Source: Eubacteriales bacterium (lineage in GTDB: Bacteria; Bacillota; Clostridia; Oscillospirales; JAAYXM01). From it: a DNA stretch of 52,027 nt. Of this stretch, positions 1-52,027 are shown piece by piece. The stretch covers positions 1 to 52,027 of the forward strand of contig JAZTXE010000042.1 of the NCBI GenBank assembly GCA_045636205.1. Direction: 5' to 3'. Both the position numbers and the translations under genes were made by a program. Numbering within the stretch: the stretch's first letter is position 1; every line of letters begins with the position of its first letter. The notes beneath the pieces are model-generated. The model saw only the letters and a program-made list of their open reading frames with translations, did not search any database and was not told the DNA's origin.

Positions 1-130
1 AGCAGATACGGCAAATACCGAAATCGCGTAGATAAGCATGCGGTCTTCCGCATATCTTGCATCTGTTGTAAAAACGGGTTGAGTACTTGGGCTCTTTTTT
101 CTGTTTGAGTACCATTGCTTTCTTAGCCAT
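1..130 (-). CDS. rpsN: 30S ribosomal protein S14, zinc-binding type; truncated by window edge
   Basis: Minus-strand translation [43 protein letters not shown]; CxxC pairs; follows rplE as in the spc operon. Confidence 0.95.
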
Positions 131-148
131 AAGTCTTTCCCCTCCTTA

Positions 149-691
149 CTAGTTCTTTGCGAAGGGTGCGCCCATGAGCTCAAGCAGCTCGCGCGCCTCT
201 TCGTCAGTGTTTGCAGTTGTGCAGATTGCAATATCCATGCCGCGGATTTTATCGATTTTATCATAATCGATTTCCGGGAAAATCAACTGCTCCTTAAGAC
301 CGAGAGCATAGTTGCCGCGACCGTCAAAAGCGTTGGGGTTGATTCCGCGGAAGTCACGAACACGCGGCAGAGCCACGTTAAACAGACGATCAAGGAATTC
401 CCACATACGTGATGCACGCAGAGTAACCTTTACGCCTACCGGCATGCCTTCACGAAGCTTAAAGTTTGCAACAGACTTCTTAGCCTTGGTAATTACAGCC
501 TTCTGCCCGGTAATCGCTGAGATGTCCGCTACTACTGCGTCCAGCACTTTTGCGTTTTCACGCGCATCGCCGCAGCCTACGTTAATTACAATCTTGTCAA
601 TTTTCGGAATTTGCATCGGGCTCTTGTATCCGAATTTCTTCATAAGAGCCGGAGCAACATCGTTATTGTACTTATCCTGCATTCTAGGCAT
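149..691 (-). CDS. rplE: 50S ribosomal protein L5
   Basis: [19 protein letters not shown] motifs; start moved to ATG 691 (MPRMQDKY) behind an AGAGGAG RBS. Confidence 0.98.
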
Positions 692-707
692 CGTGCTGTC
701 TCCTCTC

Positions 708-1028
708 TTATATTGTTTCGCCGCACTTCTTGCATACACGCACTTTAGATCCGTCTTCCAGGAACTTGTGTGCTGCACGAGTGGGCTCATTGCACTTCGG
801 GCAGATTCTCATGACGTTGGAAACGTGCAGAGCCGCCTCACGACGGATAATGCCGCTCTCCTTGCCGCCGGTCTTCTGACCGCTTACGTGCACGGTTGCA
901 AAGTTAACGCCTTCAACCATAACGCGGTTTTTAGCCGGGTATGCTGCAAGGACTTTGCCTTTTTTGCCTTTGTCCTTGCCGGCGATTACAAGCACCGTAT
1001 CGTTTTTCTTAATGTTCATATTATTCAT
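708..1028 (-). CDS. rplX: 50S ribosomal protein L24
   Basis: [24 protein letters not shown] motif; start at 1028 behind GGAGG; CPKC...CKKC near the C-terminus. Confidence 0.97.
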
Positions 1029-1042
1029 GCTTTCATCCTCCA

Positions 1043-1411
1043 TTAAAGGACTTCCGGCGCGAGGGACAGGATCTTCATATAGTCCTTGTCACGCAGTTCA
1101 CGTGCAACCGGGCCAAAGATACGAGTTCCTCTCGGGTTCTTGTCTTCTCTAATGATAACCGCTGCGTTTTCATCAAAGCGGATATAGGTGCCGTCATTTC
1201 TGCGAACGCCTTTAGCGCTGCGTACGATTACCGCACGAACTACATCGCCCTTCTTGACAACTCCGCCCGGATTTGCCTTGCGCACGGAAGCGACGATTAC
1301 ATCGCCGATATTGCCGTATCTACGCATGGAGCCGCCGAGCACGCGGATGCACTTAAGCTCTTTAGCGCCGGTATTGTCGGCAACCTTAAGTATGGTTTCC
1401 TGTTGTACCAC
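1043..1411 (-). CDS. rplN: 50S ribosomal protein L14
   Basis: VADNTGAK...[13 protein letters not shown]...SLAPEVL. Confidence 0.99.
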
Positions 1412-1425
1412 AGTGCCCTACCTCC

Positions 1426-1683
1426 TTATTGTGCTTTCTCGATTATCTCGACTAAGCGCCATCTCTTGTCCTTGGACAGCGGGCGAGTCTCCATAACCTT
1501 TACCTTATCACCGATACCACACTCGTTCTTCTCATCATGTGCCTTCAGCTTTAAGGTTGTCTTCATGATTTTCTTATAAAGCGGATGCTGTACACGATCT
1601 TCGATGGCGACAACAATGGTCTTGTCCATCTTGTCGGATACAACTCTTCCGACTCTGGTTTTTCGGAAAGCTCTATCGCTCAT
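1426..1683 (-). CDS. rpsQ: 30S ribosomal protein S17
   Basis: [14 protein letters not shown]...[13 protein letters not shown]. Confidence 0.99.
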
Positions 1684-1736
1684 TGATATCAGAAACCTCC
1701 TTCATCAGCCGCATATGCGGCTTGAAACATTTCAAT

Positions 1737-1940
1737 TTACGCGTTTCCAGCCATTTCACGCTCGCGGATGATCGTCTTGACGCGGGCAATATCCCGCTTG
1801 ACGTCCGCAATTTTTATCGGATTATCCAGCTGGTTGGTCGCATGCTGAAGCCGCAGGTTGAACAGATCCTTCTTCAGATCGTCGAGCTTAACTGTCAGCT
1901 CAGCCGTGTTCATATCACGTACTTCCTTTGCCTTCATCAA
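1737..1940 (-). CDS. rpmC: 50S ribosomal protein L29
   Basis: [27 protein letters not shown]. Confidence 0.98.
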
Positions 1941-2374
1941 TGATCACCACCTGTCTCGCATACTTGGTCTTCGCGTCTTACGAATTTACACTTCAGCGGG
2001 AGCTTGTGAGATGCAAGACGAAGAGCCTCGCGAGCAAGTTCCTCTGAAACGCCACCGATTTCGAACATAACGCGACCGGGTTTAACTACTGCTACCCAGT
2101 ACTCCGGTGAACCCTTACCGGAACCCATTCGGGTTTCAGCAGGTTTCTCAGTTACCGGCTTATCCGGGAAAATTTTGATCCATACCTGACCGCCACGTTT
2201 GATATAACGAGTCATAGCAATACGAGCAGCCTCGATCTGGTTTGACTTAACCCAAGCGGGTTCTAATGCTACCAGACCAAAATCACCGTAGGAAATTTGA
2301 GTTCCGCGGGAAGCCTTTCCCTTAAGGCGGCCTCTGTGCACTCTACGGTATTTAACTCTCTTCGGCAGAAGCAT
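1937..2374 (-). CDS. rplP: 50S ribosomal protein L16
   Basis: [11 protein letters not shown]...[12 protein letters not shown]. Confidence 0.99.
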
Positions 2375-3246
2375 TACTGGTTGCCTCCTTCCTTTTCAGG
2401 CGCAGCTCCAGCTGACGGAGCGCTTGCCGGGCGCGGGCCACGGCTGTTGTTAGTGTTACGCGGAGCGCGGTTTCCATCGCGATTAAATCCACGATTGTCG
2501 CGTCCTGCAGCGCCGCGGTTGTCACGGCGGTCATTGTTGAAACGACGGTTGTCGCGGCGGTCACGGCGATCTTCACGGGGCTTCGGAGCCTCGATTGTGC
2601 GCGGACCACGCTCGCCGGCGCGGAGGATTTCACCCTTGTAGATCCATACCTTTACGCCGATACGGCCGTAAGTGGTTTTTGCCTCAGCAAAACCGTAGTC
2701 GATATCCGCACGCAGAGTCTGCAGCGGAATAGTACCCTCATGGTAATGCTCGCTACGTGCAATTTCTGCACCGCCGAGACGACCTGAAACCGTAATCTTG
2801 ATACCCTTCGCACCCATGCGCATTGCACGACCCATAGCCTGCTTCATTGCACGGCGGAAGGAAATTCTCTTCTCCAGCTGAGATGCGATGCTCTCTGCAA
2901 CCAGCTGTGCGTTCATATCCGGGTTCTTGATCTCAACGATATTGAGTGCAACCGGCTTGCCGATCATCTTCTCAATGCTCAGGCGGATTTTCTCAATCTC
3001 TGAGCCGCCACGTCCGATAACCATTCCCGGGCTCTTGCAGTGCAGGAGCACACGAACCTTGTCATTGGAACGCTCGATTTCGATTTTCGGAATACCTGCG
3101 TTGTACAGCAGTTCCTTGAGATACTTGCGGATATTGTAATCTTCCACTACCAGGTCGCCCACTTTTTCGTCGCGAGCATACCAGCGGGAATCCCAATCTT
3201 TAATCACGCCCACGCGAAGGCCGTGGGGATTAACTTTCTGACCCAT
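2374..3246 (-). CDS. rpsC: 30S ribosomal protein S3 with a long R/D/N-rich C-terminal tail
   Basis: [34 protein letters not shown]. Confidence 0.99.
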
Positions 3247-3262
3247 AAACTACCTCCTTGCC

Positions 3263-3607
3263 CTATTCCTTCTCAGCTACACACAAGGTGATGTGAGAAG
3301 TTCTCTTGTTGATTCGGAAGGCGCGACCCTGTGCACGCGGCATGACTCTTTTAAGAATCGGCCCCGGGCAAGCGAAAACCTTCGAAACATAAAGCTTCTC
3401 AACATCCATGTTGTGATTAGCTTCTGCATTGGATACCGCGCTCTTTAAGAGCTTTAAGACAAGCTCGGAAGCGGCCTTGGGCGTATGTGCTAAAATTGCG
3501 GTTGCAGTAGCAATGTCCTTACCGCGAATCAAATCTACAACGATTTTGACCTTACGCGGAGAAATGCGTGCATACCGTAAATGTGCTGTTGCTTCCATTA
3601 ACTGCAT
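3263..3607 (-). CDS. rplV: 50S ribosomal protein L22
   Basis: [17 protein letters not shown]...[18 protein letters not shown]. Confidence 0.98.
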
Positions 3608-3616
3608 CCTCCCGTC

Positions 3617-3895
3617 TTACTTCGTGTTGGAGGTCTTGCTACCGGAGTGACCTCTGTACGTTCTGGTCGGCGCAAACTCGCCGAGCTTATGACCTACCAT
3701 ATCCTCGGTAACATATACCGGAACATGTTTTCTGCCGTCGTGGACAGCAAAGGTGTGACCAACGAAATCCGGGAAGATTGTAGAAGCTCTTGACCAGGTC
3801 TTGAGCACGTTCTTCTCGCCCTTTTCGTTCATCTCTTTAACCCTCTTCAAAAGCACAGGTGCAACGAAGGGGCCTTTTTTTACACTTCTACTCAT
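3617..3895 (-). CDS. rpsS: 30S ribosomal protein S19
   Basis: KTWSRASTI...[13 protein letters not shown]. Confidence 0.99.
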
Positions 3896-3923
3896 AATAT
3901 AATTGCCTCCTTACGTAAGTGCT

Positions 3924-4757
3924 TTATTTGCCGTTGCGGCGTCTTACGATGAACTTGTCAGACAAGTTCTTTTTCTTACGAGTCTTATAACCCAGAGTCG
4001 GCTTGCCCCACGGGGTAACCGGACCCGGACGACCGATCGGGCTCTTGCCCTCACCGCCGCCGTGCGGGTGATCACAGGGGTTCATAACAGAACCGCGAAC
4101 TGTCGGGCGGATGCCCATATGACGTTTTCTACCTGCTTTACCAACCTGCACATTTTCGTGATCCAGGTTTGAAACCTGGCCGATGCTTGCCATGCAGTTC
4201 AAACGGAACTTGCGAAGCTCGCCGCTGGGCAGACGAACCAGCGCCATGCCATCTTCCTTAGCCATCAGCTGAGCTGCGTTACCTGCACCGCGAACGAACT
4301 GAGCGCCGCGTCCCGGGTTAAGCTCGATGTTGTGGATGATGGTACCAACCGGAATGCTGGATATCGGAAGTGCGTTGCCAACCTTGATATCAGCAGTCGC
4401 GCTGGAGATAACGGTATCGCCTACAGCCAGACCATTGGGAGCGATGATGTAGCGTTTTTCGCCGTCAGCATACTCAACCAATGCGATGAAAGCGCCGCGG
4501 TTAGGATCGTACTCAATGGTCTTGACCTGAGCAGCTATATCCATCTTGTCACGCTTAAAATCAATAATACGGTATTTGCGCTTGCTGCCGCCGCCGCGAT
4601 GACGAACAGTGATTCGTCCGTAGCTGTTGCGACCTGCATTTTTCTTTAAATTCTCGACTAAGCTCTTCTCAGGCTTGACATTCGAGAGCACGGAGTAATC
4701 CGTGACCGTCATGTTTCTTCTGGAAGGCGTAGTCGGATTAAATGTTTTGATCGCCAT
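3924..4757 (-). CDS. rplB: 50S ribosomal protein L2
   Basis: [20 protein letters not shown]. Confidence 0.99.
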
Positions 4758-4814
4758 TGTGCTCTTTTTCCTCCTTTAAGCTGCGGGGGTAATTCCCGCG
4801 CTCAGATTATTCGA

Positions 4815-5108
4815 TTAAACCATGCCCTCAAAGAACTCTATTGTCTTAGACTCTTCGGTCAGGCGGACAACCGCCTTCTTCCAATCCGGACGGAAGCCGC
4901 TGTGGACACCCATGCGCTTTTCCTTACCCGGTACATTCATGGTGTTGATTTTTGCAACCTTAACGCCGAAGATTTCCTCGATAGCCTGACGGATTTCAAT
5001 CTTGTTGGCATCCTTTGCTACCTCAAAAACGTAAACCTTATCGACTACGTTTTCCATGGACTGCTCGGTGATTATAGGTTTCTTAATAATATCGTAAGGT
5101 GACTTCAT
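4815..5108 (-). CDS. rplW: 50S ribosomal protein L23
   Basis: PIITE...ANKIEIRQAIE.IF.VKV...WKKAVV. Confidence 0.98.
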   Translation of the reverse strand: MKSPYDIIKKPIITEQSMENVVDKVYVFEVAKDANKIEIRQAIEEIFGVKVAKINTMNVPGKEKRMGVHSGFRPDWKKAVVRLTEESKTIEFFEGMV

Positions 5109-5731
5109 TATGCAAACACCTCCTGGATCTTCTCGACCGCTGCTTTATCCACAACGAACTTGCCGCTGTTTAAGATGTCGTAAACAGAGAGGATTGTTGC
5201 GGTAGTGGTCTTTACACCCGGGATATTGCGTGCAGACTTAACAATCGTATCACGAACCTCAGGTGTTACAACCAGAGCCTTGCCGGATACCTCAACTGCT
5301 TTAAGAAATGCTGCAAAATCCTTGGTCTTTACATTATCAAGATTCAAGTTCTCGATAACAACGATGTCGCCTGCTGCAGCCTTTGCGCTCAGAGCGCTCT
5401 TAAGTGCAAGGCGGCGATACTTTTTGTTGAGCTGGTATGAATAGCTGCGCGGCTTCGGGCCGAGCGCGATACCGCCGTGTGTCCACTGCGGAGCGCGGAT
5501 GGAGCCCTGACGAGCACGACCGGTGCCCTTCTGTCTCCAAGGCTTAATGCCGCCGCCGGAAACCTCCGCACGTGTCAGGGTGCTCTGTGTGCCCTGACGG
5601 CAATTAGCAAGGTGGCACTTTACAGCTTCGTGCATTGCAACTGCATTCGGGTCAATGCCGAACACGCTCTCTGCAAGCTCGATTTCGCCTACTGCCTTGC
5701 CGGTCATATCATAAACTGTTGCCTTAGGCAT
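5108..5731 (-). CDS. rplD: 50S ribosomal protein L4
   Basis: EVSGGGIKPWRQKGTGRARQGS. Confidence 0.99.
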   Translation of the reverse strand: MPKATVYDMTGKAVGEIELAESVFGIDPNAVAMHEAVKCHLANCRQGTQSTLTRAEVSGGGIKPWRQKGTGRARQGSIRAPQWTHGGIALGPKPRSYSYQLNKKYRRLALKSALSAKAAAGDIVVIENLNLDNVKTKDFAAFLKAVEVSGKALVVTPEVRDTIVKSARNIPGVKTTTATILSVYDILNSGKFVVDKAAVEKIQEVFA

Positions 5732-5765
5732 AGCTTCTTAATCTCCTTTCGCTTGTCTTTGGCTC

Positions 5766-6398
5766 TTATGCCTTAACCGCATCGCGGATAAACACAAGGC
5801 CGCCCTTCGGGCCGGGGATTGCGCCGCGTACTGCGATCATATTGTTTTCCGCGTCAACCTTGACGATTTCAAGGTTCTGAACAGTTACCTGCTCCGCGCC
5901 CATACGGCCGGGGAGGTGCTTGCCCGGGAAAACACGTGACGGATCGGTTGCTGCGCCCATTGAACCTGCGCTGCGGTGAACCGGTCCTACACCGTGAGTG
6001 TGGCACTGCATACGCTGACCATAGCGCTTAACGGTACCTGCGGTGCCTTTACCTTTGCTGGTGCCCACCACGTCGACCTTATCGCCTTCAGCGAATACGT
6101 CTGCCTTGAGTACGTCGCCCACATTCATGGAAGACGCATCGTCATACTTGAACTCCTTGAGAATGCGCTTAGCGGTGATACCCGCTTTTTTCAGATGTCC
6201 GGCTTTGGGCTTGTTGAGCTTGCGCTCTGCAATGTCCTCATAGCCGAGCTGTACCGCTTCGTAACCGTCGCGGTCTGCGGTCTTCTTCATGACCACTGAG
6301 CAGGGACCAGCCTCGATGACAGTTACCGGGATGACCTTGCCCTCAGCGTCGAAGATCTGCGTCATGCCGACCTTTCTGCCGATGATTGCCTTTTGCAT
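5766..6398 (-). CDS. rplC: 50S ribosomal protein L3
   Basis: GRKVGMTQIF...PVTVIEAGPC...GAIPGPKGG. Confidence 0.99.
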   Translation of the reverse strand: MQKAIIGRKVGMTQIFDAEGKVIPVTVIEAGPCSVVMKKTADRDGYEAVQLGYEDIAERKLNKPKAGHLKKAGITAKRILKEFKYDDASSMNVGDVLKADVFAEGDKVDVVGTSKGKGTAGTVKRYGQRMQCHTHGVGPVHRSAGSMGAATDPSRVFPGKHLPGRMGAEQVTVQNLEIVKVDAENNMIAVRGAIPGPKGGLVFIRDAVKA

Positions 6399-6542
6399 CT
6401 ATGTTCCTCCTTTAGGTTATTGGTTGGCACTATCATGCCAACTTGACCCGCCCCACGCCAAACCGAATTCTTTCTCCTTAAACCCCTTTTATACATTTAA
6501 GGTAAGCGACCGGTCGCGGAAGCTGCGGTTCAATTCGTTTTT

Positions 6543-6860
6543 TTACAGTTTGATTTCGATTTCAACACCCGCCGGGAGATCCAGCGCCATGAGCGCCTTC
6601 ACTGCATCAGCAGAGGGCTTTAAAATGTCAATCAAACGCTTGTGGGTGCGGCGCTCAAACTGCTCACGGCTGTCTTTATACTTGTGAACAGCGCGAAGAA
6701 TTGTAACGATTTCCTTTGAAGTAGGAAGCGGAATCGGACCGGACACCTTAGCGTTGTGACGCTTTGCGGTCTCAACAATTCTTTCAGCCGCCTGATCAAT
6801 CAACTGATGATCATATGCTTTGAGTCTGATACGGATCATTTCTTTTGCCATTGTTGCCAT
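6543..6860 (-). CDS. rpsJ: 30S ribosomal protein S10
   Basis: [10 protein letters not shown]...SGPIPLPT...DSREQFE. Confidence 0.99.
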
Positions 6861-6869
6861 TGTTTAGGT

Positions 6870-7121
6870 TCCTCCTTAATACGTACGTGAACTTAGTCTG
6901 CGTACGGCGGAAAACTCCACACAACTCCGCCGCGCGTTTCATGCTTACCCATGATAAAAACCGGACTCAGCGAAGGGGACGCTACCATCCGGCTACAACT
7001 GCACGCGCAACAGCTAATGCAAGTTCTCCAGCCGCCCGATTGTCGGACATACTCCACAGAAGTTACCTGCCTTTTAAGCAGCAATCTCCTGTTTCATCGC
7101 ATACTACGCCCATACAGGCGC
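6870..7121 (-). ncRNA. Structured 5' leader of the S10 operon (putative ribosomal protein autoregulatory leader, contains a K-turn)
   Basis: About 260 nt untranslated, GC-rich, between the promoter and rpsJ, with several hairpins (e.g. CGGCGGAG...TTCCGCCG); K-turn pattern at 7049-7102. Confidence 0.7.
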
Positions 7122-7127
7122 CCCATT

Positions 7128-7156
7128 ATCATATAACAAAATCCCCTCAATGTCAA
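7128..7156 (-). promoter_or_regulatory. Sigma-A promoter of the S10 operon
   Basis: TTGACA-N17-TATGAT on the minus strand. Confidence 0.85.
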
Positions 7157-7191
7157 GGGGATTTTTGAAAAAATTTTAATTTTTTTCAATT

Positions 7192-7842
7192 TTATTTTCC
7201 AAACATTTCAATGCACTGTTTTTCATCAAAATCAGCAATGTTTACTTTAGCAATTTTGCGCATCGCTTTATAAATTTTCACCTTGTCACCGCACCACTCG
7301 GCATAGTATTCATTTACCTTAACCCCCAGAACACAGCTTCCCTTGCCAACCAAAAACACCTTGGGAAATACCCTGCGGCATGTACGGTAAAAATCCCATT
7401 GTTCTTTCTTTTCTAAAAACAACTCAGAAACATCGCGTGCATTAAAAAACTGATACCTGCTCGTGAATATGCTCACATCCGGAACAATATTCCCCGTCAA
7501 AATTGCTCTATTGAGCGGTAACCATTCCTCTACATAAAATTTGTAGTACAGTTTCTTAGGATTCTGATTGGTGGGTATTTGATGTATCATACTTCTCTCA
7601 ATAAGCTCAGTCTTTATAACCTTGCCGTACACATACACCCCGGTATCTTCCTTTTTAAACAGACGAGGTGATTGATAAAGCGCAATATACTCGATGGGGA
7701 ATCTTATCTTTAGCACCCACTCCTCAGGAATATGGTAGAATTTATACTTTATATTATAGTCAAGCTGCTTTCGGTTTCTGAGCACGCCCACCATCACATC
7801 ACGCACATCAAAATCGTGCGAGGTTTTATCCATATCACCCAC
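7192..7842 (-). CDS. Hypothetical protein resembling the C-terminal domain of DUF2357/PD-(D/E)XK McrC-like nucleases, without the nuclease core
   Basis: RDVMVGVLRN..QL....YKFYHIP...IEYIALYQS..LF.....G...YG.V pattern recalled from that family; AT-rich. Confidence 0.55.
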   Translation of the reverse strand: MGDMDKTSHDFDVRDVMVGVLRNRKQLDYNIKYKFYHIPEEWVLKIRFPIEYIALYQSPRLFKKEDTGVYVYGKVIKTELIERSMIHQIPTNQNPKKLYYKFYVEEWLPLNRAILTGNIVPDVSIFTSRYQFFNARDVSELFLEKKEQWDFYRTCRRVFPKVFLVGKGSCVLGVKVNEYYAEWCGDKVKIYKAMRKIAKVNIADFDEKQCIEMFGK

Positions 7843-7906
7843 CTCTTTCCCTACGAGAATATTTTACCATAAATTTATTAACTTTCCCATATTATTTATT
7901 TTTTGC

Positions 7907-7957
7907 TTGACAATTATTTTTTTGTGTTTTATACTTTCGTTAGAGAAACGTTTTCCC
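7907..7957 (+). promoter_or_regulatory. Sigma-A promoter followed by a LacI/CcpA-type operator
   Basis: TTGACA(7907)-N17-TATACT(7930); near-palindrome GAGAAACGTTTTCCC (7943-7957) centred on CG just downstream of +1. Confidence 0.7.
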
Positions 7958-8011
7958 AAACTTTTTATTTTTCCTTTTTTACAATCAATATAACAAGGAG
8001 GAGCATAATAT

Positions 8012-8986
8012 ATGAGCGAAAAATCAAATTGCCGCCAAAACTTAAAAACTATGATTATAATCCGCGAGTTTGAACGCGTAATAAAGGACCTGGCAAATCA
8101 AGGTTTTGTTGACGGTGCAGTACACTGCTACACGGGTGAAGAAGCGGTTGCACTCGGTGTATGCTTAAACTTAAACGATGACGACTATGTATTTTCCACA
8201 CACCGAGGCCATGGTCATGCCCTCGCAAAAGGTCTTAACCTTAAAAAAGTTTTTGCTGAGCTTTTCGGAAAGGTAGATGGTGTTTCAAAAGGCATGGGTG
8301 GTTCCATGCATCTATTCGATGTCAATCTCGGCTTCATGGGCGGAAACGGAATAGTCGGTGGCGGAGCTACAATTTCAATCGGTACCGCCTACGCATCAAA
8401 ATATTTAAATGACGGGCGCGTTACCGTCTGTTTCTTCAGCGAAGGCGCATCAAACGAGGGTTGGTGTCACGAAGCGATGAACATGGCATCCCTGTGGAAG
8501 CTCCCAATCATTTTTGCGTGTGAGAATAATCTTTTCGCCGCTACCACTCCTTCGTATAAAACATTATCCGACCCTGACATATACAAGCGCGCTTATGGCT
8601 ATAACATGCCCGGCGTCATGGCTGACGGAAATGACCTTGATGACTGCATTGCAAAGTCAAAAGAAGCTGTTGACCGCGCTCGCGCAGGTGAAGGACCTAC
8701 CTTAATTGAATTTAAAACATATCGCGTCGAAGGTCACTGCCGAGTCATTCAAGACCTGCCCATTTTCAGACCCAAGGACGTTGTTGAAAAATGGGCGGCG
8801 CATGACCCGATAAAAGTCTATTCCGAGAGGCTTATTGAAAACGGCATTCTCACCGCCGATGATGTTTCTGCGGTCTGGGCAGAGGTTGAAGTTGAAATCA
8901 ACGAAGCAATAGATTATGCAAAAGCTGCTCCGGTTCCGGACACTCAGGAATTCTTAAATAAAATCAAGGAGAGATATGCAATATGA
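8012..8986 (+). CDS. TPP-dependent 2-oxoacid/acetoin dehydrogenase E1 alpha subunit (divergent)
   Basis: STHRGHGH, GMGGSMH, NGIVGGG, GPTLIEFKTYR; TPP motif reads SEGASNEG rather than GDGA. Confidence 0.9.
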   Translation: MSEKSNCRQNLKTMIIIREFERVIKDLANQGFVDGAVHCYTGEEAVALGVCLNLNDDDYVFSTHRGHGHALAKGLNLKKVFAELFGKVDGVSKGMGGSMHLFDVNLGFMGGNGIVGGGATISIGTAYASKYLNDGRVTVCFFSEGASNEGWCHEAMNMASLWKLPIIFACENNLFAATTPSYKTLSDPDIYKRAYGYNMPGVMADGNDLDDCIAKSKEAVDRARAGEGPTLIEFKTYRVEGHCRVIQDLPIFRPKDVVEKWAAHDPIKVYSERLIENGILTADDVSAVWAEVEVEINEAIDYAKAAPVPDTQEFLNKIKERYAI

Positions 8987-9960
8987 AAAACTTACATATG
9001 CTTGATGCAATAAACGAAGCTCTCCACGAGGAAATGGAGCGCGACGAAAAAGTATTCGTAATCGCGGAGGATATTGGTGAATACGGCGGCGTATGGTTTG
9101 CCACACGCGGCCTGTACGACAAATTTGGTGCAATGCGCGCAATGGACACTCCGATTTCCGAGGCCGGCTTCACCGGTCTGTGCGTAGGCGCGGCTATGGC
9201 AGGCCTTCGCCCGGTAACCGAGATGATGTACATGGACTTTATCACCGCCTGCATGGACCAGCTTGTAAACCAGGCAGCAAAGGCGGACCTGATGTCCGGT
9301 TGGCAGATGAATATCCCGATGGTTGTAAGAGCTCAGTACGGAATCGGCTCACGAGAAGCCGCTCAGCATTCACAAAGCCTCGAGGGATGGTTCTGCCAAA
9401 TCCCTGGCTTTAAAGTGATAGTTCCGTCAAATGCCTACGATGCAAAGGGACTTTTAAAAACCGCCATACGCGATGACACCCCGTGTATCTTCATGGAAAA
9501 CCGTAATCTGTACTATGATAAAATGCAGCTTCCGGACGAGGAATACACCCTGCCTCTCGGCAAAGCAAACATAGTTGCAGAAGGCAAGGATTTGACCGTT
9601 GTCACCTATGGTGTTGGCGTCAGCGTTTGCCAAAAAGCGATTAAAAATATCCCTGACGCATCTATTGAGCTTATTGATTTACGCACCCTTGTTCCGATGG
9701 ATATGGAAACGGTTATGGAGTCAGTGAAGAAAACCGGCAGACTCTTAGTAGTCCACGAAGCTACTCCCGCATTTTCCGTCGGCGCGGAAATTATACGTCG
9801 TGTGCTTGAGCAAGGCTTTGACTATCTGGATGCCGAGCCGCTCGTATACGGAAATCTCCGCACCGCAGCACCATTTGCAGGAAATTTAGAGGATGCAATC
9901 ATGCTCTCACCGAAAGGCGCAGAAGAAAAAATGCGCTACCTGCTCACCGGAATTATATAA
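8983..9960 (+). CDS. 2-oxoacid/acetoin dehydrogenase E1 beta subunit
   Basis: DTPISEAG, AAQHSQSLE, ELIDLRTL.P.D, SVKKTGRLLVVHEA; start overlaps the end of the alpha gene. Confidence 0.92.
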   Translation: MKNLHMLDAINEALHEEMERDEKVFVIAEDIGEYGGVWFATRGLYDKFGAMRAMDTPISEAGFTGLCVGAAMAGLRPVTEMMYMDFITACMDQLVNQAAKADLMSGWQMNIPMVVRAQYGIGSREAAQHSQSLEGWFCQIPGFKVIVPSNAYDAKGLLKTAIRDDTPCIFMENRNLYYDKMQLPDEEYTLPLGKANIVAEGKDLTVVTYGVGVSVCQKAIKNIPDASIELIDLRTLVPMDMETVMESVKKTGRLLVVHEATPAFSVGAEIIRRVLEQGFDYLDAEPLVYGNLRTAAPFAGNLEDAIMLSPKGAEEKMRYLLTGII

Positions 9961-9966
9961 CATACT

Positions 9967-10004
9967 AAAAGGCATCGACCACCTATCGGTAGTCGATGCC
10001 TTTT
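9967..10004. terminator. Bidirectional intrinsic terminator
   Basis: AAAAGGCATCGAC...GTCGATGCCTTTT between convergent genes. Confidence 0.85.
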
Positions 10005-10019
10005 GATTTACAAATAATA

Positions 10020-10895
10020 TCAGGTCATTGTCACAGGGGTAAAACGTCCGTTCTCTATCCTTAGTTGGTCTATGCACAGAACTCTGTGATGCGGGTTAGT
10101 ATCACCAACGATGCGTCTGTGATAAGCAACATAATCCTTACCCTTAAAGGTAAATGCACTGTTGTGTCCCGGACCATCAGCAATCTCTGCTTTTTCCAGA
10201 ACATCCGCGTAGAACTTAAATTCACTTATCGGTGTTTTAGCTTCTGCAGCTTTGACGCAATACGTACCGTTCATCCAATCCCCCGAAGAATACATAAGCT
10301 GATACTTTCCGTCAATCTTTGCGACATACGGTGCCTCAACGTACTTATCCGGAGTAAGCTCAAGGAATTTACCGTCCGAGCACGGTACCCCCAACTCTAC
10401 AAACCCGTTCATATCATCGTTTAACTTGCAAACGTTCATGTGGCTCCAACCGCCGTAATACAGATATACATCTCCGTTATCGTCTTTGAACAGATGCGCG
10501 TCAATCGGCTGAGCACCGTTATGGAACACATTTACGAGTGCCCTTCCATCCTCAAACACGTTTTTGAACTTGCCCTCCGGTGTATCACTCACGCCGATGT
10601 ACAATCCGCCGGGCGCATAGTCCTCGCGCAAGTCATTGGCGGCGAATATAAGATAATACTTGCCCTTGTGCTCAACAACCGTAGGTGCCCATACGTAACC
10701 TATTACACCATCAAATGTGGACATATCAAGAATGTCATACACCATTTTATAATTTTGTAAATCTTCGGTCACAACCAAATCTATATTCTGTTGCTCCATA
10801 AAATCCAGCGATTTAGTTACATATATGTATACCTTATCATTATATACCCTTGACTCAGGGTCTGCATACCAGCCGTTAACTATAGGATTAATCAC
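10020..10895 (-). CDS. Glycoside hydrolase family 43 protein
   Basis: YADP, VWAP, PIDAHLF, YVEAP, GPGHNS, YHRR five-bladed propeller motifs; no signal peptide. Confidence 0.9.
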   Translation of the reverse strand: MINPIVNGWYADPESRVYNDKVYIYVTKSLDFMEQQNIDLVVTEDLQNYKMVYDILDMSTFDGVIGYVWAPTVVEHKGKYYLIFAANDLREDYAPGGLYIGVSDTPEGKFKNVFEDGRALVNVFHNGAQPIDAHLFKDDNGDVYLYYGGWSHMNVCKLNDDMNGFVELGVPCSDGKFLELTPDKYVEAPYVAKIDGKYQLMYSSGDWMNGTYCVKAAEAKTPISEFKFYADVLEKAEIADGPGHNSAFTFKGKDYVAYHRRIVGDTNPHHRVLCIDQLRIENGRFTPVTMT

Positions 10896-11006
10896 AAAAA
10901 ATCCTCCTGTTTCGTTTTTTTAGATAATTATATCAAATCGAAAAACATAAGTAAATGGAGTAAAAAAAACAAAACTATGATTTTTGTGTACTCGTTTACG
11001 TTTTTA

Positions 11007-11036
11007 TTGACACCGCATGAGAAAGTGTGGTATACT
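11007..11036 (+). promoter_or_regulatory. Sigma-A promoter for tRNA-Gly
   Basis: TTGACA-N18-TATACT with extended TG. Confidence 0.75.
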
Positions 11037-11070
11037 AATTAAGCTGTTTAAGTCAGACAAAAACCAATAC

Positions 11071-11144
11071 GCAGGTGTAGTTCAATGGTAGAACTTCAGC
11101 TTCCCAAGCTGATAACGTGGGTTCGATTCCCATCACCTGCTCCA
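11071..11144 (+). tRNA. tRNA-Gly(CCC)
   Basis: GCAGGTG/CACCTGC acceptor stem, anticodon arm TCAGC-TTCCCAA-GCTGA, GTTCGATTCC T-loop, encoded CCA. Confidence 0.97.
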
Positions 11145-11145
11145 A

Positions 11146-11176
11146 GAAAGCACTTGCATAAGCAAGTGCTTTTTCA
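11146..11176 (+). terminator. Intrinsic terminator after tRNA-Gly
   Basis: AAAGCACTTGC-ATAA-GCAAGTGCTTTTT. Confidence 0.85.
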
Positions 11177-11200
11177 CTACTAAGCTTTTACGGTGAAAAT

Positions 11201-13840
11201 ATGAAGAAGTTAGTAATAGGTATTTTAGCGCACGTAGATGCCGGTAAAACCACGTTGAGCGAAGCTCTTTTGTACACAAGCGGCGCACGGCGCACGCTTG
11301 GACGCGTAGACCACAGAAACGCGTTTTTGGACACGGATGTGCAAGAACAGGAGCGTGGCATAACAATATTCTCAAAGCAGGCGTTACTTTCCTTTAACGG
11401 AGCAGACATTACCCTGCTCGACACCCCGGGGCATGCAGACTTCTCATCAGAAATGGAACGTACTCTGCAGGTGCTCGACTGCGCGGTTTTGGTCATAAGC
11501 GGAACCGACGGTGTTCAAGGTCATACACGCACGCTTTGGAAGCTATTGGAGAGCTATAACATCCCGGTATTTATATTTGTAAATAAAATGGACTTAGACG
11601 GAGCCGACCCGCAAGCAGTTATCACCCAACTTAAATCACGCTTAAGTGACGCTTGTATAGACTTCGGCTCCCCTACATCCGAGCGCGATGAAGCTATCGC
11701 CATGTGCTCAGAAGCTGCATTGGATAATTTTTTAGATTCAGGCAGCGTTTGTCATAAATTGACCTCTGAGCTTATTTCTTCAAGAAAAGTTTTTCCGGTA
11801 TGGTTTGGCTCCGCATTGAAGCTTGAGGGGATTGAGGAATTCCTCTCCAACCTCGCATCATATTCAACGCCTCCTGTCTATTCAAATGAGTTTGGCGCAA
11901 AGGTTTTTAAAATATCACATGATGAAAAGAATCAGCGCTTGACATGGCTTAAAATAACCGGCGGCTCGCTTCGCGCCAAAACCCTTTTGTCCGGCGGAAA
12001 TGACGAGAATGCATGGCAGGAAAAAGCCGATCAGCTGCGTCTGTATTCGGGCTCAAAATTTTCCGCAACGGATGAAGCTTCGGCAGGCGAAATTATCGCC
12101 GTATCCGGACTTACCAAAACCTATGCAGGTATGGGACTCGGCATTGAACCCGACTCTCCTTCCGCGGTTCTTGAACCCGTGCTCAATTACCGTTTGATTT
12201 TGCCGGACGGTTGCGATGCGCACACGGTTCTCCCCCGGCTTAAACAGCTTGAAGAAGAGGACCCTATGCTCAAGATACTTTGGAGCGAGGAAAACAAGGA
12301 AATCCACGTCCGCCTTATGGGGCAAATCCAACTGGAGGTTTTACGCCGCTTGATTTCCGACCGTTTTAATCTGCAAGTGGATTTCGGCGCAGGGAGCATA
12401 GTATATAAAGAGACCATCTCAAACCGAGTCGAAGGAATCGGACACTTTGAGCCATTGCGTCACTATGCCGAAGTTCACCTTCTAATGGAGAGCGCGCCAC
12501 GCGGGAGCGGGATTGAAATCTCATCCTCTTGCCCTACGGACAAGCTGGACCTGAACTGGCAACGTCTGATATTTACGCATATAGCAGAGCGTGAGCATCC
12601 GGGTGTCCTGACCGGTTCAGCAATTACCGATATCAAAATTTCCGTAGTTGCCGGACGTGCTCATGTAAAGCATACAGAAGGCGGTGATTTCCGTCAGGCG
12701 ACTTATCGCGCAATCCGACAGGGACTTATGCAGGCGGAAAGTGTTCTTTTGGAACCCTTTTACGATTTTACACTTGAGCTTCCGCCAAGCTGTGTAGGTC
12801 GTGCAATGACGGATATTCAGACCATGGGCGGCGAATTGAACGACCCTATCACTGACGGTGAAATGACGGTCTTGTCAGGTTTCGCTCCGGTTGCCGGACT
12901 TTCCGATTATTGGCAGGACGTGACCGCGTACACGCGCGGATTGGGGCGCCTGACCTGTAGTTTCCGCGGATATGAACCGTGCCGAAATCAGCAAGAGGTT
13001 GTCGTCGAAATCGGATACGATCCGGAGCGTGACACGGAAAATACGCCGGACTCAGTTTTCTGTGACCACGGCGCAGGTTTTAATGTAAAGTGGAACCGTG
13101 TGCGTGATTATATGCATGTTGACAGTGGTCTTAATCTAAACAAAAATGAGCATGCATCCACTGCCACCCCCTCATCGTCGGTTTCACGCAGCACGTACAT
13201 CGGCTCACTTGAACAAGATAAGGAGCTTGAGGCGATTTTTGAGCGCACCTACGGCAAGGTTGACCCACGAAGGTTTCACGTGCGCCCACCCGCCTCATCT
13301 GCATCCTCAACCGACACTTACAAATTACGACAAGCCAAAAAATCGGATGAATATCTTTTGGTTGACGGATATAACATCATTTTCGCATGGGATGAGCTCA
13401 AATCACTCGCCGAGTATGACTTGTCCGCCGCACGCGCCGCGCTTGAGGATATTCTGATAAACTACAGAGGCTTTAAAAACTGCACGGTAATACTGGTATT
13501 TGATGCCCATAAGGTGCGCGAAAACCCGGGTTCAGTCGAAAAAACAAACGGGATTTATGTTGTATATACCAAAACTGCAGAAACCGCAGATAACTATATC
13601 GAGCGCACCACCTATCAACTGGGGCGGGATAAAAAAATTCAAGTTGCAACCTCGGACGGCTTAGAACAGATGATAATTTTGGGTCATGGCGCACTGCGAA
13701 TATCCGCAAACGCATTTAAAGCAGAAATTCAAGCTGCGCAGATTGAAATTTCACAAGTAATTCAGTCGCACAACAGCGACATGCAGAACCGCCCGATAAT
13801 CAGAAAAAGTAATAACCGTGAAAACCGCATCGGAAAGTAA
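11201..13840 (+). CDS. EF-G/TetM-like translational GTPase fused to a C-terminal NYN (YacP/Rae1-type) ribonuclease domain
   Basis: AHVDAGKTT, RGITI, DTPGH, NKMD G-motifs and EF-G domains II-V; C-terminal LLVDGYNII...VFDA...ETAD.YIE...VATSD. Confidence 0.92.
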   Translation: MKKLVIGILAHVDAGKTTLSEALLYTSGARRTLGRVDHRNAFLDTDVQEQERGITIFSKQALLSFNGADITLLDTPGHADFSSEMERTLQVLDCAVLVISGTDGVQGHTRTLWKLLESYNIPVFIFVNKMDLDGADPQAVITQLKSRLSDACIDFGSPTSERDEAIAMCSEAALDNFLDSGSVCHKLTSELISSRKVFPVWFGSALKLEGIEEFLSNLASYSTPPVYSNEFGAKVFKISHDEKNQRLTWLKITGGSLRAKTLLSGGNDENAWQEKADQLRLYSGSKFSATDEASAGEIIAVSGLTKTYAGMGLGIEPDSPSAVLEPVLNYRLILPDGCDAHTVLPRLKQLEEEDPMLKILWSEENKEIHVRLMGQIQLEVLRRLISDRFNLQVDFGAGSIVYKETISNRVEGIGHFEPLRHYAEVHLLMESAPRGSGIEISSSCPTDKLDLNWQRLIFTHIAEREHPGVLTGSAITDIKISVVAGRAHVKHTEGGDFRQATYRAIRQGLMQAESVLLEPFYDFTLELPPSCVGRAMTDIQTMGGELNDPITDGEMTVLSGFAPVAGLSDYWQDVTAYTRGLGRLTCSFRGYEPCRNQQEVVVEIGYDPERDTENTPDSVFCDHGAGFNVKWNRVRDYMHVDSGLNLNKNEHASTATPSSSVSRSTYIGSLEQDKELEAIFERTYGKVDPRRFHVRPPASSASSTDTYKLRQAKKSDEYLLVDGYNIIFAWDELKSLAEYDLSAARAALEDILINYRGFKNCTVILVFDAHKVRENPGSVEKTNGIYVVYTKTAETADNYIERTTYQLGRDKKIQVATSDGLEQMIILGHGALRISANAFKAEIQAAQIEISQVIQSHNSDMQNRPIIRKSNNRENRIGK

Positions 13841-13856
13841 TCCGATGCGGTTTTCA
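13819..13856. terminator. Bidirectional terminator overlapping the GTPase stop codon
   Basis: TGAAAACCGCATCGGA / TCCGATGCGGTTTTCA 16-bp inverted repeat. Confidence 0.8.
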
Positions 13857-13861
13857 TATTG

Positions 13862-14533
13862 CTATATTAAATATAAAAAAATACATAGAAATTGCAGCAC
13901 GCTCCCCAAGACCACAAACAAATGGAAAACTGAATGCATATATCTGCACTTCTTTCCGACTCCGTATAATATCGCGCCTATAGTATACGCTATTCCTCCC
14001 GCGAGCAAAAGCATAACCCCCGGCATTTGAACCGATGCAATAAGCGCCTTAGGCGCAAGCGCTATACACCATCCTATTCCTATATAACAAATCATCGAAA
14101 ACACGGAATACTTTTTCAAATCCACCGCCGTAAGTGCCGTTGCCAACACAGTAAGTCCCCAGACAAGTCCGAATAGAACCCATGCAGCCGTGGGGGATGC
14201 CTTTCGTATCGCGCATAAAAGCATCGGCGTATACGTGCCCGCAATCAAAAAGTAAATCGTGCAATGGTCTATCACTTGCATCACTTTTTTGGCGGTATTT
14301 TTTCTAAGGCCGTGGTACACGCTTGACACGGTATAAAGCATAATAAGCGATGCACCGTATATTGAACAGCTGACCACCGCCCAGACATTGCCCTTCATTG
14401 CCGCAAAAATCACACAAAGTGCGGTGATTATTATTCCAAATCCCCCGCCTACAATATGCGATACCATATTAAATATTTCCTCACCCCGTGTGTAATCGGG
14501 TAAATCTCTGTCACGGAGTTTTGTGCGCTTCAT
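13862..14533 (-). CDS. Hemolysin III / PAQR (TrhA-like) membrane protein
   Basis: EEIFNMVSH, SSVYH, DHCTIYFLIAGTYTP, HSVFHLFV; 7 TM; start at 14533 behind AAAGGGAG. Confidence 0.92.
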   Translation of the reverse strand: MKRTKLRDRDLPDYTRGEEIFNMVSHIVGGGFGIIITALCVIFAAMKGNVWAVVSCSIYGASLIMLYTVSSVYHGLRKNTAKKVMQVIDHCTIYFLIAGTYTPMLLCAIRKASPTAAWVLFGLVWGLTVLATALTAVDLKKYSVFSMICYIGIGWCIALAPKALIASVQMPGVMLLLAGGIAYTIGAILYGVGKKCRYMHSVFHLFVVLGSVLQFLCIFLYLI

Positions 14534-14704
14534 TTTAATCTCCCTTTCGTCAAATAATCTAAAACATTTCACAACCTTGTGTCGTATATTATATTACCAC
14601 GACACGAGAATTATGTCAACAGTGTTGTGCTCGAGATAATATTGATTTTTTCAACTGAATATGATAAATTATAATTACTAAAACATACGTCAGGGTGAAT
14701 AACA

Positions 14705-15319
14705 ATGTATGAAAAAGCTTTTGTAGCCGATAAATTGCGCCGTTGGGAAAAATTTTTGCGAAACTTCCGCCTTCCCATGTGGGAGGAAATCCCGAATTTA
14801 GGACTGTATATGGACCAGATAATCGTCTTGCTCACCGAGTATTTGGACTATTTACCGCCTGAAATCAAGGAAGATAAATATATCACCGCCTCTACTATAA
14901 ATAACTATGTTCGTATTAAGGCTATGCCTGAGCCTATTAAGAAAAAGTATTACCGCACGCATATTGCCTATCTGATAATGATATGCACACTTAAGCAAAC
15001 TCTAAACATCGCAACGCTCCAAAAACTTATTCCCGTAGGCATTGATGATGTGCAGGTGCGAAAAATATACAATGCATATGCCGAGCGCCATCGCGCCATG
15101 GCAGAACACTTTATTGAGCAAGTAAAACTCGCAGCTGCCCCAATTCTGGATGAGAATAATTCAGGTGATGCAACAAAACAAACAAACGACCTGATAGCCG
15201 CATCCGCAATAAGCGCAGGCTTTGCACGCTTGCTCTCAGAAAAGCTTTTGGCACTGAGTAATACTGATGACAATGCTGCTTCAAAACAAACAAAGGAGAA
15301 CCTCGCAGTAAATGACTAA
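14705..15319 (+). CDS. DUF1836 family putative transcriptional regulator
   Basis: LP.WEEIP.L.LYMDQ...IT.S.INNYV.....P.P.KKKY.R.HIAYL; divergent from the hemolysin III gene. Confidence 0.85.
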   Translation: MYEKAFVADKLRRWEKFLRNFRLPMWEEIPNLGLYMDQIIVLLTEYLDYLPPEIKEDKYITASTINNYVRIKAMPEPIKKKYYRTHIAYLIMICTLKQTLNIATLQKLIPVGIDDVQVRKIYNAYAERHRAMAEHFIEQVKLAAAPILDENNSGDATKQTNDLIAASAISAGFARLLSEKLLALSNTDDNAASKQTKENLAVND

Positions 15320-15893
15320 ATATTTTTTTGACAATAAAGACGTTATCGAAAAAGACTTTCTGTATGTATATTCGCCGGCCGCAGCACGTACAGGTGAGTT
15401 TCGCGATCGTGAAAATTCCATCACAAATTTCCCCGCCGGAAATGAAGATGAGTTTGACTATGTAAGCATAATTACAAAGAAGAAATACAGCGGCTGCGTA
15501 AAAATCTCCACTACCTGCCGTTTTGATAAGTTTGGTGCACCCTTAATAGTCTTTACAGACGACATCTCCACCAGTGCAGACGGTAAATGCACTTACGGAC
15601 TCCACTTCGAATGCGTGGCATACAAAGGCGGATGCAATATGTGGCGAATCGAGCCGGCTCCCGAGCGTATTGAGCGCCCGATAGCTACTTCAAAGATAGC
15701 CTTTGTGGATTTTGAAATTCCGGAAAAGAGCATTGTTGAAATGGCGCTTGAAATAAGCCAAAAAACAATGACTGCATGCGTAAACGGTGTTCATTTAAGC
15801 TGCACTCACCCGGATATTCCTGAAGAGTTCCATGTAGGCATAACCGCCTGCGAAGGTCCGAACTCATTTTTTAACCTTATAATAGAGGATTGA
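15312..15893 (+). CDS. Hypothetical protein (beta-rich, possibly lectin/LamG-like)
   Basis: 193 aa ORF overlapping the upstream stop, AAGGAG upstream; ends FHVGITACEG.NSFFNLII. Confidence 0.6.
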   Translation: MTKYFFDNKDVIEKDFLYVYSPAAARTGEFRDRENSITNFPAGNEDEFDYVSIITKKKYSGCVKISTTCRFDKFGAPLIVFTDDISTSADGKCTYGLHFECVAYKGGCNMWRIEPAPERIERPIATSKIAFVDFEIPEKSIVEMALEISQKTMTACVNGVHLSCTHPDIPEEFHVGITACEGPNSFFNLIIED

Positions 15894-16016
15894 TTTTTTA
15901 TCCCCCCTTCGCATACTCTCTGTTGCAATTTTTTTTACCGTATAGTATAATAATTACAGTGACTGGAAAAATTAGCGATTCGCTTTATATTTTGTGCATA
16001 CAAAGGAGAGGTAACC

Positions 16017-17351
16017 ATGAAAACAGGGTTTTCAAAAATTTGTATCAATCCCCCGTATAATGCACCGATTTCGGGATATTACGAGGAAAGACGCGTTAAG
16101 GGAATTCTTGACAACCTGTATGTCCGCGTAGCAGCTTTTGATGACGGCGAAAACCGTGCGGTAGTAATTGCAGTTGACGTACTTGAGCTTGCTCTTGAGT
16201 ATTTTGAGAAATACAAAATCATGATAAACGAAGCTACAGGCATTGATAAAAACGCGATATTCATAAACTGCTCACACACCCATACAGGTCCTATTGTAGG
16301 TAAGGATTTTGCGTCCGAGCGCGCAAGTACACCTGAGTATGACGAGTTTTTGGCAACAAGCGTGCGTGATGCTGCGGTTTATGCATTGGCTGACCTGCAT
16401 GAGTCGCGCATTGAAACAGCTTCCGCCCAAGCTAAAAACATATCATTTGTGCGCCGTTTCCGCATGAAGGATGGCTCAGTTGCAACCAACCCGGGAGTTA
16501 ACAACCCGAATATTGACCATGCACTCGGTGAGCCGAATGAAACTGTTAAGCTGGTAAAAATTATTCGTGACGGCGCGGATGACATATTCATCGTAAACTT
16601 CGGAACGCACCCGGATTCCATCGGAGGAGAGTATATCAGCGCGGATTACATGGGATATGTCTGCTCTATTTTGGAGAGGGCAGTACCCGGAACAAAGTGC
16701 ATGTTTCTCCTGGCACCGCAGGGTGATGTAAACCATGTAAATGTAAACCCGACTCCGGGCGAGGCGGCAATTTCCAAGATTGATTTTGACAGCGTACCCA
16801 GAAGCCTTGCTCATTCAGAGCATATGGGACGAATTATTGCAGGCGCAGTGCTGTCGGTCTGCTCAATAACCGAACCCATTAAGACGGATAAAATTGCATT
16901 TGCATCAAAGGATATTAATCTTCCGTCACATCCTGAGAATGACCGTCTTGACGAGGCTCGTCATATCCACGAGTTGTATGAAGCAGGCAGATGCGATGAG
17001 CTTCCGTATAAGGAAATGGAGCTTACTACAATCGTTGCAGAAGCTGAGCGCATACTCAAGTTAGAAAACGGACCTGATTCGTTCCCGTTTGTCCTTTCTG
17101 CCATAAAGATAGGCGATCTGGTGTTTGCAGGAATCGGTGGTGAGGCATTTACTGATATAGGTAACCGCATTTGCGCGGACTCGCCGTTTAAAGAGACTAT
17201 ACTTTGCTGCCTTACAAACAACTGCGGCGGATATATCCCGACTACCAAGGCATACTCCGAGGGCGGTTATGAGGCAAAAAGCTCATCTCTCGCACCCGGT
17301 GGCGATGATATTATGGTAAACGGAATGATTGAGCTTTTAGCTTCACTCTGA
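16017..17351 (+). CDS. Neutral/alkaline ceramidase N-terminal-domain-like metallo-amidohydrolase
   Basis: INCSHTHTGP, NFGTHP, ISADY, QGDVN, GEAF, GYIPT..AY.EGGYE motifs. Confidence 0.75.
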   Translation: MKTGFSKICINPPYNAPISGYYEERRVKGILDNLYVRVAAFDDGENRAVVIAVDVLELALEYFEKYKIMINEATGIDKNAIFINCSHTHTGPIVGKDFASERASTPEYDEFLATSVRDAAVYALADLHESRIETASAQAKNISFVRRFRMKDGSVATNPGVNNPNIDHALGEPNETVKLVKIIRDGADDIFIVNFGTHPDSIGGEYISADYMGYVCSILERAVPGTKCMFLLAPQGDVNHVNVNPTPGEAAISKIDFDSVPRSLAHSEHMGRIIAGAVLSVCSITEPIKTDKIAFASKDINLPSHPENDRLDEARHIHELYEAGRCDELPYKEMELTTIVAEAERILKLENGPDSFPFVLSAIKIGDLVFAGIGGEAFTDIGNRICADSPFKETILCCLTNNCGGYIPTTKAYSEGGYEAKSSSLAPGGDDIMVNGMIELLASL

Positions 17352-17389
17352 ACCTGATTTTTGCAATATACTGCGGTTGAGAAAATATT

Positions 17390-18055
17390 ATGTCTATACT
17401 TGATTCTATAAAATTCAGGATGTGCTCTTTTAAGATCCCGCTATTATCGGGTAGCTCATTCCCACGTATTTTGGGAAAGAAGTTCCCGGATTTGGTTCTA
17501 AATGAGCTGGATGGAATGACGCTCTCTGTTCCGGTTGATATATTTATATCATATATTACAAAAGCAGAAACACCGGATGCATTGCTCAGGCGATTTAATG
17601 AAGCTGAGTTCTTTATAAGATACATTGGAAGGCGTACAATCACTGCGATGCAGAAAGACTATGCAAATGAGCTTTTGAAGATAATAGTGCGTCAGCGTGA
17701 GGTTTTAATCCTCTCTTTCATCCGCTTTTGGTCGCAGACCGGAAACGTCCGCGCTTTGAAAGGACTTCTTCGCCATCTTGATGAGCTATCATACAGCCTG
17801 CAGGCATCCCTGAAGCATGAACTTGTGGCTTGGGAGATTTATACATACTGCAGTGTGCGTTTTCAAAACAGCAACCGCACGTACTACTATATAAGTGACG
17901 ATGAAACACTGTGTATAGGTGATACGGTTTTGGTTCCCACAGGTGAGAATAATACACTGACTCCGGCAGAGATTGTAAAAATCACAAGGCATACATATGA
18001 AACTGTCCCTCTTCCGCTCAGCGCGACAAAGAAAATACACAGCCGTATTGAATAA
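17390..18055 (+). CDS. Hypothetical protein with a small C-terminal beta domain (YCSVRF...RTYYYI.DD..L.IGD.VLVP.G)
   Basis: 221 aa ORF followed by a terminator; start uncertain. Confidence 0.55.
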   Translation: MSILDSIKFRMCSFKIPLLSGSSFPRILGKKFPDLVLNELDGMTLSVPVDIFISYITKAETPDALLRRFNEAEFFIRYIGRRTITAMQKDYANELLKIIVRQREVLILSFIRFWSQTGNVRALKGLLRHLDELSYSLQASLKHELVAWEIYTYCSVRFQNSNRTYYYISDDETLCIGDTVLVPTGENNTLTPAEIVKITRHTYETVPLPLSATKKIHSRIE

Positions 18056-18058
18056 TTA

Positions 18059-18085
18059 AAGCACCGCCTTAATAAGGCGGTGCTT
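18059..18085. terminator. Bidirectional terminator
   Basis: AAGCACCGCCTTA-A-TAAGGCGGTGCTT. Confidence 0.8.
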
Positions 18086-18106
18086 ACTATTGCATCTTAT
18101 GAATGG

Positions 18107-18568
18107 TTATGAGTTTATTTTTTCAATAAGAACATAGTAACTCGAATCAGGTATCCGACGGCAGATATAAGAAATACCGTCTTTTTCCCAGCGCGCCATG
18201 AAATCAAGCTCTTCGCTCTCGTTCTGCACAATAATAGGCGAAATATCCAGATGATAGGAAACCGCGTTTATAAGCTCCTCCTTATCAACACCCGGGAATG
18301 TGGCAACAATTTGCGCGACGTCCTCATCGTCTGAGAACATGTACTCCACCTGCGCAGACATTCCAAAAAGCTCTTCTTCATATTTGCGTTGCTGGATGAC
18401 GCTCTCTCCGTCAATCTCATAGCTGACTGCATCTCCCTTGCCACGTGCGGAGACAAGAGCTTCATCGCTCGCTCCCAAAAGCTCCTGCGTCGGTACTTTC
18501 GAAGACGATGCGCATCCTGCCGCAAGAAGTAAGACAATTAATAAAAGAAGAAAAATTTTCTTTTTCAT
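18107..18568 (-). CDS. Putative lipoprotein
   Basis: MKKK + hydrophobic stretch + lipobox LAAGC. Confidence 0.8.
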   Translation of the reverse strand: MKKKIFLLLLIVLLLAAGCASSSKVPTQELLGASDEALVSARGKGDAVSYEIDGESVIQQRKYEEELFGMSAQVEYMFSDDEDVAQIVATFPGVDKEELINAVSYHLDISPIIVQNESEELDFMARWEKDGISYICRRIPDSSYYVLIEKINS

Positions 18569-18585
18569 AAAATCACCGTATCCTT

Positions 18586-20271
18586 TTAACTGTGGCTTAT
18601 TTCAACCGCGCGGCGAAGTGCCCCCTCTGACTTTTCATCATATACGATATTTACCGAATCACCTACGTTAAGGATAACCGCGAGTTCACTGTCCGCCGCG
18701 GAAATGACGTAATACGACACATCATTTGCAAGACGGATGTAGTACATGGTATTTCCGCCAATTACCGCCGAGCGTATCTCGGAAACAACTCCGGAAACCG
18801 TAGTCTCTACAGGAGCAGCGCTCTGGGTAATGCCGTGCTGAAGCATCAGGCGGATATATTCCTTCTCACACTCAGCAACCGTATTTCCGGTAGCTACAAT
18901 CTGATACTGCGAAACATTAACCATAGCATACATCTTGACAAGTTCAGCTCTGTCCTTGAGTGCCATAAAGTATGTCGGCTGAGAGGAAATATTGAGAAGC
19001 AGCGGGAATGTAGCCGCGTAACCCAGATGCTGAACAACGCCTTGTGCGGATGCCATGGCAGAGTATTCGGCTGCGCCTGCGCAGGAATAATATCTGGTCT
19101 CCTTTGTGCGCTGGTTTGACAAAATAAAACCGACGTTTGACTGGTCTCCGCCAACCGATGTGATGCCGGTATATACCCAAATATCGTCGTTTAACGCGAT
19201 ATAGTTATATCCGTCTGTCGTAACAGTTACGTCCTTCTGACCGAATATTGAGTTAAAGAATCCGTTGCGGTAGGTTCCGTAATAGTCGTACTGCTCGATG
19301 ATAAGCGCGGCTGTGTATACACGGTCAACCCAAGTCGGGATTTCCTCAGGAGAATAGTATTTGCTCTCGCCCGTGCAAGCGTTCACGAGTACCGCGCCGC
19401 TTATGTCCTCGCCACCGAAAAGACCGATTCTCTTTACTATGCGCGGGCATACCCAGTACGGATTTCCGTCTTCATCCACTTCAAATGTCGCATTTCCGAA
19501 CATATATGTGGGATAATTAAAGCGCAGATGTCTATCCAAATAACGCCCGAAAAGCTCGGTTTTCGAGTACTTTATGCCGTTTTCCAGGCGAACCACGTCT
19601 ACATTTTGGGTTACCATATCGATGACTATATATGCAGGCAATCCTCTGCTGCGGTTATTAAACCACTTTATAACATCACCGTACTCCAGGCATGCAACAC
19701 GCACCGGACGGTTATTGTAATTAATCTGTGTATAATCATCCGAAACCTCGAACTGGCTAACCATGTCCGCGAGCTCACCGAGTTTGCGGTCACCCAGTCG
19801 CTCTGCGGAGTCCTCATCGAGCATCGGTATTTTATCGTAAGAAATCTCCGTAACCTCGCTTGCAAAATTACCGGGTTCGACTTTGAGAAGGTTTTTATAC
19901 GAATTTGCACGAAGAAGCGGCCATGAGGATACCGTGCCGACTATTCCGACCGCAACAAGCAATAAAATTACTATGCCGCTTACTTTGCACTGGCTTTTGA
20001 CATATTTAAAATATTCCTTGGCACCACCCTGCACACTCGCCTGAAATCCGGAGGTTATAAGTGAGCATATGATGTACACTCCGCATAAGATGCCGATAAA
20101 CGTATAAAACTCCTGCGCCTGCGGATTTATTGCGGGAAGCGATACGTAAAAATACACCGCGGCAAATATGAGCGTCACCAAAACATTTACCAAAATCCGT
20201 GTCGCACGGCTGCGAATTGCAAATTTCTTAGGCTCCTGTGCATTGCTGTAATCAAAGCCTGTTTTGAACAT
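18586..20271 (-). CDS. Membrane-anchored hypothetical protein (3 N-terminal TM helices, large soluble domain, OB-like C-terminus)
   Basis: 561 aa ORF with AGAGGAG RBS; hydrophobic N-terminal segments. Confidence 0.75.
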   Translation of the reverse strand: MFKTGFDYSNAQEPKKFAIRSRATRILVNVLVTLIFAAVYFYVSLPAINPQAQEFYTFIGILCGVYIICSLITSGFQASVQGGAKEYFKYVKSQCKVSGIVILLLVAVGIVGTVSSWPLLRANSYKNLLKVEPGNFASEVTEISYDKIPMLDEDSAERLGDRKLGELADMVSQFEVSDDYTQINYNNRPVRVACLEYGDVIKWFNNRSRGLPAYIVIDMVTQNVDVVRLENGIKYSKTELFGRYLDRHLRFNYPTYMFGNATFEVDEDGNPYWVCPRIVKRIGLFGGEDISGAVLVNACTGESKYYSPEEIPTWVDRVYTAALIIEQYDYYGTYRNGFFNSIFGQKDVTVTTDGYNYIALNDDIWVYTGITSVGGDQSNVGFILSNQRTKETRYYSCAGAAEYSAMASAQGVVQHLGYAATFPLLLNISSQPTYFMALKDRAELVKMYAMVNVSQYQIVATGNTVAECEKEYIRLMLQHGITQSAAPVETTVSGVVSEIRSAVIGGNTMYYIRLANDVSYYVISAADSELAVILNVGDSVNIVYDEKSEGALRRAVEISHS

Positions 20272-20444
20272 TCTGTCATTCTCCTCTCGTTTGTCTTATC
20301 TTAAGATTATTATACATTCCTTTTTTAAAAACTACAACAACTGTTTTTTTATTTTCAAATTATGTCCGTTTAAAAAATAATTATTGACGTTTTGGGATTT
20401 TAATGTCATCCTTAAATAAGAAGATGCATACGGAGGTATATAAA

Positions 20445-21341
20445 ATGATTTATACGGTTACTCTCAACCCCTCACTTGACTATACTGTTTGGACACGAAA
20501 CTTTTCTGCAGGAAGGATAAATCGTACAGAGGATGAGAAAATATATCCGGGTGGAAAAGGAATAAATGTATCGGTAGTTCTTAAAAACTTAGGGTTTGAC
20601 AGCTTAGCACTGGGATTTTGCGCAGGCTTTACAGGTGCTGAGATAAAAAGGCTTTTGTCTGAACTTGGGTGTATGGAGGATTTTATCGACATCCCCGGTA
20701 AAACCTCACGCATAAATATAAAGCTTAAATCCGATACCGAAACCGAAATAAACGCGCGGGGTCCAAGAATTCCGGAAAGTGCTGTTGGTGAGCTCTTTTC
20801 GAAAATTGAAAAGATTTCCGACGGAGATATTTTAATTCTTGCCGGCAGTATTCCTGCAGGACTTCCTGCAGATTTGTACATGCTTATTTTGGAGCGCCTT
20901 CGCGAAAAAAATGTGCGCACGGTTGTAGATGCATCGGGTGAGCTTCTTTTAAATACGCTTAATTACCGCCCGTTTCTCATAAAGCCGAATCTTGATGAGT
21001 TGTGCGAGGTGTGCAATCGTAACCTCACTTCAAAGGAAGAGATAGTTTCTGCCGCAAAAGAGCTTCAGATACGCGGAGCACAAAACGTGCTCGTCTCTTT
21101 AGCCGGTGACGGAGCAATCCTCGTATGCGAGAATGGCGAGGTGCTCAGTGCGCTGCCGCCTTCGGGAAAGGTTGTAAACTCGGTCGGCGCCGGAGATTCA
21201 ATGGTGGCAGGCTTTATTGCAGGCTTTTTAAGTAAGGAAGATTATTCCGTGGCTTTTAAGCTCGCACTCTGCGCAGGAAGTGCCTCGGCATTTAATGAAT
21301 GGCTTGCCACAAAAGAGGATATACTTAAGTTACTTGAATAA
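20445..21341 (+). CDS. fruK: 1-phosphofructokinase (PfkB family)
   Basis: MIYTVTLNPSLDY, PGGKGINVS, IKPNLDEL, NSVGAGDS; start at 20445 behind GGAGG. Confidence 0.93.
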   Translation: MIYTVTLNPSLDYTVWTRNFSAGRINRTEDEKIYPGGKGINVSVVLKNLGFDSLALGFCAGFTGAEIKRLLSELGCMEDFIDIPGKTSRINIKLKSDTETEINARGPRIPESAVGELFSKIEKISDGDILILAGSIPAGLPADLYMLILERLREKNVRTVVDASGELLLNTLNYRPFLIKPNLDELCEVCNRNLTSKEEIVSAAKELQIRGAQNVLVSLAGDGAILVCENGEVLSALPPSGKVVNSVGAGDSMVAGFIAGFLSKEDYSVAFKLALCAGSASAFNEWLATKEDILKLLE

Positions 21342-21358
21342 AAAAGGAGAATTATTTG

Positions 21359-21616
21359 ATGAAATCATTCGAATACACCATAAGCGATCCAGATGGGATT
21401 CACGCTCGCCCCGCGGGTCTTCTGGTCAAGGAAGCTTCAAAATACAAAAGCACAATCACCGTATCAAAATACGGAACCACCGCCGATTTGAAGAGAATTT
21501 TCTCGGTTATGTCATTAGGCGTAAAGTCAGGTGATACGGTGACAGTAGAAGTAACCGGACCTGATGAGAACCCGGCTTTGGAAGCTATAAAAGCTCTGTT
21601 CTCGGAGAATTTATAG
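21359..21616 (+). CDS. ptsH: PTS phosphocarrier HPr
   Basis: GIHARPA (His15); Ser46 position is Arg (LKRIFSVMSLG). Confidence 0.93.
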   Translation: MKSFEYTISDPDGIHARPAGLLVKEASKYKSTITVSKYGTTADLKRIFSVMSLGVKSGDTVTVEVTGPDENPALEAIKALFSENL

Positions 21617-21642
21617 CTAAAAACAAAAGGGGGTTAACCTTA

Positions 21643-23274
21643 ATGATAACTCTTCGTGGTAAAGGTGTATTCGGAGGAATTGCAATAGGTAGACTGCACT
21701 TCTATAACCGACGTAAAGTGAAGATAAAGCGCATGCGTATAGAGGATACAGAAGCTGAAATTGCGCGCTTTGAAGATGCAAAAGAACGCGCAGAGGATAG
21801 CCTTAAGGCTCTGTATGAAAAGGCGCTCCACGAGGTCGGTCAGGCGAATGCGGCGATATTTGAAATACATCAGATGATGTTAAACGATGAGGACTTTTGT
21901 GATGCGATAAGGCATGTTATATCATCACAGCAGGTAAATGTCGAGTACGCGGTAGGTGTCACGTCTGACAGATTTTCTGAGATGTTCTCCGCAATGGAGG
22001 ACTCGTATATGCGAGCACGCGCTGCAGATGTGCGTGATGTCTCAGAGCGGCTTTTAAATGTCCTGCAAGGGATAGTGCATGAGGATATTGCAAGTGAGGA
22101 CTCAATGATAATAGCGGCTGATGACCTGGTTCCGAGCGAAACCGTTCAGCTTGATAAAAACAAGGTTCTCGCGTTTGTAACCCGCAAAGGGTCTGCCAAT
22201 TCCCACACTGCAATTCTCGCGCGTACTATGAATATCCCGGCGATAGTGAGCATGGGGGATGCACTCCAAGACTCGTTTGACGGTAAGCTCGCGATAGTTG
22301 ACGGCTTTACCGGCACCCTCTACCTTGAGCCGGACGAGAAGACACTCTCAGACATGACGGCGCGCCGTGCGGCAGAGCTTGAGAAGGCAGAACTTTTAAA
22401 ATCACTTAAAGGGCTTGACAATGTAACCCTTGACGGCACTAAGATAGAGGTTTTTACCAATATAGGAAATCCCTCAGATTTGGGCGCGGTGCTTGAAAAT
22501 GACGCAGGCGGAATAGGACTTCTCCGAAGTGAGTTTCTGTATCTTGAGGCAGACGATTACCCGGACGAAGAAACTCAGTTTATCGCGTATAAAACCGTGC
22601 TTGAAACCATGGCGGGAAAAAAAGCCGTTATACGCACGCTTGACATCGGTGCAGACAAGCAAGCTGACTATTTTAATCTGCCATGTGAAGAAAACCCCGC
22701 ACTCGGATTTCGCGCGATACGCATATGCCTTGAGCGCAGAGAAATATTTAAAACCCAGTTGCGTGCACTTTATCGCGCATCCTCTTTCGGAACACTTGCG
22801 ATAATGTTTCCGATGATAACCTCAGTCGAAGAGGTTTTAGAGATAAAGCGCATTATATCCGAGGTAAAGGCAGAGCTTGACCGTGAGAAAATAAAGTATT
22901 CACCGAATGTTGAAATCGGCGTGATGATAGAAACACCGGCTGCGGCGGTAATTTCCGATTTAATAGCTAAGGAAGTGGATTTCTTTAGCGTCGGCACGAA
23001 CGATTTAAGCCAGTATACAATGGCGATAGACCGCCAGAACCAACAGCTTGAGGAATTCTTCAATCCGCACCACCCCGCGGTATTGCGTCTGATTGAGTTT
23101 GCAGCTCTAAAAGCTCATGAAAATGGGATATGGATAGGTATATGCGGTGAGCTTGCCGCCGACCTTGAGCTGACCGAATGGTTTTTAAAAATCGGTGTGG
23201 ACGAGCTTTCGGTCTCCCCTGGTTATGTACTCGCTCTGCGTAAACGAATACGTGAAATAAATTTGAAAGAATAA
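21643..23274 (+). CDS. ptsI: PTS enzyme I (PEP-protein phosphotransferase)
   Basis: SHTAILAR, GIGLLRSEF, ENPALGFRAIR, FFSVGTNDL, GICGELAAD. Confidence 0.97.
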   Translation: MITLRGKGVFGGIAIGRLHFYNRRKVKIKRMRIEDTEAEIARFEDAKERAEDSLKALYEKALHEVGQANAAIFEIHQMMLNDEDFCDAIRHVISSQQVNVEYAVGVTSDRFSEMFSAMEDSYMRARAADVRDVSERLLNVLQGIVHEDIASEDSMIIAADDLVPSETVQLDKNKVLAFVTRKGSANSHTAILARTMNIPAIVSMGDALQDSFDGKLAIVDGFTGTLYLEPDEKTLSDMTARRAAELEKAELLKSLKGLDNVTLDGTKIEVFTNIGNPSDLGAVLENDAGGIGLLRSEFLYLEADDYPDEETQFIAYKTVLETMAGKKAVIRTLDIGADKQADYFNLPCEENPALGFRAIRICLERREIFKTQLRALYRASSFGTLAIMFPMITSVEEVLEIKRIISEVKAELDREKIKYSPNVEIGVMIETPAAAVISDLIAKEVDFFSVGTNDLSQYTMAIDRQNQQLEEFFNPHHPAVLRLIEFAALKAHENGIWIGICGELAADLELTEWFLKIGVDELSVSPGYVLALRKRIREINLKE

Positions 23275-23369
23275 GCCTTCACGCTTATTCTTTTTTATAT
23301 GTACAAATCCGTCAAAATCCTGTATAATAACAAGTAATGTGAAAATTATTATTCGGAGGATTAATCAGA

Positions 23370-24644
23370 ATGTCAAATATTGGATTTTCAGCAGGTGAGA
23401 TTTACCTGCCCGATGCAAAAACCGATTTAAGCAAATGGAGCGTAGTTGCTTGTGACCAGTTTACCTCGCAGCCTGAGTACTGGGAAGAGGTTTCCGATTA
23501 CGTAGGAGACGCACCTTCAACTCTTAAAATTACCTTGCCCGAGATTTATCTTGAGCAGGACGGCGTGGACGGCCGCATAAAAGAAATAAACGCTAATATG
23601 GATACATATCTCAAAGACGGAGTTTTAAAAAGTGCAGGAAGCAAGTATATTTATGTTGAGCGCACTCAGCGTGACGGCGTATGCCGCCGCGGGCTCATGG
23701 GTGTGGTTGACCTCGAGGAATATAATTATCTGCCGGGTTCAAAATCGCTCATCCGCGCCACCGAGGGCACAGTGCTTGAGCGTATCCCGCCGCGTGTGCG
23801 CGTGCGCGAGCATGCGTCTTTGGAGCTTCCGCACATCATGCTTTTGATAGATGACCCGGAAAAGACGGTAATAGAACCGCTTGCAGAAAACGCAGCTTCC
23901 ATGGATGTTGCATACGACTTCTCACTCATGCAGTCAAGTGGCAGCATTAAGGGCTATTTTGTAAGTGATGATAAGGCAGAAGCTATAGGGACTGCGCTTG
24001 AAAAATTGGCAGACCCGCAGGTGTGCGCAGAAAAATACGGCGTTTCTGACAAGGGCGTACTCCTCTTTGCGGTAGGTGACGGAAATCATTCGCTTGCAAC
24101 CGCAAAGGAGTGCTATGAGCGTTTGAAGAAGACTCTCTCTGCCGATGAAGCCGCGGTACATCCGGCGCGCTATGCACTCGTAGAGGTAGTAAATGTTCAC
24201 GACACGGCTTTGCAGTTTGAGCCCATTCACCGCGTAGTATTTGACATTGATGCGGATAACCTTCTCTCCGCACTTTCAAGTTTCTACGAAGTATCCGAAA
24301 CCCCGTGCGAGGGTGCACAGTCTTTTGAATATTGCTGTGCAAAATCCTCCGGAACACTGTGGATTAAAAATCCGCGCTCCAACCTGGCTGTCGGAACGCT
24401 GCAGATATTCCTCGATGATTATCTTAAGAAAAACAGTGGTCGCATAGACTATATCCACGGCGACGATGTAGTAAATGAGCTTGGCACTCAGTCGGGAAAT
24501 ATGGGATTCCTGCTCCCGCCGATGGCTAAGGAAGATTTATTCAAAACTGTACTTATTGACGGCGCACTTCCGCGCAAGACCTTCTCTATGGGCCATGCGT
24601 GGGATAAGCGCTTCTACCTTGAAACACGCAGAATAACAAAATAA
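23370..24644 (+). CDS. DUF1015 family protein
   Basis: WSVVACDQFTSQ, IRATEGT, AVGDGNHSLATAK, FEPIHRVV, LPRKTFSMG. Confidence 0.88.
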   Translation: MSNIGFSAGEIYLPDAKTDLSKWSVVACDQFTSQPEYWEEVSDYVGDAPSTLKITLPEIYLEQDGVDGRIKEINANMDTYLKDGVLKSAGSKYIYVERTQRDGVCRRGLMGVVDLEEYNYLPGSKSLIRATEGTVLERIPPRVRVREHASLELPHIMLLIDDPEKTVIEPLAENAASMDVAYDFSLMQSSGSIKGYFVSDDKAEAIGTALEKLADPQVCAEKYGVSDKGVLLFAVGDGNHSLATAKECYERLKKTLSADEAAVHPARYALVEVVNVHDTALQFEPIHRVVFDIDADNLLSALSSFYEVSETPCEGAQSFEYCCAKSSGTLWIKNPRSNLAVGTLQIFLDDYLKKNSGRIDYIHGDDVVNELGTQSGNMGFLLPPMAKEDLFKTVLIDGALPRKTFSMGHAWDKRFYLETRRITK

Positions 24645-24663
24645 ATCTGCAAGAGGTGATTTT

Positions 24664-25482
24664 GTGAAGGTCGGCATAATCCAAATGCCGGTTTCGGCAG
24701 ACAAAGAAGAAAACCTCAAATACGCGCGTGATGAGATAATGAAAGCCGCAAAGCGCGGTGCTAATGTTGCGGTACTGCCCGAAATGTTTTGCGTGCCGTA
24801 TGAAAACCGCGCATTTATAGAATATGCGGAATGCGAGGGCGGAAGAATTTATTCCGCGATGCGGGATGCGGCGCGGGATGCGGGGGTATACCTTGTAGCC
24901 GGAAGCTTCCCTGAGCGTTGCGGCGATAATATTTATAACAGCTCGTATGTTTTCTCCCCCGAGTGCGACACCCATATCGCTCACTTCCGGAAAATACATT
25001 TGTTTGATATAGATGTAAAAGGCGGGCAGAGCTTTCGCGAGTCGGACACGCTTTCTGCCGGAGATTCTCTCGCGGTGTTTGACACACCCTGGGGCAAGTG
25101 CGGTGTGTGCATATGCTTTGACATACGCTTTCCCGAGCTTGCGCGGCTTTACGCGCTCAACGGAGTTAAAGTCCTATTTGTCCCCGCCGCGTTTAATATG
25201 ACAACCGGACCCGCACACTGGGAGCTTACCATGCGCGCACGCGCGCTTGATAATCAGCTCTACATTGTAGCCTGTGCACCCGCGCGCGATACCGGCGCGT
25301 CATACGTATCATATGCAAATTCCCTGGTTGCATCTGCGTGGGGCGAAGTAGAATATCGCGCAGGCGAGGATAGTAACACTCTCATATGCGAGTTAGATAT
25401 GCAGAAGATAGAAAAAATCCGCGCAGAGCTTCCGCTTCTCTCTGCACGGCGATGCGATTTGTATAACCTTGATTTTTTTTAA
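24664..25482 (+). CDS. Carbon-nitrogen hydrolase (nitrilase superfamily, Nit/omega-amidase-like)
   Basis: LPEMF, RKIHLFDID, ICFDIRFPE (E-K-C triad), RARALDNQ. Confidence 0.92.
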   Translation: MKVGIIQMPVSADKEENLKYARDEIMKAAKRGANVAVLPEMFCVPYENRAFIEYAECEGGRIYSAMRDAARDAGVYLVAGSFPERCGDNIYNSSYVFSPECDTHIAHFRKIHLFDIDVKGGQSFRESDTLSAGDSLAVFDTPWGKCGVCICFDIRFPELARLYALNGVKVLFVPAAFNMTTGPAHWELTMRARALDNQLYIVACAPARDTGASYVSYANSLVASAWGEVEYRAGEDSNTLICELDMQKIEKIRAELPLLSARRCDLYNLDFF

Positions 25483-25573
25483 ACATAATATATTCGTGCA
25501 CTATGCGGTTTGACAAAACCGCACCTGCATGGTATCATTAAATCACAATAATCCAATAGGCTGAGGTAACAGA

Positions 25574-25948
25574 ATGATAATTAAAGAATCCGCCGAAAAT
25601 TATCTGGAAACCATATTGATGCTCACACGAAAAAAAGGATATGTTCGAAGCATTGATGTGGCAAATGAACTTAATTTCACAAAGCCGAGTGTATCCGTTG
25701 CTATGAAGAATTTCCGCGAAGACGGATATATAACAATCGGTCAGGACGGCGGCATTTCCCTGACGAAAAAAGGAATGCAGGTGGCCGAGCGCGTGTATGA
25801 GCGTCACAACATCATAGCCAAAGCTCTTATCGCCTTGGGCGTAGATGAAACCACCGCCTATGAGGACGCTTGCAAAATAGAGCACGACATAAGCCAGGAG
25901 AGTTTTGAAAAAATACGAGATTACTTAACACGCAACGGAAAAATATAA
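25574..25948 (+). CDS. mntR: DtxR/MntR family metal-dependent transcriptional regulator
   Basis: ENYLETI...RSIDVA..L...KPSVS...ERH...DACKIEH. Confidence 0.88.
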   Translation: MIIKESAENYLETILMLTRKKGYVRSIDVANELNFTKPSVSVAMKNFREDGYITIGQDGGISLTKKGMQVAERVYERHNIIAKALIALGVDETTAYEDACKIEHDISQESFEKIRDYLTRNGKI

Positions 25949-25952
25949 TAAG

Positions 25953-25991
25953 AAAAAAACGCAGGATGTGAAAAAACATCCTGCGTTTTTT
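25953..25991. terminator. Bidirectional terminator
   Basis: AAAAAAACGCAGGATG...CATCCTGCGTTTTTT. Confidence 0.85.
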
Positions 25992-26011
25992 ATTATATTT
26001 GGTGCATTAAT

Positions 26012-26899
26012 TTACAAGTCTACGCCTAAGAATTTCTTTGCTGCGATACCTACAAAGAATGATACGACTGCAACGCCGAGGCTTATAAGTGCCATTTCAA
26101 GAAATCTCTTTTTAAACGGTTGGTCTTGTGCCACGGATGTGTAATATGTAAAGCCTGCAATGATTAGAATTACAACAAAAATCATGCAAATAAGCGCGGG
26201 GATGTACTGATCTGACGGGAAAATCAGATACGGCGCAATAAGCGCAATCACGGTTATAAGATACGCGATACCGGTATACGAACAGGATTTCAAAGCGTCG
26301 CTTCTTCCCTCGCTTCGAGCCGCTAAAAACTCGCTTGACGCCATGGAAAAAGTAGCGGATATTCCGACTATGAGACCTGATAGTGCAATAAGGCTTGTAT
26401 TCTGAAGAGCAAGTGCAAATCCGGCGAGGCTGCCGGTGAGTTCTACAAGCGCATCATTGAGTCCTAACACCATGCTTCCGACATAGCGCAAACTCTCTTC
26501 ATCGAGCATTCCGAGAAGTGCACTCTCATGCTCCTCCTCCTGCTGCCTTATTGTGACACTTTCGGGAATTTCATTTTTTAGTTTATCGTAAACATCCTGA
26601 GCATTTTCTTCGCCACGCTCCATAAGCTTTACCGCGAATGTAAAACCCAGCAGCCGTGCAATCATAGTATACTTAAACACTTTAAACTTCTCGGGTTTTA
26701 CATCTGCGCCCGTGTATTTCTTCCACACCTCGCAGTGTGCCTTTTCTTCCCTTGAAAGTCTTAAGAGAGTATCTTTGTTTTCTTCGCCTTTTGCAAAGCG
26801 GGATATTTTTTCGTAAATCACGCTCTCCGTCATTTCGCCCTGCTGCATTTTCTTAATAATTTTAAGCGATTCCTTTGATATATTACTTGCGCTCATCAT
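26012..26899 (-). CDS. Ferritin/rubrerythrin-like domain fused to a VIT1/CCC1 transporter (MbfA-like metal exporter)
   Basis: N-terminal E..E..H motifs (EEKAH, EEEHE); VLGLNDALVE and SMASSEFL VIT1 motifs; start at 26899 behind AGGAGGA. Confidence 0.85.
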   Translation of the reverse strand: MMSASNISKESLKIIKKMQQGEMTESVIYEKISRFAKGEENKDTLLRLSREEKAHCEVWKKYTGADVKPEKFKVFKYTMIARLLGFTFAVKLMERGEENAQDVYDKLKNEIPESVTIRQQEEEHESALLGMLDEESLRYVGSMVLGLNDALVELTGSLAGFALALQNTSLIALSGLIVGISATFSMASSEFLAARSEGRSDALKSCSYTGIAYLITVIALIAPYLIFPSDQYIPALICMIFVVILIIAGFTYYTSVAQDQPFKKRFLEMALISLGVAVVSFFVGIAAKKFLGVDL

Positions 26900-26930
26900 A
26901 TCTTCCTCCTGCGTTTTTATTCTACGCATC

Positions 26931-26959
26931 ATTATACTATCAATCACCTTATCAGTCAA
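26931..26959 (-). promoter_or_regulatory. Sigma-A promoter for the VIT1 gene, overlapping the trxB stop
   Basis: TTGACT-N17-TATAAT. Confidence 0.75.
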
Positions 26960-27875
26960 TTTCTTCCATATATTTTTCTGCAAAGTATGCAGCCGTCGCA
27001 CCGTCAGCCACTGCGGTTACTATCTGACGTATCGGCTTTGTCCGTACATCCCCCGCGGCAAAAACGCCTGCCTGTGATGTTTTAGTCGTCTCATCCGCTA
27101 TGACATATCCGTTTTTATCAATCTCCAGTTTATCGCGCACAAGCTCGGTTTTAGGGACTCTTCCTATACTTATAAAAACACCCTGCACAGTAATTTCTTT
27201 TTCCGCACCGTCAAGCGAATTTCTTACCATTACACCCCTAACCGCATCGTTTGATAAAATTTTACAGACAGTACTGTTCCATTCAAATTCCACATTCTGT
27301 GCACTCAGCAAAGGTTTAAGATATGCGCGCTCTGCCCTTAGCTTATCCCTGCGGTGTACGATAATAACCTTTTTGCAAATTTTAGAAAGCAAAAGCGCAT
27401 CTGCGGCTGCTGAGTTTCCCCCGCCTATGACAACCACGGTTTTATCTTTATAAAGCATACCGTCGCAAGCTGCACAGTATCCTACGCCTCTGCCTATTAG
27501 TGCCTGTTCGTTTTCAAGCCCAAGGTGCTTGTGCTCGGCACCGGTTGCAATAATTACACTGCGCGCTAAAAGCTCTTTATCGCCGATACTGATTCTTTTA
27601 ATTTTGTCTTTAAACTCCACGTTTGTAACCTCTGCTTGCACGGTTTTTGCACCAAAGCGTTCTGCACCCTGCTGCATTTTCATGCCAAGTGTAAATCCGT
27701 CTACACCGTTATCAAAACCAGGGTAATTATCTATTTGCGTAGTTTGAATCATTTGCCCGCCCGAGGAAAGCTTTTCGATTACAAGCGTATCAAATCCCGC
27801 TCTTGATGAATAAATCGCCGAGGTATATCCTGCAGGACCGCCACCTATTATAATTACGTCGTGTACTTTTTCCAT
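26952..27875 (-). CDS. trxB: Thioredoxin-disulfide reductase
   Basis: GGGPAG, NYPGF, YCAACDG (CxxC), GGGNSA, HRRD, FAAGDVR; start at 27875 behind AAGGAG. Confidence 0.95.
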   Translation of the reverse strand: MEKVHDVIIIGGGPAGYTSAIYSSRAGFDTLVIEKLSSGGQMIQTTQIDNYPGFDNGVDGFTLGMKMQQGAERFGAKTVQAEVTNVEFKDKIKRISIGDKELLARSVIIATGAEHKHLGLENEQALIGRGVGYCAACDGMLYKDKTVVVIGGGNSAAADALLLSKICKKVIIVHRRDKLRAERAYLKPLLSAQNVEFEWNSTVCKILSNDAVRGVMVRNSLDGAEKEITVQGVFISIGRVPKTELVRDKLEIDKNGYVIADETTKTSQAGVFAAGDVRTKPIRQIVTAVADGATAAYFAEKYMEEID

Positions 27876-27936
27876 AACGCTTCTCCTTGTCACACTTAGT
27901 CCCATGCAGTATCCCCTGCTTTAAAGACATATATGC

Positions 27937-27977
27937 AAACGAGAGGTTCCCGTAAGCTCAAGAACCTCTCGTTTTTT
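27937..27977. terminator. Hairpin terminator downstream of the acyl-CoA synthetase
   Basis: AAACGAGAGGTTC...GAACCTCTCGTTT. Confidence 0.7.
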
Positions 27978-27981
27978 GATA

Positions 27982-30282
27982 TTATTTATTCATATTTTCC
28001 ATATCATTTTTGCGGATTTCAACACGCCTTACCTTGCCGCTGATTGTTTTTGGAAGTTCATCGACAAACTCGACAATTCGCGGATACTTGTAGGGTGCAG
28101 TATGTGTTTTTACATACTCCTGAATTTCCTTTTTAAGCTCGTCTGTCCCATTCGTTCCTTTTACAAGAACAATGGTTGCCTTTACAATCTGACCGCGAAC
28201 CTCATCGGGAACCGGAGTGATTGCACATTCGAGTACATACGGAAGCTCCATGATAACGCTTTCAATCTCAAACGGTCCGATACGGTAGCCGGAGGACTTA
28301 ATAACATCGTCAATACGTCCTACATACCAGAGATAACCGTCTTCATCCATTGTTGCCTGGTCACCGGTATGATAGTATCCGTCATGCCATACTTCTTTGG
28401 TTTTCTCTTCATCAAGATAATAACCGATAAAGAGTCCGCACGGAACCTCGTCCTTTGTACGGATGCAGATTTCGCCGGCATCTCCGGTTTTGCACTCGTT
28501 ACCGTCCGGGTCTAAAACAACTACATCGTAGAGCGGGCTGGGTCTTCCCATGGAACCGATTTTAGGAGTAGAGCCTACAAAGTTTGCTATAGAGAGTGTG
28601 GTTTCGGTCTGACCAAAGCCTTCCATGATTGTAAGCCCGGTTGCTTTCTTGAACTGATTGAACACTTCGGGGTTTAATGCCTCACCCGCGGTCGTCGCAT
28701 ACTCAATAGAAGAAAGGTCATACTTTGACAAATCTTCCTTGATGAAGAAACGGTACATTGTAGGCGGTGCGCAGAATGTTGTGATATGATATTTTGCAAA
28801 CATCGGCAAAATATCTTCCGAATGGAATCTGTCAAAGTCGTATGTGAACTGCGCTGCTTCGCAGAGCCACTGTCCGTAGAGTTTACCCCAAAGAGCTTTA
28901 CCCCAACCCGTATCGGAGATTGTAAAGTGGAGACCGTCCGGATTTACATTGTGCCAATGCTTTGCGGTTGGGTAGTGACCGAGCGCATATTTATACGAGT
29001 GTGTTGCGATACGCGGATAGCCGGTTGTACCGGAAGTAAAGAGCATAAGCATCGGATCGTTACCGCAAGGTGTGTTTTCTGTGCGGTCAAAGCGCGTGCT
29101 GAAGCGCTCCATTTCAACATTGAAATCGTGCCAACCTTCTTTATTACCGCCAACCAATACTTTTATCATATCCGGGAATTCTGCAGCAGCCTTTTCAGCC
29201 TCAACAGATACATCGCCATCCGCGGTGCACACAATGGCTTTTACTTTTGCAGCTTTGTATCTGTAAGTAAAATCGTGCTCTACAAGCTGATTGGTTGCAG
29301 GGATTGCGATAGCACCTATTTTATGAAGTGCAAGCATACAGAACCAGAACTGGTAATGGCGCTTCAATACAAGCATTACTGTATCACCCTTTTTGATACC
29401 GAGTGATTCAAAATAGTTTGCAGTCTTTGCTGAATACTTTTTCATATCACTGAAGGTGAAGCGTCGGTCTGTTTTATCATTTGCAACCCACATCATAGCC
29501 AGCTTATCCGGATTCTTTTCGGCGATAGCATCAACGCAGTCATACGCAAAGTTAAACGAATCTGCATTTTTGAATTTGATGCCGCTGAATATGCCGTTTT
29601 CGTCATAAGATGATTCGATGAATTTATCAGCAACGGTTTCAGGTTTTGCTTTCTGCTCAGCAGTCTTAGCTGCGATATGCGGTGCTTCCGGGTACTCATC
29701 ACTTACCTGACCGTCATGCGGATTTAAAACAACCGCATGGAATTCGCAGCCGCCCTCACCCGCTGCAATCATGCCATGAGGGATTGTGCTGTTATAGAAA
29801 ATGGAGTCGCCCTCGTTTAAGACATCCACATGGTTTCCTACCTGGACCTTGAGAGAGCCTTTGAGGATAACATCAAATTCCTGGCCCTTGTGCGAAGCTA
29901 ACTTGATAGGCTGGTTCTGTTCTTCTTCAATATACGGAAATTTAACTAAAAAGGGTTCTGCGAGTTTCTCTCTGAATTTAGGAGCAAGGTTATTGTATTC
30001 TACCCCGTGCTTCTTTACAATCTTAAGGCCTTCGCCTTTTCTAATAATTTCAAACGATTTTAATGTTGAGCTTGTTCCTTCAAGCAAATCTACAACTTCA
30101 ACATCGCAAGCCTTTGCACATTTATAGATAAATGTGAAGCTGAAGTCTGTGTCGCCTTCTTCCAAAATCTTATAGTCCTCAACTGATACTCCCGTAAGCT
30201 TTGCAAGTTCTTCAGGTGAATAGCCTTTTGCTTCGCGCAGACCTTTGATTCTGCCCGCAACTTCCTTCAAACTGTACTCCAT
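27982..30282 (-). CDS. XRE-HTH/cupin regulator domain fused to a short/medium-chain acyl-CoA synthetase
   Basis: N-terminal RIKGLREAKGYSPEELA HTH and HKGQEF...GDSIFYNSTIPHGM cupin; FTSGTTGYP, GFGQTET, YHTGD, KSSGYRIGPFEIE, LPKTISGK adenylation motifs. Confidence 0.92.
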   Translation of the reverse strand: MEYSLKEVAGRIKGLREAKGYSPEELAKLTGVSVEDYKILEEGDTDFSFTFIYKCAKACDVEVVDLLEGTSSTLKSFEIIRKGEGLKIVKKHGVEYNNLAPKFREKLAEPFLVKFPYIEEEQNQPIKLASHKGQEFDVILKGSLKVQVGNHVDVLNEGDSIFYNSTIPHGMIAAGEGGCEFHAVVLNPHDGQVSDEYPEAPHIAAKTAEQKAKPETVADKFIESSYDENGIFSGIKFKNADSFNFAYDCVDAIAEKNPDKLAMMWVANDKTDRRFTFSDMKKYSAKTANYFESLGIKKGDTVMLVLKRHYQFWFCMLALHKIGAIAIPATNQLVEHDFTYRYKAAKVKAIVCTADGDVSVEAEKAAAEFPDMIKVLVGGNKEGWHDFNVEMERFSTRFDRTENTPCGNDPMLMLFTSGTTGYPRIATHSYKYALGHYPTAKHWHNVNPDGLHFTISDTGWGKALWGKLYGQWLCEAAQFTYDFDRFHSEDILPMFAKYHITTFCAPPTMYRFFIKEDLSKYDLSSIEYATTAGEALNPEVFNQFKKATGLTIMEGFGQTETTLSIANFVGSTPKIGSMGRPSPLYDVVVLDPDGNECKTGDAGEICIRTKDEVPCGLFIGYYLDEEKTKEVWHDGYYHTGDQATMDEDGYLWYVGRIDDVIKSSGYRIGPFEIESVIMELPYVLECAITPVPDEVRGQIVKATIVLVKGTNGTDELKKEIQEYVKTHTAPYKYPRIVEFVDELPKTISGKVRRVEIRKNDMENMNK

Positions 30283-30342
30283 TGTTTTGTCTCCTTTCAT
30301 TTTCGCCAACTAAATTAAGATTGTTACGAATTTGAATAAAAC

Positions 30343-30612
30343 AAAAAACTCGTCTCAAAAGAAACTTTTGAGACGAGTTAATAAACCCGCGGTACCACTC
30401 AAATTACGGAAGATAAATTCCGTCACTTTCCAAACTCTAACAAGTCTTTTGCCTTTACGCAGCAATACGGAAGGAGTCTACTCGGCTTTGCCTTTCGATC
30501 CTCCGACTCGGAGGTGATGGGTCATTGGAAAGTTCCGCCATTGCCTCGCACCACCCGGCAACTCTCTCAAGGCTTCACAATCCGACCGTCCTCGTCACAG
30601 TCGTTCTTTGTG
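30343..30612 (-). promoter_or_regulatory. T-box riboswitch, isoleucine specifier (AUC)
   Basis: Stem I GA motif CTGTGA..GAGG/CCTC.GAG, AGAGAG and GGTGCGA distal motifs, specifier ATC-A (30516-30518), T-box GAGTGGTACCGCG (30388-30400), terminator AACTCGTCTCAAAAG...CTTTTGAGACGAGTTTTTT. Confidence 0.9.
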
Positions 30613-30631
30613 ATATTCAAATTTGAAATAA

Positions 30632-30660
30632 ATTATACCCTGCCAAACATAATTTGTCAA
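30632..30660 (-). promoter_or_regulatory. Sigma-A promoter of the Ile T-box transcript
   Basis: Perfect TTGACA-N17-TATAAT. Confidence 0.9.
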
Positions 30661-30683
30661 GAGCTTTTGAAAAAAAGTTCAAA

Positions 30684-33143
30684 TTATTTTTTAAGACCAA
30701 GCTTTTCAGCGGATTCATCGCGCATTTTGTACTTTAATATTTTACCCGCAGCATTCATCGGGAATTCATCTACAAAGATAAAATATCTGGGCACTTTATG
30801 CCTTGCGATTGACGCATTACCGAATTCACGCATTTCATTTTCATCAGCGGTTTCACCCTTATGAAGAATAATCCATGCGCAGCATTCCTCGCCGTATTTT
30901 TCGTCCGGAACGCCGACTACCTGGACATCGCGAACCTTCGGGTTGGTAAGATAAAACTCTTCAATTTCGCGCGGATACAGATTCTCACCGCCGCGGATAA
31001 TCATATCTTTAAGGCGACCTGTAACCTTGTAGTAGCCGTCCGGGGTTCTCATGCAGATGTCACCTGAATGGAGCCATCCGTCAGCATCAATCGCCTGAGC
31101 AGTTGCCTCGGGCATCTTATAGTAGCCTTTCATGATATTAAAGCCGCGCGCGACAAATTCACCGCTTTCGCCGTCAGGGAGTTCATCGCCGGTTTCAGGG
31201 TCGATAATTTTGCATTCAACGCCCGGGAACGCACTGCCGACAGTTTCAACACGGTGATCAAGGTCCTCATTGACTTCGCCCATAGTACATCCGGGTGATG
31301 CTTCGGTCTGACCGTAAACGGAAATAATTTCACGCATATTCATTTCAACGGCTGCACGGCGCATTAAATCCGCCGGACAGTTCGCGCCTGCCATGATGCC
31401 GGTTCTCATATATGAAAAATCGGTTTTTGCAAAATCCGGATGATTAAACATAGCAATGAACATGGTCGGAACACCGTTAAAGCACGTTATTCTCTCATTG
31501 TTGACGCAGGAAAGCGATGACTTTGGAGAAAAGTACGGAATCGGGCAAAGCGTACCACCGTGCGTCATCATAGATGTCATGGAAAGGACCATTCCGAAGC
31601 AGTGGAACATTGGTACCTGAATCATCATGCGGTCAGCTGTTGACAAGTCCATTCTGTCACCAATCGTTTTGCCGTTGTTGACAATATTGCGGTGAGTGAG
31701 CATAACACCTTTCGGGAAACCGGTCGTTCCGGATGTATACTGCATATTACATACGTCGTCGGGTTTAACCAGCGATGCACGTCTGCGAACCTCTTCGCGC
31801 GGAACAAGGGATGAACGCGAAAGCATCTCCTCCCAAGTAAGACATCCCTGCATCGAAAATCCCGCGGTTACAACGTTGCGCAAAAACGGAAGATTTTTAG
31901 AATACAGTGGTTTACCCGGCTCAAGATTTTTAAGCTCCGGGCACAACTCCTCAATTATTTCTTTATAGTTAATATCCTTGCAATACTCAATCATTATAAG
32001 AGTATGGGTATCAGACTGCTTTAACAGATATTCGATTTCATGGATCTTATATGCGGTATTGACAGTTACCAAAACCGCGCCAATTTTCGTGGTTGCCCAG
32101 AAGGTGATAAACCATTGCGGGATGTTAGTCGCCCACACAGCAACGTGGTCACCCGCTTTTACACCGAGCGATATAAGCGCGGCGGCGCATTCATCGACAT
32201 CGCGCCTGAACTGTTCATAAGTTCTCGTATAATCAAGAGTCGGGTATTTAAACGCGTACTGGTCAGGATAATTTTCTACCATTGTATCAAGAACATCAGA
32301 GAATGTTGCATCGATTACATCGTATTTTTTCCACACAAATGTGCCGGTCTTATCCCTGTTATAGTAAGCGTGTTCAAACGATTTCTTCTCACGGTTGAGT
32401 GTTGAGATATAATTTGCAAAATGGGTAAGGACTATATCCGCATCATTAATTTCTTCGTTCCATGCCGCGCATATATATCCTTCATAATTGAGCGATGAAA
32501 GTGCGCCAATAAGCTTTTCAACATCAAGCTCACCTTCGCCAATTAAAACGGTTTTTCCGTCTTTCATATCACCCAGGCGCACATACTTTATATATGCACC
32601 CAAATTTTTGATGGTTGATTCCGCGGTTTCACCTTCGCCGAAATACGTGCCTCTTACGTTCCATGATGCACCTATTGCAGAGGATGAAAAGAAATTGATT
32701 ATGTCAATTACATTTTCCGTGTTTGCAAGATAGCCGACGGTTTCAAGCAAAATATTGACATCGGCTGTTTCCGCTCGTTTTATCGCGGCAGATAGTTTCT
32801 CAGTTAACACATCAAATGAAACCTTATCTTCAATGCGTACAATTATATTGGAAATGCCGGATGCGGCAGCCATATCCACATATTTTACAATTAAATCGGC
32901 AGTTGTTTTTTCACTCTCAACAGAGTCCGGCATGCGCAAAGCCGAGACCGCAAGATTTCTGTTTAAAAGCTTTCTCTTAGCGTCGGCTACACGGTCACGC
33001 CTCAATATACTATCGTGATGAAAGCTTCGCTCCTTTATGGCATCATATATTTCAAAGCCTTCAAATCCGTAATCAAAGGCATAACGGCAGGTATCAAGAA
33101 ATGAAGCACGGCTTACATTCTTGGTTGAAAATACTATTTTCAT
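30684..33143 (-). CDS. Degenerate xylose-isomerase-like TIM barrel fused to an AMP-dependent acyl-CoA synthetase
   Basis: N-terminal ~250 aa with AP_endonuc_2-like pattern; YTSGTTGFPKG, YGQTE, WLHSGD, RLKDMIIRGGEN, NAAGKILK; ATG at 33143, one base after the upstream stop. Confidence 0.9.
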   Translation of the reverse strand: MKIVFSTKNVSRASFLDTCRYAFDYGFEGFEIYDAIKERSFHHDSILRRDRVADAKRKLLNRNLAVSALRMPDSVESEKTTADLIVKYVDMAAASGISNIIVRIEDKVSFDVLTEKLSAAIKRAETADVNILLETVGYLANTENVIDIINFFSSSAIGASWNVRGTYFGEGETAESTIKNLGAYIKYVRLGDMKDGKTVLIGEGELDVEKLIGALSSLNYEGYICAAWNEEINDADIVLTHFANYISTLNREKKSFEHAYYNRDKTGTFVWKKYDVIDATFSDVLDTMVENYPDQYAFKYPTLDYTRTYEQFRRDVDECAAALISLGVKAGDHVAVWATNIPQWFITFWATTKIGAVLVTVNTAYKIHEIEYLLKQSDTHTLIMIEYCKDINYKEIIEELCPELKNLEPGKPLYSKNLPFLRNVVTAGFSMQGCLTWEEMLSRSSLVPREEVRRRASLVKPDDVCNMQYTSGTTGFPKGVMLTHRNIVNNGKTIGDRMDLSTADRMMIQVPMFHCFGMVLSMTSMMTHGGTLCPIPYFSPKSSLSCVNNERITCFNGVPTMFIAMFNHPDFAKTDFSYMRTGIMAGANCPADLMRRAAVEMNMREIISVYGQTEASPGCTMGEVNEDLDHRVETVGSAFPGVECKIIDPETGDELPDGESGEFVARGFNIMKGYYKMPEATAQAIDADGWLHSGDICMRTPDGYYKVTGRLKDMIIRGGENLYPREIEEFYLTNPKVRDVQVVGVPDEKYGEECCAWIILHKGETADENEMREFGNASIARHKVPRYFIFVDEFPMNAAGKILKYKMRDESAEKLGLKK

Positions 33144-33144
33144 A

Positions 33145-34533
33145 TTATGCCTCCTCAAATACGATTTTGTTAAGTGCGTTAATATATGCTCTTATGCTTG
33201 CTGCAACAATATCGGTGGATGTCCCGTTGCCGGAATAGAGCTTTCCGTTATTGCGAAGACGTACAAGAGCTGAGCCTAACGCTTCCTTTCCCTCAGTTAC
33301 AGATTGAACCTGAAAATCATCAAGCTCATAATGATGACCTATGCACTGTTCTATAGCGCGGAATGCAGCATCAATAGGACCGTCTCCGTTGCTTACGCCG
33401 CACATAATTTCGTCATTGCACTTTAACGTAACCTGCGACATGGAGTTTGTGACATTGCTGCTGGTTGTTGTATAGGTCTCAAAATGGTATGTTGAAGGTG
33501 CCTGCATTGCTGAGCTTGCGATAAGTGCTTCAAATTCCTTTGCGCCGACTGCGCCCTTCTTTTCACACACCTGCATGAGTGCTTTATATACATTTCCTAT
33601 ATCCGAATCAGAGAGCTCGTATCCTAAAACTTCTGCTGCCTGAGTAATCTGAGACATTGAAGAGTCCGAATCGAGTAAAATCTTTTTCTTTTCACTTATT
33701 GTTTTTTCGGATTCGTAGCTTTCGTGATTGATGTTTGAGAGCATATCGTCAATACTTGAATGTATTTTTGTAGTATCCAGTTTAATTTCTGCATCTATTC
33801 TGGCTCCGCAAACTGTTATGGCATCGCAGATTTCTCCGGCTAAAAGAACATCCTCGCCCGCCATAGCACATTTCAAGCCATCTGCACCTTTTGAAATTGA
33901 AGCAAAGGCAGATGCAACGCCCATGTTTATACGGTCAGAAACCTGAACGTATACAGGAACGCTTACAACGCCTTTAATCTTTGCAACAAGCTCTGCAATT
34001 TCATCCGGAGTTGATGCTCCTGCATTGTCGCATATGGTAATGATGCCCGCTCCGCTTTCTTCGGCTTCTTTTGCGGCAGCTATAAGGAACTCTGCATCCG
34101 CTCTTGTCGCATCAAGTGCAGAAAACTCAACGTCATCACAATACATCTTTGCTTCTTTTACAAGCTCTGCAATTTTCTCAAGCATCGCGGTCTGTTTGAT
34201 GTGGTACATATACTCCATCTGGAGCGTTGATACGGGAAGCTCAATCTGAAGGCGCGGGTTCTTTGCATCCTTAACGCATTCCCATACAGATGCGACATCT
34301 TCTTTGTTAAATCCGACCGGAATAGCAAGGGCTGCATTCTGAGCATTCTGCGCAATAGTTTTATATATAATCGTATCCTCACGAAGGTTTTTAACAGCAG
34401 GCAGCTCGACAGTATCTGCGCCGAGTACATCTGCACAATTTGCTATCGCTGACTTTTCACGGAAGAGCAGTGAAATTCCACGGTCCTCTGAAAGTTTTTT
34501 AAGTGTAATATCTGCAATGTTTATTTTTCTCAT
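33145..34533 (-). CDS. LeuA (2-isopropylmalate synthase) paralog with a degenerate catalytic domain and an intact regulatory domain
   Basis: VEFSALDATR barrel remnant; GDGPIDAAFRAI and TDIVAASIRAYINALN regulatory domain; RDGEQ and HxH motifs missing; start at 34533 behind AAGGAG. Confidence 0.85.
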   Translation of the reverse strand: MRKINIADITLKKLSEDRGISLLFREKSAIANCADVLGADTVELPAVKNLREDTIIYKTIAQNAQNAALAIPVGFNKEDVASVWECVKDAKNPRLQIELPVSTLQMEYMYHIKQTAMLEKIAELVKEAKMYCDDVEFSALDATRADAEFLIAAAKEAEESGAGIITICDNAGASTPDEIAELVAKIKGVVSVPVYVQVSDRINMGVASAFASISKGADGLKCAMAGEDVLLAGEICDAITVCGARIDAEIKLDTTKIHSSIDDMLSNINHESYESEKTISEKKKILLDSDSSMSQITQAAEVLGYELSDSDIGNVYKALMQVCEKKGAVGAKEFEALIASSAMQAPSTYHFETYTTTSSNVTNSMSQVTLKCNDEIMCGVSNGDGPIDAAFRAIEQCIGHHYELDDFQVQSVTEGKEALGSALVRLRNNGKLYSGNGTSTDIVAASIRAYINALNKIVFEEA

Positions 34534-34584
34534 TTTGGGAAAACTCCTTTCAAATTCGAACATATAACAATCGGATTTTTTCAA

Positions 34585-34857
34585 CAAAAAAACGCTCCCG
34601 TCTCTCTGCTGATTTAAAGAGACGAAAACGTTAAAACTCTTTGTTTCCGCGGTACCACTCTTCTTCATCCGATAAAGGATGCCCTTTAGATGCCAACACA
34701 TCCGAACTCTGTCACGGGAGTTCCCGTCTGCCACTACTGCAACTTTCATGGCAACCGCTCCGCGGTGAGTTCAGCAAAACTCTCCCGATACCTCGCACCG
34801 ACCGGTATCTCTCTTAAGGTGAAAGTTTTACATACTATTCCGCATCACAGCGTTTGA
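34585..34857 (-). promoter_or_regulatory. T-box riboswitch, leucine specifier (CUC)
   Basis: GCTGTGATGCGG/CCGCGGAGC stem I base, AGAGAG and GGTGCGA, specifier GAA-CTC-A (34767-34769), stem II AGTAG and IIA/B CCCGT, T-box AAGAGTGGTACCGCG (34648-34662), terminator with U-tract. Confidence 0.93.
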
Positions 34858-34868
34858 ATTTGGAATAA

Positions 34869-34897
34869 ATTATAGCACCTATTTTTAAACTTGTCAA
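34869..34897 (-). promoter_or_regulatory. Sigma-A promoter of the Leu T-box transcript
   Basis: TTGACA-N17-TATAAT with extended TG. Confidence 0.9.
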
Positions 34898-34936
34898 GCT
34901 TTTTCTGCAATTTTTAGTTTAAAGCATGCAGAAGAC

Positions 34937-34963
34937 AAGGGTTCGGAATACTCCGAACCCTTT
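34937..34963 (-). terminator. Terminator of perR-rubrerythrin
   Basis: AAGGGTTCGGA...TCCGAACCCTT hairpin. Confidence 0.75.
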
Positions 34964-34979
34964 ATAACTGAATATTTTA

Positions 34980-35525
34980 TTATTTAAAATATCTCTTTAA
35001 AAGTCCTTCAAATGCTCTGCCATGGCGTGCTTCGTCCTTTGCCATTTCATGGACGGTATCATGGATTGCATCCAAGTTAAGAGCTTTTGCTTTTTTCGCA
35101 AGCTCAAACTTACCTGCTGTTGCACCATTCTCCGCATCAATGCGAAGCTCAAGATTTTTCTTGGTGCTGTCAGTAATAACTTCGCCGAGGAGTTCAGCAA
35201 ATTTTGCTGCGTGCTCAGCTTCTTCCCAAGCTGCCTTTTCCCAATACAGACCGATTTCCGGATAGCCTTCGCGGTGAGCAACACGAGCCATTGCAAGGTA
35301 CATACCGACCTCTGTGCACTCGCCGTTGAAGTTCATGCGCAGACCTTCAATGATTTCAGGATCCACACCCTGCGCAACGCCTACGCGATGCTCATCTGCA
35401 TATGCACGCTCACCCTGAGCCTGTTCAATGAACTTTGCCTTTGGTGCATTGCACTGCGGGCAGGAGTCCGGTGCATCATTACCCTCGTGAACATATCCGC
35501 AAATCTGACATACATACTTTTTCAT
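34980..35525 (-). CDS. Reverse rubrerythrin (NADH peroxidase)
   Basis: N-terminal rubredoxin CQICG...CPQC; di-iron EEAEHA and DEARHG. Confidence 0.93.
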
Positions 35526-35605
35526 TTTTGTTTCCTCCATATAATAAATAATTTTTATTTTTTTAATAGCTCTGCATTACAGCGCTATAATAAACATATT
35601 TTCTG

Positions 35606-36016
35606 TCAGGTATTTTCATTCTTGGTTTTACAAGCTGAACACTTACCGGAGAACAGAAGTTCCAATCTATTGCATTCAATGCCGTATTTTTCAGATATTT
35701 GCCTGCAAAGATTATCACCGTCAACATCTGCATCCACATCAATTACCGCATTACATTCACTGCATATAAAGTGCGGATGCGCTTTTGTGTTACCGTCTAT
35801 CCTCTCTATGCCGCCTACAACCGCCACCGATGCCACATTGCCTGACTCTTTAAACTCTGCAATATTGCGATAAACGGTTCCCAGGCTGAGCTTTGGATAT
35901 TTCTCTTTAAGCTTTTTGTAAACCCATTCAGCGTCCGGATGCGTATCTGTACTGCAAATCACATCTAAAATCGCTTGACGTTTATGACTAAAGTTTTTCC
36001 GTTGAGTCATAAGCAT
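35606..36016 (-). CDS. perR: Fur family regulator, PerR-like
   Basis: HPDAEWVY, SLGTVYRN, HPHFICSEC, GKCSAC; directly upstream of reverse rubrerythrin. Confidence 0.85.
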   Translation of the reverse strand: MLMTQRKNFSHKRQAILDVICSTDTHPDAEWVYKKLKEKYPKLSLGTVYRNIAEFKESGNVASVAVVGGIERIDGNTKAHPHFICSECNAVIDVDADVDGDNLCRQISEKYGIECNRLELLFSGKCSACKTKNENT

Positions 36017-36028
36017 TTCCTCAAAAAT

Positions 36029-36043
36029 TAGTAATCATTCTTA
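36029..36043. promoter_or_regulatory. Putative Per/Fur box (autoregulation of perR-rbr)
   Basis: 7-1-7 imperfect palindrome TAGTAAT-C-ATTCTTA just upstream of the perR RBS. Confidence 0.55.
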
Positions 36044-36177
36044 TTTTGTGATATTATATTAACATATAAATTTTTATTTGTAAAGAGTTTTTTGAAATTT
36101 TTTTGTGGAAAATTTTATTTTTTTTTAGTATACTATTTCTATACGTATTTAAGGATGCATATAAGGCGGATTGACCT

Positions 36178-37773
36178 ATGATACAAGTTAAAAATATAAA
36201 GCTTTCCCCTGATTCATCGGAAGAGTCTTTGAGGAAGAAAGTCTGTCGTCTGCTAAAGATAGCCGACGGAGATATACGTACATTCTCTATAGTCCGCAAA
36301 TCAATAGATGCGCGAAAAAAAGATGATGTTCATTTTGTGTACACGGTAAATGTTTCTCTTAACACAGCCGAGAAGCGAACCCTTTCTAAAAGCGGATGCA
36401 AAAACGCAGCCTTATTCACAGAGCCTACTGCATATACCGTTGCGGGAAAAAGTTTTTTTCTCTCCCCGGTTGTAATTGGCGCAGGGCCTGCAGGGCTTTT
36501 TGCGGCACTGTCCTTAGCACAAGCCGGAGCAAATCCGATACTGTTAGAGCGTGGCGAGGACGTAGACTCACGCGTAAAACGCGTAAACGAATTCTGGTCA
36601 GGCGGTGAGTTTGATGCCTCTTCAAACGTGCAGTTTGGTGAAGGCGGCGCCGGAACCTTTTCAGACGGCAAGCTCACTACCGGAACAAATGACCCACGCA
36701 ACCGCCATGTGCTGGAAACCTTTGTTTCCTGCGGTGCTCCGCCTGAAATACTGTACCTGCACAAGCCGCATATCGGAACAGATAAATTAGTAAATACCGT
36801 GCGTGAGCTACGCAAGAGAATACAGTCTCTCGGTGGCAAGGTTTTCTTTCGCCGCACGGCAGAGCGTATACGCACAGAGTCAGGCAGAGTAACCGGTGTG
36901 CAATTTCGTGATTATGACGGCAATTCAGGCATTATAAACACAAATCACGTGGTCTTGGCTGTAGGTCATTCTGCACGCGATGTTTTTTCATGGCTTAGTG
37001 AAAGCGGCGCTGACCTTGAGGCAAAGCCTTTCTCCGTGGGTGTTCGCATAGAGCATCTTCAGAGTTTTATAAATCTCTCCCAATACGGTGAAAAATTTGC
37101 CGCGCATCCTAACCTTCCCGTCGCAGATTATAAGCTCTCATGCCATATGCCGGACGGTCGCGGAATTTACACTTTCTGCATGTGCCCGGGCGGTGTAGTT
37201 GTAGCCGCAGCTTCCGAAGAAGGCGGCGTGGTCACAAACGGGATGAGCCGATATGCACGCGACGAAAAGAACGCGAACAGCGCACTACTTGTCGGTGTTT
37301 CACCTGATGACTTTGGTAGGACTCCGATGTCAGGCGTTATGTTCCAGCGCAAGCTCGAGCAAGCTGCTTTTATTGCAGGCGGCAGAAATTACCGCGCTCC
37401 TGCGCAAACCGTAGATTCGTTTGAAAGAAACATATCTTCAAAGCAGTTTGGTGTAGTTGTGCCAAGCTATAAGCCGGGGGTTAAACCTTCAAATCTCAGG
37501 GAGCTTTTTCCCGAGTTTGTAAACAATGCACTTTTATATGGACTAAAGGAGTTTGACAAGCGTATACACGGTTTTGCCGCGCCCGATGCAGTGATGACTG
37601 GAGTTGAAACCAGAACCTCATCCCCTGTACGTATTCTGCGTGATAAAACTCTGCAATCGAACCTGCGCGGGTTATATCCTTGTGGAGAAGGCGCGGGTTA
37701 TGCAGGTGGAATTATGTCCGCCGCAGTAGACGGACTTCGTGTTGCCGAGGCTATTTTAGAATCAGAATTATAA
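36178..37773 (+). CDS. Uncharacterized FAD-dependent oxidoreductase (COG2509-like)
   Basis: IGAGPAG, FGEGGAGTFSDGKL, FCMCPGG, GEGAGYAGGIMSAAVDG. Confidence 0.88.
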   Translation: MIQVKNIKLSPDSSEESLRKKVCRLLKIADGDIRTFSIVRKSIDARKKDDVHFVYTVNVSLNTAEKRTLSKSGCKNAALFTEPTAYTVAGKSFFLSPVVIGAGPAGLFAALSLAQAGANPILLERGEDVDSRVKRVNEFWSGGEFDASSNVQFGEGGAGTFSDGKLTTGTNDPRNRHVLETFVSCGAPPEILYLHKPHIGTDKLVNTVRELRKRIQSLGGKVFFRRTAERIRTESGRVTGVQFRDYDGNSGIINTNHVVLAVGHSARDVFSWLSESGADLEAKPFSVGVRIEHLQSFINLSQYGEKFAAHPNLPVADYKLSCHMPDGRGIYTFCMCPGGVVVAAASEEGGVVTNGMSRYARDEKNANSALLVGVSPDDFGRTPMSGVMFQRKLEQAAFIAGGRNYRAPAQTVDSFERNISSKQFGVVVPSYKPGVKPSNLRELFPEFVNNALLYGLKEFDKRIHGFAAPDAVMTGVETRTSSPVRILRDKTLQSNLRGLYPCGEGAGYAGGIMSAAVDGLRVAEAILESEL

Positions 37774-37792
37774 TTAGTAAAGGAATTATTTT

Positions 37793-38386
37793 ATGGCAAA
37801 AGAAAATAAAAAAGGATTATCCGATGCAGCGGAAATGGAGTTTGTTTTGCGTGTCCGTACCGCACTGTTTGAGAATGACAATTCTTGCTATTTAAAAACC
37901 GTAGACCGTATCATGGACCAAACCGGTGAGACTGCGGCTGAAATTGCAGCGGCACTTATAGGCATGGCAGTTAAATCGTCAGGTTCCAAAAATTCACCTG
38001 CTGTAAAAGCTAAAGCAGCTCTGTCAGAAAAGGCGCGTGCACCTCATATTAAATCGAAGCCTGTGGTAAAACCAAAATCCGCACTTTCTAAAACCGTCAG
38101 TTTATCAATTAACGGCGGTCTTAACAAGCATTTCACGCATAAGGATATTTTAGGTGCGCTTTCTGCCAAGGCAGGTCTTAAAAGCGGAGACATAAGCGAT
38201 GTGCAAATCGGTCCCAAGCAAACGGTACTTAAGGTATCTTCACACAACGCGTCAAAAGTAATCTCGGCTATGAATAGTGATGGTGGTAAAATCAAAGGCG
38301 TGCCGGTAAAGGTTCAAATTATAAAGGATGGCAAAGCAATTACACGCAAGCCCAATAATAAAAAAAATCACCTTGGAAAACATTAA
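37793..38386 (+). CDS. Stand-alone DbpA-type RNA-binding domain protein (DEAD-box helicase C-terminal part only)
   Basis: LSINGG....FT.KDILGAL....GL...DI..VQI.....VL.V......VI..MN...IKG..VKVQ matches the DbpA RBD pattern. Confidence 0.7.
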   Translation: MAKENKKGLSDAAEMEFVLRVRTALFENDNSCYLKTVDRIMDQTGETAAEIAAALIGMAVKSSGSKNSPAVKAKAALSEKARAPHIKSKPVVKPKSALSKTVSLSINGGLNKHFTHKDILGALSAKAGLKSGDISDVQIGPKQTVLKVSSHNASKVISAMNSDGGKIKGVPVKVQIIKDGKAITRKPNNKKNHLGKH

Positions 38387-38403
38387 TTCTCCAAGGTATT
38401 TTT

Positions 38404-39093
38404 TCATCTTACATCTTTAATTCTGTGGCTTTCTGCTTTTAAGAAGAACTTATACACGGGTGCAAGGGTTTTAAGCTTTTCCGCTAGCCAATCTGCTAAT
38501 TCTTCAGAGAAAAGCAGGTCAAAATCCTGGCTTTCATGGAAAAGGCATATACTCTTTCGATCAAGCCATGTTTTATATTTTTCCTTCGCGTCAGGGAATT
38601 TACTGCGTTTATACATCTCACCGTAGATATAGAATACATCCTGTCGCTCTACCGCACGGTAAGCTTTTTTGAAAATCTCATCCTCATTGAGTATCATGCC
38701 GCGCATAGCTTCAAGGCTTTCTGCATCGGTTTTATAATATCCGCAGCCGCAGGAAAAACCGCGCGGTGATATTTCAAAAAAGATTTCAGGCAGATGTCTG
38801 CCGTACTCGTTCTTATTGCGCCGGAAGGTGCACCACATATGGTCGCGGAATATTGATTTATCTTTGGAAAATCGCGTATCGCGGTGTATGCGTGAAATTG
38901 CACGACCAATCTTGGGTTGGCAGATAAATTGAGAGTCAATCTCCAGCATAACCGGAGTCAGCTTTTCAACTAATTCCTGAAGCGGTGCGAGTACATATTT
39001 TTCAAATGTAGGTTTATTCTCTTTATACCAGTTACGGTCATCACGTATACGGTTTTCTATTAAAAAATCCAATGTTTGCTCTGAGAAAATCAT
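38404..39093 (-). CDS. DUF2461 family protein
   Basis: TLDFL.EN...DDR.WYKENK...RIHRDTRFSKDKS. Confidence 0.88.
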   Translation of the reverse strand: MIFSEQTLDFLIENRIRDDRNWYKENKPTFEKYVLAPLQELVEKLTPVMLEIDSQFICQPKIGRAISRIHRDTRFSKDKSIFRDHMWCTFRRNKNEYGRHLPEIFFEISPRGFSCGCGYYKTDAESLEAMRGMILNEDEIFKKAYRAVERQDVFYIYGEMYKRSKFPDAKEKYKTWLDRKSICLFHESQDFDLLFSEELADWLAEKLKTLAPVYKFFLKAESHRIKDVR

Positions 39094-39135
39094 AGTTTTT
39101 CTCCATTTCGTGTATATTATCGGAGGTGTATATTC

Positions 39136-39408
39136 ATGAAGTTTCTGCCCTATTTAGCCATATACAACGTTGCGGTTTTATTGATTTACGGCGCAGACAA
39201 GCTATTTGCCAAACTCAAAACGCGCCGCATTCTCGAAAAGTTTCTGATATTTATTGCTCTTATTTTCGGTGCATACGGTGCATTATGCGGAATGGTACTA
39301 TTCCATCACAAAATATCAAAGCCACGGTTCCGCTATTTGGTAAGCTCACTTTTTATAGTCCAGACCGCGGTGTTCATATGGCTGCTGATGGCAGGCATCA
39401 TCCTATAG
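39136..39408 (+). CDS. DUF1294 family membrane protein
   Basis: YGADK..AK...RRI.E..L......FG..GA..GM.LF.HK..K. Confidence 0.88.
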   Translation: MKFLPYLAIYNVAVLLIYGADKLFAKLKTRRILEKFLIFIALIFGAYGALCGMVLFHHKISKPRFRYLVSSLFIVQTAVFIWLLMAGIIL

Positions 39409-40228
39409 TTTCCTTGCGGACACGTGCCTGACGAAGCAATTCATAAAGCTTTTCTGCATCGCGTCTGTCAAGCGCGTCCTTATAATCCTCCAGATGTTTT
39501 ATGACCACGCTTATTTCGCGGCTCAAATTTTCACTGTTATCTAAAAAAAGTTCGGTCCACATATTCTCATTGAGTTTTGCAACACGTGTTAAATCTCTGT
39601 AGCTCCCTGCACTGAAGCCGTCATGGCGCTCTGCAGTGGGGCTTTTAATATATGCACCGCTGACTATATGCGCAAGCTGAGATGTATACGCTATTATCTC
39701 ATCGTGTTCTTCCGGGGTTGTCACTATTATTTCACCAAAACCCGCTTGCAAACACAGAATGTTTATATCATCTATAGCCTCTTGCGGAACATTTTCCGCA
39801 GGTGTGAGCAGCATACTCGCTTCCTCAAACATTTCGGCATCGGCGAATTCATATCCCCAGCACTCTTTGCCCGCCATTGGGTGCGCGCCTATATAAAATG
39901 CTCCGCACTCTCTGCAAATCGGTGCTATTTTCGAATAAACTGAGCGTTTTACGCCGCATAAATCGGTTATAATAAGTCCCTTTTTAAGTCTTTCCTTATT
40001 CTTTTGAACGTATTCCACTGCGTTTTTAGGATAAAGGGCAAGAATCAGAATATCGCATCTTTCCGGGTTGTCCAACACTCCGTCGATAGCATTGTCCTCG
40101 AGTGCTCCCTCTACCGAGGCATTACAGATGTCCCATCCCAAAACTTTGAGACCGCATCTGTGGATTGCCTTTGCAAACGAGCCACCTATTAAACCTAATC
40201 CCACTATTCCTACTACTTTTCCTACCAT
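39398..40228 (-). CDS. tyrA: Prephenate dehydrogenase
   Basis: GLGLIGGS, GAHPMAG.E, EHD...AYTSQLAH, GSYRDLTRVA; start at 40228 behind GGAGG. Confidence 0.93.
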   Translation of the reverse strand: MVGKVVGIVGLGLIGGSFAKAIHRCGLKVLGWDICNASVEGALEDNAIDGVLDNPERCDILILALYPKNAVEYVQKNKERLKKGLIITDLCGVKRSVYSKIAPICRECGAFYIGAHPMAGKECWGYEFADAEMFEEASMLLTPAENVPQEAIDDINILCLQAGFGEIIVTTPEEHDEIIAYTSQLAHIVSGAYIKSPTAERHDGFSAGSYRDLTRVAKLNENMWTELFLDNSENLSREISVVIKHLEDYKDALDRRDAEKLYELLRQARVRKETIG

Positions 40229-40265
40229 GATACCATCCTCCAAAACAAGCTGAAAATAAATGGCA

Positions 40266-40298
40266 AAGAGCTGCCGCAATAGCGCGGCAGCTCTCTTT
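40266..40298 (-). terminator. Terminator after tuf
   Basis: AGAGCTGCCGC...GCGGCAGCTCT hairpin. Confidence 0.8.
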
Positions 40299-40316
40299 TA
40301 ATTAATATCTTATTAA

Positions 40317-41516
40317 TTATTCGTTGACGCCAACAACAACGCCGGAACCAACAGTTCTGCCACCTTCACGGATAGCGAAGCGGAGACCCTCTTCGATAGC
40401 GATCGGGGTGATGAGCTCAACGTCCATCTCAACGTTATCGCCCGGCATGCACATCTCAGTGCCTTCCGGAAGAGTGATAACACCGGTAACGTCAGTTGTA
40501 CGGAAATAGAACTGCGGACGGTAGTTGGAGAAGAAGGGCTTATGACGGCCGCCTTCTTCCTTGGTCAGAACGTAAACCTGGCCCTTGAACTTGGTGTGCG
40601 GGTTGATGGAGCCGGGTTTGGAAAGAACCTGGCCGCGCTCGATATCAGTCTTTGCAACGCCACGGAGCAGAGCACCGATGTTGTCGCCTGCTTCTGCATA
40701 GTCAAGCAGCTTGCGGAACATTTCGATACCGGTAACAACGGTCTTCTTTCTCTCGTCGGTCAGACCAACGATTTCAACTTCTTCACTGAGCTTGAGCTGA
40801 CCACGCTCAACACGACCGGTAGCAACAGTACCACGGCCGGTGATGGTGAATACGTCCTCAACAGGCATAAGGAACGGCAGATCGCTCTTACGCTCCGGAG
40901 TCGGGATGTACTCGTCAACAGCGTTCATCAGTTCGAGGATCGGTGCATATGCAGCGTCGCTGATGTCATCGCCAGCTTCGAGAGCTGCAAGAGCAGAACC
41001 CTTGATTATCGGAATATCGTCGCCCGGGAACTCGTAGGAAGAAAGAAGATCACGAACTTCCATCTCAACGAGCTCGAGGAGCTCTTCGTCGTCAACCTGG
41101 TCAACCTTGTTCATGAAAACAACAATGCTCGGAACGCCAACCTGACGAGCGAGCAGGATGTGCTCACGGGTCTGCGGCATCGGGCCGTCAGCTGCAGAAA
41201 CAACCAGGATAGCACCGTCCATCTGAGCAGCACCGGTGATCATGTTCTTAACATAGTCAGCATGTCCCGGGCAGTCAACGTGAGCATAGTGACGAGCGTC
41301 AGTCTGATACTCAACGTGAGCGGTGTTGATGGTGATACCACGCTCTCTCTCTTCAGGAGCCTTGTCGATCATATCATATGCCTCGAACTGAGCCTTGCCC
41401 TGGAAAGAAAGGGTCTTGGTGATAGCTGCGGTAAGAGTGGTCTTGCCGTGGTCAACGTGACCGATAGTACCAATATTTACGTGCGGTTTGGATCTTTCAA
41501 ATTTTTCTTTTGCCAT
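40317..41516 (-). CDS. tuf: Elongation factor Tu
   Basis: [28 protein letters not shown]. Confidence 0.99.
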
Positions 41517-41598
41517 TTTGCTAATCCTCCTTATATTTGAATCCGTTTTTTAATGACTTTTGTTTTCTGCGTTTTTTAATACGCAGTAATCAAGTTAT

Positions 41599-41627
41599 AT
41601 TTTATAGTAAAACCCCAAATTTTGCAA
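41599..41627 (-). promoter_or_regulatory. Internal sigma-A promoter for tuf
   Basis: TTGCAA-N17-TAAAAT in the fusA-tuf spacer. Confidence 0.65.
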
Positions 41628-41654
41628 CTGTTTTTTTGCAAAATTCAGAAAATT

Positions 41655-43739
41655 TTACTCAGCCTGCTTGTTGCGAGTAGTAATAATCTTCTCCTGCAGA
41701 CTCTTCGGGAGCTCAACATAGTGACTCGGCTCCATGGTGTACTGACCACGGCCCTGGGTACGTGAACGCAGGTCGGTAGCATATCCGAACATTTCGGAGA
41801 GCGGAACGAATGCGTCAATCTGCTGTGCACCTGCACGAGCTTCCATACCCTGAATCATGCCACGACGTGAGTTAAGGTCACCAATAACGTCGCCCATGTA
41901 ATCCTCAGGCGTGATAACAGCAACCTTCATGATCGGCTCCATGAGAACCGGGTCAGCCTTGCGGCATGCTTCCTTGAATGCCATACTGCCGGCAATCTTA
42001 AATGCCATTTCGGAAGAGTCAACTTCATGGTAAGAGCCATCGTAAAGGGTTACCTTTACGTCAACTACGTTATAGCCTGCAAGGATACCAGCCTGCATAG
42101 CGCCCTGGATACCTGCATCGACCGCCGGAATGTATTCCTTCGGTACCGCGCCACCAACAATTTTGTTGATAAACTCGTAGCCCTTGCCGGACTCGTTAGG
42201 CTCAACGATAATCTTAACATGACCGTACTGACCTTTACCGCCGGACTGACGGGAATACTTATGGTCAACATCGGCTGACTTACGAATGGTTTCTTTGTAA
42301 GCAACCTGGGGCTTACCTACGTTTGCTTCAACCTTGAATTCGCGAAGCAGACGGTCAACGATAATCTCCAGATGCAGCTCGCCCATACCTGCGATGATGG
42401 TCTGACCGGTTTCCTCATCAGTGTAGGTACGGAAGGTCGGATCTTCTTCAGCAAGCTTTGCAAGAGCGATGCCCATCTTCTCCTGACCGGCTTTCGTCTT
42501 CGGCTCAATAGCGACACGGATAACCGGCTCGGGGAATTCCATGGACTCAAGGATAATCGGTGCCTTCTCATCACAGAGAGTATCACCGGTGGTGGTGTTC
42601 TTAAGACCTACAGCTGCAGCAATGTCGCCGGAGTAAACTCTTTCGATATCCTCACGGTGGTTTGCGTGCATCTGCAGAATACGTCCGATACGCTCCTTGT
42701 TGCCCTTAACAGTATTGAGAACTGCAGAGCCTGCATCAAGCTGACCTGAATATACGCGGAAGAAGCAGAGCTTACCTACGTACGGGTCGGTTGCAATCTT
42801 AAATGCGAGCGCAGCAAACGGTGCATTATCGTCGGACGGACGAGAATCCTCCTCGCCGGTGTCCGGGTTAATGCCTGCGATAGGCGGAATGTCTGTCGGA
42901 GCGGGCATATATGCTACAACCGCATCCAGCAGCTTCTGAACGCCCTTATTGCGGTAAGAAGTACCGCAGCAGACCGGGATCATCTTAACAGCGATAGTCG
43001 CCTGGCGAATCGCATTATGAATAGTCTCTTCGGAGATTTCTTCACCCTCGAGATACTTCATCATGATCTCGTCATCAAAGTCGGAAATAGCTTCGAGAAG
43101 TGCTACACGGTACTCCTCAGCCATATCCTTCATATCCTCCGGAATTTCTTCCTCGCGGACATCGGTACCCAGTGCATCATAATAGACAGTAGCCTTCATG
43201 GTTACCAGGTCTACAATACCCTTGAAGGTATCTTCTTTTCCGATAGGCAACTGAATCGGAACCGCATTACATTTAAGGCGATCCTTCATCATATTAACAA
43301 CGTTAAAGAAATCCGCGCCCATGATATCCATCTTATTTACATAAGCCATACGCGGAACGTTGTACTTGTCAGCCTGACGCCAAACGGTCTCAGACTGCGG
43401 CTCAACACCGCCCTTAGCACAGAAAACGGTAACGCTTCCGTCGAGAACACGCAGTGAACGCTCAACCTCGATAGTAAAGTCAACGTGGCCCGGGGTGTCG
43501 ATTATATTGATACGGTGGCCTTTCCAATGGCAGGTGGTAGCAGCGGAGGTAATGGTTATTCCGCGCTCCTGCTCCTGAGCCATCCAGTCCATGGTAGCAG
43601 TGCCGTCATGGGTATCACCGATCTTATAGTTACGGCCGGTGTAGTACAGGATACGCTCGGTAGTGGTGGTCTTACCCGCATCGATATGCGCCATAATTCC
43701 AATATTTCTTGTTAATTCAAGAGGAAACTCTCTTGGCAT
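41655..43739 (-). CDS. fusA: Elongation factor G
   Basis: [31 protein letters not shown]. Confidence 0.99.
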
Positions 43740-43839
43740 CGTGTGTCTCCTTTCCTTGGTATACGGGGTACTCGGTCATGCAATGCAGACCGTCCATATC
43801 ACAAAATTTATTTTTTTGAGATAGCCAGCATTCCCCGGA

Positions 43840-44310
43840 TTACCAGCGGAAATGTGCAAACGCCTTGTTTGCTTCTGCCATCTTGTGAGTATCCTCACGC
43901 TTTTTAACTGCTCCGCCAACACCGTTGATAGCGTCCATGATCTCGCCTGCAAGGCGGTCAGCCATGGTTCTCTCACTTCTGGTGCGGGAGTAAGCGGTCA
44001 GCCAGCGAAGGCCTAAGGTCTGACGACGCTCCGGACGGACTTCCATCGGAACCTGGTAGGTAGCACCACCTACACGGCGAGCCTTAACTTCCAGAACCGG
44101 CATGATATTCTCAAGCGCAGCGGTGAAAGCCTCCAGGGGCTCCTTTTCAGTCTTCTCCTTAACGATGTCAAACGCACCGTAAACGATTTTCTGAGCAACG
44201 CCCTTCTTACCGTCGAGCATAACACTGTTGATGAGCTTGGTTACAAGCTTTGAGTTATACAGCGGATCGGGCAATACGTCCCTCTTCGGGACAAATCCTC
44301 TTCTTGGCAC
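43840..44310 (-). CDS. rpsG: 30S ribosomal protein S7
   Basis: GTG start (MPRRG), [26 protein letters not shown]. Confidence 0.99.
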
Positions 44311-44551
44311 TGTTCTTCCCTCCTTCATATAGGAATGATTTCATAGGTACTTCCGAAAACACGCTTTGAGTTATTCTAAAACCCAGTGCCTGGCGCTTTT
44401 CGGTTGGTGCCTGCCGAGAGGTTTATACCCCCGAAATTCGGGACGAAAACAGAAAGTTTTCTATATAAACGCCTGGCAAGGCAGTGACTTCGCCTTGCGA
44501 ATGCGCGGTAAAGTCAAAATACAATGTGCAAATTTCTCCAAACTCAGAGCG

Positions 44552-44968
44552 TTATTTGCTCTTCGGCTTCTTAGCGCCGTACTTGGAGCGAGCTTGCTTA
44601 CGCTCGTTGACACCTTGTGTATCCAGAGTTCCGCGGATAATGTGGTAACGAACACCCGGCAGGTCCTTAACACGACCGCCGCGGATCATAACAACGCTAT
44701 GCTCCTGCAGGTTGTGACCGATACCCGGAATGTAAGCGGATACTTCAGTGCCGTTAGTCAGACGCACACGGGCGATCTTACGAAGTGCAGAGTTCGGCTT
44801 CTTCGGGGTTGCAGTACGAACCGCCGTGCAAACACCACGCTTCTGGGGAGAGCTCTGATCGGTTTCAGCTTTCTTCAGAGAGTTAAAACCCTTTTGAAGT
44901 GCCGGAGCCGTAGACTTATAAACGGAAACCTCCCTGCCCTTGCGAATCAACTGGTTTACTGTAGGCAT
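44552..44968 (-). CDS. rpsL: 30S ribosomal protein S12
   Basis: [21 protein letters not shown]. Confidence 0.99.
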
Positions 44969-45038
44969 TGAAACAGTTCCTCCTTTCCTCTAAGATGATG
45001 TATATTCTCACGCGCCGGTAAAAGGCGCGGGAAAATCA

Positions 45039-45281
45039 TTACTTAAGTAACACGGCAACCGCCGCGCCGACATTTATGCCGCATGCCTGACCGAGCTCAT
45101 CCATGGTTTCCACGGTAAAAACCTCAACGTCGAGTTCTTTACAGAGTTCGGCAACAGGTGCGCAGATAAGTTCATCAGCATTTGCAGCTAAGTACACGCG
45201 CTTGGCACAGCCGTTCTTTATAGCTTTTCGGGACTGCTTAAGCCCGACTGCTTTTTTTGAATTTTTAAGCTCCGTGAGCAT
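45039..45281 (-). CDS. L7Ae-family K-turn-binding protein (YbxF/RplGB-like)
   Basis: VGLKQS.KAI..G.A..VYLA.NAD...M.ELGQACGI.VGAA; position upstream of rpsL. Confidence 0.92.
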   Translation of the reverse strand: MLTELKNSKKAVGLKQSRKAIKNGCAKRVYLAANADELICAPVAELCKELDVEVFTVETMDELGQACGINVGAAVAVLLK

Positions 45282-45367
45282 TGTAAAAACTTCCTCCATG
45301 ACTACATCGGAATACATTCGCTCCGATTTCTGCGCAGATTACTCAGCATACTATTACACAATAACGA

Positions 45368-45396
45368 ATTATAACAGATTATTGGCAACGAGTCAA
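45368..45396 (-). promoter_or_regulatory. Sigma-A promoter of the L7Ae-str operon
   Basis: TTGACT-N17-TATAAT. Confidence 0.85.
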
Positions 45397-45472
45397 CAAT
45401 TATACGGAAATTTTGCAAATTTTGTGCAGTTTTTTTATTTACCGGCTCTGACATGCGTTAAAATCGGGTGAA

Positions 45473-45889
45473 TTACCCTTTAATACGTATAGCCATTCCG
45501 TGTCCTGAGTCCTCATTTCTGCGAACAAATCCCAATTGCTCATAAAAGGTCTCGCGGCCTTTTGCAGCCATCAGGTTAAGCCCATATGTCTCCCCTTCGG
45601 CAATCTTTGTTTTTACATATTCAATTATACTTTCAACCATGTGTTTTCCTATTCCGGCACCACGATACTCCGGACGCACGATTACATCGGCTATGATTCC
45701 GTAGCATGCTCCGTCACTTATAAGGCGCGCAGCTCCGATAACCTTTTCACCGTCCATTGCGGCAATGATATATTCAGACCCCTCTATTCCTATTTGCATC
45801 TGGCGTTCTGAATACTCAAACCAGTCCGTCAGCGCACGAAGTTCATTATAATCCCGTGCGGTTATGGTATTTACATATGTAACAGCCAT
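45473..45889 (-). CDS. GNAT family N-acetyltransferase
   Basis: DVIVRPEYRGAGIGK acetyl-CoA motif A; FYEQLGF. Confidence 0.9.
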   Translation of the reverse strand: MAVTYVNTITARDYNELRALTDWFEYSERQMQIGIEGSEYIIAAMDGEKVIGAARLISDGACYGIIADVIVRPEYRGAGIGKHMVESIIEYVKTKIAEGETYGLNLMAAKGRETFYEQLGFVRRNEDSGHGMAIRIKG

Positions 45890-45952
45890 TATATCCACTC
45901 CTTCTGAATTTTAAAAGAGCAGGCTGCCCGGCAGCCTGCTTCTTTTTCTTTT

Positions 45953-47641
45953 TTAGTGGTGCTTGCGATGGAGTATATGCGTTTTCCCCTTGAGCAAGCC
46001 ATTGTAAAGCTCAGCGACCATCGGGTTCTCTTCACTGCGCTTAATCTGCGCAACGTTATCCGCGCCGTACAAGCCCTTTGCGCGCTCCGTACGAACTTGT
46101 GCATTCTGCGGGAGCGGCTGACCTGCACCGCCGATACATCCGCCGGTACATGCCATAACCTCTACAAAGTCATATTCAACTTCACCGTTTTTAATCTTCT
46201 TGATAAGAAGGTCCGCATTTTTAAGACCGTTTACTACTGCAATGCGAATTGACTTGTCGCCGAGTTCAAGCGTCAGCTCACGGATGCCTGACATTCCGCG
46301 AACCGGCATAAACGCAATATCACGAAGCTCCTGCTGTGAATGAACCTGCATAACCTGACGGATTACACTTTCGGTAACACCGCCGGTAACGCCGAATATA
46401 ACGCCGGCACCGGAACCGAGACCAAACGGCATATCCGCGCTATCCTCAGGCAAGGATGCAAACTTGATTCCCGCTTCTGCCATCATCATGCAAAGTTCCT
46501 GCGTGGTGATTACAAAATCGACATCCGGACCGTTCTCACCGCAGAATTCAGGCAGCTTAGCCTCAGCTTTCTTTGCGGTACACGGCATGATTGCAACGTT
46601 TATTGTACGCTTGCCTTCCTGCTTATCTTTTTCAGCAAAATACTCTTTTATAACTACGCCGAACATCTCCATCGGAGATTTGCAACTTGAAATATTTTCT
46701 TCAAGCTCGGGATACTTTTCTTTTGCAAATGCCATCCAACCCGGGCAGCATGATGTAAAGAGCGGAAGTTTTTCACCGCTTTCAAGTCTTGCAAGGAACT
46801 CATTGGTTTCCTCGGTCACGGTAAGGTCAGCACCTACGATAGTGTCATAAACCTCATCAAAGCCCATTTTTCGGAGAGCAGCAACGAGTCGTCCCATTTG
46901 CTCGGAACCCGGAGCAAATCCGAATTCCTCACCGATTGCAACACGAACAGCCGGAGCCACCTGAGCAATAACGCGGGTATTCGGATCGCTGAGCGCATCC
47001 CATACAGCGGCATTATCGTTTTTAATAGTGAGTGCACCTGTCGGGCAAACGCTGCGGCACTGACCACAGTTAATGCAGTTTGACTCGCTGAGCGGTTTAT
47101 TGTACGCGGTCATGACCTGAATTGATGCACCGCGGTTTGCAATGCAAATTGCACCCACGCCCTGCACCTCTTCACACATACGCACGCACTCGCCGCACAT
47201 GATGCACTTATTCGGGTCACGCACGATTGACGGACTGGAGTTGTCAACCGGATGGCGTTTCTGTGTATTCTTAAAGCGTACATTGCGCACGCCCATTTTA
47301 AGAGCTAAATCCTGCAGTTTACAACGACCGCTCTTAATACATGTAGTACAATCGCAATCATGGTTTGCAAGCAGAAGCTCAAGAATGTTTCTGCGGTATT
47401 TTCTCAGGCGCGGAGTGTTTGTAAACACCACCATACCATCGTAAGGTATAGTTGAGCAGGAGGTCATGATACGCCCCTTCTCATCCTCTACAATACACAT
47501 GCGGCATGCGCCATAAGTGGAAAGCTCTGAATGGTAACAGAAATTAGGAAGTTCTATTCCCGCGTTGCGGATTACTTCGAGGAGGTTTTTCTCCTGGTCA
47601 AACGTAACTTTATGACCGTTTATGGTAATGCATCCCTTCAT
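45953..47641 (-). CDS. hydA: [FeFe]-hydrogenase catalytic subunit (group A, HydA/HndD-like)
   Basis: H-cluster motifs TSCCPGW, MPCTAKKAE, EVMACTGGCIGGAGQP; N-terminal 2Fe-2S, His-ligated 4Fe-4S and 2x4Fe-4S. Confidence 0.96.
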   Translation of the reverse strand: MKGCITINGHKVTFDQEKNLLEVIRNAGIELPNFCYHSELSTYGACRMCIVEDEKGRIMTSCSTIPYDGMVVFTNTPRLRKYRRNILELLLANHDCDCTTCIKSGRCKLQDLALKMGVRNVRFKNTQKRHPVDNSSPSIVRDPNKCIMCGECVRMCEEVQGVGAICIANRGASIQVMTAYNKPLSESNCINCGQCRSVCPTGALTIKNDNAAVWDALSDPNTRVIAQVAPAVRVAIGEEFGFAPGSEQMGRLVAALRKMGFDEVYDTIVGADLTVTEETNEFLARLESGEKLPLFTSCCPGWMAFAKEKYPELEENISSCKSPMEMFGVVIKEYFAEKDKQEGKRTINVAIMPCTAKKAEAKLPEFCGENGPDVDFVITTQELCMMMAEAGIKFASLPEDSADMPFGLGSGAGVIFGVTGGVTESVIRQVMQVHSQQELRDIAFMPVRGMSGIRELTLELGDKSIRIAVVNGLKNADLLIKKIKNGEVEYDFVEVMACTGGCIGGAGQPLPQNAQVRTERAKGLYGADNVAQIKRSEENPMVAELYNGLLKGKTHILHRKHH

Positions 47642-49527
47642 CAGTTTCCACCTCCTATTGCGCCAAACGGGCAGGTATTAATACATGCACCGCACTTTAT
47701 GCACTTATTCTCATCAATGACAAACGGCTCTTTTATTTTTCCGGAAATAGCCTCAACCGGGCATGCCTTTGCACACTTGCTGCAGCCTTTGCATTTTTCC
47801 GGGTCAATGGCTATCGGTGCAAGCTTTTTGCACACACCTGCCGGACATTTCTTCTGGAAGATATGCGCCTCATACTCATCACGGAAATACTTGAGAGTTG
47901 AGAGAACCGGAGACGCGGCAGATTTTCCCAAACCGCACAATGATGTTACGGAAATGGTCTCACCCAACTCAAGGAGCATATCAATATCGGAAGGTTCGCC
48001 CTCGCCTGCAACTATGCGCTCAAGTATCTCAAGCATACGGCGGGTGCCCTCACGACACGGAATACATTTACCGCATGACTCATTCTGCGTGAAGTTCATG
48101 AAGAATCGCGCGATTTCGACCATGCAGGTATCCTCATCAAGGACAACCAGACCGCCGGAGCCTATCATTGCTCCGACTTCTGAAAGCGAGTCAAAATCCA
48201 GCGGCATATCCAGATATTCAGCCGGCAGACATCCGCCTGACGGACCGCCTATCTGAACCGCTTTAAATGCCTTACCGTTTTTGATTCCGCCGCATATATC
48301 GTATACGATTTCGCGCATGGTAATTCCCATCGGAACTTCTATAAGGCCTGTAATCTCAACATTGCCGGTAACAGCAAATGCCTTTGTTCCCGGGCTTTTC
48401 TCGGTTCCGAGCTTTTTAAACTCATCCGCGCCCTTTAAAATGATATTGGGTACGTTTGCAAAGGTTTCAACATTATTTAAAACCGTCGGCTTGCCGAACA
48501 GTCCCGCTTCTACGGTGCGCGGCGGCTTAACACGCGGCATTCCGCGCTCGCCCTCGATTGACGAGGTAAGAGCACTACCCTCGCCGCATACGAACGCGCC
48601 TGCGCCCTGATTTATGCGGATGTCAAACTTCTTGCCACTGCCCATAATGTCCTCGCCCAGGATACCTGCCTGACGCGCTGCAACTATAGCCTCATTGAGT
48701 CGGCGAACCGCAAGCGGATACTCCGCACGGACATATATGTAACCATACTCACTTCCGACCGCAAGACCGGCTATCATCATGCCCTCAATTATTCTGTGCG
48801 GGTCACCTTCAAGAACCGAACGGTCCATAAATGCGCCGGGGTCACCCTCGTCACCGTTACATACGACATATTTGGGGGAATTCGTCTGACGGCGAACCTG
48901 GCTCCATTTTCTTCCCGCCGGATAACCGCCACCACCGCGGCCACGCAGGCCTGCGTCAGTAACAACCTGACAGACCTCTTCACCGGTCATGGATTCTATA
49001 ACCTTGGCAACCGCAGAGTATCCTCCGCGTGCTATGTATTCTTTAAGCGAATTTACATCCGCCTCGCCGCAATTTTCCAGCGCAACGCGGGTTTGTTTAT
49101 TATAAAACGGTATTTCATGGTATTCGGAGAAAACCTTGTCACCCTTCGAGAAGAAAAGGCGCTCAACCGGTTTTTTGCCGATAAGCGTGGTTTCTACAAT
49201 CTCCTCGCAGTCTGCAACCGTTACTCTGCTGTAAAGCCACTCCTGCGGCTTTACTATAACTATAGGTCCGTTTTCGCAGAAGCCGTGACATGCGCTTTCG
49301 TGGATACCCACTCCGCCGCATTCATGTACATCAATATCTATTTTCGCGTTTATTCCGCGTTCCTTTGCAAGTTCCAAAAGACGCTCGTAAATTTTAACCG
49401 AGCCGCCTGCCACACAACCGGTACCGCCGCAAACCAGAATTCTCATTTCCATAGACTCCAGCGCACGTGAATATTCCTGCTGCAAATGGCGAAGGGCATC
49501 CGTTGATGTTATATTCAAATCGCTCAC
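47641..49527 (-). CDS. hydB: NuoF-like NADH/FMN-binding hydrogenase subunit
   Basis: GLRGRGGGGYP, NGDEGDPGAFMDR, GAGAFVCGE, ESCGKCIPCREG, C-terminal 2x4Fe-4S. Confidence 0.95.
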   Translation of the reverse strand: MSDLNITSTDALRHLQQEYSRALESMEMRILVCGGTGCVAGGSVKIYERLLELAKERGINAKIDIDVHECGGVGIHESACHGFCENGPIVIVKPQEWLYSRVTVADCEEIVETTLIGKKPVERLFFSKGDKVFSEYHEIPFYNKQTRVALENCGEADVNSLKEYIARGGYSAVAKVIESMTGEEVCQVVTDAGLRGRGGGGYPAGRKWSQVRRQTNSPKYVVCNGDEGDPGAFMDRSVLEGDPHRIIEGMMIAGLAVGSEYGYIYVRAEYPLAVRRLNEAIVAARQAGILGEDIMGSGKKFDIRINQGAGAFVCGEGSALTSSIEGERGMPRVKPPRTVEAGLFGKPTVLNNVETFANVPNIILKGADEFKKLGTEKSPGTKAFAVTGNVEITGLIEVPMGITMREIVYDICGGIKNGKAFKAVQIGGPSGGCLPAEYLDMPLDFDSLSEVGAMIGSGGLVVLDEDTCMVEIARFFMNFTQNESCGKCIPCREGTRRMLEILERIVAGEGEPSDIDMLLELGETISVTSLCGLGKSAASPVLSTLKYFRDEYEAHIFQKKCPAGVCKKLAPIAIDPEKCKGCSKCAKACPVEAISGKIKEPFVIDENKCIKCGACINTCPFGAIGGGN

Positions 49528-49554
49528 CTCTCTGTCATTTAAAGCGCAGTGCGC

Positions 49555-50034
49555 CTATTGTTTTTCCTGATTTCTCAGCGTATCAATCAAGTTTTCTGCA
49601 TACTCGGGAGTTACCTTAGAGTGAACCTCTTCATCCACCATCATGACCGGTGCAAGGCCGCATGCTCCGAGGCATGATACGGTTTCAACGGTAAAGAGCA
49701 TATCGTCAGACGTATTCTGACCGTCTGCAAGACCGAGTTTTGCACGCAGCGCGTTAAGAATCGGTATAGACTTTTTAACGTGGCATGCAGTACCGTCACA
49801 TATTCTTATAACGTATTTTCCCTTAGGCTTGAGTGAGAAATTCTCGTAAAAGGTTGCTATGCTGTAGATTTTCGCAACTGTCATGTCCAGCTTTACGGAC
49901 AGATAGTTAAGTGCCTCCTCGGGCAGATAGCGGTATTGCTTCTGCACGTCCTGCAGAATCGGGATAATGTTTTGCCGGCTGCACGCATGGCGATGCAAGA
50001 TAGCGTCAATCGGCGTCAAATCCAATGTTGACAT
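49555..50034 (-). CDS. hydC: NuoE-like 2Fe-2S hydrogenase subunit
   Basis: ICDGTACHV, SCLGACGLAP; start at 50034 behind AAGGAG. Confidence 0.94.
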   Translation of the reverse strand: MSTLDLTPIDAILHRHACSRQNIIPILQDVQKQYRYLPEEALNYLSVKLDMTVAKIYSIATFYENFSLKPKGKYVIRICDGTACHVKKSIPILNALRAKLGLADGQNTSDDMLFTVETVSCLGACGLAPVMMVDEEVHSKVTPEYAENLIDTLRNQEKQ

Positions 50035-50090
50035 AGTTGACTCCTTCCGTTTTTTTCGTTTTGTATTCACGAAATTCTCATATGTAGTCA

Positions 50091-50119
50091 ATTATATAGG
50101 CATTGCAAGTAAAAGTCAA
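50091..50119 (-). promoter_or_regulatory. Sigma-A promoter of hydCBA
   Basis: TTGACT-N17-TATAAT. Confidence 0.8.
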
Positions 50120-50309
50120 TTCGCTAAAATGTACAATAATCTTCGCACAACCGACAAAAAAGGATTATTTTTTTACACACATTCGTTGTGAGTCGATATT
50201 TTTTTCGTTTTTTGTTATTTTTACAAAATTCACGAAACTTTTACAGTATCTTTTCTTGAAATCAGGGAATAAAAAAGATATAATAAAATCGGAAGGTCGT
50301 ATTTTATCT

Positions 50310-50987
50310 TTGATTACCTTACGTCAAATTGAGAAAAGCTACCATTCCAGCGCAGGATGCGTTCACGCACTGAAGAACATAAACCTGAGTATAGTCGACG
50401 GTGAATCGGTGGCAATCGTCGGGCAATCCGGCTCGGGAAAATCTACGCTCATGAACATACTTGGCTTACTTGATATTTCCGCAAAAGGCGAATATATTCT
50501 AAACGGCAGGAATATAAATACTCTCAGTGCAGATGAACGTTCTCTTCTCCGAAGCCGCGAGCTTGGTTTTGTATTTCAGGGTTTTAATTTACTCTCCAGA
50601 ATGAGCGCTTTGGAGAATGTCGAACTCCCGCTCATTTATGCAAATATATCTCGCGAAAAACGCCGTGAGCTTGCACTCGGTGCTCTTGAGCAAGTGGGAT
50701 TGTCCCACAGGGTTTTTCATCGCCCTTCGGAGATGTCCGGCGGTCAGCAACAGCGTGTGGCAATTGCACGGGCGATAATTCGCTCACCCTCCATACTTCT
50801 CGCGGATGAACCTACCGGAAATTTAGACTCATCTTCAGGTAAAGAAATCCTCGACCTGCTTTGTGATCTCAACCGCCGGGGTTCAACGGTTATTTTAATT
50901 ACGCATGATAATGATATAGCAAAGTGTATGTCACGCTGCATCCGAATTTCCGACGGATGTATAGTATACGACAGTAAGTTTTCTTAA
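50310..50987 (+). CDS. ABC transporter ATP-binding protein (LolD/MacB/FtsE-like)
   Basis: GQSGSGKST, MSGGQQQRVAIARA, LLADEPTGNLD, ITHD; probable TTG start at 50310. Confidence 0.9.
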   Translation: MITLRQIEKSYHSSAGCVHALKNINLSIVDGESVAIVGQSGSGKSTLMNILGLLDISAKGEYILNGRNINTLSADERSLLRSRELGFVFQGFNLLSRMSALENVELPLIYANISREKRRELALGALEQVGLSHRVFHRPSEMSGGQQQRVAIARAIIRSPSILLADEPTGNLDSSSGKEILDLLCDLNRRGSTVILITHDNDIAKCMSRCIRISDGCIVYDSKFS

Positions 50988-51024
50988 ACTTTTATTTATT
51001 ATTTATTAGAGAGGTGGATAAAAT

Positions 51025-51513
51025 ATGGAAAGGCGCGACAAATTCAATTACTATCTGGATATAGCCGAAACCGTGCTTGAGCGCGGTACATGTCTGAGAA
51101 GAAACTTCGGCGCGATTATCGTACGCAATGACTCTATCGTATCGACCGGATACACGGGTGCCCCGAGAGGCAGAAAGAACTGCTGTGATCTCAAATTCTG
51201 CAGACGTGAACAGCTTGGCATTCCGCGTGGAGAACGCTACGAGCTGTGCCGCAGTGTCCATGCCGAGGCGAATGCAATTATAGCCGCCCCTCGCACCGAA
51301 ATGATAGGCTCAACCCTTTATCTTGTTGGGCGCGATGCCAAAACCGGAGCACTTGTCGAGAGTGCATCCTCCTGCGCGATGTGCAAACGCATGATAATAA
51401 ACGCAGGAATTGAAAGAGTTGTAATACGCAACAGTCCTGATACATATACTATAATACTCACATCCGATTGGGTAAAGAACGATGACTCACTTGAGGATGT
51501 AACCGGATATTAA
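51025..51513 (+). CDS. dCMP deaminase (ComEB-like zinc-dependent deaminase)
   Basis: TCLRR..GA.IV, GYTGAPRG, CRSVHAEANAI, SCAMCKR. Confidence 0.9.
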   Translation: MERRDKFNYYLDIAETVLERGTCLRRNFGAIIVRNDSIVSTGYTGAPRGRKNCCDLKFCRREQLGIPRGERYELCRSVHAEANAIIAAPRTEMIGSTLYLVGRDAKTGALVESASSCAMCKRMIINAGIERVVIRNSPDTYTIILTSDWVKNDDSLEDVTGY

Positions 51514-51535
51514 TAAATGTACAGGAGGTTTTAAA

Positions 51536-51760
51536 ATGAAAGGATTTATCTCGTTTACTCTTAAGTTTTTGGCGGTCATGGCAGTCGTAGCCGCAGTTGC
51601 ATACTGGCTCAACTATTTCCTCACCGCAGCAGGAAAGAAAGTTTGCTTGAAAGACATTTTGCCTAAGAAGAAAGCAACTGAAGAAACCGAAACTCCGATT
51701 ACCACCGCGTGTAGCTGCAACGACGCGGTTTGCGCAGTTGATATGTGCATGCCGTATTAA
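51536..51760 (+). CDS. Small membrane protein with a Cys-rich C-terminus
   Basis: Strong AGGAGG RBS; one N-terminal TM helix; ends CSCNDAVCAVDMCMPY. Confidence 0.7.
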   Translation: MKGFISFTLKFLAVMAVVAAVAYWLNYFLTAAGKKVCLKDILPKKKATEETETPITTACSCNDAVCAVDMCMPY

Positions 51761-51777
51761 ATCTCTATATTTATTTA

Positions 51778-51834
51778 TGTTTATAAAAATGCAGATGCAG
51801 TGTGGTTTCCACTGCATCTGCATTTTTATAAACA
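51778..51834. repeat. Perfect 25-bp inverted repeat (probable terminator)
   Basis: TGTTTATAAAAATGCAGATGCAGTG-N7-CACTGCATCTGCATTTTTATAAACA. Confidence 0.85.
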
Positions 51835-51848
51835 CTACATATAACAAC

Positions 51849-51880
51849 AAACCCTGTAACCATTACGGTTACAGGGTTTT
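51849..51880 (-). terminator. Hairpin terminator after tRNA-Thr
   Basis: AAACCCTGTAACC-ATTAC-GGTTACAGGGTTT. Confidence 0.8.
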
Positions 51881-51883
51881 CGT

Positions 51884-51959
51884 TGGGGCTGTTACCCGGA
51901 TTTGAACCGGGGTCCTCATCCTTACCAAGGATGCGCTCTACCGACTGAGCTATAACAGC
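51884..51959 (-). tRNA. tRNA-Thr(GGT)
   Basis: GCTGTTA/TAACAGC acceptor, CATCC-TTGGTAA-GGATG anticodon arm, GGTTCAAATCC, encoded CCA. Confidence 0.97.
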
Positions 51960-51989
51960 ATATCCATTTGTTAATCAACGTGCCATATA

Positions 51990-52018
51990 AGTATACGACA
52001 AAAACTCAAAAAAGTCAA
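51990..52018 (-). promoter_or_regulatory. Sigma-A promoter for tRNA-Thr
   Basis: TTGACT-N17-TATACT. Confidence 0.8.
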
Positions 52019-52027
52019 TTCTTTTTT

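Follow-up and report, generated by a model that had tools for sequence, protein, structure and literature searches.

The window analyzed here, a stretch of 52,027 nucleotides, carries an open reading frame in which a translational GTPase is joined to an RNase domain of the Rae1 type, and this raises the question of what such a composite protein does. An initial annotation viewed the product as a TetM-like factor that would bring an mRNA endonuclease to stalled ribosomes, and thereby as a candidate one-protein ribosome rescue factor. The locus is laid out as follows.

11201..13840, plus strand: whole open reading frame, 879 aa plus stop, an uninterrupted frame encoding the translational GTPase joined to the Rae1-type NYN RNase
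11210..11863, plus strand: G domain, aa 4-221 (Pfam GTP_EFTU, E 7.9e-51), with G1-G5 and catalytic His78 intact
11891..12121, plus strand: domain II, aa 231-307 (EF-G_D2, 26.6 bits, 0.4 bits below the cut-off of 27), with beta-barrel strands in the AF2 model
12176..12388, plus strand: domain III, aa 326-396 (EFG_III, 29.1 bits, cut-off 27)
12395..12736, plus strand: domain IV, aa 399-512 (EFG_IV, E 1.1e-14)
12653..12694, plus strand: tip loop III of domain IV, aa 485-498, GRAHVKHTEGGDFR, a subfamily signature seen by alignment
12743..12991, plus strand: domain V, aa 515-597 (EFG_C, E 1.2e-17)
12992..13120, plus strand: C-terminal mini-domain, aa 598-640, ~43 aa, helix/beta-hairpin/helix (AF2 pLDDT ~88-93; alignment)
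13121..13354, plus strand: tether, aa 641-718, ~77 aa, mostly disordered (pLDDT <50 at 649-671 and 685-712)
13208..13252, plus strand: conserved tether helix, aa 670-684, LEQDKELEAIFERTYG region (regex motif; AF2 helix with pLDDT 52-58)
13355..13789, plus strand: NYN_YacP (Rae1) nuclease domain, aa 719-863 (Pfam E 6.9e-48), with D722, D768, D797 and D819
11071..11144, plus strand: tRNA-Gly(CCC) directly 5′ of the gene, given for context only (ARAGORN)
11146..11173, plus strand: terminator-like hairpin of 12 bp with a U-run after it, 3′ of the tRNA and 5′ of the start codon (fold -20.3 kcal/mol, z -4.9)

The Pfam scan and the motifs in 68 aligned members of the fused family uphold the description of the N-terminal part as a five-domain EF-G-type GTPase with intact G1-G4. 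The window protein has G1 AHVDAGKT (10-17), switch I RGITI, G3 DTPGH (74-78), G4 NKMD (128-131), G5 SAL, the catalytic His and domains II-V, with EF-G_D2 marginally below threshold. These GTPase motifs are invariant or nearly so across the 68 members on which conservation was scored, and H78 is present in all 68. The nuclease domain, which had been placed at about 13349-13790, is likewise secure: PF05991 (NYN_YacP) scores 163.2 bits on the protein against a gathering cut-off of 24.6 (167.9 bits in the genome search), and the domain aligns to residues 3-144 of Bacillus subtilis YacP/Rae1 (PDB 5MQ8/5MQ9) with E 2e-20. Its acidic motifs VDGYN (D722), VFDAH (D768), ETAD (D797) and TSD (D819) supply both the GYN that follows the first Asp and the four catalytic Asp residues that mark NYN_YacP/Rae1 proteins, and all four Asp residues are invariant (68/68). 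As judged from these alignments, the catalytic residues of both enzymes are kept across the fused family.

The full-length AF2 model has a mean pLDDT of 86.1, with residues 1-645 and 717-863 folded. In Foldseek searches this model matches ribosome-bound EF-G (E 1.5e-53) and TetM (3J9Y, E 2.4e-45). The predicted arrangement of two folded parts around a disordered one fits an anchor with a tethered effector. Within the fused family, domain IV is second in conservation only to the G domain (0.80-0.86), and its loop III residues G485, H491, T492, G495, D496 and R498 are invariant among the 68 aligned proteins. C621 and W631 lie in the mini-domain, which follows the invariant residue C594 of domain V.

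The combination itself is not a new architecture. The fusion of this GTPase with NYN_YacP is already noted in parts of two earlier reports, by Atkinson in 2015 in BMC Genomics (PMC4342817) and by Matelska et al. in 2017 in NAR (PMC5499597); the portions of these papers used here describe its extent as “ten species” and “some Clostridia” and leave its role open. The initial annotation held that the fusion was uncharacterized, and this stands in that literature searches found no experimental work on any fused member, although the fusion itself had been seen before. The best 80 loci are 48-67% identical to the window protein over its full length, and comprise 74 complete fused open reading frames of 829-917 aa and six interrupted by contig ends. 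Their hosts belong to Oscillospiraceae, Acutalibacteraceae, Lachnospiraceae, Clostridiaceae, Peptostreptococcaceae and others. The window protein has the same architecture as the Tet-like GTPase-NYN_YacP fusions of Clostridia, with no structural difference, and it nests within the fused clade in trees of either half. Thus, the window gene is a further member of a known but uncharacterized clostridial fusion family. Three results reported below, namely mutual exclusivity with stand-alone rae1, trees that point to a single fusion, and a separate GTPase subfamily, are absent from the parts of the two papers considered here.

Comparison with the distribution of stand-alone rae1, which the initial annotation had proposed as a check, shows that the two forms are mutually exclusive. 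Of 200 class genomes that were scored, NYN_YacP is present in 132: 76 as an intact fusion, 55 as a stand-alone gene, one as a frameshifted fused copy (76 of 77 fused copies are therefore intact), and none as both forms. In this sample, Rae1 is more often fused than free (76/132). Co-occurrence is also nil among the 263 NYN_YacP-bearing genomes of a 400-genome sample, although such counts overstate the statistical weight of the exclusivity because the sampled genomes are related and not independent. Three families (f37, f48 and f51) include species of either form, never both in one genome. The genome that contains the window, which is 94% complete, yields a single NYN_YacP match, which is the fusion. 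Apparent double copies in four genomes proved to be sub-threshold 21-bit matches or one gene spread across two contigs.

From these data, the fused gene seems to replace ordinary Rae1. NYN_YacP is missing altogether from 68 of the 200 class genomes and from 51 of 61 close relatives, so its function is dispensable. Moreover, 52 of the 55 genomes with stand-alone rae1 are without the GTPase subfamily, and therefore Rae1 does not require this GTPase.

Phylogenetic trees were built for each half with quick IQ-TREE runs (LG+G4, SH-aLRT support), and the GTPase tree was rooted on EF-G. A single branch of the NYN tree separates 38 fused from 18 stand-alone rows (SH-aLRT 97). The GTPase tree unites the fused proteins in one clade (SH-aLRT 100), with unfused clostridial relatives basal to it, and the two trees are congruent in their main groups. 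Taken together, the trees are consistent with one fusion event followed by evolution as a single gene, and with largely vertical, non-mobile inheritance after that origin.

We consider it probable that the fusion represents Rae1 as it occurs in most Clostridia: an endonuclease for mRNA that a GTPase anchor keeps on stalled ribosomes. The N-terminal 640 residues would be an EF-G/Tet-type anchor that binds the ribosome in a GTP-dependent manner. With GTP bound, this anchor would dock in the factor-binding site of a stopped ribosome, with the highly conserved tip of domain IV entering the vacant decoding center (A site). The NYN domain, carried on a tether of 59-129 residues, could then cut the mRNA at the edge of the stalled ribosome or between stalled and collided ribosomes, and GTP hydrolysis would release the factor. 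The cut mRNA would be degraded, while tmRNA/SmpB would free the ribosomes left on the truncated message. We infer ribosome binding, the state recognized, the RNA substrate and the cleavage position of the fused protein. A role as a ribosome-targeted mRNA nuclease is in keeping with the absence of any genome that has both the fused gene and stand-alone rae1 (0/132 and 0/263).

Published Rae1 biology fits this proposed role. According to the portions of recent reports considered here, Rae1 of B. subtilis cuts mRNA behind stalled and collided ribosomes; where the A site is empty or holds a stop or proline codon, the cleavage site is 12 nt upstream of the stalled ribosome (PMC12407103; 10.64898/2026.10.09.757949). 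Rae1 also feeds trans-translation (PMC13622287), and the A site of a stalled ribosome is where Tet-type factors bind (PMC7456112). Two parts of the original proposal need revision. The premise of Rae1 action in the A site has been superseded, since cleavage has been mapped to the side where the mRNA exits, 12 nt upstream of the A site (PMC12407103, in the part used). This position is far from the factor-binding site, which is a difficulty for the present model: the tether would have to span the gap, or the GTPase would have to sit on the trailing ribosome. The idea of a ribosome-targeted mRNA nuclease fits the data, but delivery next to the A site oversimplifies it. Furthermore, the term “one-protein rescue factor” exceeds the data, because tmRNA/SmpB would still be needed after cleavage. 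The genome that contains the window encodes SmpB and tmRNA, as well as a MutS2-like Smr protein.

The proposed task is like that of Rae1 (YacP) of B. subtilis, with which the fused protein shares the NYN_YacP domain, the DGYN motif and the four catalytic Asp residues. In contrast, Rae1, at ~170 aa, stands alone and locates ribosomes unaided, whereas the fused NYN domains form a branch of their own, and the one in the window protein is the C-terminal sixth of a larger polypeptide rather than a single-domain protein. By analogy, the fused protein probably also works like SmrB of Escherichia coli and Cue2/NONU-1 of eukaryotes, in which a small nuclease likewise acts at stalled or collided ribosomes and yields truncated mRNA for rescue (PMC13622287; 10.64898/2026.10.09.757949, both in part). 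The SMR fold of those nucleases is unrelated to NYN, and their recruitment relies on hooks or ubiquitin-binding domains and involves no translational GTPase.

It is possible, though unlikely, that the docked NYN domain processes or destroys rRNA or tRNA rather than mRNA while ribosomes mature, hibernate or are turned over. The original proposal for NYN_YacP was a role in rRNA/tRNA maturation, and stand-alone yacP shares an operon with mrnC and an rRNA methyltransferase gene, as described in the consulted part of PMC5499597. In addition, an anchor at the factor site combined with a tether brings rRNA, tRNA and mRNA alike within reach of the nuclease, and the unfused GTPase has an unspecified ribosomal role. 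However, in the parts of the reports used here, all Rae1 substrates that were tested are translated mRNAs (PMC13622287; PMC12407103; 10.64898/2026.10.09.757949), and the fused NYN domain has kept the catalytic residues of Rae1 and takes the place of rae1 on a one-to-one basis.

Genomic context also speaks against an rRNA or tRNA target, since there is no linkage to rRNA-processing genes in 72 loci (the 75 family members minus L007, L030 and L045). The 367 open reading frames that flank these loci fall into 314 clusters, so context is variable, and no conserved partner gene is found among them. Neighbors that recur are limited to particular lineages: an ABC ATPase (7 loci, at varying positions), ROK (6), a CLC channel (4), Dus (3) and PsiE (3). 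An HTH neighbor mentioned in the part of Matelska et al. (PMC5499597) considered here was not seen among the 72 loci. A search of the window’s own genome for the ancestral mrnC-rlmB-rae1-sigH slot gave no informative synteny; an rlmB-like gene lies on contig 97 between a polysaccharide deacetylase gene and an 801-aa open reading frame without a Pfam match, followed by era.

A more modest reading, in which the fusion merely co-expresses a housekeeping GTPase with an ordinary Rae1 and the two modules work uncoupled, appears improbable. Each module does occur alone in other genomes, and the tether is poorly conserved overall (0.28-0.39), with no confident contact made by its helix in the AF2 model (pLDDT 52-58). 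The Ser-rich linker that had been noted is true of the window member, and across the family the tether is rich in E, K, R, A, S and P. Nevertheless, the tether is always at least 59 aa long (median 75), and its helix is conserved, with the motif of the LEQDKELEAIFERTYG region matched by regex in 57 of 75 members and a variant, EEIDxIINxTFY, in the remainder. Re-splitting into separate intact genes was never found across the sampled lineages, and in the class sample the fused copies are intact with a single exception. The congruence of the two module trees, and the fact that both partners are ribosome-directed by family, also weigh against uncoupled modules.

We assign a still smaller likelihood to the suggestion, made in the part of Atkinson 2015 (PMC4342817) considered here, that the protein belongs with the tetracycline-type ribosomal protection proteins, that the nuclease is an addition, and that resistance is its function. 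The best sequence matches among solved structures are TetO and TetM, each of which aligns to the window GTPase in one stretch (1-594), whereas EF-G aligns in two, and the long G′ insert of the EF-G type is missing. Loop III, compared with Tet proteins and EF-G in a MAFFT alignment (faster setting), reads GRAHVKHTEGGDFR in the window protein and GLYYSPVSTPADFR in Tet(M)/(O)/(W); the two are of equal length and have the DFR motif in common. The names that PGAP gives to some members favor resistance as well.

Despite the five shared EF-G-like domains, the window GTPase is only 28-30% identical to Tet(M)/(O)/(W)/(S) and 33.6% identical to TetB(P), roughly the level of its identity to EF-G. The tet_protect model (NCBIfam NF012153) gives it 402.2 bits, about half the cut-off of 775 and close to the 382.6 bits of the EF-G encoded in the same genome; the Tet(M) class model gives 221.5 bits against a cut-off of 1420. 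With identity this low and a tet_protect score at the level of its own EF-G, “TetM-like” was too strong a term. The conserved YSPVS tip of Tet proteins (Ser508, Pro509 and Val510 of Tet(M)) is absent, with AHxKHTEGG in place of YYSPVSTPA. Tet(M) tolerates substitutions in the loop III tip (PMC4750697), and a role of Pro509 is described in the part of PMC7456112 used here. Moreover, the short C-terminal helix (CTE) of Tet(M) is replaced by the ~43-aa mini-domain, which does not align to Tet and is common to the fused proteins and their unfused relatives, whereas Tet and EF-G are without it. By these comparisons the window GTPase belongs to a subfamily of its own. In the tree rooted on EF-G, this subfamily is the sister clade of the Tet ribosomal protection proteins, a placement that by itself speaks for the resistance reading.

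Location and inheritance argue against resistance too. As the initial annotation stated, the context is chromosomal and non-mobile: the flanking genes encode E1 dehydrogenase subunits, GH43, HlyIII and DUF1836, and no mobile-element genes are among them. A canonical fusA is indeed separate (41655..43739, minus strand; TIGR00484, 1186.9 bits) and adjoins tuf and rpsG. A full-length copy of the fused gene was found in only 2 of 1,497 matching plasmid records, both of them replicons of 252-518 kb. A resistance function would also sit poorly with the single origin and largely vertical inheritance that the trees suggest, and it leaves the exclusivity with rae1 unexplained.

The GTPase subfamily also has unfused members. 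One example is the 644-aa protein LSL_RS10690 of Ligilactobacillus salivarius pMP118; such proteins show 42-49% identity and share the domain IV loops and mini-domain of the window protein, but they end directly after the mini-domain, with neither tether nor NYN domain. Unfused copies occur in 10 of the 200 class genomes, seven without any Rae1 and three with stand-alone rae1, and in 6 of 401 genomes of a phylum sample. In addition, 44 Ligilactobacillus plasmid records match the window protein, and the 28 that are listed match only residues 1-641 to 1-650. Because the subfamily also occurs unfused, the GTPase has a job of its own.

Least credible of all is a toxin-like or anti-phage abortive-infection effector that would cut RNA on ribosomes and shut down translation: nucleases attached to sensor NTPases are common in defense systems and gene context here differs between lineages, but the gene is present in one copy per genome, its trees fit vertical descent across many families, it is exclusive with a housekeeping gene, rae1, and no defense or mobile neighbors occur among the flanks examined in the window and the 72 loci.

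Returning to the fused protein as the clostridial form of Rae1, we speculate further that GTP-gated, Rae1-type mRNA surveillance operates in most Clostridia. According to this broader and tentative proposal, which we regard as possible but rather doubtful, a housekeeping A-site GTPase able to sense a vacant decoding center acquired the nuclease in a single event, free Rae1 was displaced wherever the fusion occurs, and the Tet ribosomal protection proteins arose from this GTPase lineage, their sister group. If this is true, a ribosome-rescue factor is the ancestor of the Tet resistance proteins, and the fusion reveals the means by which Rae1 is targeted to stalled ribosomes. The parts of recent Rae1 papers considered here make no statement on the mode of Rae1 recruitment or on the fused form (PMC12407103; 10.64898/2026.10.09.757949). 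If the GTPase is indeed a targeting device, the family would provide a natural experiment on how Rae1 is recruited, an example of a nuclease under GTP control on the ribosome, and a candidate housekeeping, ancestor-like relative of Tet resistance proteins. The class includes dominant gut anaerobes such as Faecalibacterium, Ruminococcus, Lachnospiraceae and Oscillospiraceae.

Some fused members, and some of their unfused relatives, are labeled TetM/TetW/TetO/TetS family by PGAP, as the initial annotation had anticipated for genes of this kind. Such labels may inflate resistome counts in gut metagenomes.

The position of the window gene relative to its upstream neighbor is peculiar to this genome. 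The gene lies 25 nt past the terminator-like hairpin of the tRNA gene, with no space left for its own promoter, which counts against the proposed reading. A tRNA gene adjoins the fused gene at none of 50 related loci, so the link to tRNA-Gly is private to this genome.

The 879-residue fused protein is encoded by a single uninterrupted ORF (11201..13840, + strand), in which a GTPase of the EF-G/Tet type precedes an NYN domain.

Pfam matches along the fused protein
Residues 4-221: GTP_EFTU (E 7.9e-51)
Residues 231-307: EF-G_D2 (26.6 bits against a cut-off of 27)
Residues 326-396: EFG_III
Residues 399-512: EFG_IV
Residues 515-597: EFG_C
Residues 719-863: NYN_YacP (E 6.9e-48)

The C-terminal part of the protein aligns with residues 3-144 of the B. 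subtilis endoribonuclease YacP/Rae1 (PDB 5MQ8/5MQ9; E 2e-20). The G1-G4 residues and the catalytic His78 of the GTPase, along with the four NYN aspartates D722, D768, D797, and D819, are invariant across 68 aligned full-length family members. Canonical fusA lies apart from the fusion and adjoins tuf and rpsG (41655..43739, − strand; TIGR00484, 1186.9 bits). Genes for E1 dehydrogenase subunits and a GH43 gene are located upstream of the fusion gene, a convergent HlyIII gene and DUF1836 are located downstream, and no mobile-element genes were seen in either flank. The initial annotation had described this ORF and its domain layout, intact G1-G4 motifs and four acidic NYN residues, a separate canonical fusA, and a chromosomal setting lacking mobile elements, and these observations hold in all particulars. 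The 367 ORFs flanking 72 related loci sort into 314 clusters, and recurrent neighbors are limited to particular lineages. Of 1497 plasmid records matching the query, just 2 carry a full-length copy, and these are replicons of 252-518 kb.

The assembly that holds the window (1.82 Mb, 121 contigs, 94% complete) contains one NYN_YacP match, which is the fusion itself. NYN_YacP is present in 10 of 61 genomes from the same family and order, in every case within open frames of 871-928 aa. A sample of the class Clostridia comprised 200 scored genomes (≥95% completeness requested; one further genome was left unscored), of which 132 carry the domain above the Pfam cut-off; many relatives in both sets therefore have no Rae1 of any form. 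The domain is fused in 76 of the 132 (frames of 734-928 aa) and stands alone in 55 (frames of 165-213 aa), and one genome has a frameshifted fused gene with NYN_YacP in a 351-aa frame. None of the 132 genomes carries both forms, the sole second match (21 bits) being below the cut-off. Only the fused form occurs in 21 families and only the stand-alone form in 18, whereas 3 families are mixed; these distribution counts describe a pattern among related, non-independent genomes and do not have the weight of a statistical test. This exclusivity with free rae1 argues that the fused protein performs the Rae1 task in its hosts.

In a larger sample, NYN_YacP is present in 263 of 400 genomes, four of which have two apparent matches. 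Three of the second copies are 21-bit, subthreshold matches, and the fourth is one gene lying across two contig ends. The weak matches, found in three genomes of one genus that also carry the fused gene (G317, G443, and G081), cover the first 49 NYN_YacP positions in frames of ~164 aa and may represent a distant PIN/NYN-like small protein. In the frameshifted fused gene of the class sample (G166 contig 2, 125600-129000; locus L100), the break is in domain V and leaves the GTPase in a 588-aa frame and the remainder in the 351-aa frame, which may reflect a pseudogene or an error in sequencing.

When species genomes were scanned with a DNA pattern, at least 594 relatives emerged among 603 candidates, including other translational GTPases. 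The best 80 of these at least 594 relatives come from many clostridial families and exhibit 48-67% identity over the full length; at 74 of the 80 loci the fused ORF is complete (829-917 aa), and at the other 6 a contig end cuts it. In a tree of NYN domains, one branch (support 97) parts 38 fused rows from 18 stand-alone rows, the latter representing 18 of 20 loci because 2 had no ORF that passed the motif filter. The simplest reading of these sequences is one fusion event, followed by inheritance as a single gene.

“TetM-like” is the usual label for the GTPase, and was also applied in the initial annotation, yet the kinship is loose. In tblastn searches against plasmids, the fusion GTPase is 28-30% identical to Tet(M), Tet(O), Tet(W), and Tet(S), 33.6% identical to TetB(P), and ~28% identical to EF-G. 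The NCBIfam model tet_protect gives the fusion 402.2 bits, below the cut-off of 775, and gives the EF-G of the same genome 382.6 bits. Loop III at the domain IV tip reads GRAHVKHTEGGDFR in the fusion but GLYYSPVSTPADFR in Tet(M)/(O)/(W), and the EF-G sequence is different again; the loop length is equal in all of them. In Tet(M), Pro509 of loop III overlaps the tetracycline site (PMC7456112), and substitutions in the loop are reported to be tolerated provided that its shape is kept (PMC4750697). Given the equal length and this tolerance, displacement of the drug by the fusion would be compatible with sequence alone.

All members also share a ~50-aa segment after domain V, extending from the last strand of that domain through a mini-domain (GYxPCHN...DSVFCxHGAGFxVKWxxVxxYMH), that Tet proteins and EF-G lack. 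Within the mini-domain region (12980-13120; residues 594-640), C594 and C621 are invariant and H639 is nearly so. Further His residues are usually present in the PCHN and FCxHG motifs, with Arg replacing the PCHN His in the window protein. From this Cys/His pattern, the subfamily-specific mini-domain is a possible metal site.

Unfused proteins of ~630-730 aa share the loops and extra domain of the fusion, and end directly after that domain. These relatives occur in 10 of the 200 class genomes (42-46% identity), in 6 of the 401 genomes of a phylum sample, and on megaplasmids of Ligilactobacillus salivarius (48-49% identity; 44 Ligilactobacillus plasmid records match, among them 28 listed). A quick IQ-TREE analysis (LG+G4, EF-G as outgroup) was conducted with 55 rows, consisting of 38 of the 75 fused proteins (the window protein and every second member), 11 unfused, 4 Tet, and 2 EF-G proteins. 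The Tet clade (support 100) is sister to a clade of all fused and unfused members (also 100), in which clostridial unfused forms are basal and the fused proteins join the long-branched L. salivarius protein in one clade (support 100). On the L. salivarius megaplasmid pMP118 (L085:4529-6920), the 644-aa unfused relative, named by PGAP as a TetM/TetW/TetO/TetS family resistance protein, has as neighbors a small gene for a “putative metal homeostasis protein” and an additional rpsN (S14), the second copy.

An AlphaFold2 model of the fusion, built from the 68-member alignment, has a mean pLDDT of 86.1 and a pTM of 0.67. Residues 1 to ~645 adopt a confident fold of five EF-G-type domains plus the small extra domain (helix 597-604, hairpin 618-629, helix 631-637), and residues 717-863 form a confident NYN domain. 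Between them, two stretches with pLDDT <50 (residues 649-671 and 685-712) flank a helix at residues 670-684. In a Foldseek search, both ribosome-bound EF-G (E 1.5e-53) and ribosome-bound TetM (3J9Y; E 2.4e-45) match the model. Conservation over 75 fused proteins is 0.7-0.87 in the G domain, 0.80-0.86 in domain IV, 0.67-0.74 in the extra domain, 0.28-0.39 in the tether, and 0.62-0.76 in the NYN domain. The tether varies from 59 to 129 aa (median 75), and a regex for DKELxxIFERTYG finds this tether motif in 57 of the 75 members, with the variant EEIDxIINxTFY in most of the other 18.

[quoted passage not shown] Rae1 also cleaves non-stop mRNAs with collided ribosomes, where the A site of the leader is empty (10.64898/2026.10.09.757949), and it provides trans-translation with substrates (PMC13622287). 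On stalled ribosomes, Tet-type factors occupy the A site (PMC7456112). Taken together, these findings suggest an anchor-plus-tether mechanism. The GTPase would anchor the protein, under GTP control, to a stopped ribosome whose factor site is accessible, the tether would reach mRNA at the ribosome boundary, and the protein would depart after GTP hydrolysis. One possibility is that the stalled ribosome itself carries the anchor, with the tether passing round to the exit side. Alternatively, the anchor might occupy the trailing ribosome, where the mRNA entry lies against the exit of the leader. As estimated from chain length, the ~50 disordered residues and the helix together might in principle bridge well over 100 Å. 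SmpB, tmRNA, and a MutS2-like Smr protein are all encoded in the genome that holds the window.

The proposal in the initial annotation, that a translational GTPase delivers a Rae1-type RNase to stalled ribosomes, is supported in part; the distribution of the fusion argues for the Rae1 role, and the functional reading is wholly inferred. We favor, with moderate confidence, a GTPase-anchored Rae1 predicted to act on stalled ribosomes as the best explanation of the fusion. Three observations weigh against this model: the unfused GTPase persists in 10 class genomes, 7 of which are devoid of Rae1, the GTPase is missing from 52 of the 55 genomes with stand-alone rae1, and Rae1 is absent altogether from many relatives.

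The family is already catalogued and is of an uncharacterized kind. Atkinson 2015 noted the fusion, and Matelska 2017 reports a TetM-like/NYN_YacP fusion in some Clostridia and calls its role unclear. Full-text searches, covering literature outside subscription journals, found no later study of the fusion, and term searches found no mention of the fused form in the accessible text of recent Rae1 papers, PMC12407103 and 10.64898/2026.10.09.757949 among them. Relative to what is accessible of the earlier fusion papers, the present analysis adds that the fused form and rae1 exclude each other one for one, that the fused form is in the majority within the class and has a probable single origin, and that its GTPase belongs to a separate subfamily, marked by a domain IV tip and a C-terminal mini-domain not shared with Tet proteins or EF-G; it also adds unfused basal relatives and a conserved tether helix. 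The fusion is a real and biologically attractive object, made timely by the recent work on Rae1.

A tRNA-Gly(CCC) gene (within 11071-11200) ends 57 nt ahead of the fusion start codon, and is followed by a 12-bp hairpin and U-run (-20.3 kcal/mol, z -4.9) ending ~25 nt before the ATG. Because the sole strong promoter-like site (11007-11036; 11 of 12 matches) is upstream of this tRNA gene and the terminator-like hairpin precedes the ATG, expression of the fusion gene may depend on terminator read-through. A tRNA adjoins the fusion gene in none of 50 related loci. Directly downstream, at 13862-15319, the genes for the HlyIII-family membrane protein (−) and DUF1836 (+) form a divergent pair.

Three EF-G-type proteins are encoded in the assembly: fusA, the fusion, and an EF-G2-like paralogue on contig 72 (L003), whose 732-aa open frame has a degenerate P-loop (GHSGSGKT) and a DTPGG motif lacking the catalytic His. 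Two ORFs in the window have no Pfam match at E ≤0.001 (18586-20271, − strand, 561 aa; 7192-7842, − strand, 216 aa). Contig 97 of the same genome (L125:5066-7471) carries an 801-aa ORF with no Pfam match between an rlmB-like methyltransferase gene and era.

Follow-up and report, generated by a model that had tools for sequence, protein, structure and literature searches.

In Bacillota, the de novo ilv-leu genes are under the control of T-box leaders, where an uncharged cognate tRNA lets transcription read through, so that the genes are switched on under shortage of the amino acid. Rumen bacteria form leucine from isovalerate, isoleucine from 2-methylbutyrate and valine from isobutyrate by reductive carboxylation, which is classic physiology, and the need of rumen and gut anaerobes for branched-chain volatile fatty acids has been known for decades, these acids being fed to dairy cattle. 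In the literature searched, the genes starting the conversion of branched acids to amino acids are not pinned down.

The ligase MacsMa of Methanosarcina acetivorans favours 2-methylbutyrate as substrate and adenylates many C3-C8 acids (PMC10455477). MbcS of Staphylococcus aureus is selective for 2-methylbutyrate and isobutyrate, works poorly with isovalerate and supplies FabH-primed lipid synthesis (PMC10026030). HisZ, an inactive paralogue, serves ATP phosphoribosyltransferase as its allosteric subunit (PMC9734150).

Organisation of the locus

The window, i.e. the whole 52,027-nucleotide stretch of DNA analysed here (Eubacteriales bacterium, GCA_045636205.1, JAZTXE010000042.1:1-52027), carries two minus-strand units at 27982-34897, each with a sigma-70 promoter (12/12), a T-box leader and a terminator (Table 1). 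This layout, read by the first-pass annotation as two tandem units each with a consensus promoter and a T-box, is borne out by the promoter scan, the RF00230 matches and the terminators. Within 26800-35100, the two listed promoters are the only 12/12 TTGACA-17-TATAAT sites, while two of the five terminator-like sites are the T-box terminators. The gene content claimed earlier, comprising a LeuA-like protein, a TIM-barrel::ligase and an HTH-cupin::ligase, agrees with the Pfam domains.

Table 1. Features of the two T-box units in the window
Feature	Coordinates	Strand	Description
Unit 1 promoter	34869..34897	(-)	TTGACA, 17 nt, TATAAT; TG ahead of -10 box; 12/12 consensus
T-box leader 1	34615..34857	(-)	Specifier CUC (Leu); RF00230 131.5 bits, E 4.8e-29
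T-box 1 intrinsic terminator	34591..34632	(-)	17-pair stem followed by T run
P0001, pseudo-LeuA	33145..34533	(-)	462 aa; HMGL-like TIM barrel + LeuA_dimer domain (Pfam)
P0002, proposed isovalerate-CoA ligase	30684..33143	(-)	819 aa; TIM barrel + AMP-binding + AMP-binding_C
Unit 2 promoter	30632..30660	(-)	TTGACA, 17 nt, TATAAT; 12/12 consensus
Conserved AATTTGAATATC element	30612..30623	(-)	Between -10 box and T-box 2
T-box leader 2	30366..30607	(-)	Specifier AUC (Ile); RF00230 91.9 bits, E 1.2e-20
T-box 2 intrinsic terminator	30347..30379	(-)	15-pair stem followed by T run
P0003, proposed 2-methylbutyrate-CoA ligase	27982..30282	(-)	766 aa; HTH_3 + Cupin_2 + AMP-binding + AMP-binding_C

T-box leaders and the upstream element

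T-box leader 1 scores above the RF00230 gathering score of 93 bits (Rfam) and covers model positions 1-219, whereas leader 2 falls 1.1 bits below that score with the complete model (1-219) matched. Leader 2 is counted as a T-box on its anatomy despite the sub-gathering score, and the homologous Ile leaders of relatives score 94.5-114 bits. The specifier positions read GAA-CUC-A in T-box 1 and CCC-AUC-A in T-box 2 in the RF00230 alignments, and the Infernal check returns CUC (Leu) for unit 1 and AUC (Ile) for unit 2, as had been claimed. Both leaders contain a purine after the specifier codon, the UGGN bulge sequence as GUGGUACCGCG, and a terminator of the kind competing with the antiterminator. 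A tRNA-Leu(GAG) gene is encoded in the window's genome, while no tRNA-Ile gene is present in its assembly, which is probably an assembly gap. There are 8 T-box matches across the whole genome, with none on the contigs bearing VorB (C75) or IlvE (C17).

The AATTTGAATATC element ahead of T-box 2 is exact in 24/27 leaders of the window's Ile clade, where the -35/-10 spacer is variable. Its role may be that of an operator bound by the HTH domain of P0003, or it may be no more than the 5' end of the leader. A perfect palindrome in the window, TTCAAATTTGAA, was also weighed as a candidate operator; its left half is unconserved, and the conserved portion is only AATTTGAATATC.

Pseudo-LeuA as an inactive paralogue

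The name pseudo-leuA, given in the first-pass annotation, holds as far as the loss of catalytic residues is concerned, but the gene is not broken: its 462-aa frame is intact, is kept in at least 317 species genomes and matches thousands of protein clusters. LeuA models of NCBIfam score far under their curated cut-offs (NF002086, 250.1 vs 532; TIGR00973, 220.9 vs 598.7). As aligned with the LeuA chains 3EWB and 3RMJ, the motif DTTLRDGEQ, whose arginine, aspartate and glutamate are catalytic in LeuA, is replaced by DITLKKLSE, and the HxH motif, which provides metal ligands in LeuA, by Q-V-S. Among 32 pseudo-LeuA orthologues, the catalytic positions are kept in 0/32 (Asp), 3/32 (Arg) and 0/32 and 1/32 (the two His). 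Judged by these residues, pseudo-LeuA is a catalytically dead paralogue of LeuA.

The LeuA_dimer domain (PF08502) scores 111.3 bits against a cut-off of 24.9, and 33/132 of its columns are invariant vs 13/230 in the TIM part. Because the regulatory domain is thus its conserved part, pseudo-LeuA is probably retained as the leucine-sensing partner of the ligase. A complex prediction of pseudo-LeuA with the TIM domain of P0002 gave a score of 0.02, which speaks neither for nor against binding.

The TIM-barrel::ligase of the Leu unit

The ATG of P0002 lies 1 nt past the stop codon of pseudo-LeuA, and its ribosome-binding site, GAGGAGG, is located inside the pseudo-LeuA 3' end, an arrangement by which the two genes are predicted to be translationally coupled. 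P0002 belongs to the ANL superfamily, as its ligase domains are past the Pfam cut-offs (PF00501, 319.6 bits; PF13193, 58.3 bits). The best NCBIfam model is PRK12583 (680 vs cut-off 832) and the best PDB match reaches 268 bits; by these comparisons P0002 is without a characterised close relative, so its putative assignment to isovalerate is drawn entirely from context.

The xylose-isomerase-like TIM barrel of P0002 (PF01261) scores 51.5 bits vs a cut-off of 31.1, and its AlphaFold model has a pLDDT of 88. Foldseek places this model at TM 0.64-0.76 to UlaE, YcjR and ketose 3-epimerases with 8-19% identity, all generic sugar-epimerase barrels, while a PDB search with the TIM profile gave weak, generic matches only (MJ1311, Art22, AsbF). 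In an Atlas look-up, the TIM part matched no clusters other than 'sugar phosphate isomerase/epimerase' ones, whose values of 0.86-0.87 fall short of the counting level.

The HTH-cupin::ligase of the Ile unit

P0003 is likewise a member of the ANL superfamily (PF00501, 197 bits; PF13193, 78 bits; both past the Pfam cut-offs), and its N-terminal domains also exceed their cut-offs (HTH_3, 29.9 vs 23; Cupin_2, 38.7 vs 27.2). Contig C10 of the window's genome carries an unfused HTH-cupin gene ahead of a paralogous ligase, and a PDB search with the HTH-cupin part of P0003 gave weak, generic matches only (1Y9Q, HppE, SinR). The HTH-cupin module probably provides a second, ligand-dependent control. 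The view of the first-pass annotation that either enzyme bears an extra sensory module is plausible.

The ligase part of P0003 matches MacsMa (PDB 3ETC) with 682 bits over 524 residues, at about 56% identity as counted from the match line. All tryptophans are kept in P0003 across the stretch TAKxW...GWGK...WGKLYGQW (3ETC chain positions 256-289), within which we infer that Trp259 lies, the residue called critical for MacsMa in PMC10455477. The best NCBIfam model of P0003 is MbcS (NF047394), at 454.1 bits and below the equivalog cut-off of 850; P0003 may work like MbcS and is not filed as an MbcS equivalog. The selectivity described for MbcS fits a division in which the Ile and Val clades form one ligase family and the Leu ligase another.

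Conservation of specifiers and gene linkage in relatives

The relatives carrying these genes are MAGs labelled as ruminant or deer colon, caecum or rectum samples. A T-box motif lies ahead of pseudo-LeuA in 74/76 leaders of close relatives, where the specifier is CUC in 67/68 called leaders and CCC in one, with 6 leaders uncalled and 7 too short. At 16 distant loci (36-68% identity), a full-length TIM::ligase directly follows pseudo-LeuA in 16/16, and 12/16 have a T-box that reaches the gathering score, with CUC in all 12 of those. The specifier is thus conserved across homologous loci, near and distant, a point on which the first-pass annotation had staked its proposal beforehand.

The 43 homologues of the HTH-cupin::ligase have the specifiers AUC (31) and GUA (7), with 2 uncalled and 3 too short. 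In a tree from a quick IQ-TREE search, the ligase genes under GUA (Val) form a single clade with 100% support. This third paralogue, under a Val T-box in relatives, completes the Leu/Ile/Val trio, and three adjacent T-boxes (Leu, Ile, Val) occur in seven relatives. In a genome of the window's own family (G052), one strand carries, in order, Tbox-Leu, pseudoLeuA, TIM::ACS, Tbox-Ile, ACS, Tbox-Val and ACS, followed downstream by IlvE, a 220-aa gene, VorB, beta and gamma. The order in G004 is Tbox-Val, ACS, P-loop gene, VorB, beta, gamma, IlvE, pseudoLeuA and TIM::ACS, while G020 contains OFOR-gamma, pseudoLeuA, TIM::ACS and, instead of IlvE, a Glu/Leu/Phe/Val-type amino-acid dehydrogenase, with overlapping starts.

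Gene content was compared in a sample of 101 genomes from the taxonomic order, of which 21, across 14 family codes, contain pseudo-LeuA. In 15/21 cassette genomes, VorB and a P0003-like ligase are encoded on the same strand and no more than about 5 kb apart, and a second LeuA-like match occurs in 0/21. VorB is present in 21/21 cassette genomes vs 51/80 others and IlvD in 1/21 (G015) vs 43/80, the genomes being related and these contrasts not independent. Macs-like ligases are found in IlvD-positive genomes too.

Amino-acid pathway genes in the window's genome

The first-pass annotation had listed a vor-type oxidoreductase, ilvE and the leu genes for checking. VorB (553.9 bits vs cut-off 399, contig C75) and IlvE (482.8 bits vs cut-off 307, contig C17) are present, neither adjoining the cassette. 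Profile searches of this MAG, which is 94% complete, covered LeuA, LeuCD, IlvC and IlvD and found none of the four; the only HMGL-like gene is pseudo-LeuA. The matches to the KARI_N, Iso_dh and aconitase profiles are AhcY, an Icd-like gene and a PRK11413 hydratase, respectively. BrnQ, Peripla_BP_6 and FabH (PF08541) were not found in the same 94% complete MAG.

The option, offered earlier for the Ile ligase, of propionate activation en route to 2-oxobutyrate is unlikely here, with IlvC and IlvD not found. The window's genome contains no Val-type T-box ligase; therefore, valine would come by another route, and salvage would not be the sole source of branched-chain amino acids.

Proposed function and alternatives

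On the evidence of sequence and context, the two units are most likely amino-acid-specific salvage switches, by which Leu and Ile would be rebuilt from branched-chain acids via T-box-gated ligases. Uncharged tRNA-Leu(GAG) would cause read-through of T-box 1 and expression of pseudo-LeuA and the TIM::ligase, while uncharged tRNA-Ile would do the same at T-box 2 for the HTH-cupin::ligase, both steps following from how T-boxes are known to work. In the gut, where isovalerate and 2-methylbutyrate are both abundant, the AMP-forming ligase of the Leu unit would turn the former, and that of the Ile unit the latter, into CoA thioesters, from which a VorB-type 2-oxoacid:ferredoxin oxidoreductase would form 4-methyl-2-oxopentanoate and 3-methyl-2-oxopentanoate by reductive carboxylation. 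Transamination by IlvE would then yield Leu and Ile, and the route would replace the de novo pathway, for which the searches gave no LeuA, LeuCD, IlvC or IlvD. The earlier claim, in which each specifier identifies the amino acid to be made and branched short-chain acids pass through the ligases into ferredoxin-dependent 2-oxoacid synthesis, is supported by the specifier conservation and the Val paralogue, as well as by the linkage to vorB/ilvE or OFOR gamma/dehydrogenase, the missing pathway genes and the similarity to MacsMa and MbcS.

It is improbable that the substrates of the ligases are different carboxylates (for example, unbranched short-chain acids, hydroxy acids, oxo acids or a product of the TIM barrel), with the T-boxes serving a purpose other than the rebuilding of Leu and Ile. 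P0002 gives room for such a role in having no characterised close homologue and in its fused barrel, which resembles sugar epimerases/isomerases and is superfluous to the proposed pathway, and the broad C3-C8 range described for MacsMa points the same way; however, the specifier follows the ligase clade across deep branches, and the ligase genes repeatedly point the same way as those for VorB-type OFOR and IlvE and anticorrelate with IlvD and LeuA.

Still less likely is the production of branched acyl-CoA primers for membrane lipids under branched-chain amino-acid shortage. This is the role of MbcS in S. aureus, the best NCBIfam model of P0003, which feeds FabH-primed lipid synthesis and whose gene rises as CodY activity falls, a rise tied by the authors of PMC13584741 to branched-chain amino-acid limitation. 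However, FabH, not found here, occurs in 0/21 cassette genomes vs 39/80 others of the order sample, a contrast among related and not independent genomes. In relatives the ligases stand in line with IlvE or the amino-acid dehydrogenase and not with lipid genes, and distinct Leu, Ile and Val specifiers match a demand for each amino acid. A catabolic cluster, in which amino acids would be turned into acyl-CoAs via IlvE and VOR and the ligases would run in reverse for ATP, is hardly credible: IlvE and VOR can work in either direction and take part in branched-chain amino-acid fermentation as well, but T-boxes turn genes on under amino-acid scarcity, which is the wrong signal, and AMP-forming ligases normally run toward the thioester.

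The salvage reading may be extended, as a single joint proposal that we hold tentatively and find rather doubtful as a whole. Each amino acid that is not made would have its own T-box-gated acid:CoA ligase, documented for Leu, Ile and Val and extended to Tyr and Phe through a third ligase family, beside which a sodium:solute symporter gene lies here, and the ligase products would feed ferredoxin-dependent 2-oxoacid synthases (VOR, IOR). Within the same proposal, the dead LeuA would act, like HisZ, as a sensor, here of leucine, and exert feedback inhibition on the isovalerate ligase, and the HTH-cupin module would make the Ile and Val ligases enzyme-regulators controlling their own transcription.

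Significance and comparison with known systems

On the salvage reading, the T-box specifiers serve as built-in labels, by which putative isovalerate, 2-methylbutyrate and isobutyrate ligases are assigned to Leu, Ile and Val, and they supply testable candidate genes for a large clade of uncultured Clostridia from the hindgut of ruminants and deer. Acyl-CoA ligases would be a new class of T-box-controlled gene, and pseudo-LeuA may be a case of a biosynthetic enzyme put to new use as a sensor. Pseudo-LeuA is also an annotation trap: it is labelled '2-isopropylmalate synthase' in one source and 'hypothetical protein' in others, and metabolic reconstructions could therefore wrongly credit leucine synthesis to genomes with this dead LeuA. 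A literature search found no published description of these T-box-gated ligase cassettes and no paper assigning the acid-activation step to these genes or tying it to T-boxes.

As compared with reductive carboxylation in the rumen, the proposed chemistry and the habitat are identical. The locus resembles the ilv-leu T-boxes of Bacillota both in its antitermination logic and in the placing of a Leu-specifier T-box ahead of a leuA-type gene, but here LeuA is catalytically dead and is coupled to an acyl-CoA ligase rather than to the isopropylmalate pathway. The likeness to HisZ, a dead paralogue of an enzyme in the metabolism of the amino acid concerned that acts as an end-product sensor, is for pseudo-LeuA a proposed one. 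Unlike P0003, MacsMa is archaeal and stands alone without an HTH-cupin part, a T-box or an assigned physiological role, while MbcS makes lipid primers under CodY instead of T-box control and has no N-terminal fusion.

T-box leaders of the two units

Contig C42 of a 1.82-Mb MAG (121 contigs, 94% complete; G000) makes up the window, and both units with all their features are on its minus strand. The twin T-boxes with consensus promoters proposed in the first-pass annotation were recovered as RF00230 matches, T-box 2 in a targeted search (E 1.2e-20; 1.1 bits below the gathering score), and perfect TTGACA-17-TATAAT promoters (the sole 12/12 sites in 26800-35100) stand 5' of both leaders, which each end in a strong terminator. 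The model alignments place the specifiers CUC (Leu) in T-box 1 and AUC (Ile) in T-box 2, as first read, each followed by A. The stretch separating the -10 box from T-box 2 contains the element AATTTGAATATC, which 24 of the 27 leaders in the window's clade carry unchanged; the promoter spacer of these leaders is variable. The element is missing from the Leu leaders and could be an operator or just the 5' end of the leader.

The gene upstream of unit 1 is rubrerythrin-like by eye, and a GC-rich hairpin separates it from promoter 1, immediately 5' of the promoter. Downstream, a 317-aa frame, thioredoxin-disulfide reductase-like by eye (GGGPAG and CAACDG motifs), begins 77 nt downstream of the stop codon of P0003; the gap holds no terminator-like site, and the frame may be co-transcribed with unit 2.

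A one-genome-per-species scan returned 317 relatives of P0001, the LeuA-like protein of unit 1. The best 80 of these 317 loci are all from MAGs, titled Clostridia, Congzhengia, Ructibacterium, Egerieisoma, 'Acutalibacteraceae' and similar, with water buffalo, sheep, goat, yak, roe deer and water deer gut samples as sources where hosts are named, and in them P0002 (the TIM-barrel/ligase fusion) stands immediately 3' of P0001 wherever sequence permits. A T-box motif precedes P0001 in 74/76 leaders. Among 81 P0001-like frames, of which 7 are short of upstream sequence and 6 are uncalled as ORF-start artefacts (including the window's own), the 68 called specifiers comprise 67 CUC and one CCC; one leader of the motif alignment reads CUU by eye. 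The P0001-P0002 pair is intact in 16 further, more distant loci (36-68% identity), 12 of which carry a T-box that reaches the gathering score, with CUC in 12/12 (10 by script, 2 by eye), so the specifier is conserved at close and distant homologous loci alike, in line with the first-pass reading. One distant locus lacking a T-box has IlvE immediately 5' and is part of a longer T-box operon, another has an OFOR gamma gene 5' at the contig start, and the other two have T-box-free non-coding DNA upstream (just 191 nt in one).

The 43 frames similar to P0003, the HTH-cupin/ligase fusion of unit 2, have AUC in 31 cases and GUA in 7 (3 lack upstream sequence and 2 are uncalled). In a quick IQ-TREE analysis, the 39 frames of ≥700 aa fall into three clades: that of the window (AUC, 20 rows), another with AUC (10 rows) and one with GUA (9 rows, the 2 uncalled frames among them; 100% support). 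Three T-boxes per locus were found with Rfam in L078, L084, L069, L074 and L107 and by motif in L094 and L106; relatives therefore possess a Leu/Ile/Val T-box trio. No Val-type T-box ligase was seen in G000.

Features of the window, G000 and relatives
Feature	Contig or locus	Coordinates	Strand	Remarks
T-box 1	window	34615-34857	-	Rfam, 131.5 bits
P0001	window	33145-34533	-	HMGL-like barrel, LeuA_dimer domain
P0002	window	30684-33143	-	xylose-isomerase-like TIM barrel, full acyl-CoA synthetase
AATTTGAATATC	window	30612-30623	-	
T-box 2	window	30366-30607	-	91.9 bits
P0003	window	27982-30282	-	HTH_3, Cupin_2, synthetase
317-aa frame	window	26952-27905	-	
Gene upstream of unit 1	window	34980-35540	-	
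S10-Clostridia ribosomal-protein leader (50.2 bits) and two tRNA genes	window	7040-7105, 11071-11141, 51887-51959	-, +, -	
T-box, Phe UUC	G000			upstream of aro operon
T-box, Ser UCC	G000			upstream of serS
T-box, Val GUC	G000			upstream of valS
T-box, Trp UGG	G000			gene truncated by contig end
T-box, Ile AUC	G000			gene truncated by contig end
T-box	G000, C36	15411-15679	-	105.5 bits; heads symporter and third ligase
Sodium:solute symporter	L009 (C36)	7385-9043	-	
Acyl-CoA ligase	L009 (C36)	5679-7313	-	
PaaK-like ligase	L144 (C73)	1362-2660	+	512.9 bits, below cut-off 646
HTH-cupin gene, unfused	L012 (C10)	1714-2256	+	32% identical to P0003 residues 1-185
Macs/MbcS-like ligase	L012 (C10)	2255-3943	+	51% identical to P0003 residues 241-762
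220-228-aa gene	L109 (G004)	3777-4463	-	
220-228-aa gene	L145 (G052)	2354-3016	+	

LeuA-like protein P0001

P0001 scores below 50% of every LeuA cut-off. As aligned with the LeuA chains 3EWB and 3RMJ, DTTLRDGEQ is replaced by DITLKKLSE and the HxH ligands by Q-V-S, and the catalytic positions are unconstrained among 32 orthologues (Asp kept in 0, Arg in 3, the two His in 0 and 1). Invariant columns number 33/132 in the C-terminal regulatory domain and 13/230 in the barrel. Because the catalytic positions are lost or free to vary while the regulatory domain stays conserved, P0001 is a conserved pseudoenzyme rather than a pseudogene; the earlier label 'pseudo-leuA' is corrected in that the gene is not broken, its frame being intact and conserved with the LeuA catalytic residues lost. 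Public names for the cassette proteins are 'AMP-binding protein', 'hypothetical protein' and 'alpha-isopropylmalate synthase regulatory domain-containing protein', with '2-isopropylmalate synthase' in one source. In a full-text collection with few subscription journals, we found neither a description of an inactive LeuA paralogue nor a paper connecting T-box control with acyl-CoA ligases or with branched acids.

Pathway genes and their linkage

The pathway search in the 94%-complete MAG covered LeuA, LeuB, LeuCD, IlvC, IlvD and IlvE. P0001 is the sole HMGL-like gene, and the Iso_dh and aconitase matches are other enzymes (Icd-like rather than LeuB, and PRK11413 hydratase, respectively); IlvD was not found in the genome. 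A weak KARI_N match is adenosylhomocysteinase and was rejected as KARI. The vor/por-type oxidoreductases and ilvE sought after the first-pass annotation are present (VorB with beta and gamma, IorAB, one PFOR, and IlvE), and no BrnQ, Peripla_BP_6 or FabH was found in the genome.

Full-length pseudo-LeuA orthologues occur in 21 of the 101 genomes of the order sample (14 family codes), and none of these 21 cassette genomes has a second LeuA-like match. IlvD is found in 1/21 cassette genomes and 43/80 others, and VorB in 21/21 and 51/80, contrasts that overstate independence as the genomes are related. VorB lies on the same strand within about 5 kb of a P0003-like ligase in 15/21 cassette genomes and at least 12 further genomes. 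The relative G052, of the window's family code, encodes on a single strand Tbox-Leu, pseudo-LeuA, TIM::ACS (the P0002-type fusion), Tbox-Ile, ACS, Tbox-Val, ACS, IlvE (500.9 bits), a 220-aa gene, VorB (571.5 bits), beta and gamma. In G004, a Val T-box (100.6 bits, GUA) is followed by ACS, a CbiA/ParA-like gene, VorB, beta, gamma, IlvE, pseudo-LeuA and TIM::ACS, and in G020 OFOR gamma, pseudo-LeuA, TIM::ACS and a Glu/Leu/Phe/Val-family dehydrogenase have overlapping starts. The 220-228-aa gene that separates vorB from the Val ligase or IlvE weakly resembles CbiA/ParA-type P-loop proteins in G004 and matches no NCBIfam model in G052; it might assist Fe-S maturation of the oxidoreductase.

With the switches, specifiers, domain make-up, lost LeuA catalysis and gene linkages established, a salvage route is proposed in which the ligases would convert branched acids, their putative substrates, into CoA thioesters, VOR would carboxylate these reductively and transamination would be the last step, where pseudo-LeuA, the TIM barrel and the HTH-cupin module would serve as sensors. 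That the ligases supply lipid primers instead is weakened because FabH is missing from all 21 cassette genomes (39/80 others, among related genomes), and a catabolic reading of the cluster is at odds with control induced by starvation.

Other T-boxes of the genome

The whole genome has 8 T-box matches in total. The one on C36 has the specifier loop GAA-UAC-G (Tyr), and orthologues of its ligase have a T-box motif immediately 5' in 8/30 relatives' loci (UAC 6, UUC (Phe) 1, unclear 1). This ligase, together with IorAB, suggests arylacetate-to-Tyr/Phe salvage by the same logic as the branched-acid route. A PaaK-like phenylacetate-CoA ligase shares contig C73 with the PFOR gene. tRNA-Leu(GAG) is encoded in the genome; no tRNA-Ile gene was found in the 94%-complete assembly.

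Acyl-CoA ligases

Domain matches confirm the gene content first described (LeuA-like, TIM-barrel/ligase and XRE-cupin/ligase). P0001 and P0002 are predicted to be translationally coupled, as the P0002 ATG lies one base past the P0001 stop and its GAGGAGG within the 3' end of P0001. The P0002 barrel gives a confident model (pLDDT 88), its likeness confined to generic sugar epimerases. Its ligase belongs to a different branch from that of P0003 (best model PRK12583, 680 vs cut-off 832; best PDB match 268 bits), and no characterised close relative was found in family-model and PDB searches.

An unfused HTH-cupin gene adjoins a Macs/MbcS-like ligase on C10, which suggests from gene arrangement that the P0003 fusion derived from a regulator-plus-target pair. 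The C10 ligase is at equal distance from the Ile and Val clades, and no T-box was found on that contig. The best NCBIfam model for P0003 is MbcS (score under cut-off), an enzyme reported in PMC10026030 to use 2-methylbutyrate and isobutyrate selectively and to act poorly on isovalerate. The ligase part of P0003 matches MacsMa (PDB 3ETC) at 682 bits and ~56% identity (counted on the match line), an enzyme preferring 2-methylbutyrate according to PMC10455477.

Follow-up and report, generated by a model that had tools for sequence, protein, structure and literature searches.

What role is left for a protein built like LeuA once its catalytic apparatus has gone, and what is its gene doing between a predicted leucine-responsive leader and an acyl-CoA synthetase gene? 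The question is raised by a gene on the minus strand (34533..33145; 462 codons plus TAA) of the window, that is, the whole 52,027-nucleotide stretch of DNA analysed here (contig JAZTXE010000042.1 of a Eubacteriales bacterium). The original prediction had described an intact 462-codon frame with lost LeuA catalytic motifs and a preserved C-terminal allosteric domain, with the ribosome-binding site (RBS) of the following ligase gene inside the 3' end of the frame, and had taken the product to be a leucine-sensing subunit of that ligase rather than an isopropylmalate synthase (IPMS). The frame is intact as described, and a longer ATG-initiated open reading frame extending up to 34749 was rejected as the gene because it enters the T-box leader. 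The coupling to the ligase gene is visible in the sequence as well: the LeuA-like gene ends in ttt gag gag gca TAA t ATG, so that its final codons contain the ligase RBS, GAGGAGG (33150..33156, minus strand), with TAA-T-ATG leading from the stop codon of the one gene to the start codon of the other.

To assess the catalytic apparatus, we aligned the LeuA-like protein to the LeuA of two relatives, G033 (752.9 bits) and G004 (707.6 bits), both above the TIGR00973 cut-off and 29-31% identical to the window protein, and to the solved IPMS structures 3ewb and 3rmj. In this alignment DTTLRDGEQ has become DITLKKLSE, EFSAEDATR has become EFSALDATR and PDTVGY has become CDNAGA; the metal-ligand HxH is gone (VHCHND to VQVSDR), and the His of the ATSxIH motif is replaced by Gln. 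A 5-residue deletion falls at the GERAGN site, and a deletion of ~33 residues takes out AHExGIHQHG...YEIMxPESIG, i.e., accessory subdomain I with HxSGIHQ. The alignment therefore agrees with each of the losses originally listed (DTTLRDGEQ, FSAED, PDTVG, HCHND, GERAGN and the HESGIHQ core). The DRE-TIM triad (Arg and Asp of DTTLRDGEQ, Glu of FSxED) reads Lys, Lys, Leu in the window protein and Cys, Ser, Ile in a 43%-identical orthologue, and these positions vary across the LeuA-like family. The losses are not accidental, being kept in the rows sampled from 105 full-length family representatives at 27-50% identity (every fourth row was inspected, plus all six wider-LeuA comparison rows; column statistics were taken over 106 sequences). 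For the M. tuberculosis enzyme, a table in a review (PMC10464499) lists R80A, R80K and E218A as active-site variants, with effects that include "destroyed enzymatic activity" but are not assignable to individual variants; the window protein has Lys and Leu at the positions of R80 and E218.

Curated models point the same way. Among the NCBIfam LeuA equivalogs NF002086 scores best, yet its 250.1 bits fall short of the cut-off of 532; TIGR00973 reaches 220.9 bits where 598.7 are required, and all 26 matched NCBIfam models, including every LeuA, citramalate and homocitrate model, remain below cut-off. Since all the residues that define the DRE-TIM Claisen condensing site are replaced or deleted, the scores fall below every curated cut-off and no leuB, leuC or ilvD partner genes were found in the genome (see below), the sequence evidence supports well the view, also held in the original prediction, that the protein is not an isopropylmalate synthase. 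The accompanying expectation that annotation pipelines would miscall the gene as leuA did not hold for NCBI, where near-identical proteins are named "hypothetical protein" or [quoted passage not shown].

Of 2-isopropylmalate synthase, the protein has retained the barrel fold and the allosteric C-terminal domain, and has lost the entire catalytic apparatus. The protein consists of a degenerate HMGL-like TIM barrel (residues 4-226; 33856..34524, minus strand; PF00682, 96.6 bits, and Foldseek on 3rmj/3ewb), a shortened linker that carries the two deletions and replaces the barrel end and accessory subdomains (33544..33855, minus strand), and a LeuA allosteric/dimerisation domain (residues 331-457; 33163..33543, minus strand), which matches PF08502 (LeuA_dimer) at 111.3 bits over positions 4-130 of 131. 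The AlphaFold2 model has a mean pLDDT of 92.6, falling below 50 at residues 271-282. Foldseek superposes its barrel on the catalytic domains of IPMS (3rmj and 3ewb; rmsd 1.7-1.8 A), and the model aligns over ~540 columns to full-length M. tuberculosis LeuA, including the leucine-bound 3fig, while the top match is 6e1j, a methylthioalkylmalate synthase.

The C-terminal domain is the most conserved part of the protein, with a mean consensus fraction of 0.69 in the family (106 sequences) vs. 0.48 (barrel) and 0.38 (linker). It shares the motifs GDGPIDAAF, SVTEGKEALG and GNGTSTDIVAASIRAYINALNK with both true LeuA, and the residues that are invariant in the LeuA-like family (G383, G385, G437, D441, A453 and N455) are matched in both curated true LeuA and in most of the six wider-LeuA rows (6/6 for D441, A453 and N455; 4/6 for G437). 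The preservation of this domain claimed at the outset is thus evident from the Pfam match, the motifs and the conservation. Against a same-genus orthologue (dS 0.52), dN/dS was 0.060 for the whole gene, 0.076 for the barrel, 0.045 for the linker and 0.036 for the regulatory domain; the comparison was restricted to this orthologue because synonymous sites are saturated in more distant ones, which makes their dN/dS unusable. The per-domain check that the original prediction had called for therefore revealed strong purifying selection on the gene, which is not a decaying pseudogene.

Which ligand the regulatory domain would bind is less certain, as the same kind of domain binds isoleucine in citramalate synthase (PMC9860122). 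A single-sequence search of the domain against solved structures gave a chance lumazine-synthase match and nothing else; with a family profile, the Leptospira regulatory domain 3f6g was matched at E 1.5e-4 over 49 positions, and 1sr9/3fig were reached through the barrel alone. A literature search for M. tuberculosis residue names returned nothing relevant. We therefore make no claim about individual pocket residues, there being no useful alignment to a solved leucine- or isoleucine-bound domain.

Leucine would enter the regulation of the gene at the RNA level. A T-box leader (34615..34857, minus strand) scores 131.5 bits against RF00230 (gathering score 93) and spans the full model, 1-219. In the Infernal alignment its specifier columns read CUC followed by A, i.e., a leucine codon plus a purine. 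The 3' end of the T-box match runs into a terminator-like hairpin (34591..34632, minus strand; a 17-pair stem and then a T-run), which is where a terminator/antiterminator switch would be expected. Upstream lies a sigma-70-type promoter, TTGACA-17-TATAAT with a TG extension (34869..34897, minus strand; 12/12 hexamer matches); because shuffled sequence gives about as many promoter-like sites, the case for this promoter is its position and perfection, not the count. With its own promoter and transcription passing through a leucine-specific T-box, the LeuA-like gene would be made only when tRNA-Leu is uncharged. A T-box above the gathering score lies directly upstream of the LeuA-like gene in 13 of the 14 orthologous loci examined, and in 14 leaders including that of the window, read by eye, the specifier is CUC in 13 and CUG in one. 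Leucine-specific T-box leaders (RF00230) are known upstream of leuS and of ilv-leu operons in Firmicutes. The present leader resembles them in its full length, CUC specifier and terminator-like hairpin, but differs in controlling genes among which there is no recognised gene of leucine biosynthesis, charging or transport.

The gene to which the LeuA-like gene appears translationally coupled (30684..33143, minus strand) encodes a fusion of a TIM barrel to an AMP-forming acyl-CoA synthetase, 819 aa long when read from a conserved ATG (the N-terminus, MK..., is common to 15/15 aligned orthologues). Pfam assigns AP_endonuc_2 to residues 20-230 and AMP-binding to residues 288-675 (319.6 bits), together with AMP-binding_C (58.3 bits), and the best NCBIfam match is PRK12583 (680.5 bits). 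The ligase part carries intact core motifs of ANL-superfamily acyl-CoA synthetases, namely SGTTGFPKG, YGQTE and a C-terminal AAGK lysine. Across 14 loci, identity is 70-95% for the ligase part, 41-82% for the LeuA-like protein and 33-86% for the fused barrel. Weakly aligned to MJ1311 (E 0.024), the barrel has E, N, R and A at its four canonical metal positions in the window; in three distant orthologues the positions so placed read E-D-H-E, E-E-H-V and E-D-H-I. We thus rejected an intact enzyme in the barrel of the window's ligase; judged by its sequence, this xylose-isomerase-like barrel is likely degenerate.

Complex prediction with the fusion's barrel domain alone and the LeuA-like protein gave a score of 0.40 (runs 0.40, 0.11 and 0.40; best of three controls 0.00; at least 23% of contacts shared among runs; partner pLDDT of at least 81), which is graded "weak support". 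The mark applied is reached by 58/80 solved complexes and 2/110 mismatched pairs, and scores of 0.60 or less at that mark include 7 of the 80 solved complexes and both mismatches, i.e., by its calibration the tool is wrong more often than right at this score unless the pairing is likely a priori. No protein fusing the LeuA-like part to the ligase was found among proteins of 810-2310 residues, which is weak evidence.

The genomic association of the two genes is strict in one direction. The LeuA-like gene is present in 26 of 41 related genomes and is followed by the barrel-ligase fusion, within ~17 bases, in all 26; a LeuA-like gene without the fusion was not found among the 41. Conversely, the fusion occurs without a LeuA-like gene as a full-length gene in four genomes (G033, G026, G027 and G013), each time with its own T-box (CUC in three), and as a contig-end fragment in a fifth (G007), and five of the 41 have the ligase with neither barrel nor LeuA-like gene. 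Because the fusion stands under a leucine T-box without a LeuA-like gene in at least four genomes, the LeuA-like partner is dispensable for the core function of the fusion. More than 120 protein clusters share the length of the LeuA-like protein, with ~105 full-length family representatives. At the class level, full-length matches of at least 463 bits occur in 78 of the 399 genomes sampled, and only one of these has an in-frame stop, so that the decay among homologues that the original prediction had named as a refutation is not seen.

The surroundings of the gene in relatives suggest what the ligase might do. In three distant genomes (G037, G039 and G028), the first units consist of an Ile T-box and an HTH-cupin-ligase gene, the second of a Val T-box followed by genes for an HTH-cupin-ligase, an oxidoreductase and an aminotransferase, and the last of the LeuA-like gene, the barrel-ligase gene and Amidohydro_2, with a Leu T-box before the LeuA-like gene in G037 and G039 and none in G028. 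That is, the ligases of the Ile and Val units have an HTH-cupin module of their own fused to them. The neighbour of the LeuA-like operon in the window is likewise an Ile-T-box unit, and the top NCBIfam model for its ligase is MbcS, at 454 bits where the cut-off is 850.

In the window's genome (G000, 94% complete), nothing scored over the cut-offs for leuA, leuB and leuC, and ilvD had no match at all; the true leuA that was to be looked for elsewhere is thus not found over cut-off, and another source of leucine is needed. The genome does have a four-subunit 2-oxoacid:ferredoxin oxidoreductase (a CbiA-like/delta/alpha/beta/gamma cluster) and a class-IV (branched-chain) aminotransferase, both 49-84% identical to the genes beside the operon in the three distant genomes. 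Strict mutual exclusion with the leucine pathway was rejected: none of the six genomes with a LeuA over cut-off carries the LeuA-like gene, but in two genomes (G014 and G016) the module coexists with a leuB over cut-off and with an adjacent long LeuA-like gene, and hence the module is not simply a replacement for a lost pathway. At the class level, two further genomes (G143 and G426) combine a high LeuA-type match with a lower one.

Rumen and gut anaerobes need isovalerate, 2-methylbutyrate and isobutyrate to make leucine, isoleucine and valine, and the reductive carboxylation of these acids to the three amino acids has been known in rumen anaerobes since the 1960s. The gene set found here is the one that this route calls for (ligase, 2-oxoacid:ferredoxin oxidoreductase and aminotransferase), with each ligase behind the matching T-box; there the physiology is known, whereas here the function is read from gene context. 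Purified S. aureus MbcS activates 2-methylbutyrate and isobutyrate and uses isovalerate poorly (PMC10026030), which fits a separate type of ligase for the leucine arm.

Taken together, we give about an even chance to the reading that the LeuA-derived pseudoenzyme and its ligase are induced by leucine starvation and serve to turn isovalerate back into leucine, the dead LeuA being the ligase's leucine-sensing partner. The pair would be the arm for leucine in a system that salvages branched-chain amino acids, in which the ligase would convert isovalerate, the substrate suggested by the gene context, to isovaleryl-CoA, the four-subunit oxidoreductase would carry out the reductive carboxylation of isovaleryl-CoA to 2-oxoisocaproate, and the class-IV aminotransferase would yield leucine. 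Within this scheme, free leucine would most likely be bound by the retained regulatory domain of the dead LeuA, and the dead barrel and linker would then restrain the ATP-consuming ligase, which would add a fast end-product feedback to the slower T-box control. The most economical view of the protein is that it would regulate the ligase encoded next to it as a leucine-sensing subunit, and this view is strengthened by the leucine T-box, the 26/26 adjacency to the ligase, the regulatory domain being the most conserved part and the HTH-cupin of the Ile and Val ligases. More tentatively, and with a somewhat poorer than even chance in our view, the allosteric apparatus of the old first committed enzyme may have been passed in trans to the new one as these Clostridia turned to isovalerate for their leucine: a LeuA dimer would dock on the fused barrel and close the ligase at high leucine, the Ile and Val ligases would use their fused HTH-cupin instead, and the whole would be a three-armed pathway under T-box plus allosteric control.

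Alternatively, the dead LeuA could be a structural or assembly partner that oligomerises, stabilises or scaffolds the ligase without sensing leucine (e.g., so that isovaleryl-CoA is handed on to the oxidoreductase), with leucine control left to the T-box alone. Pfam does name PF08502 an "allosteric (dimerisation) domain", IPMS is a domain-swapped dimer whose chains are held by these domains (PMC9860122), purifying selection also acts on the barrel, and some genomes make do with the fusion alone. However, the regulatory domain is conserved much more strongly than the rest of the protein and keeps the LeuA-wide glycine-rich motifs, which goes beyond a dimer surface, and the cupin of the Ile and Val sister ligases, being of a small-molecule-binding type, points to a sensor for each arm; we therefore regard a scaffold without sensing as unlikely. 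Somewhat more unlikely still, in our judgement, is that, at times of leucine shortage, isovaleryl-CoA from the operon primes the synthesis of iso-odd branched-chain fatty acids, for which leucine is the usual primer source, and does not serve leucine synthesis, with the LeuA-like protein still an accessory or sensor. S. aureus MbcS plays this part for 2-methylbutyrate and isobutyrate (PMC10026030), the neighbouring Ile-T-box ligase is MbcS-like, and a leucine T-box would equally report a shortage of leucine-derived primer. The three distant genomes, however, interleave the ligases with the oxidoreductase and the branched-chain aminotransferase behind a Val T-box, that is, with an amino-acid-making set, the window's genome needs a leucine source in any case, and the two outcomes are not mutually exclusive.

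The remodelled barrel might instead have acquired a new, metal-independent activity or carry a ligand such as 2-oxoisocaproate or an acyl-CoA. Its low dN/dS and its nearly invariant polar residues (D8, T10, E107, Y108, K113, D141, R144 and D169) would agree with this, but most of these residues are common to true LeuA as structural motifs (DxT, MEY, DATR, xD..G), the positions that bind metal, 2-oxoacid and acetyl-CoA vary freely among family members and the site has lost its capping accessory subdomain to a deletion, so we deem such neofunctionalisation very improbable. As for a leuA left to decay after loss of the leucine pathway, the failure to find the genes of that pathway in the window's genome is what such decay would predict, but 462 intact codons, a dN/dS of 0.06, an own T-box and promoter, and a family of this many same-length clusters and full-length representatives with one in-frame stop among 78 genomes leave this explanation a negligible chance, and we rejected it.

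In the open literature we found no paper on the LeuA-like gene or on an IPMS pseudoenzyme (older T-box regulon surveys were outside the scope of the search), none that ties a T-box specifier or regulon to acyl-CoA genes (the remaining hits were unrelated or feeding-trial papers), and none in which the activation of the acids is linked to particular genes or to their regulation. If the three-armed reading is true, this would be the first identification of genes for a pathway under T-box plus allosteric control that turns fermentation acids into branched-chain amino acids; for each of the three arms, this locus and those related to it supply candidates that can be tested, and they show how T-boxes wire the arms to amino-acid status. 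The LeuA-like protein would also illustrate neatly how a biosynthetic enzyme can become a sensor, with a regulatory domain that could be used or studied apart from catalysis. For annotation, the gene should not be counted as leuA when leucine prototrophy is predicted, which concerns about one-fifth of the sampled genomes of the class (78/399).

Several known systems help to place these findings. S. aureus MbcS is likewise an AMP-forming ligase that activates exogenous branched short-chain acids, but it feeds fatty-acid synthesis, is poor with isovalerate (PMC10026030) and has no T-box, fused sensor or LeuA-like partner; the ligase coupled to the LeuA-like gene is of another, PRK12583-like type. 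With the short bacterial form of LeuA (TIGR00973/PRK00915; 3ewb and 3rmj; full-length 1sr9/3fig), the protein shares the domain order of TIM barrel, linker and LeuA_dimer, but it is without the triad, HxH, GERAGN and the His-bearing accessory subdomain, is ~40-50 residues shorter and scores below the curated cut-offs, and its gene is linked to an acyl-CoA ligase, not to leuBCD. The closest parallel in logic may be HisZ, a dead histidyl-tRNA-synthetase paralogue that acts as the histidine-sensing regulatory subunit of the short ATP phosphoribosyltransferase, for which binding and feedback have been shown experimentally. The logic proposed is the same: a dead paralogue of an enzyme that recognises an amino acid takes on a new use, sensing that end product for the first committed enzyme of its supply route. 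Fold and partner differ, and leucine binding and feedback are proposals here. Finally, methylthioalkylmalate synthase (6e1j), a descendant of IPMS without the regulatory domain, is, like the LeuA-like protein, an IPMS paralogue with a changed role; it kept catalysis and lost the regulatory domain, and the LeuA-like protein is its mirror image.

The LeuA-like gene occupies 34533..33145 on the minus strand (462 codons plus TAA), which agrees with the coordinates of the original prediction; a longer ATG-initiated frame, up to 34749, was rejected because it overlaps the RNA leader. Its product consists of an HMGL-like barrel (residues 4-226; Pfam, 96.6 bits) and a LeuA allosteric/dimerisation domain that covers nearly the whole Pfam model (residues 331-457; 111.3 bits). 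It scores 250.1 bits against the best NCBIfam LeuA equivalog, for which the cut-off is 532, and none of the NCBIfam models for LeuA, citramalate or homocitrate synthase reaches its cut-off. The AlphaFold2 model has a mean pLDDT of 92.6, with only residues 271-282 disordered; in Foldseek searches its barrel superposes on IPMS barrels at 1.7-1.8 Å and the whole chain aligns to M. tuberculosis LeuA, with leucine-bound 3fig among the matches.

To compare motifs, we aligned the window protein and an orthologue 43% identical to it with two reference LeuA sequences, from genomes G033 (752.9 bits) and G004 (707.6 bits), both over the TIGR00973 cut-off. The losses described in the original prediction were all recovered: DTTLRDGEQ has become DITLKKLSE, EFSAEDATR EFSALDATR, PDTVGY CDNAGA and the metal-binding VHCHND VQVSDR, a 5-residue gap stands in place of GERAGN, and the HESGIHQ core falls within a gap of about 33 residues covering AHExGIHQHG...YEIMxPESIG. 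In addition, ATSxIH of true LeuA reads VSTLQ, and the same changes are seen in HMMER alignments to the solved IPMS structures 3ewb and 3rmj. At M. tuberculosis positions R80 and E218 the window protein has Lys and Leu; a published table includes R80A, R80K and E218A of MtIPMS as active-site variants and "destroyed enzymatic activity" among the effects, although the assignment of effects to variants is ambiguous in that table (PMC10464499). The C-terminal motifs GDGPIDAAF, SVTEGKEALG, GNGTSTDI and AYINALNK, on the other hand, are those of true LeuA, as had been claimed. Since the protein lacks every catalytic feature that defines membership, it does not belong under the name LeuA; judged by its sequence, it is a LeuA homologue without the catalytic features of LeuA. 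Loss of catalysis may have occurred more than once, judging from two LeuA-type representatives outside the family, P0258 and P0265 (503 and 511 aa), whose sites are also damaged (DSTLCEGE with VHSQND; DTTLCDGE with IRAYND and GKRAGC).

The catalytically dead LeuA is a family, not an accident. A word-indexed search returned at least 120 clusters at 82-94% identity, those listed having 462 residues in 118 cases, 461 in one and 479 in another, all from Clostridia MAGs and named "hypothetical protein" or [quoted passage not shown] at source. When 50%-identity representatives were searched exhaustively, 279 proteins reached E <= 1e-30; of the best 150, 105 span the full length (445-500 residues), with identities of 27-50%. 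Sampled evenly, the class showed a full-length family match of at least 463 bits in 78 of 399 scored genomes, and a separate group of about 500 residues at 247-423 bits looks like true LeuA. Two family matches (G406:C36:532-1929 and G292:C131:2345-3535) have one in-frame stop each (TGA and TAG, respectively), which may reflect either damage to the gene or an error in sequencing. Among the family rows read, every fourth of the 105, there is no constraint to be seen at the positions of the former active site. Across 106 sequences the regulatory domain has a mean consensus fraction of 0.69, against 0.48 in the barrel and 0.38 in the linker, and most of the invariant residues fall within it (F24, K113, G383, G385, G437, D441, A453 and N455 in all). 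The per-domain dN/dS comparison proposed originally gave 0.076, 0.045 and 0.036 for barrel, linker and regulatory domain, based on the same-genus orthologue only, more distant pairs being saturated.

Expression of the gene appears tied to leucine by its leader. A perfect TTGACA-17-TATAAT promoter (34897-34869, minus) is followed by a full-length T-box (34857-34615, minus; 131.5 bits) with specifier columns CUC then A, a leucine codon, and by a terminator with a 17-pair stem. An over-threshold T-box precedes the gene in 13 of 14 orthologous loci; counting the window, 13 of the 14 leaders have CUC as specifier and one has CUG, likewise a leucine codon, and at the remaining locus the gene comes immediately after one for a class-IV aminotransferase. 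This is the only Leu-specific T-box among the eight of the window's genome (94% complete, 121 contigs), and the T-box search detected none at leuS. Other T-boxes there, for Phe (UUC), Tyr (UAC) and Trp (UGG) on contigs C31, C36 and C108, precede a DAHP-synthase-like gene, a gene for a 518-aa membrane protein that we take by eye for a sodium:solute-type transporter, and a trpB-like gene, respectively. A search for a true leuA elsewhere in this genome, as the original prediction suggested, found none over cut-off, nor did leuB or leuC have such a match, and ilvD had no match at all. In the related genomes G014 and G016, the module coexists with a leuB over its cut-off and with a long LeuA-like gene adjacent to it.

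The partner gene (30684-33143, minus) encodes a protein of 819 residues in which a xylose-isomerase-like barrel is fused to a complete acyl-CoA synthetase of the AMP-forming type (best NCBIfam match PRK12583, 680.5 bits) and is translationally coupled, with GAGGAGG within the last codons of the LeuA-like gene and a TAA-T-ATG junction, both directly readable as predicted. The LeuA-like gene occurs in 26 of 41 related genomes, always with the fusion within about 17 bases downstream; no case of it without the fusion was seen in the 41. Identity across loci is 70-95% for the ligase body, 41-82% for the LeuA-like protein and 33-86% for the fused barrel. The fusion without the LeuA-like gene is full-length in four genomes (G033, G026, G027 and G013), each time behind a T-box of its own (CUC in three, an ambiguous specifier in the fourth), and is a contig-end fragment in G007; a stand-alone ligase (51-53% identity) occurs in five. 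That is, the occurrence is nested, from ligase alone to barrel-ligase to barrel-ligase plus LeuA-like gene. In G025 and G029 the stand-alone ligase is flanked by an MFS transporter gene and a gene of the metallo-beta-lactamase fold. In G034 (L043, 4965-7589) the barrel is encoded by a gene of its own (AP_endonuc_2, 273 aa, 92.8 bits) behind a stand-alone ligase 53% identical to the window's, a split fusion in opposite order and without a T-box. The metal site of the fused barrel (32334-33143, minus) seems to be lost in the window's clade: in the alignment of fusion orthologues its four metal positions, which were located by weak similarity to MJ1311, are E, N, R, A in the window, and E-D-H-E, E-E-H-V and E-D-H-I in three distant orthologues.

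Directly downstream lies a sister unit (27982-30660, minus) with its own perfect TTGACA-17-TATAAT promoter (30660-30632), a T-box with an AUC (Ile) specifier (30607-30366) that at 91.9 bits narrowly misses the gathering score of 93, a terminator at 30379-30347, and an HTH_3, Cupin_2 and AMP-binding fusion of 775 aa, all on the minus strand; the best NCBIfam model of this ligase is MbcS, at 454 bits (cut-off 850). The unit probably forms the arm from 2-methylbutyrate to isoleucine. In three distant carriers, G037, G039 and G028 (loci L048, L049 and L050), an Ile unit (Ile T-box, AUC; HTH-cupin-ligase), a Val unit (Val T-box, GUA; HTH-cupin-ligase, CbiA-like gene, oxidoreductase delta/alpha/beta/gamma, class-IV aminotransferase) and a Leu unit (LeuA-like gene, barrel-ligase, Amidohydro_2 gene) form a supercluster. 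In G037 and G039 the LeuA-like gene has a Leu T-box (CUC) in front of it; in G028 it has none and comes straight after the aminotransferase gene. The Amidohydro_2 family contains reversible decarboxylases. In the window's genome, a 2-oxoacid:ferredoxin oxidoreductase cluster (CbiA-like/delta/alpha/beta/gamma) and a single class-IV aminotransferase are 49-84% identical to these operon neighbours. That genome also has a second HTH-cupin-ligase paralogue (contig C10, about 26716-28921; 47-50% identical to the G037 Ile/Val ligases), in front of which the T-box search detected none.

Reductive carboxylation of branched-chain acids is long known from rumen physiology, and a set of three ligases, one under each branched-chain amino acid's T-box, beside genes for an oxidoreductase and an aminotransferase would supply what that route requires. 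The leucine ligase would act on isovalerate, and a separate ligase type for leucine fits the report that S. aureus MbcS, assayed as purified enzyme, accepts 2-methylbutyrate and isobutyrate but is poor on isovalerate (PMC10026030). A role of the operon in supplying fatty-acid primers appears improbable.

The most economical mechanism, and one we give about even chances, is that originally proposed: the dead LeuA would be a leucine-sensing regulatory subunit of the neighbouring ligase, its retained regulatory domain binding leucine and the protein restraining what would be the new first committed, ATP-spending step. We favor this reading based on how conservation is distributed along the protein, its strict and translationally coupled pairing with the fusion, the nested phyletic pattern, and the parallel with the small-molecule-binding cupin fused to the Ile and Val ligases. 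Against it, the fusion functions without a LeuA-like partner in some genomes, no protein fusing the LeuA-like and ligase parts was found (weak evidence), and the homologous regulatory domain binds isoleucine in citramalate synthase (PMC9860122). Alternatively, the protein might be a scaffold without sensing, which we consider unlikely, or its barrel might have acquired a new activity, which is more doubtful still; decay of a leuA pseudogene has next to no probability given a whole-gene dN/dS of 0.060 at dS 0.52 for the same-genus pair.

A complex prediction for the LeuA-like protein with the fusion's barrel domain, a pair within 1000 residues, scored 0.40 (runs 0.40, 0.11 and 0.40; best of three controls 0.00), with contact agreement of at least 23% and partner pLDDT of at least 81. 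Of 80 solved complexes 58 reach the mark, as do 2 of 110 mismatched pairs; at 0.60 or below, the numbers are just 7 of the 80 and both mismatches. The result counts as weak support for the contact and shifts the odds only a little.

Within the accessible literature, that is, outside subscription journals and supplements, we found no paper pairing isopropylmalate synthase with a pseudoenzyme or linking T-box regulons to an acyl-CoA ligase. Methylthioalkylmalate synthase is both the top structural match (Foldseek) of the LeuA-like protein and its mirror image. HisZ, the histidine sensor of ATP phosphoribosyltransferase and itself a catalytically dead paralogue of a tRNA synthetase, offers a model for how the dead LeuA would work. 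The elements combined here are each of a known kind: a proposed sensor derived from a dead enzyme, control by a T-box, and a physiological route already described.
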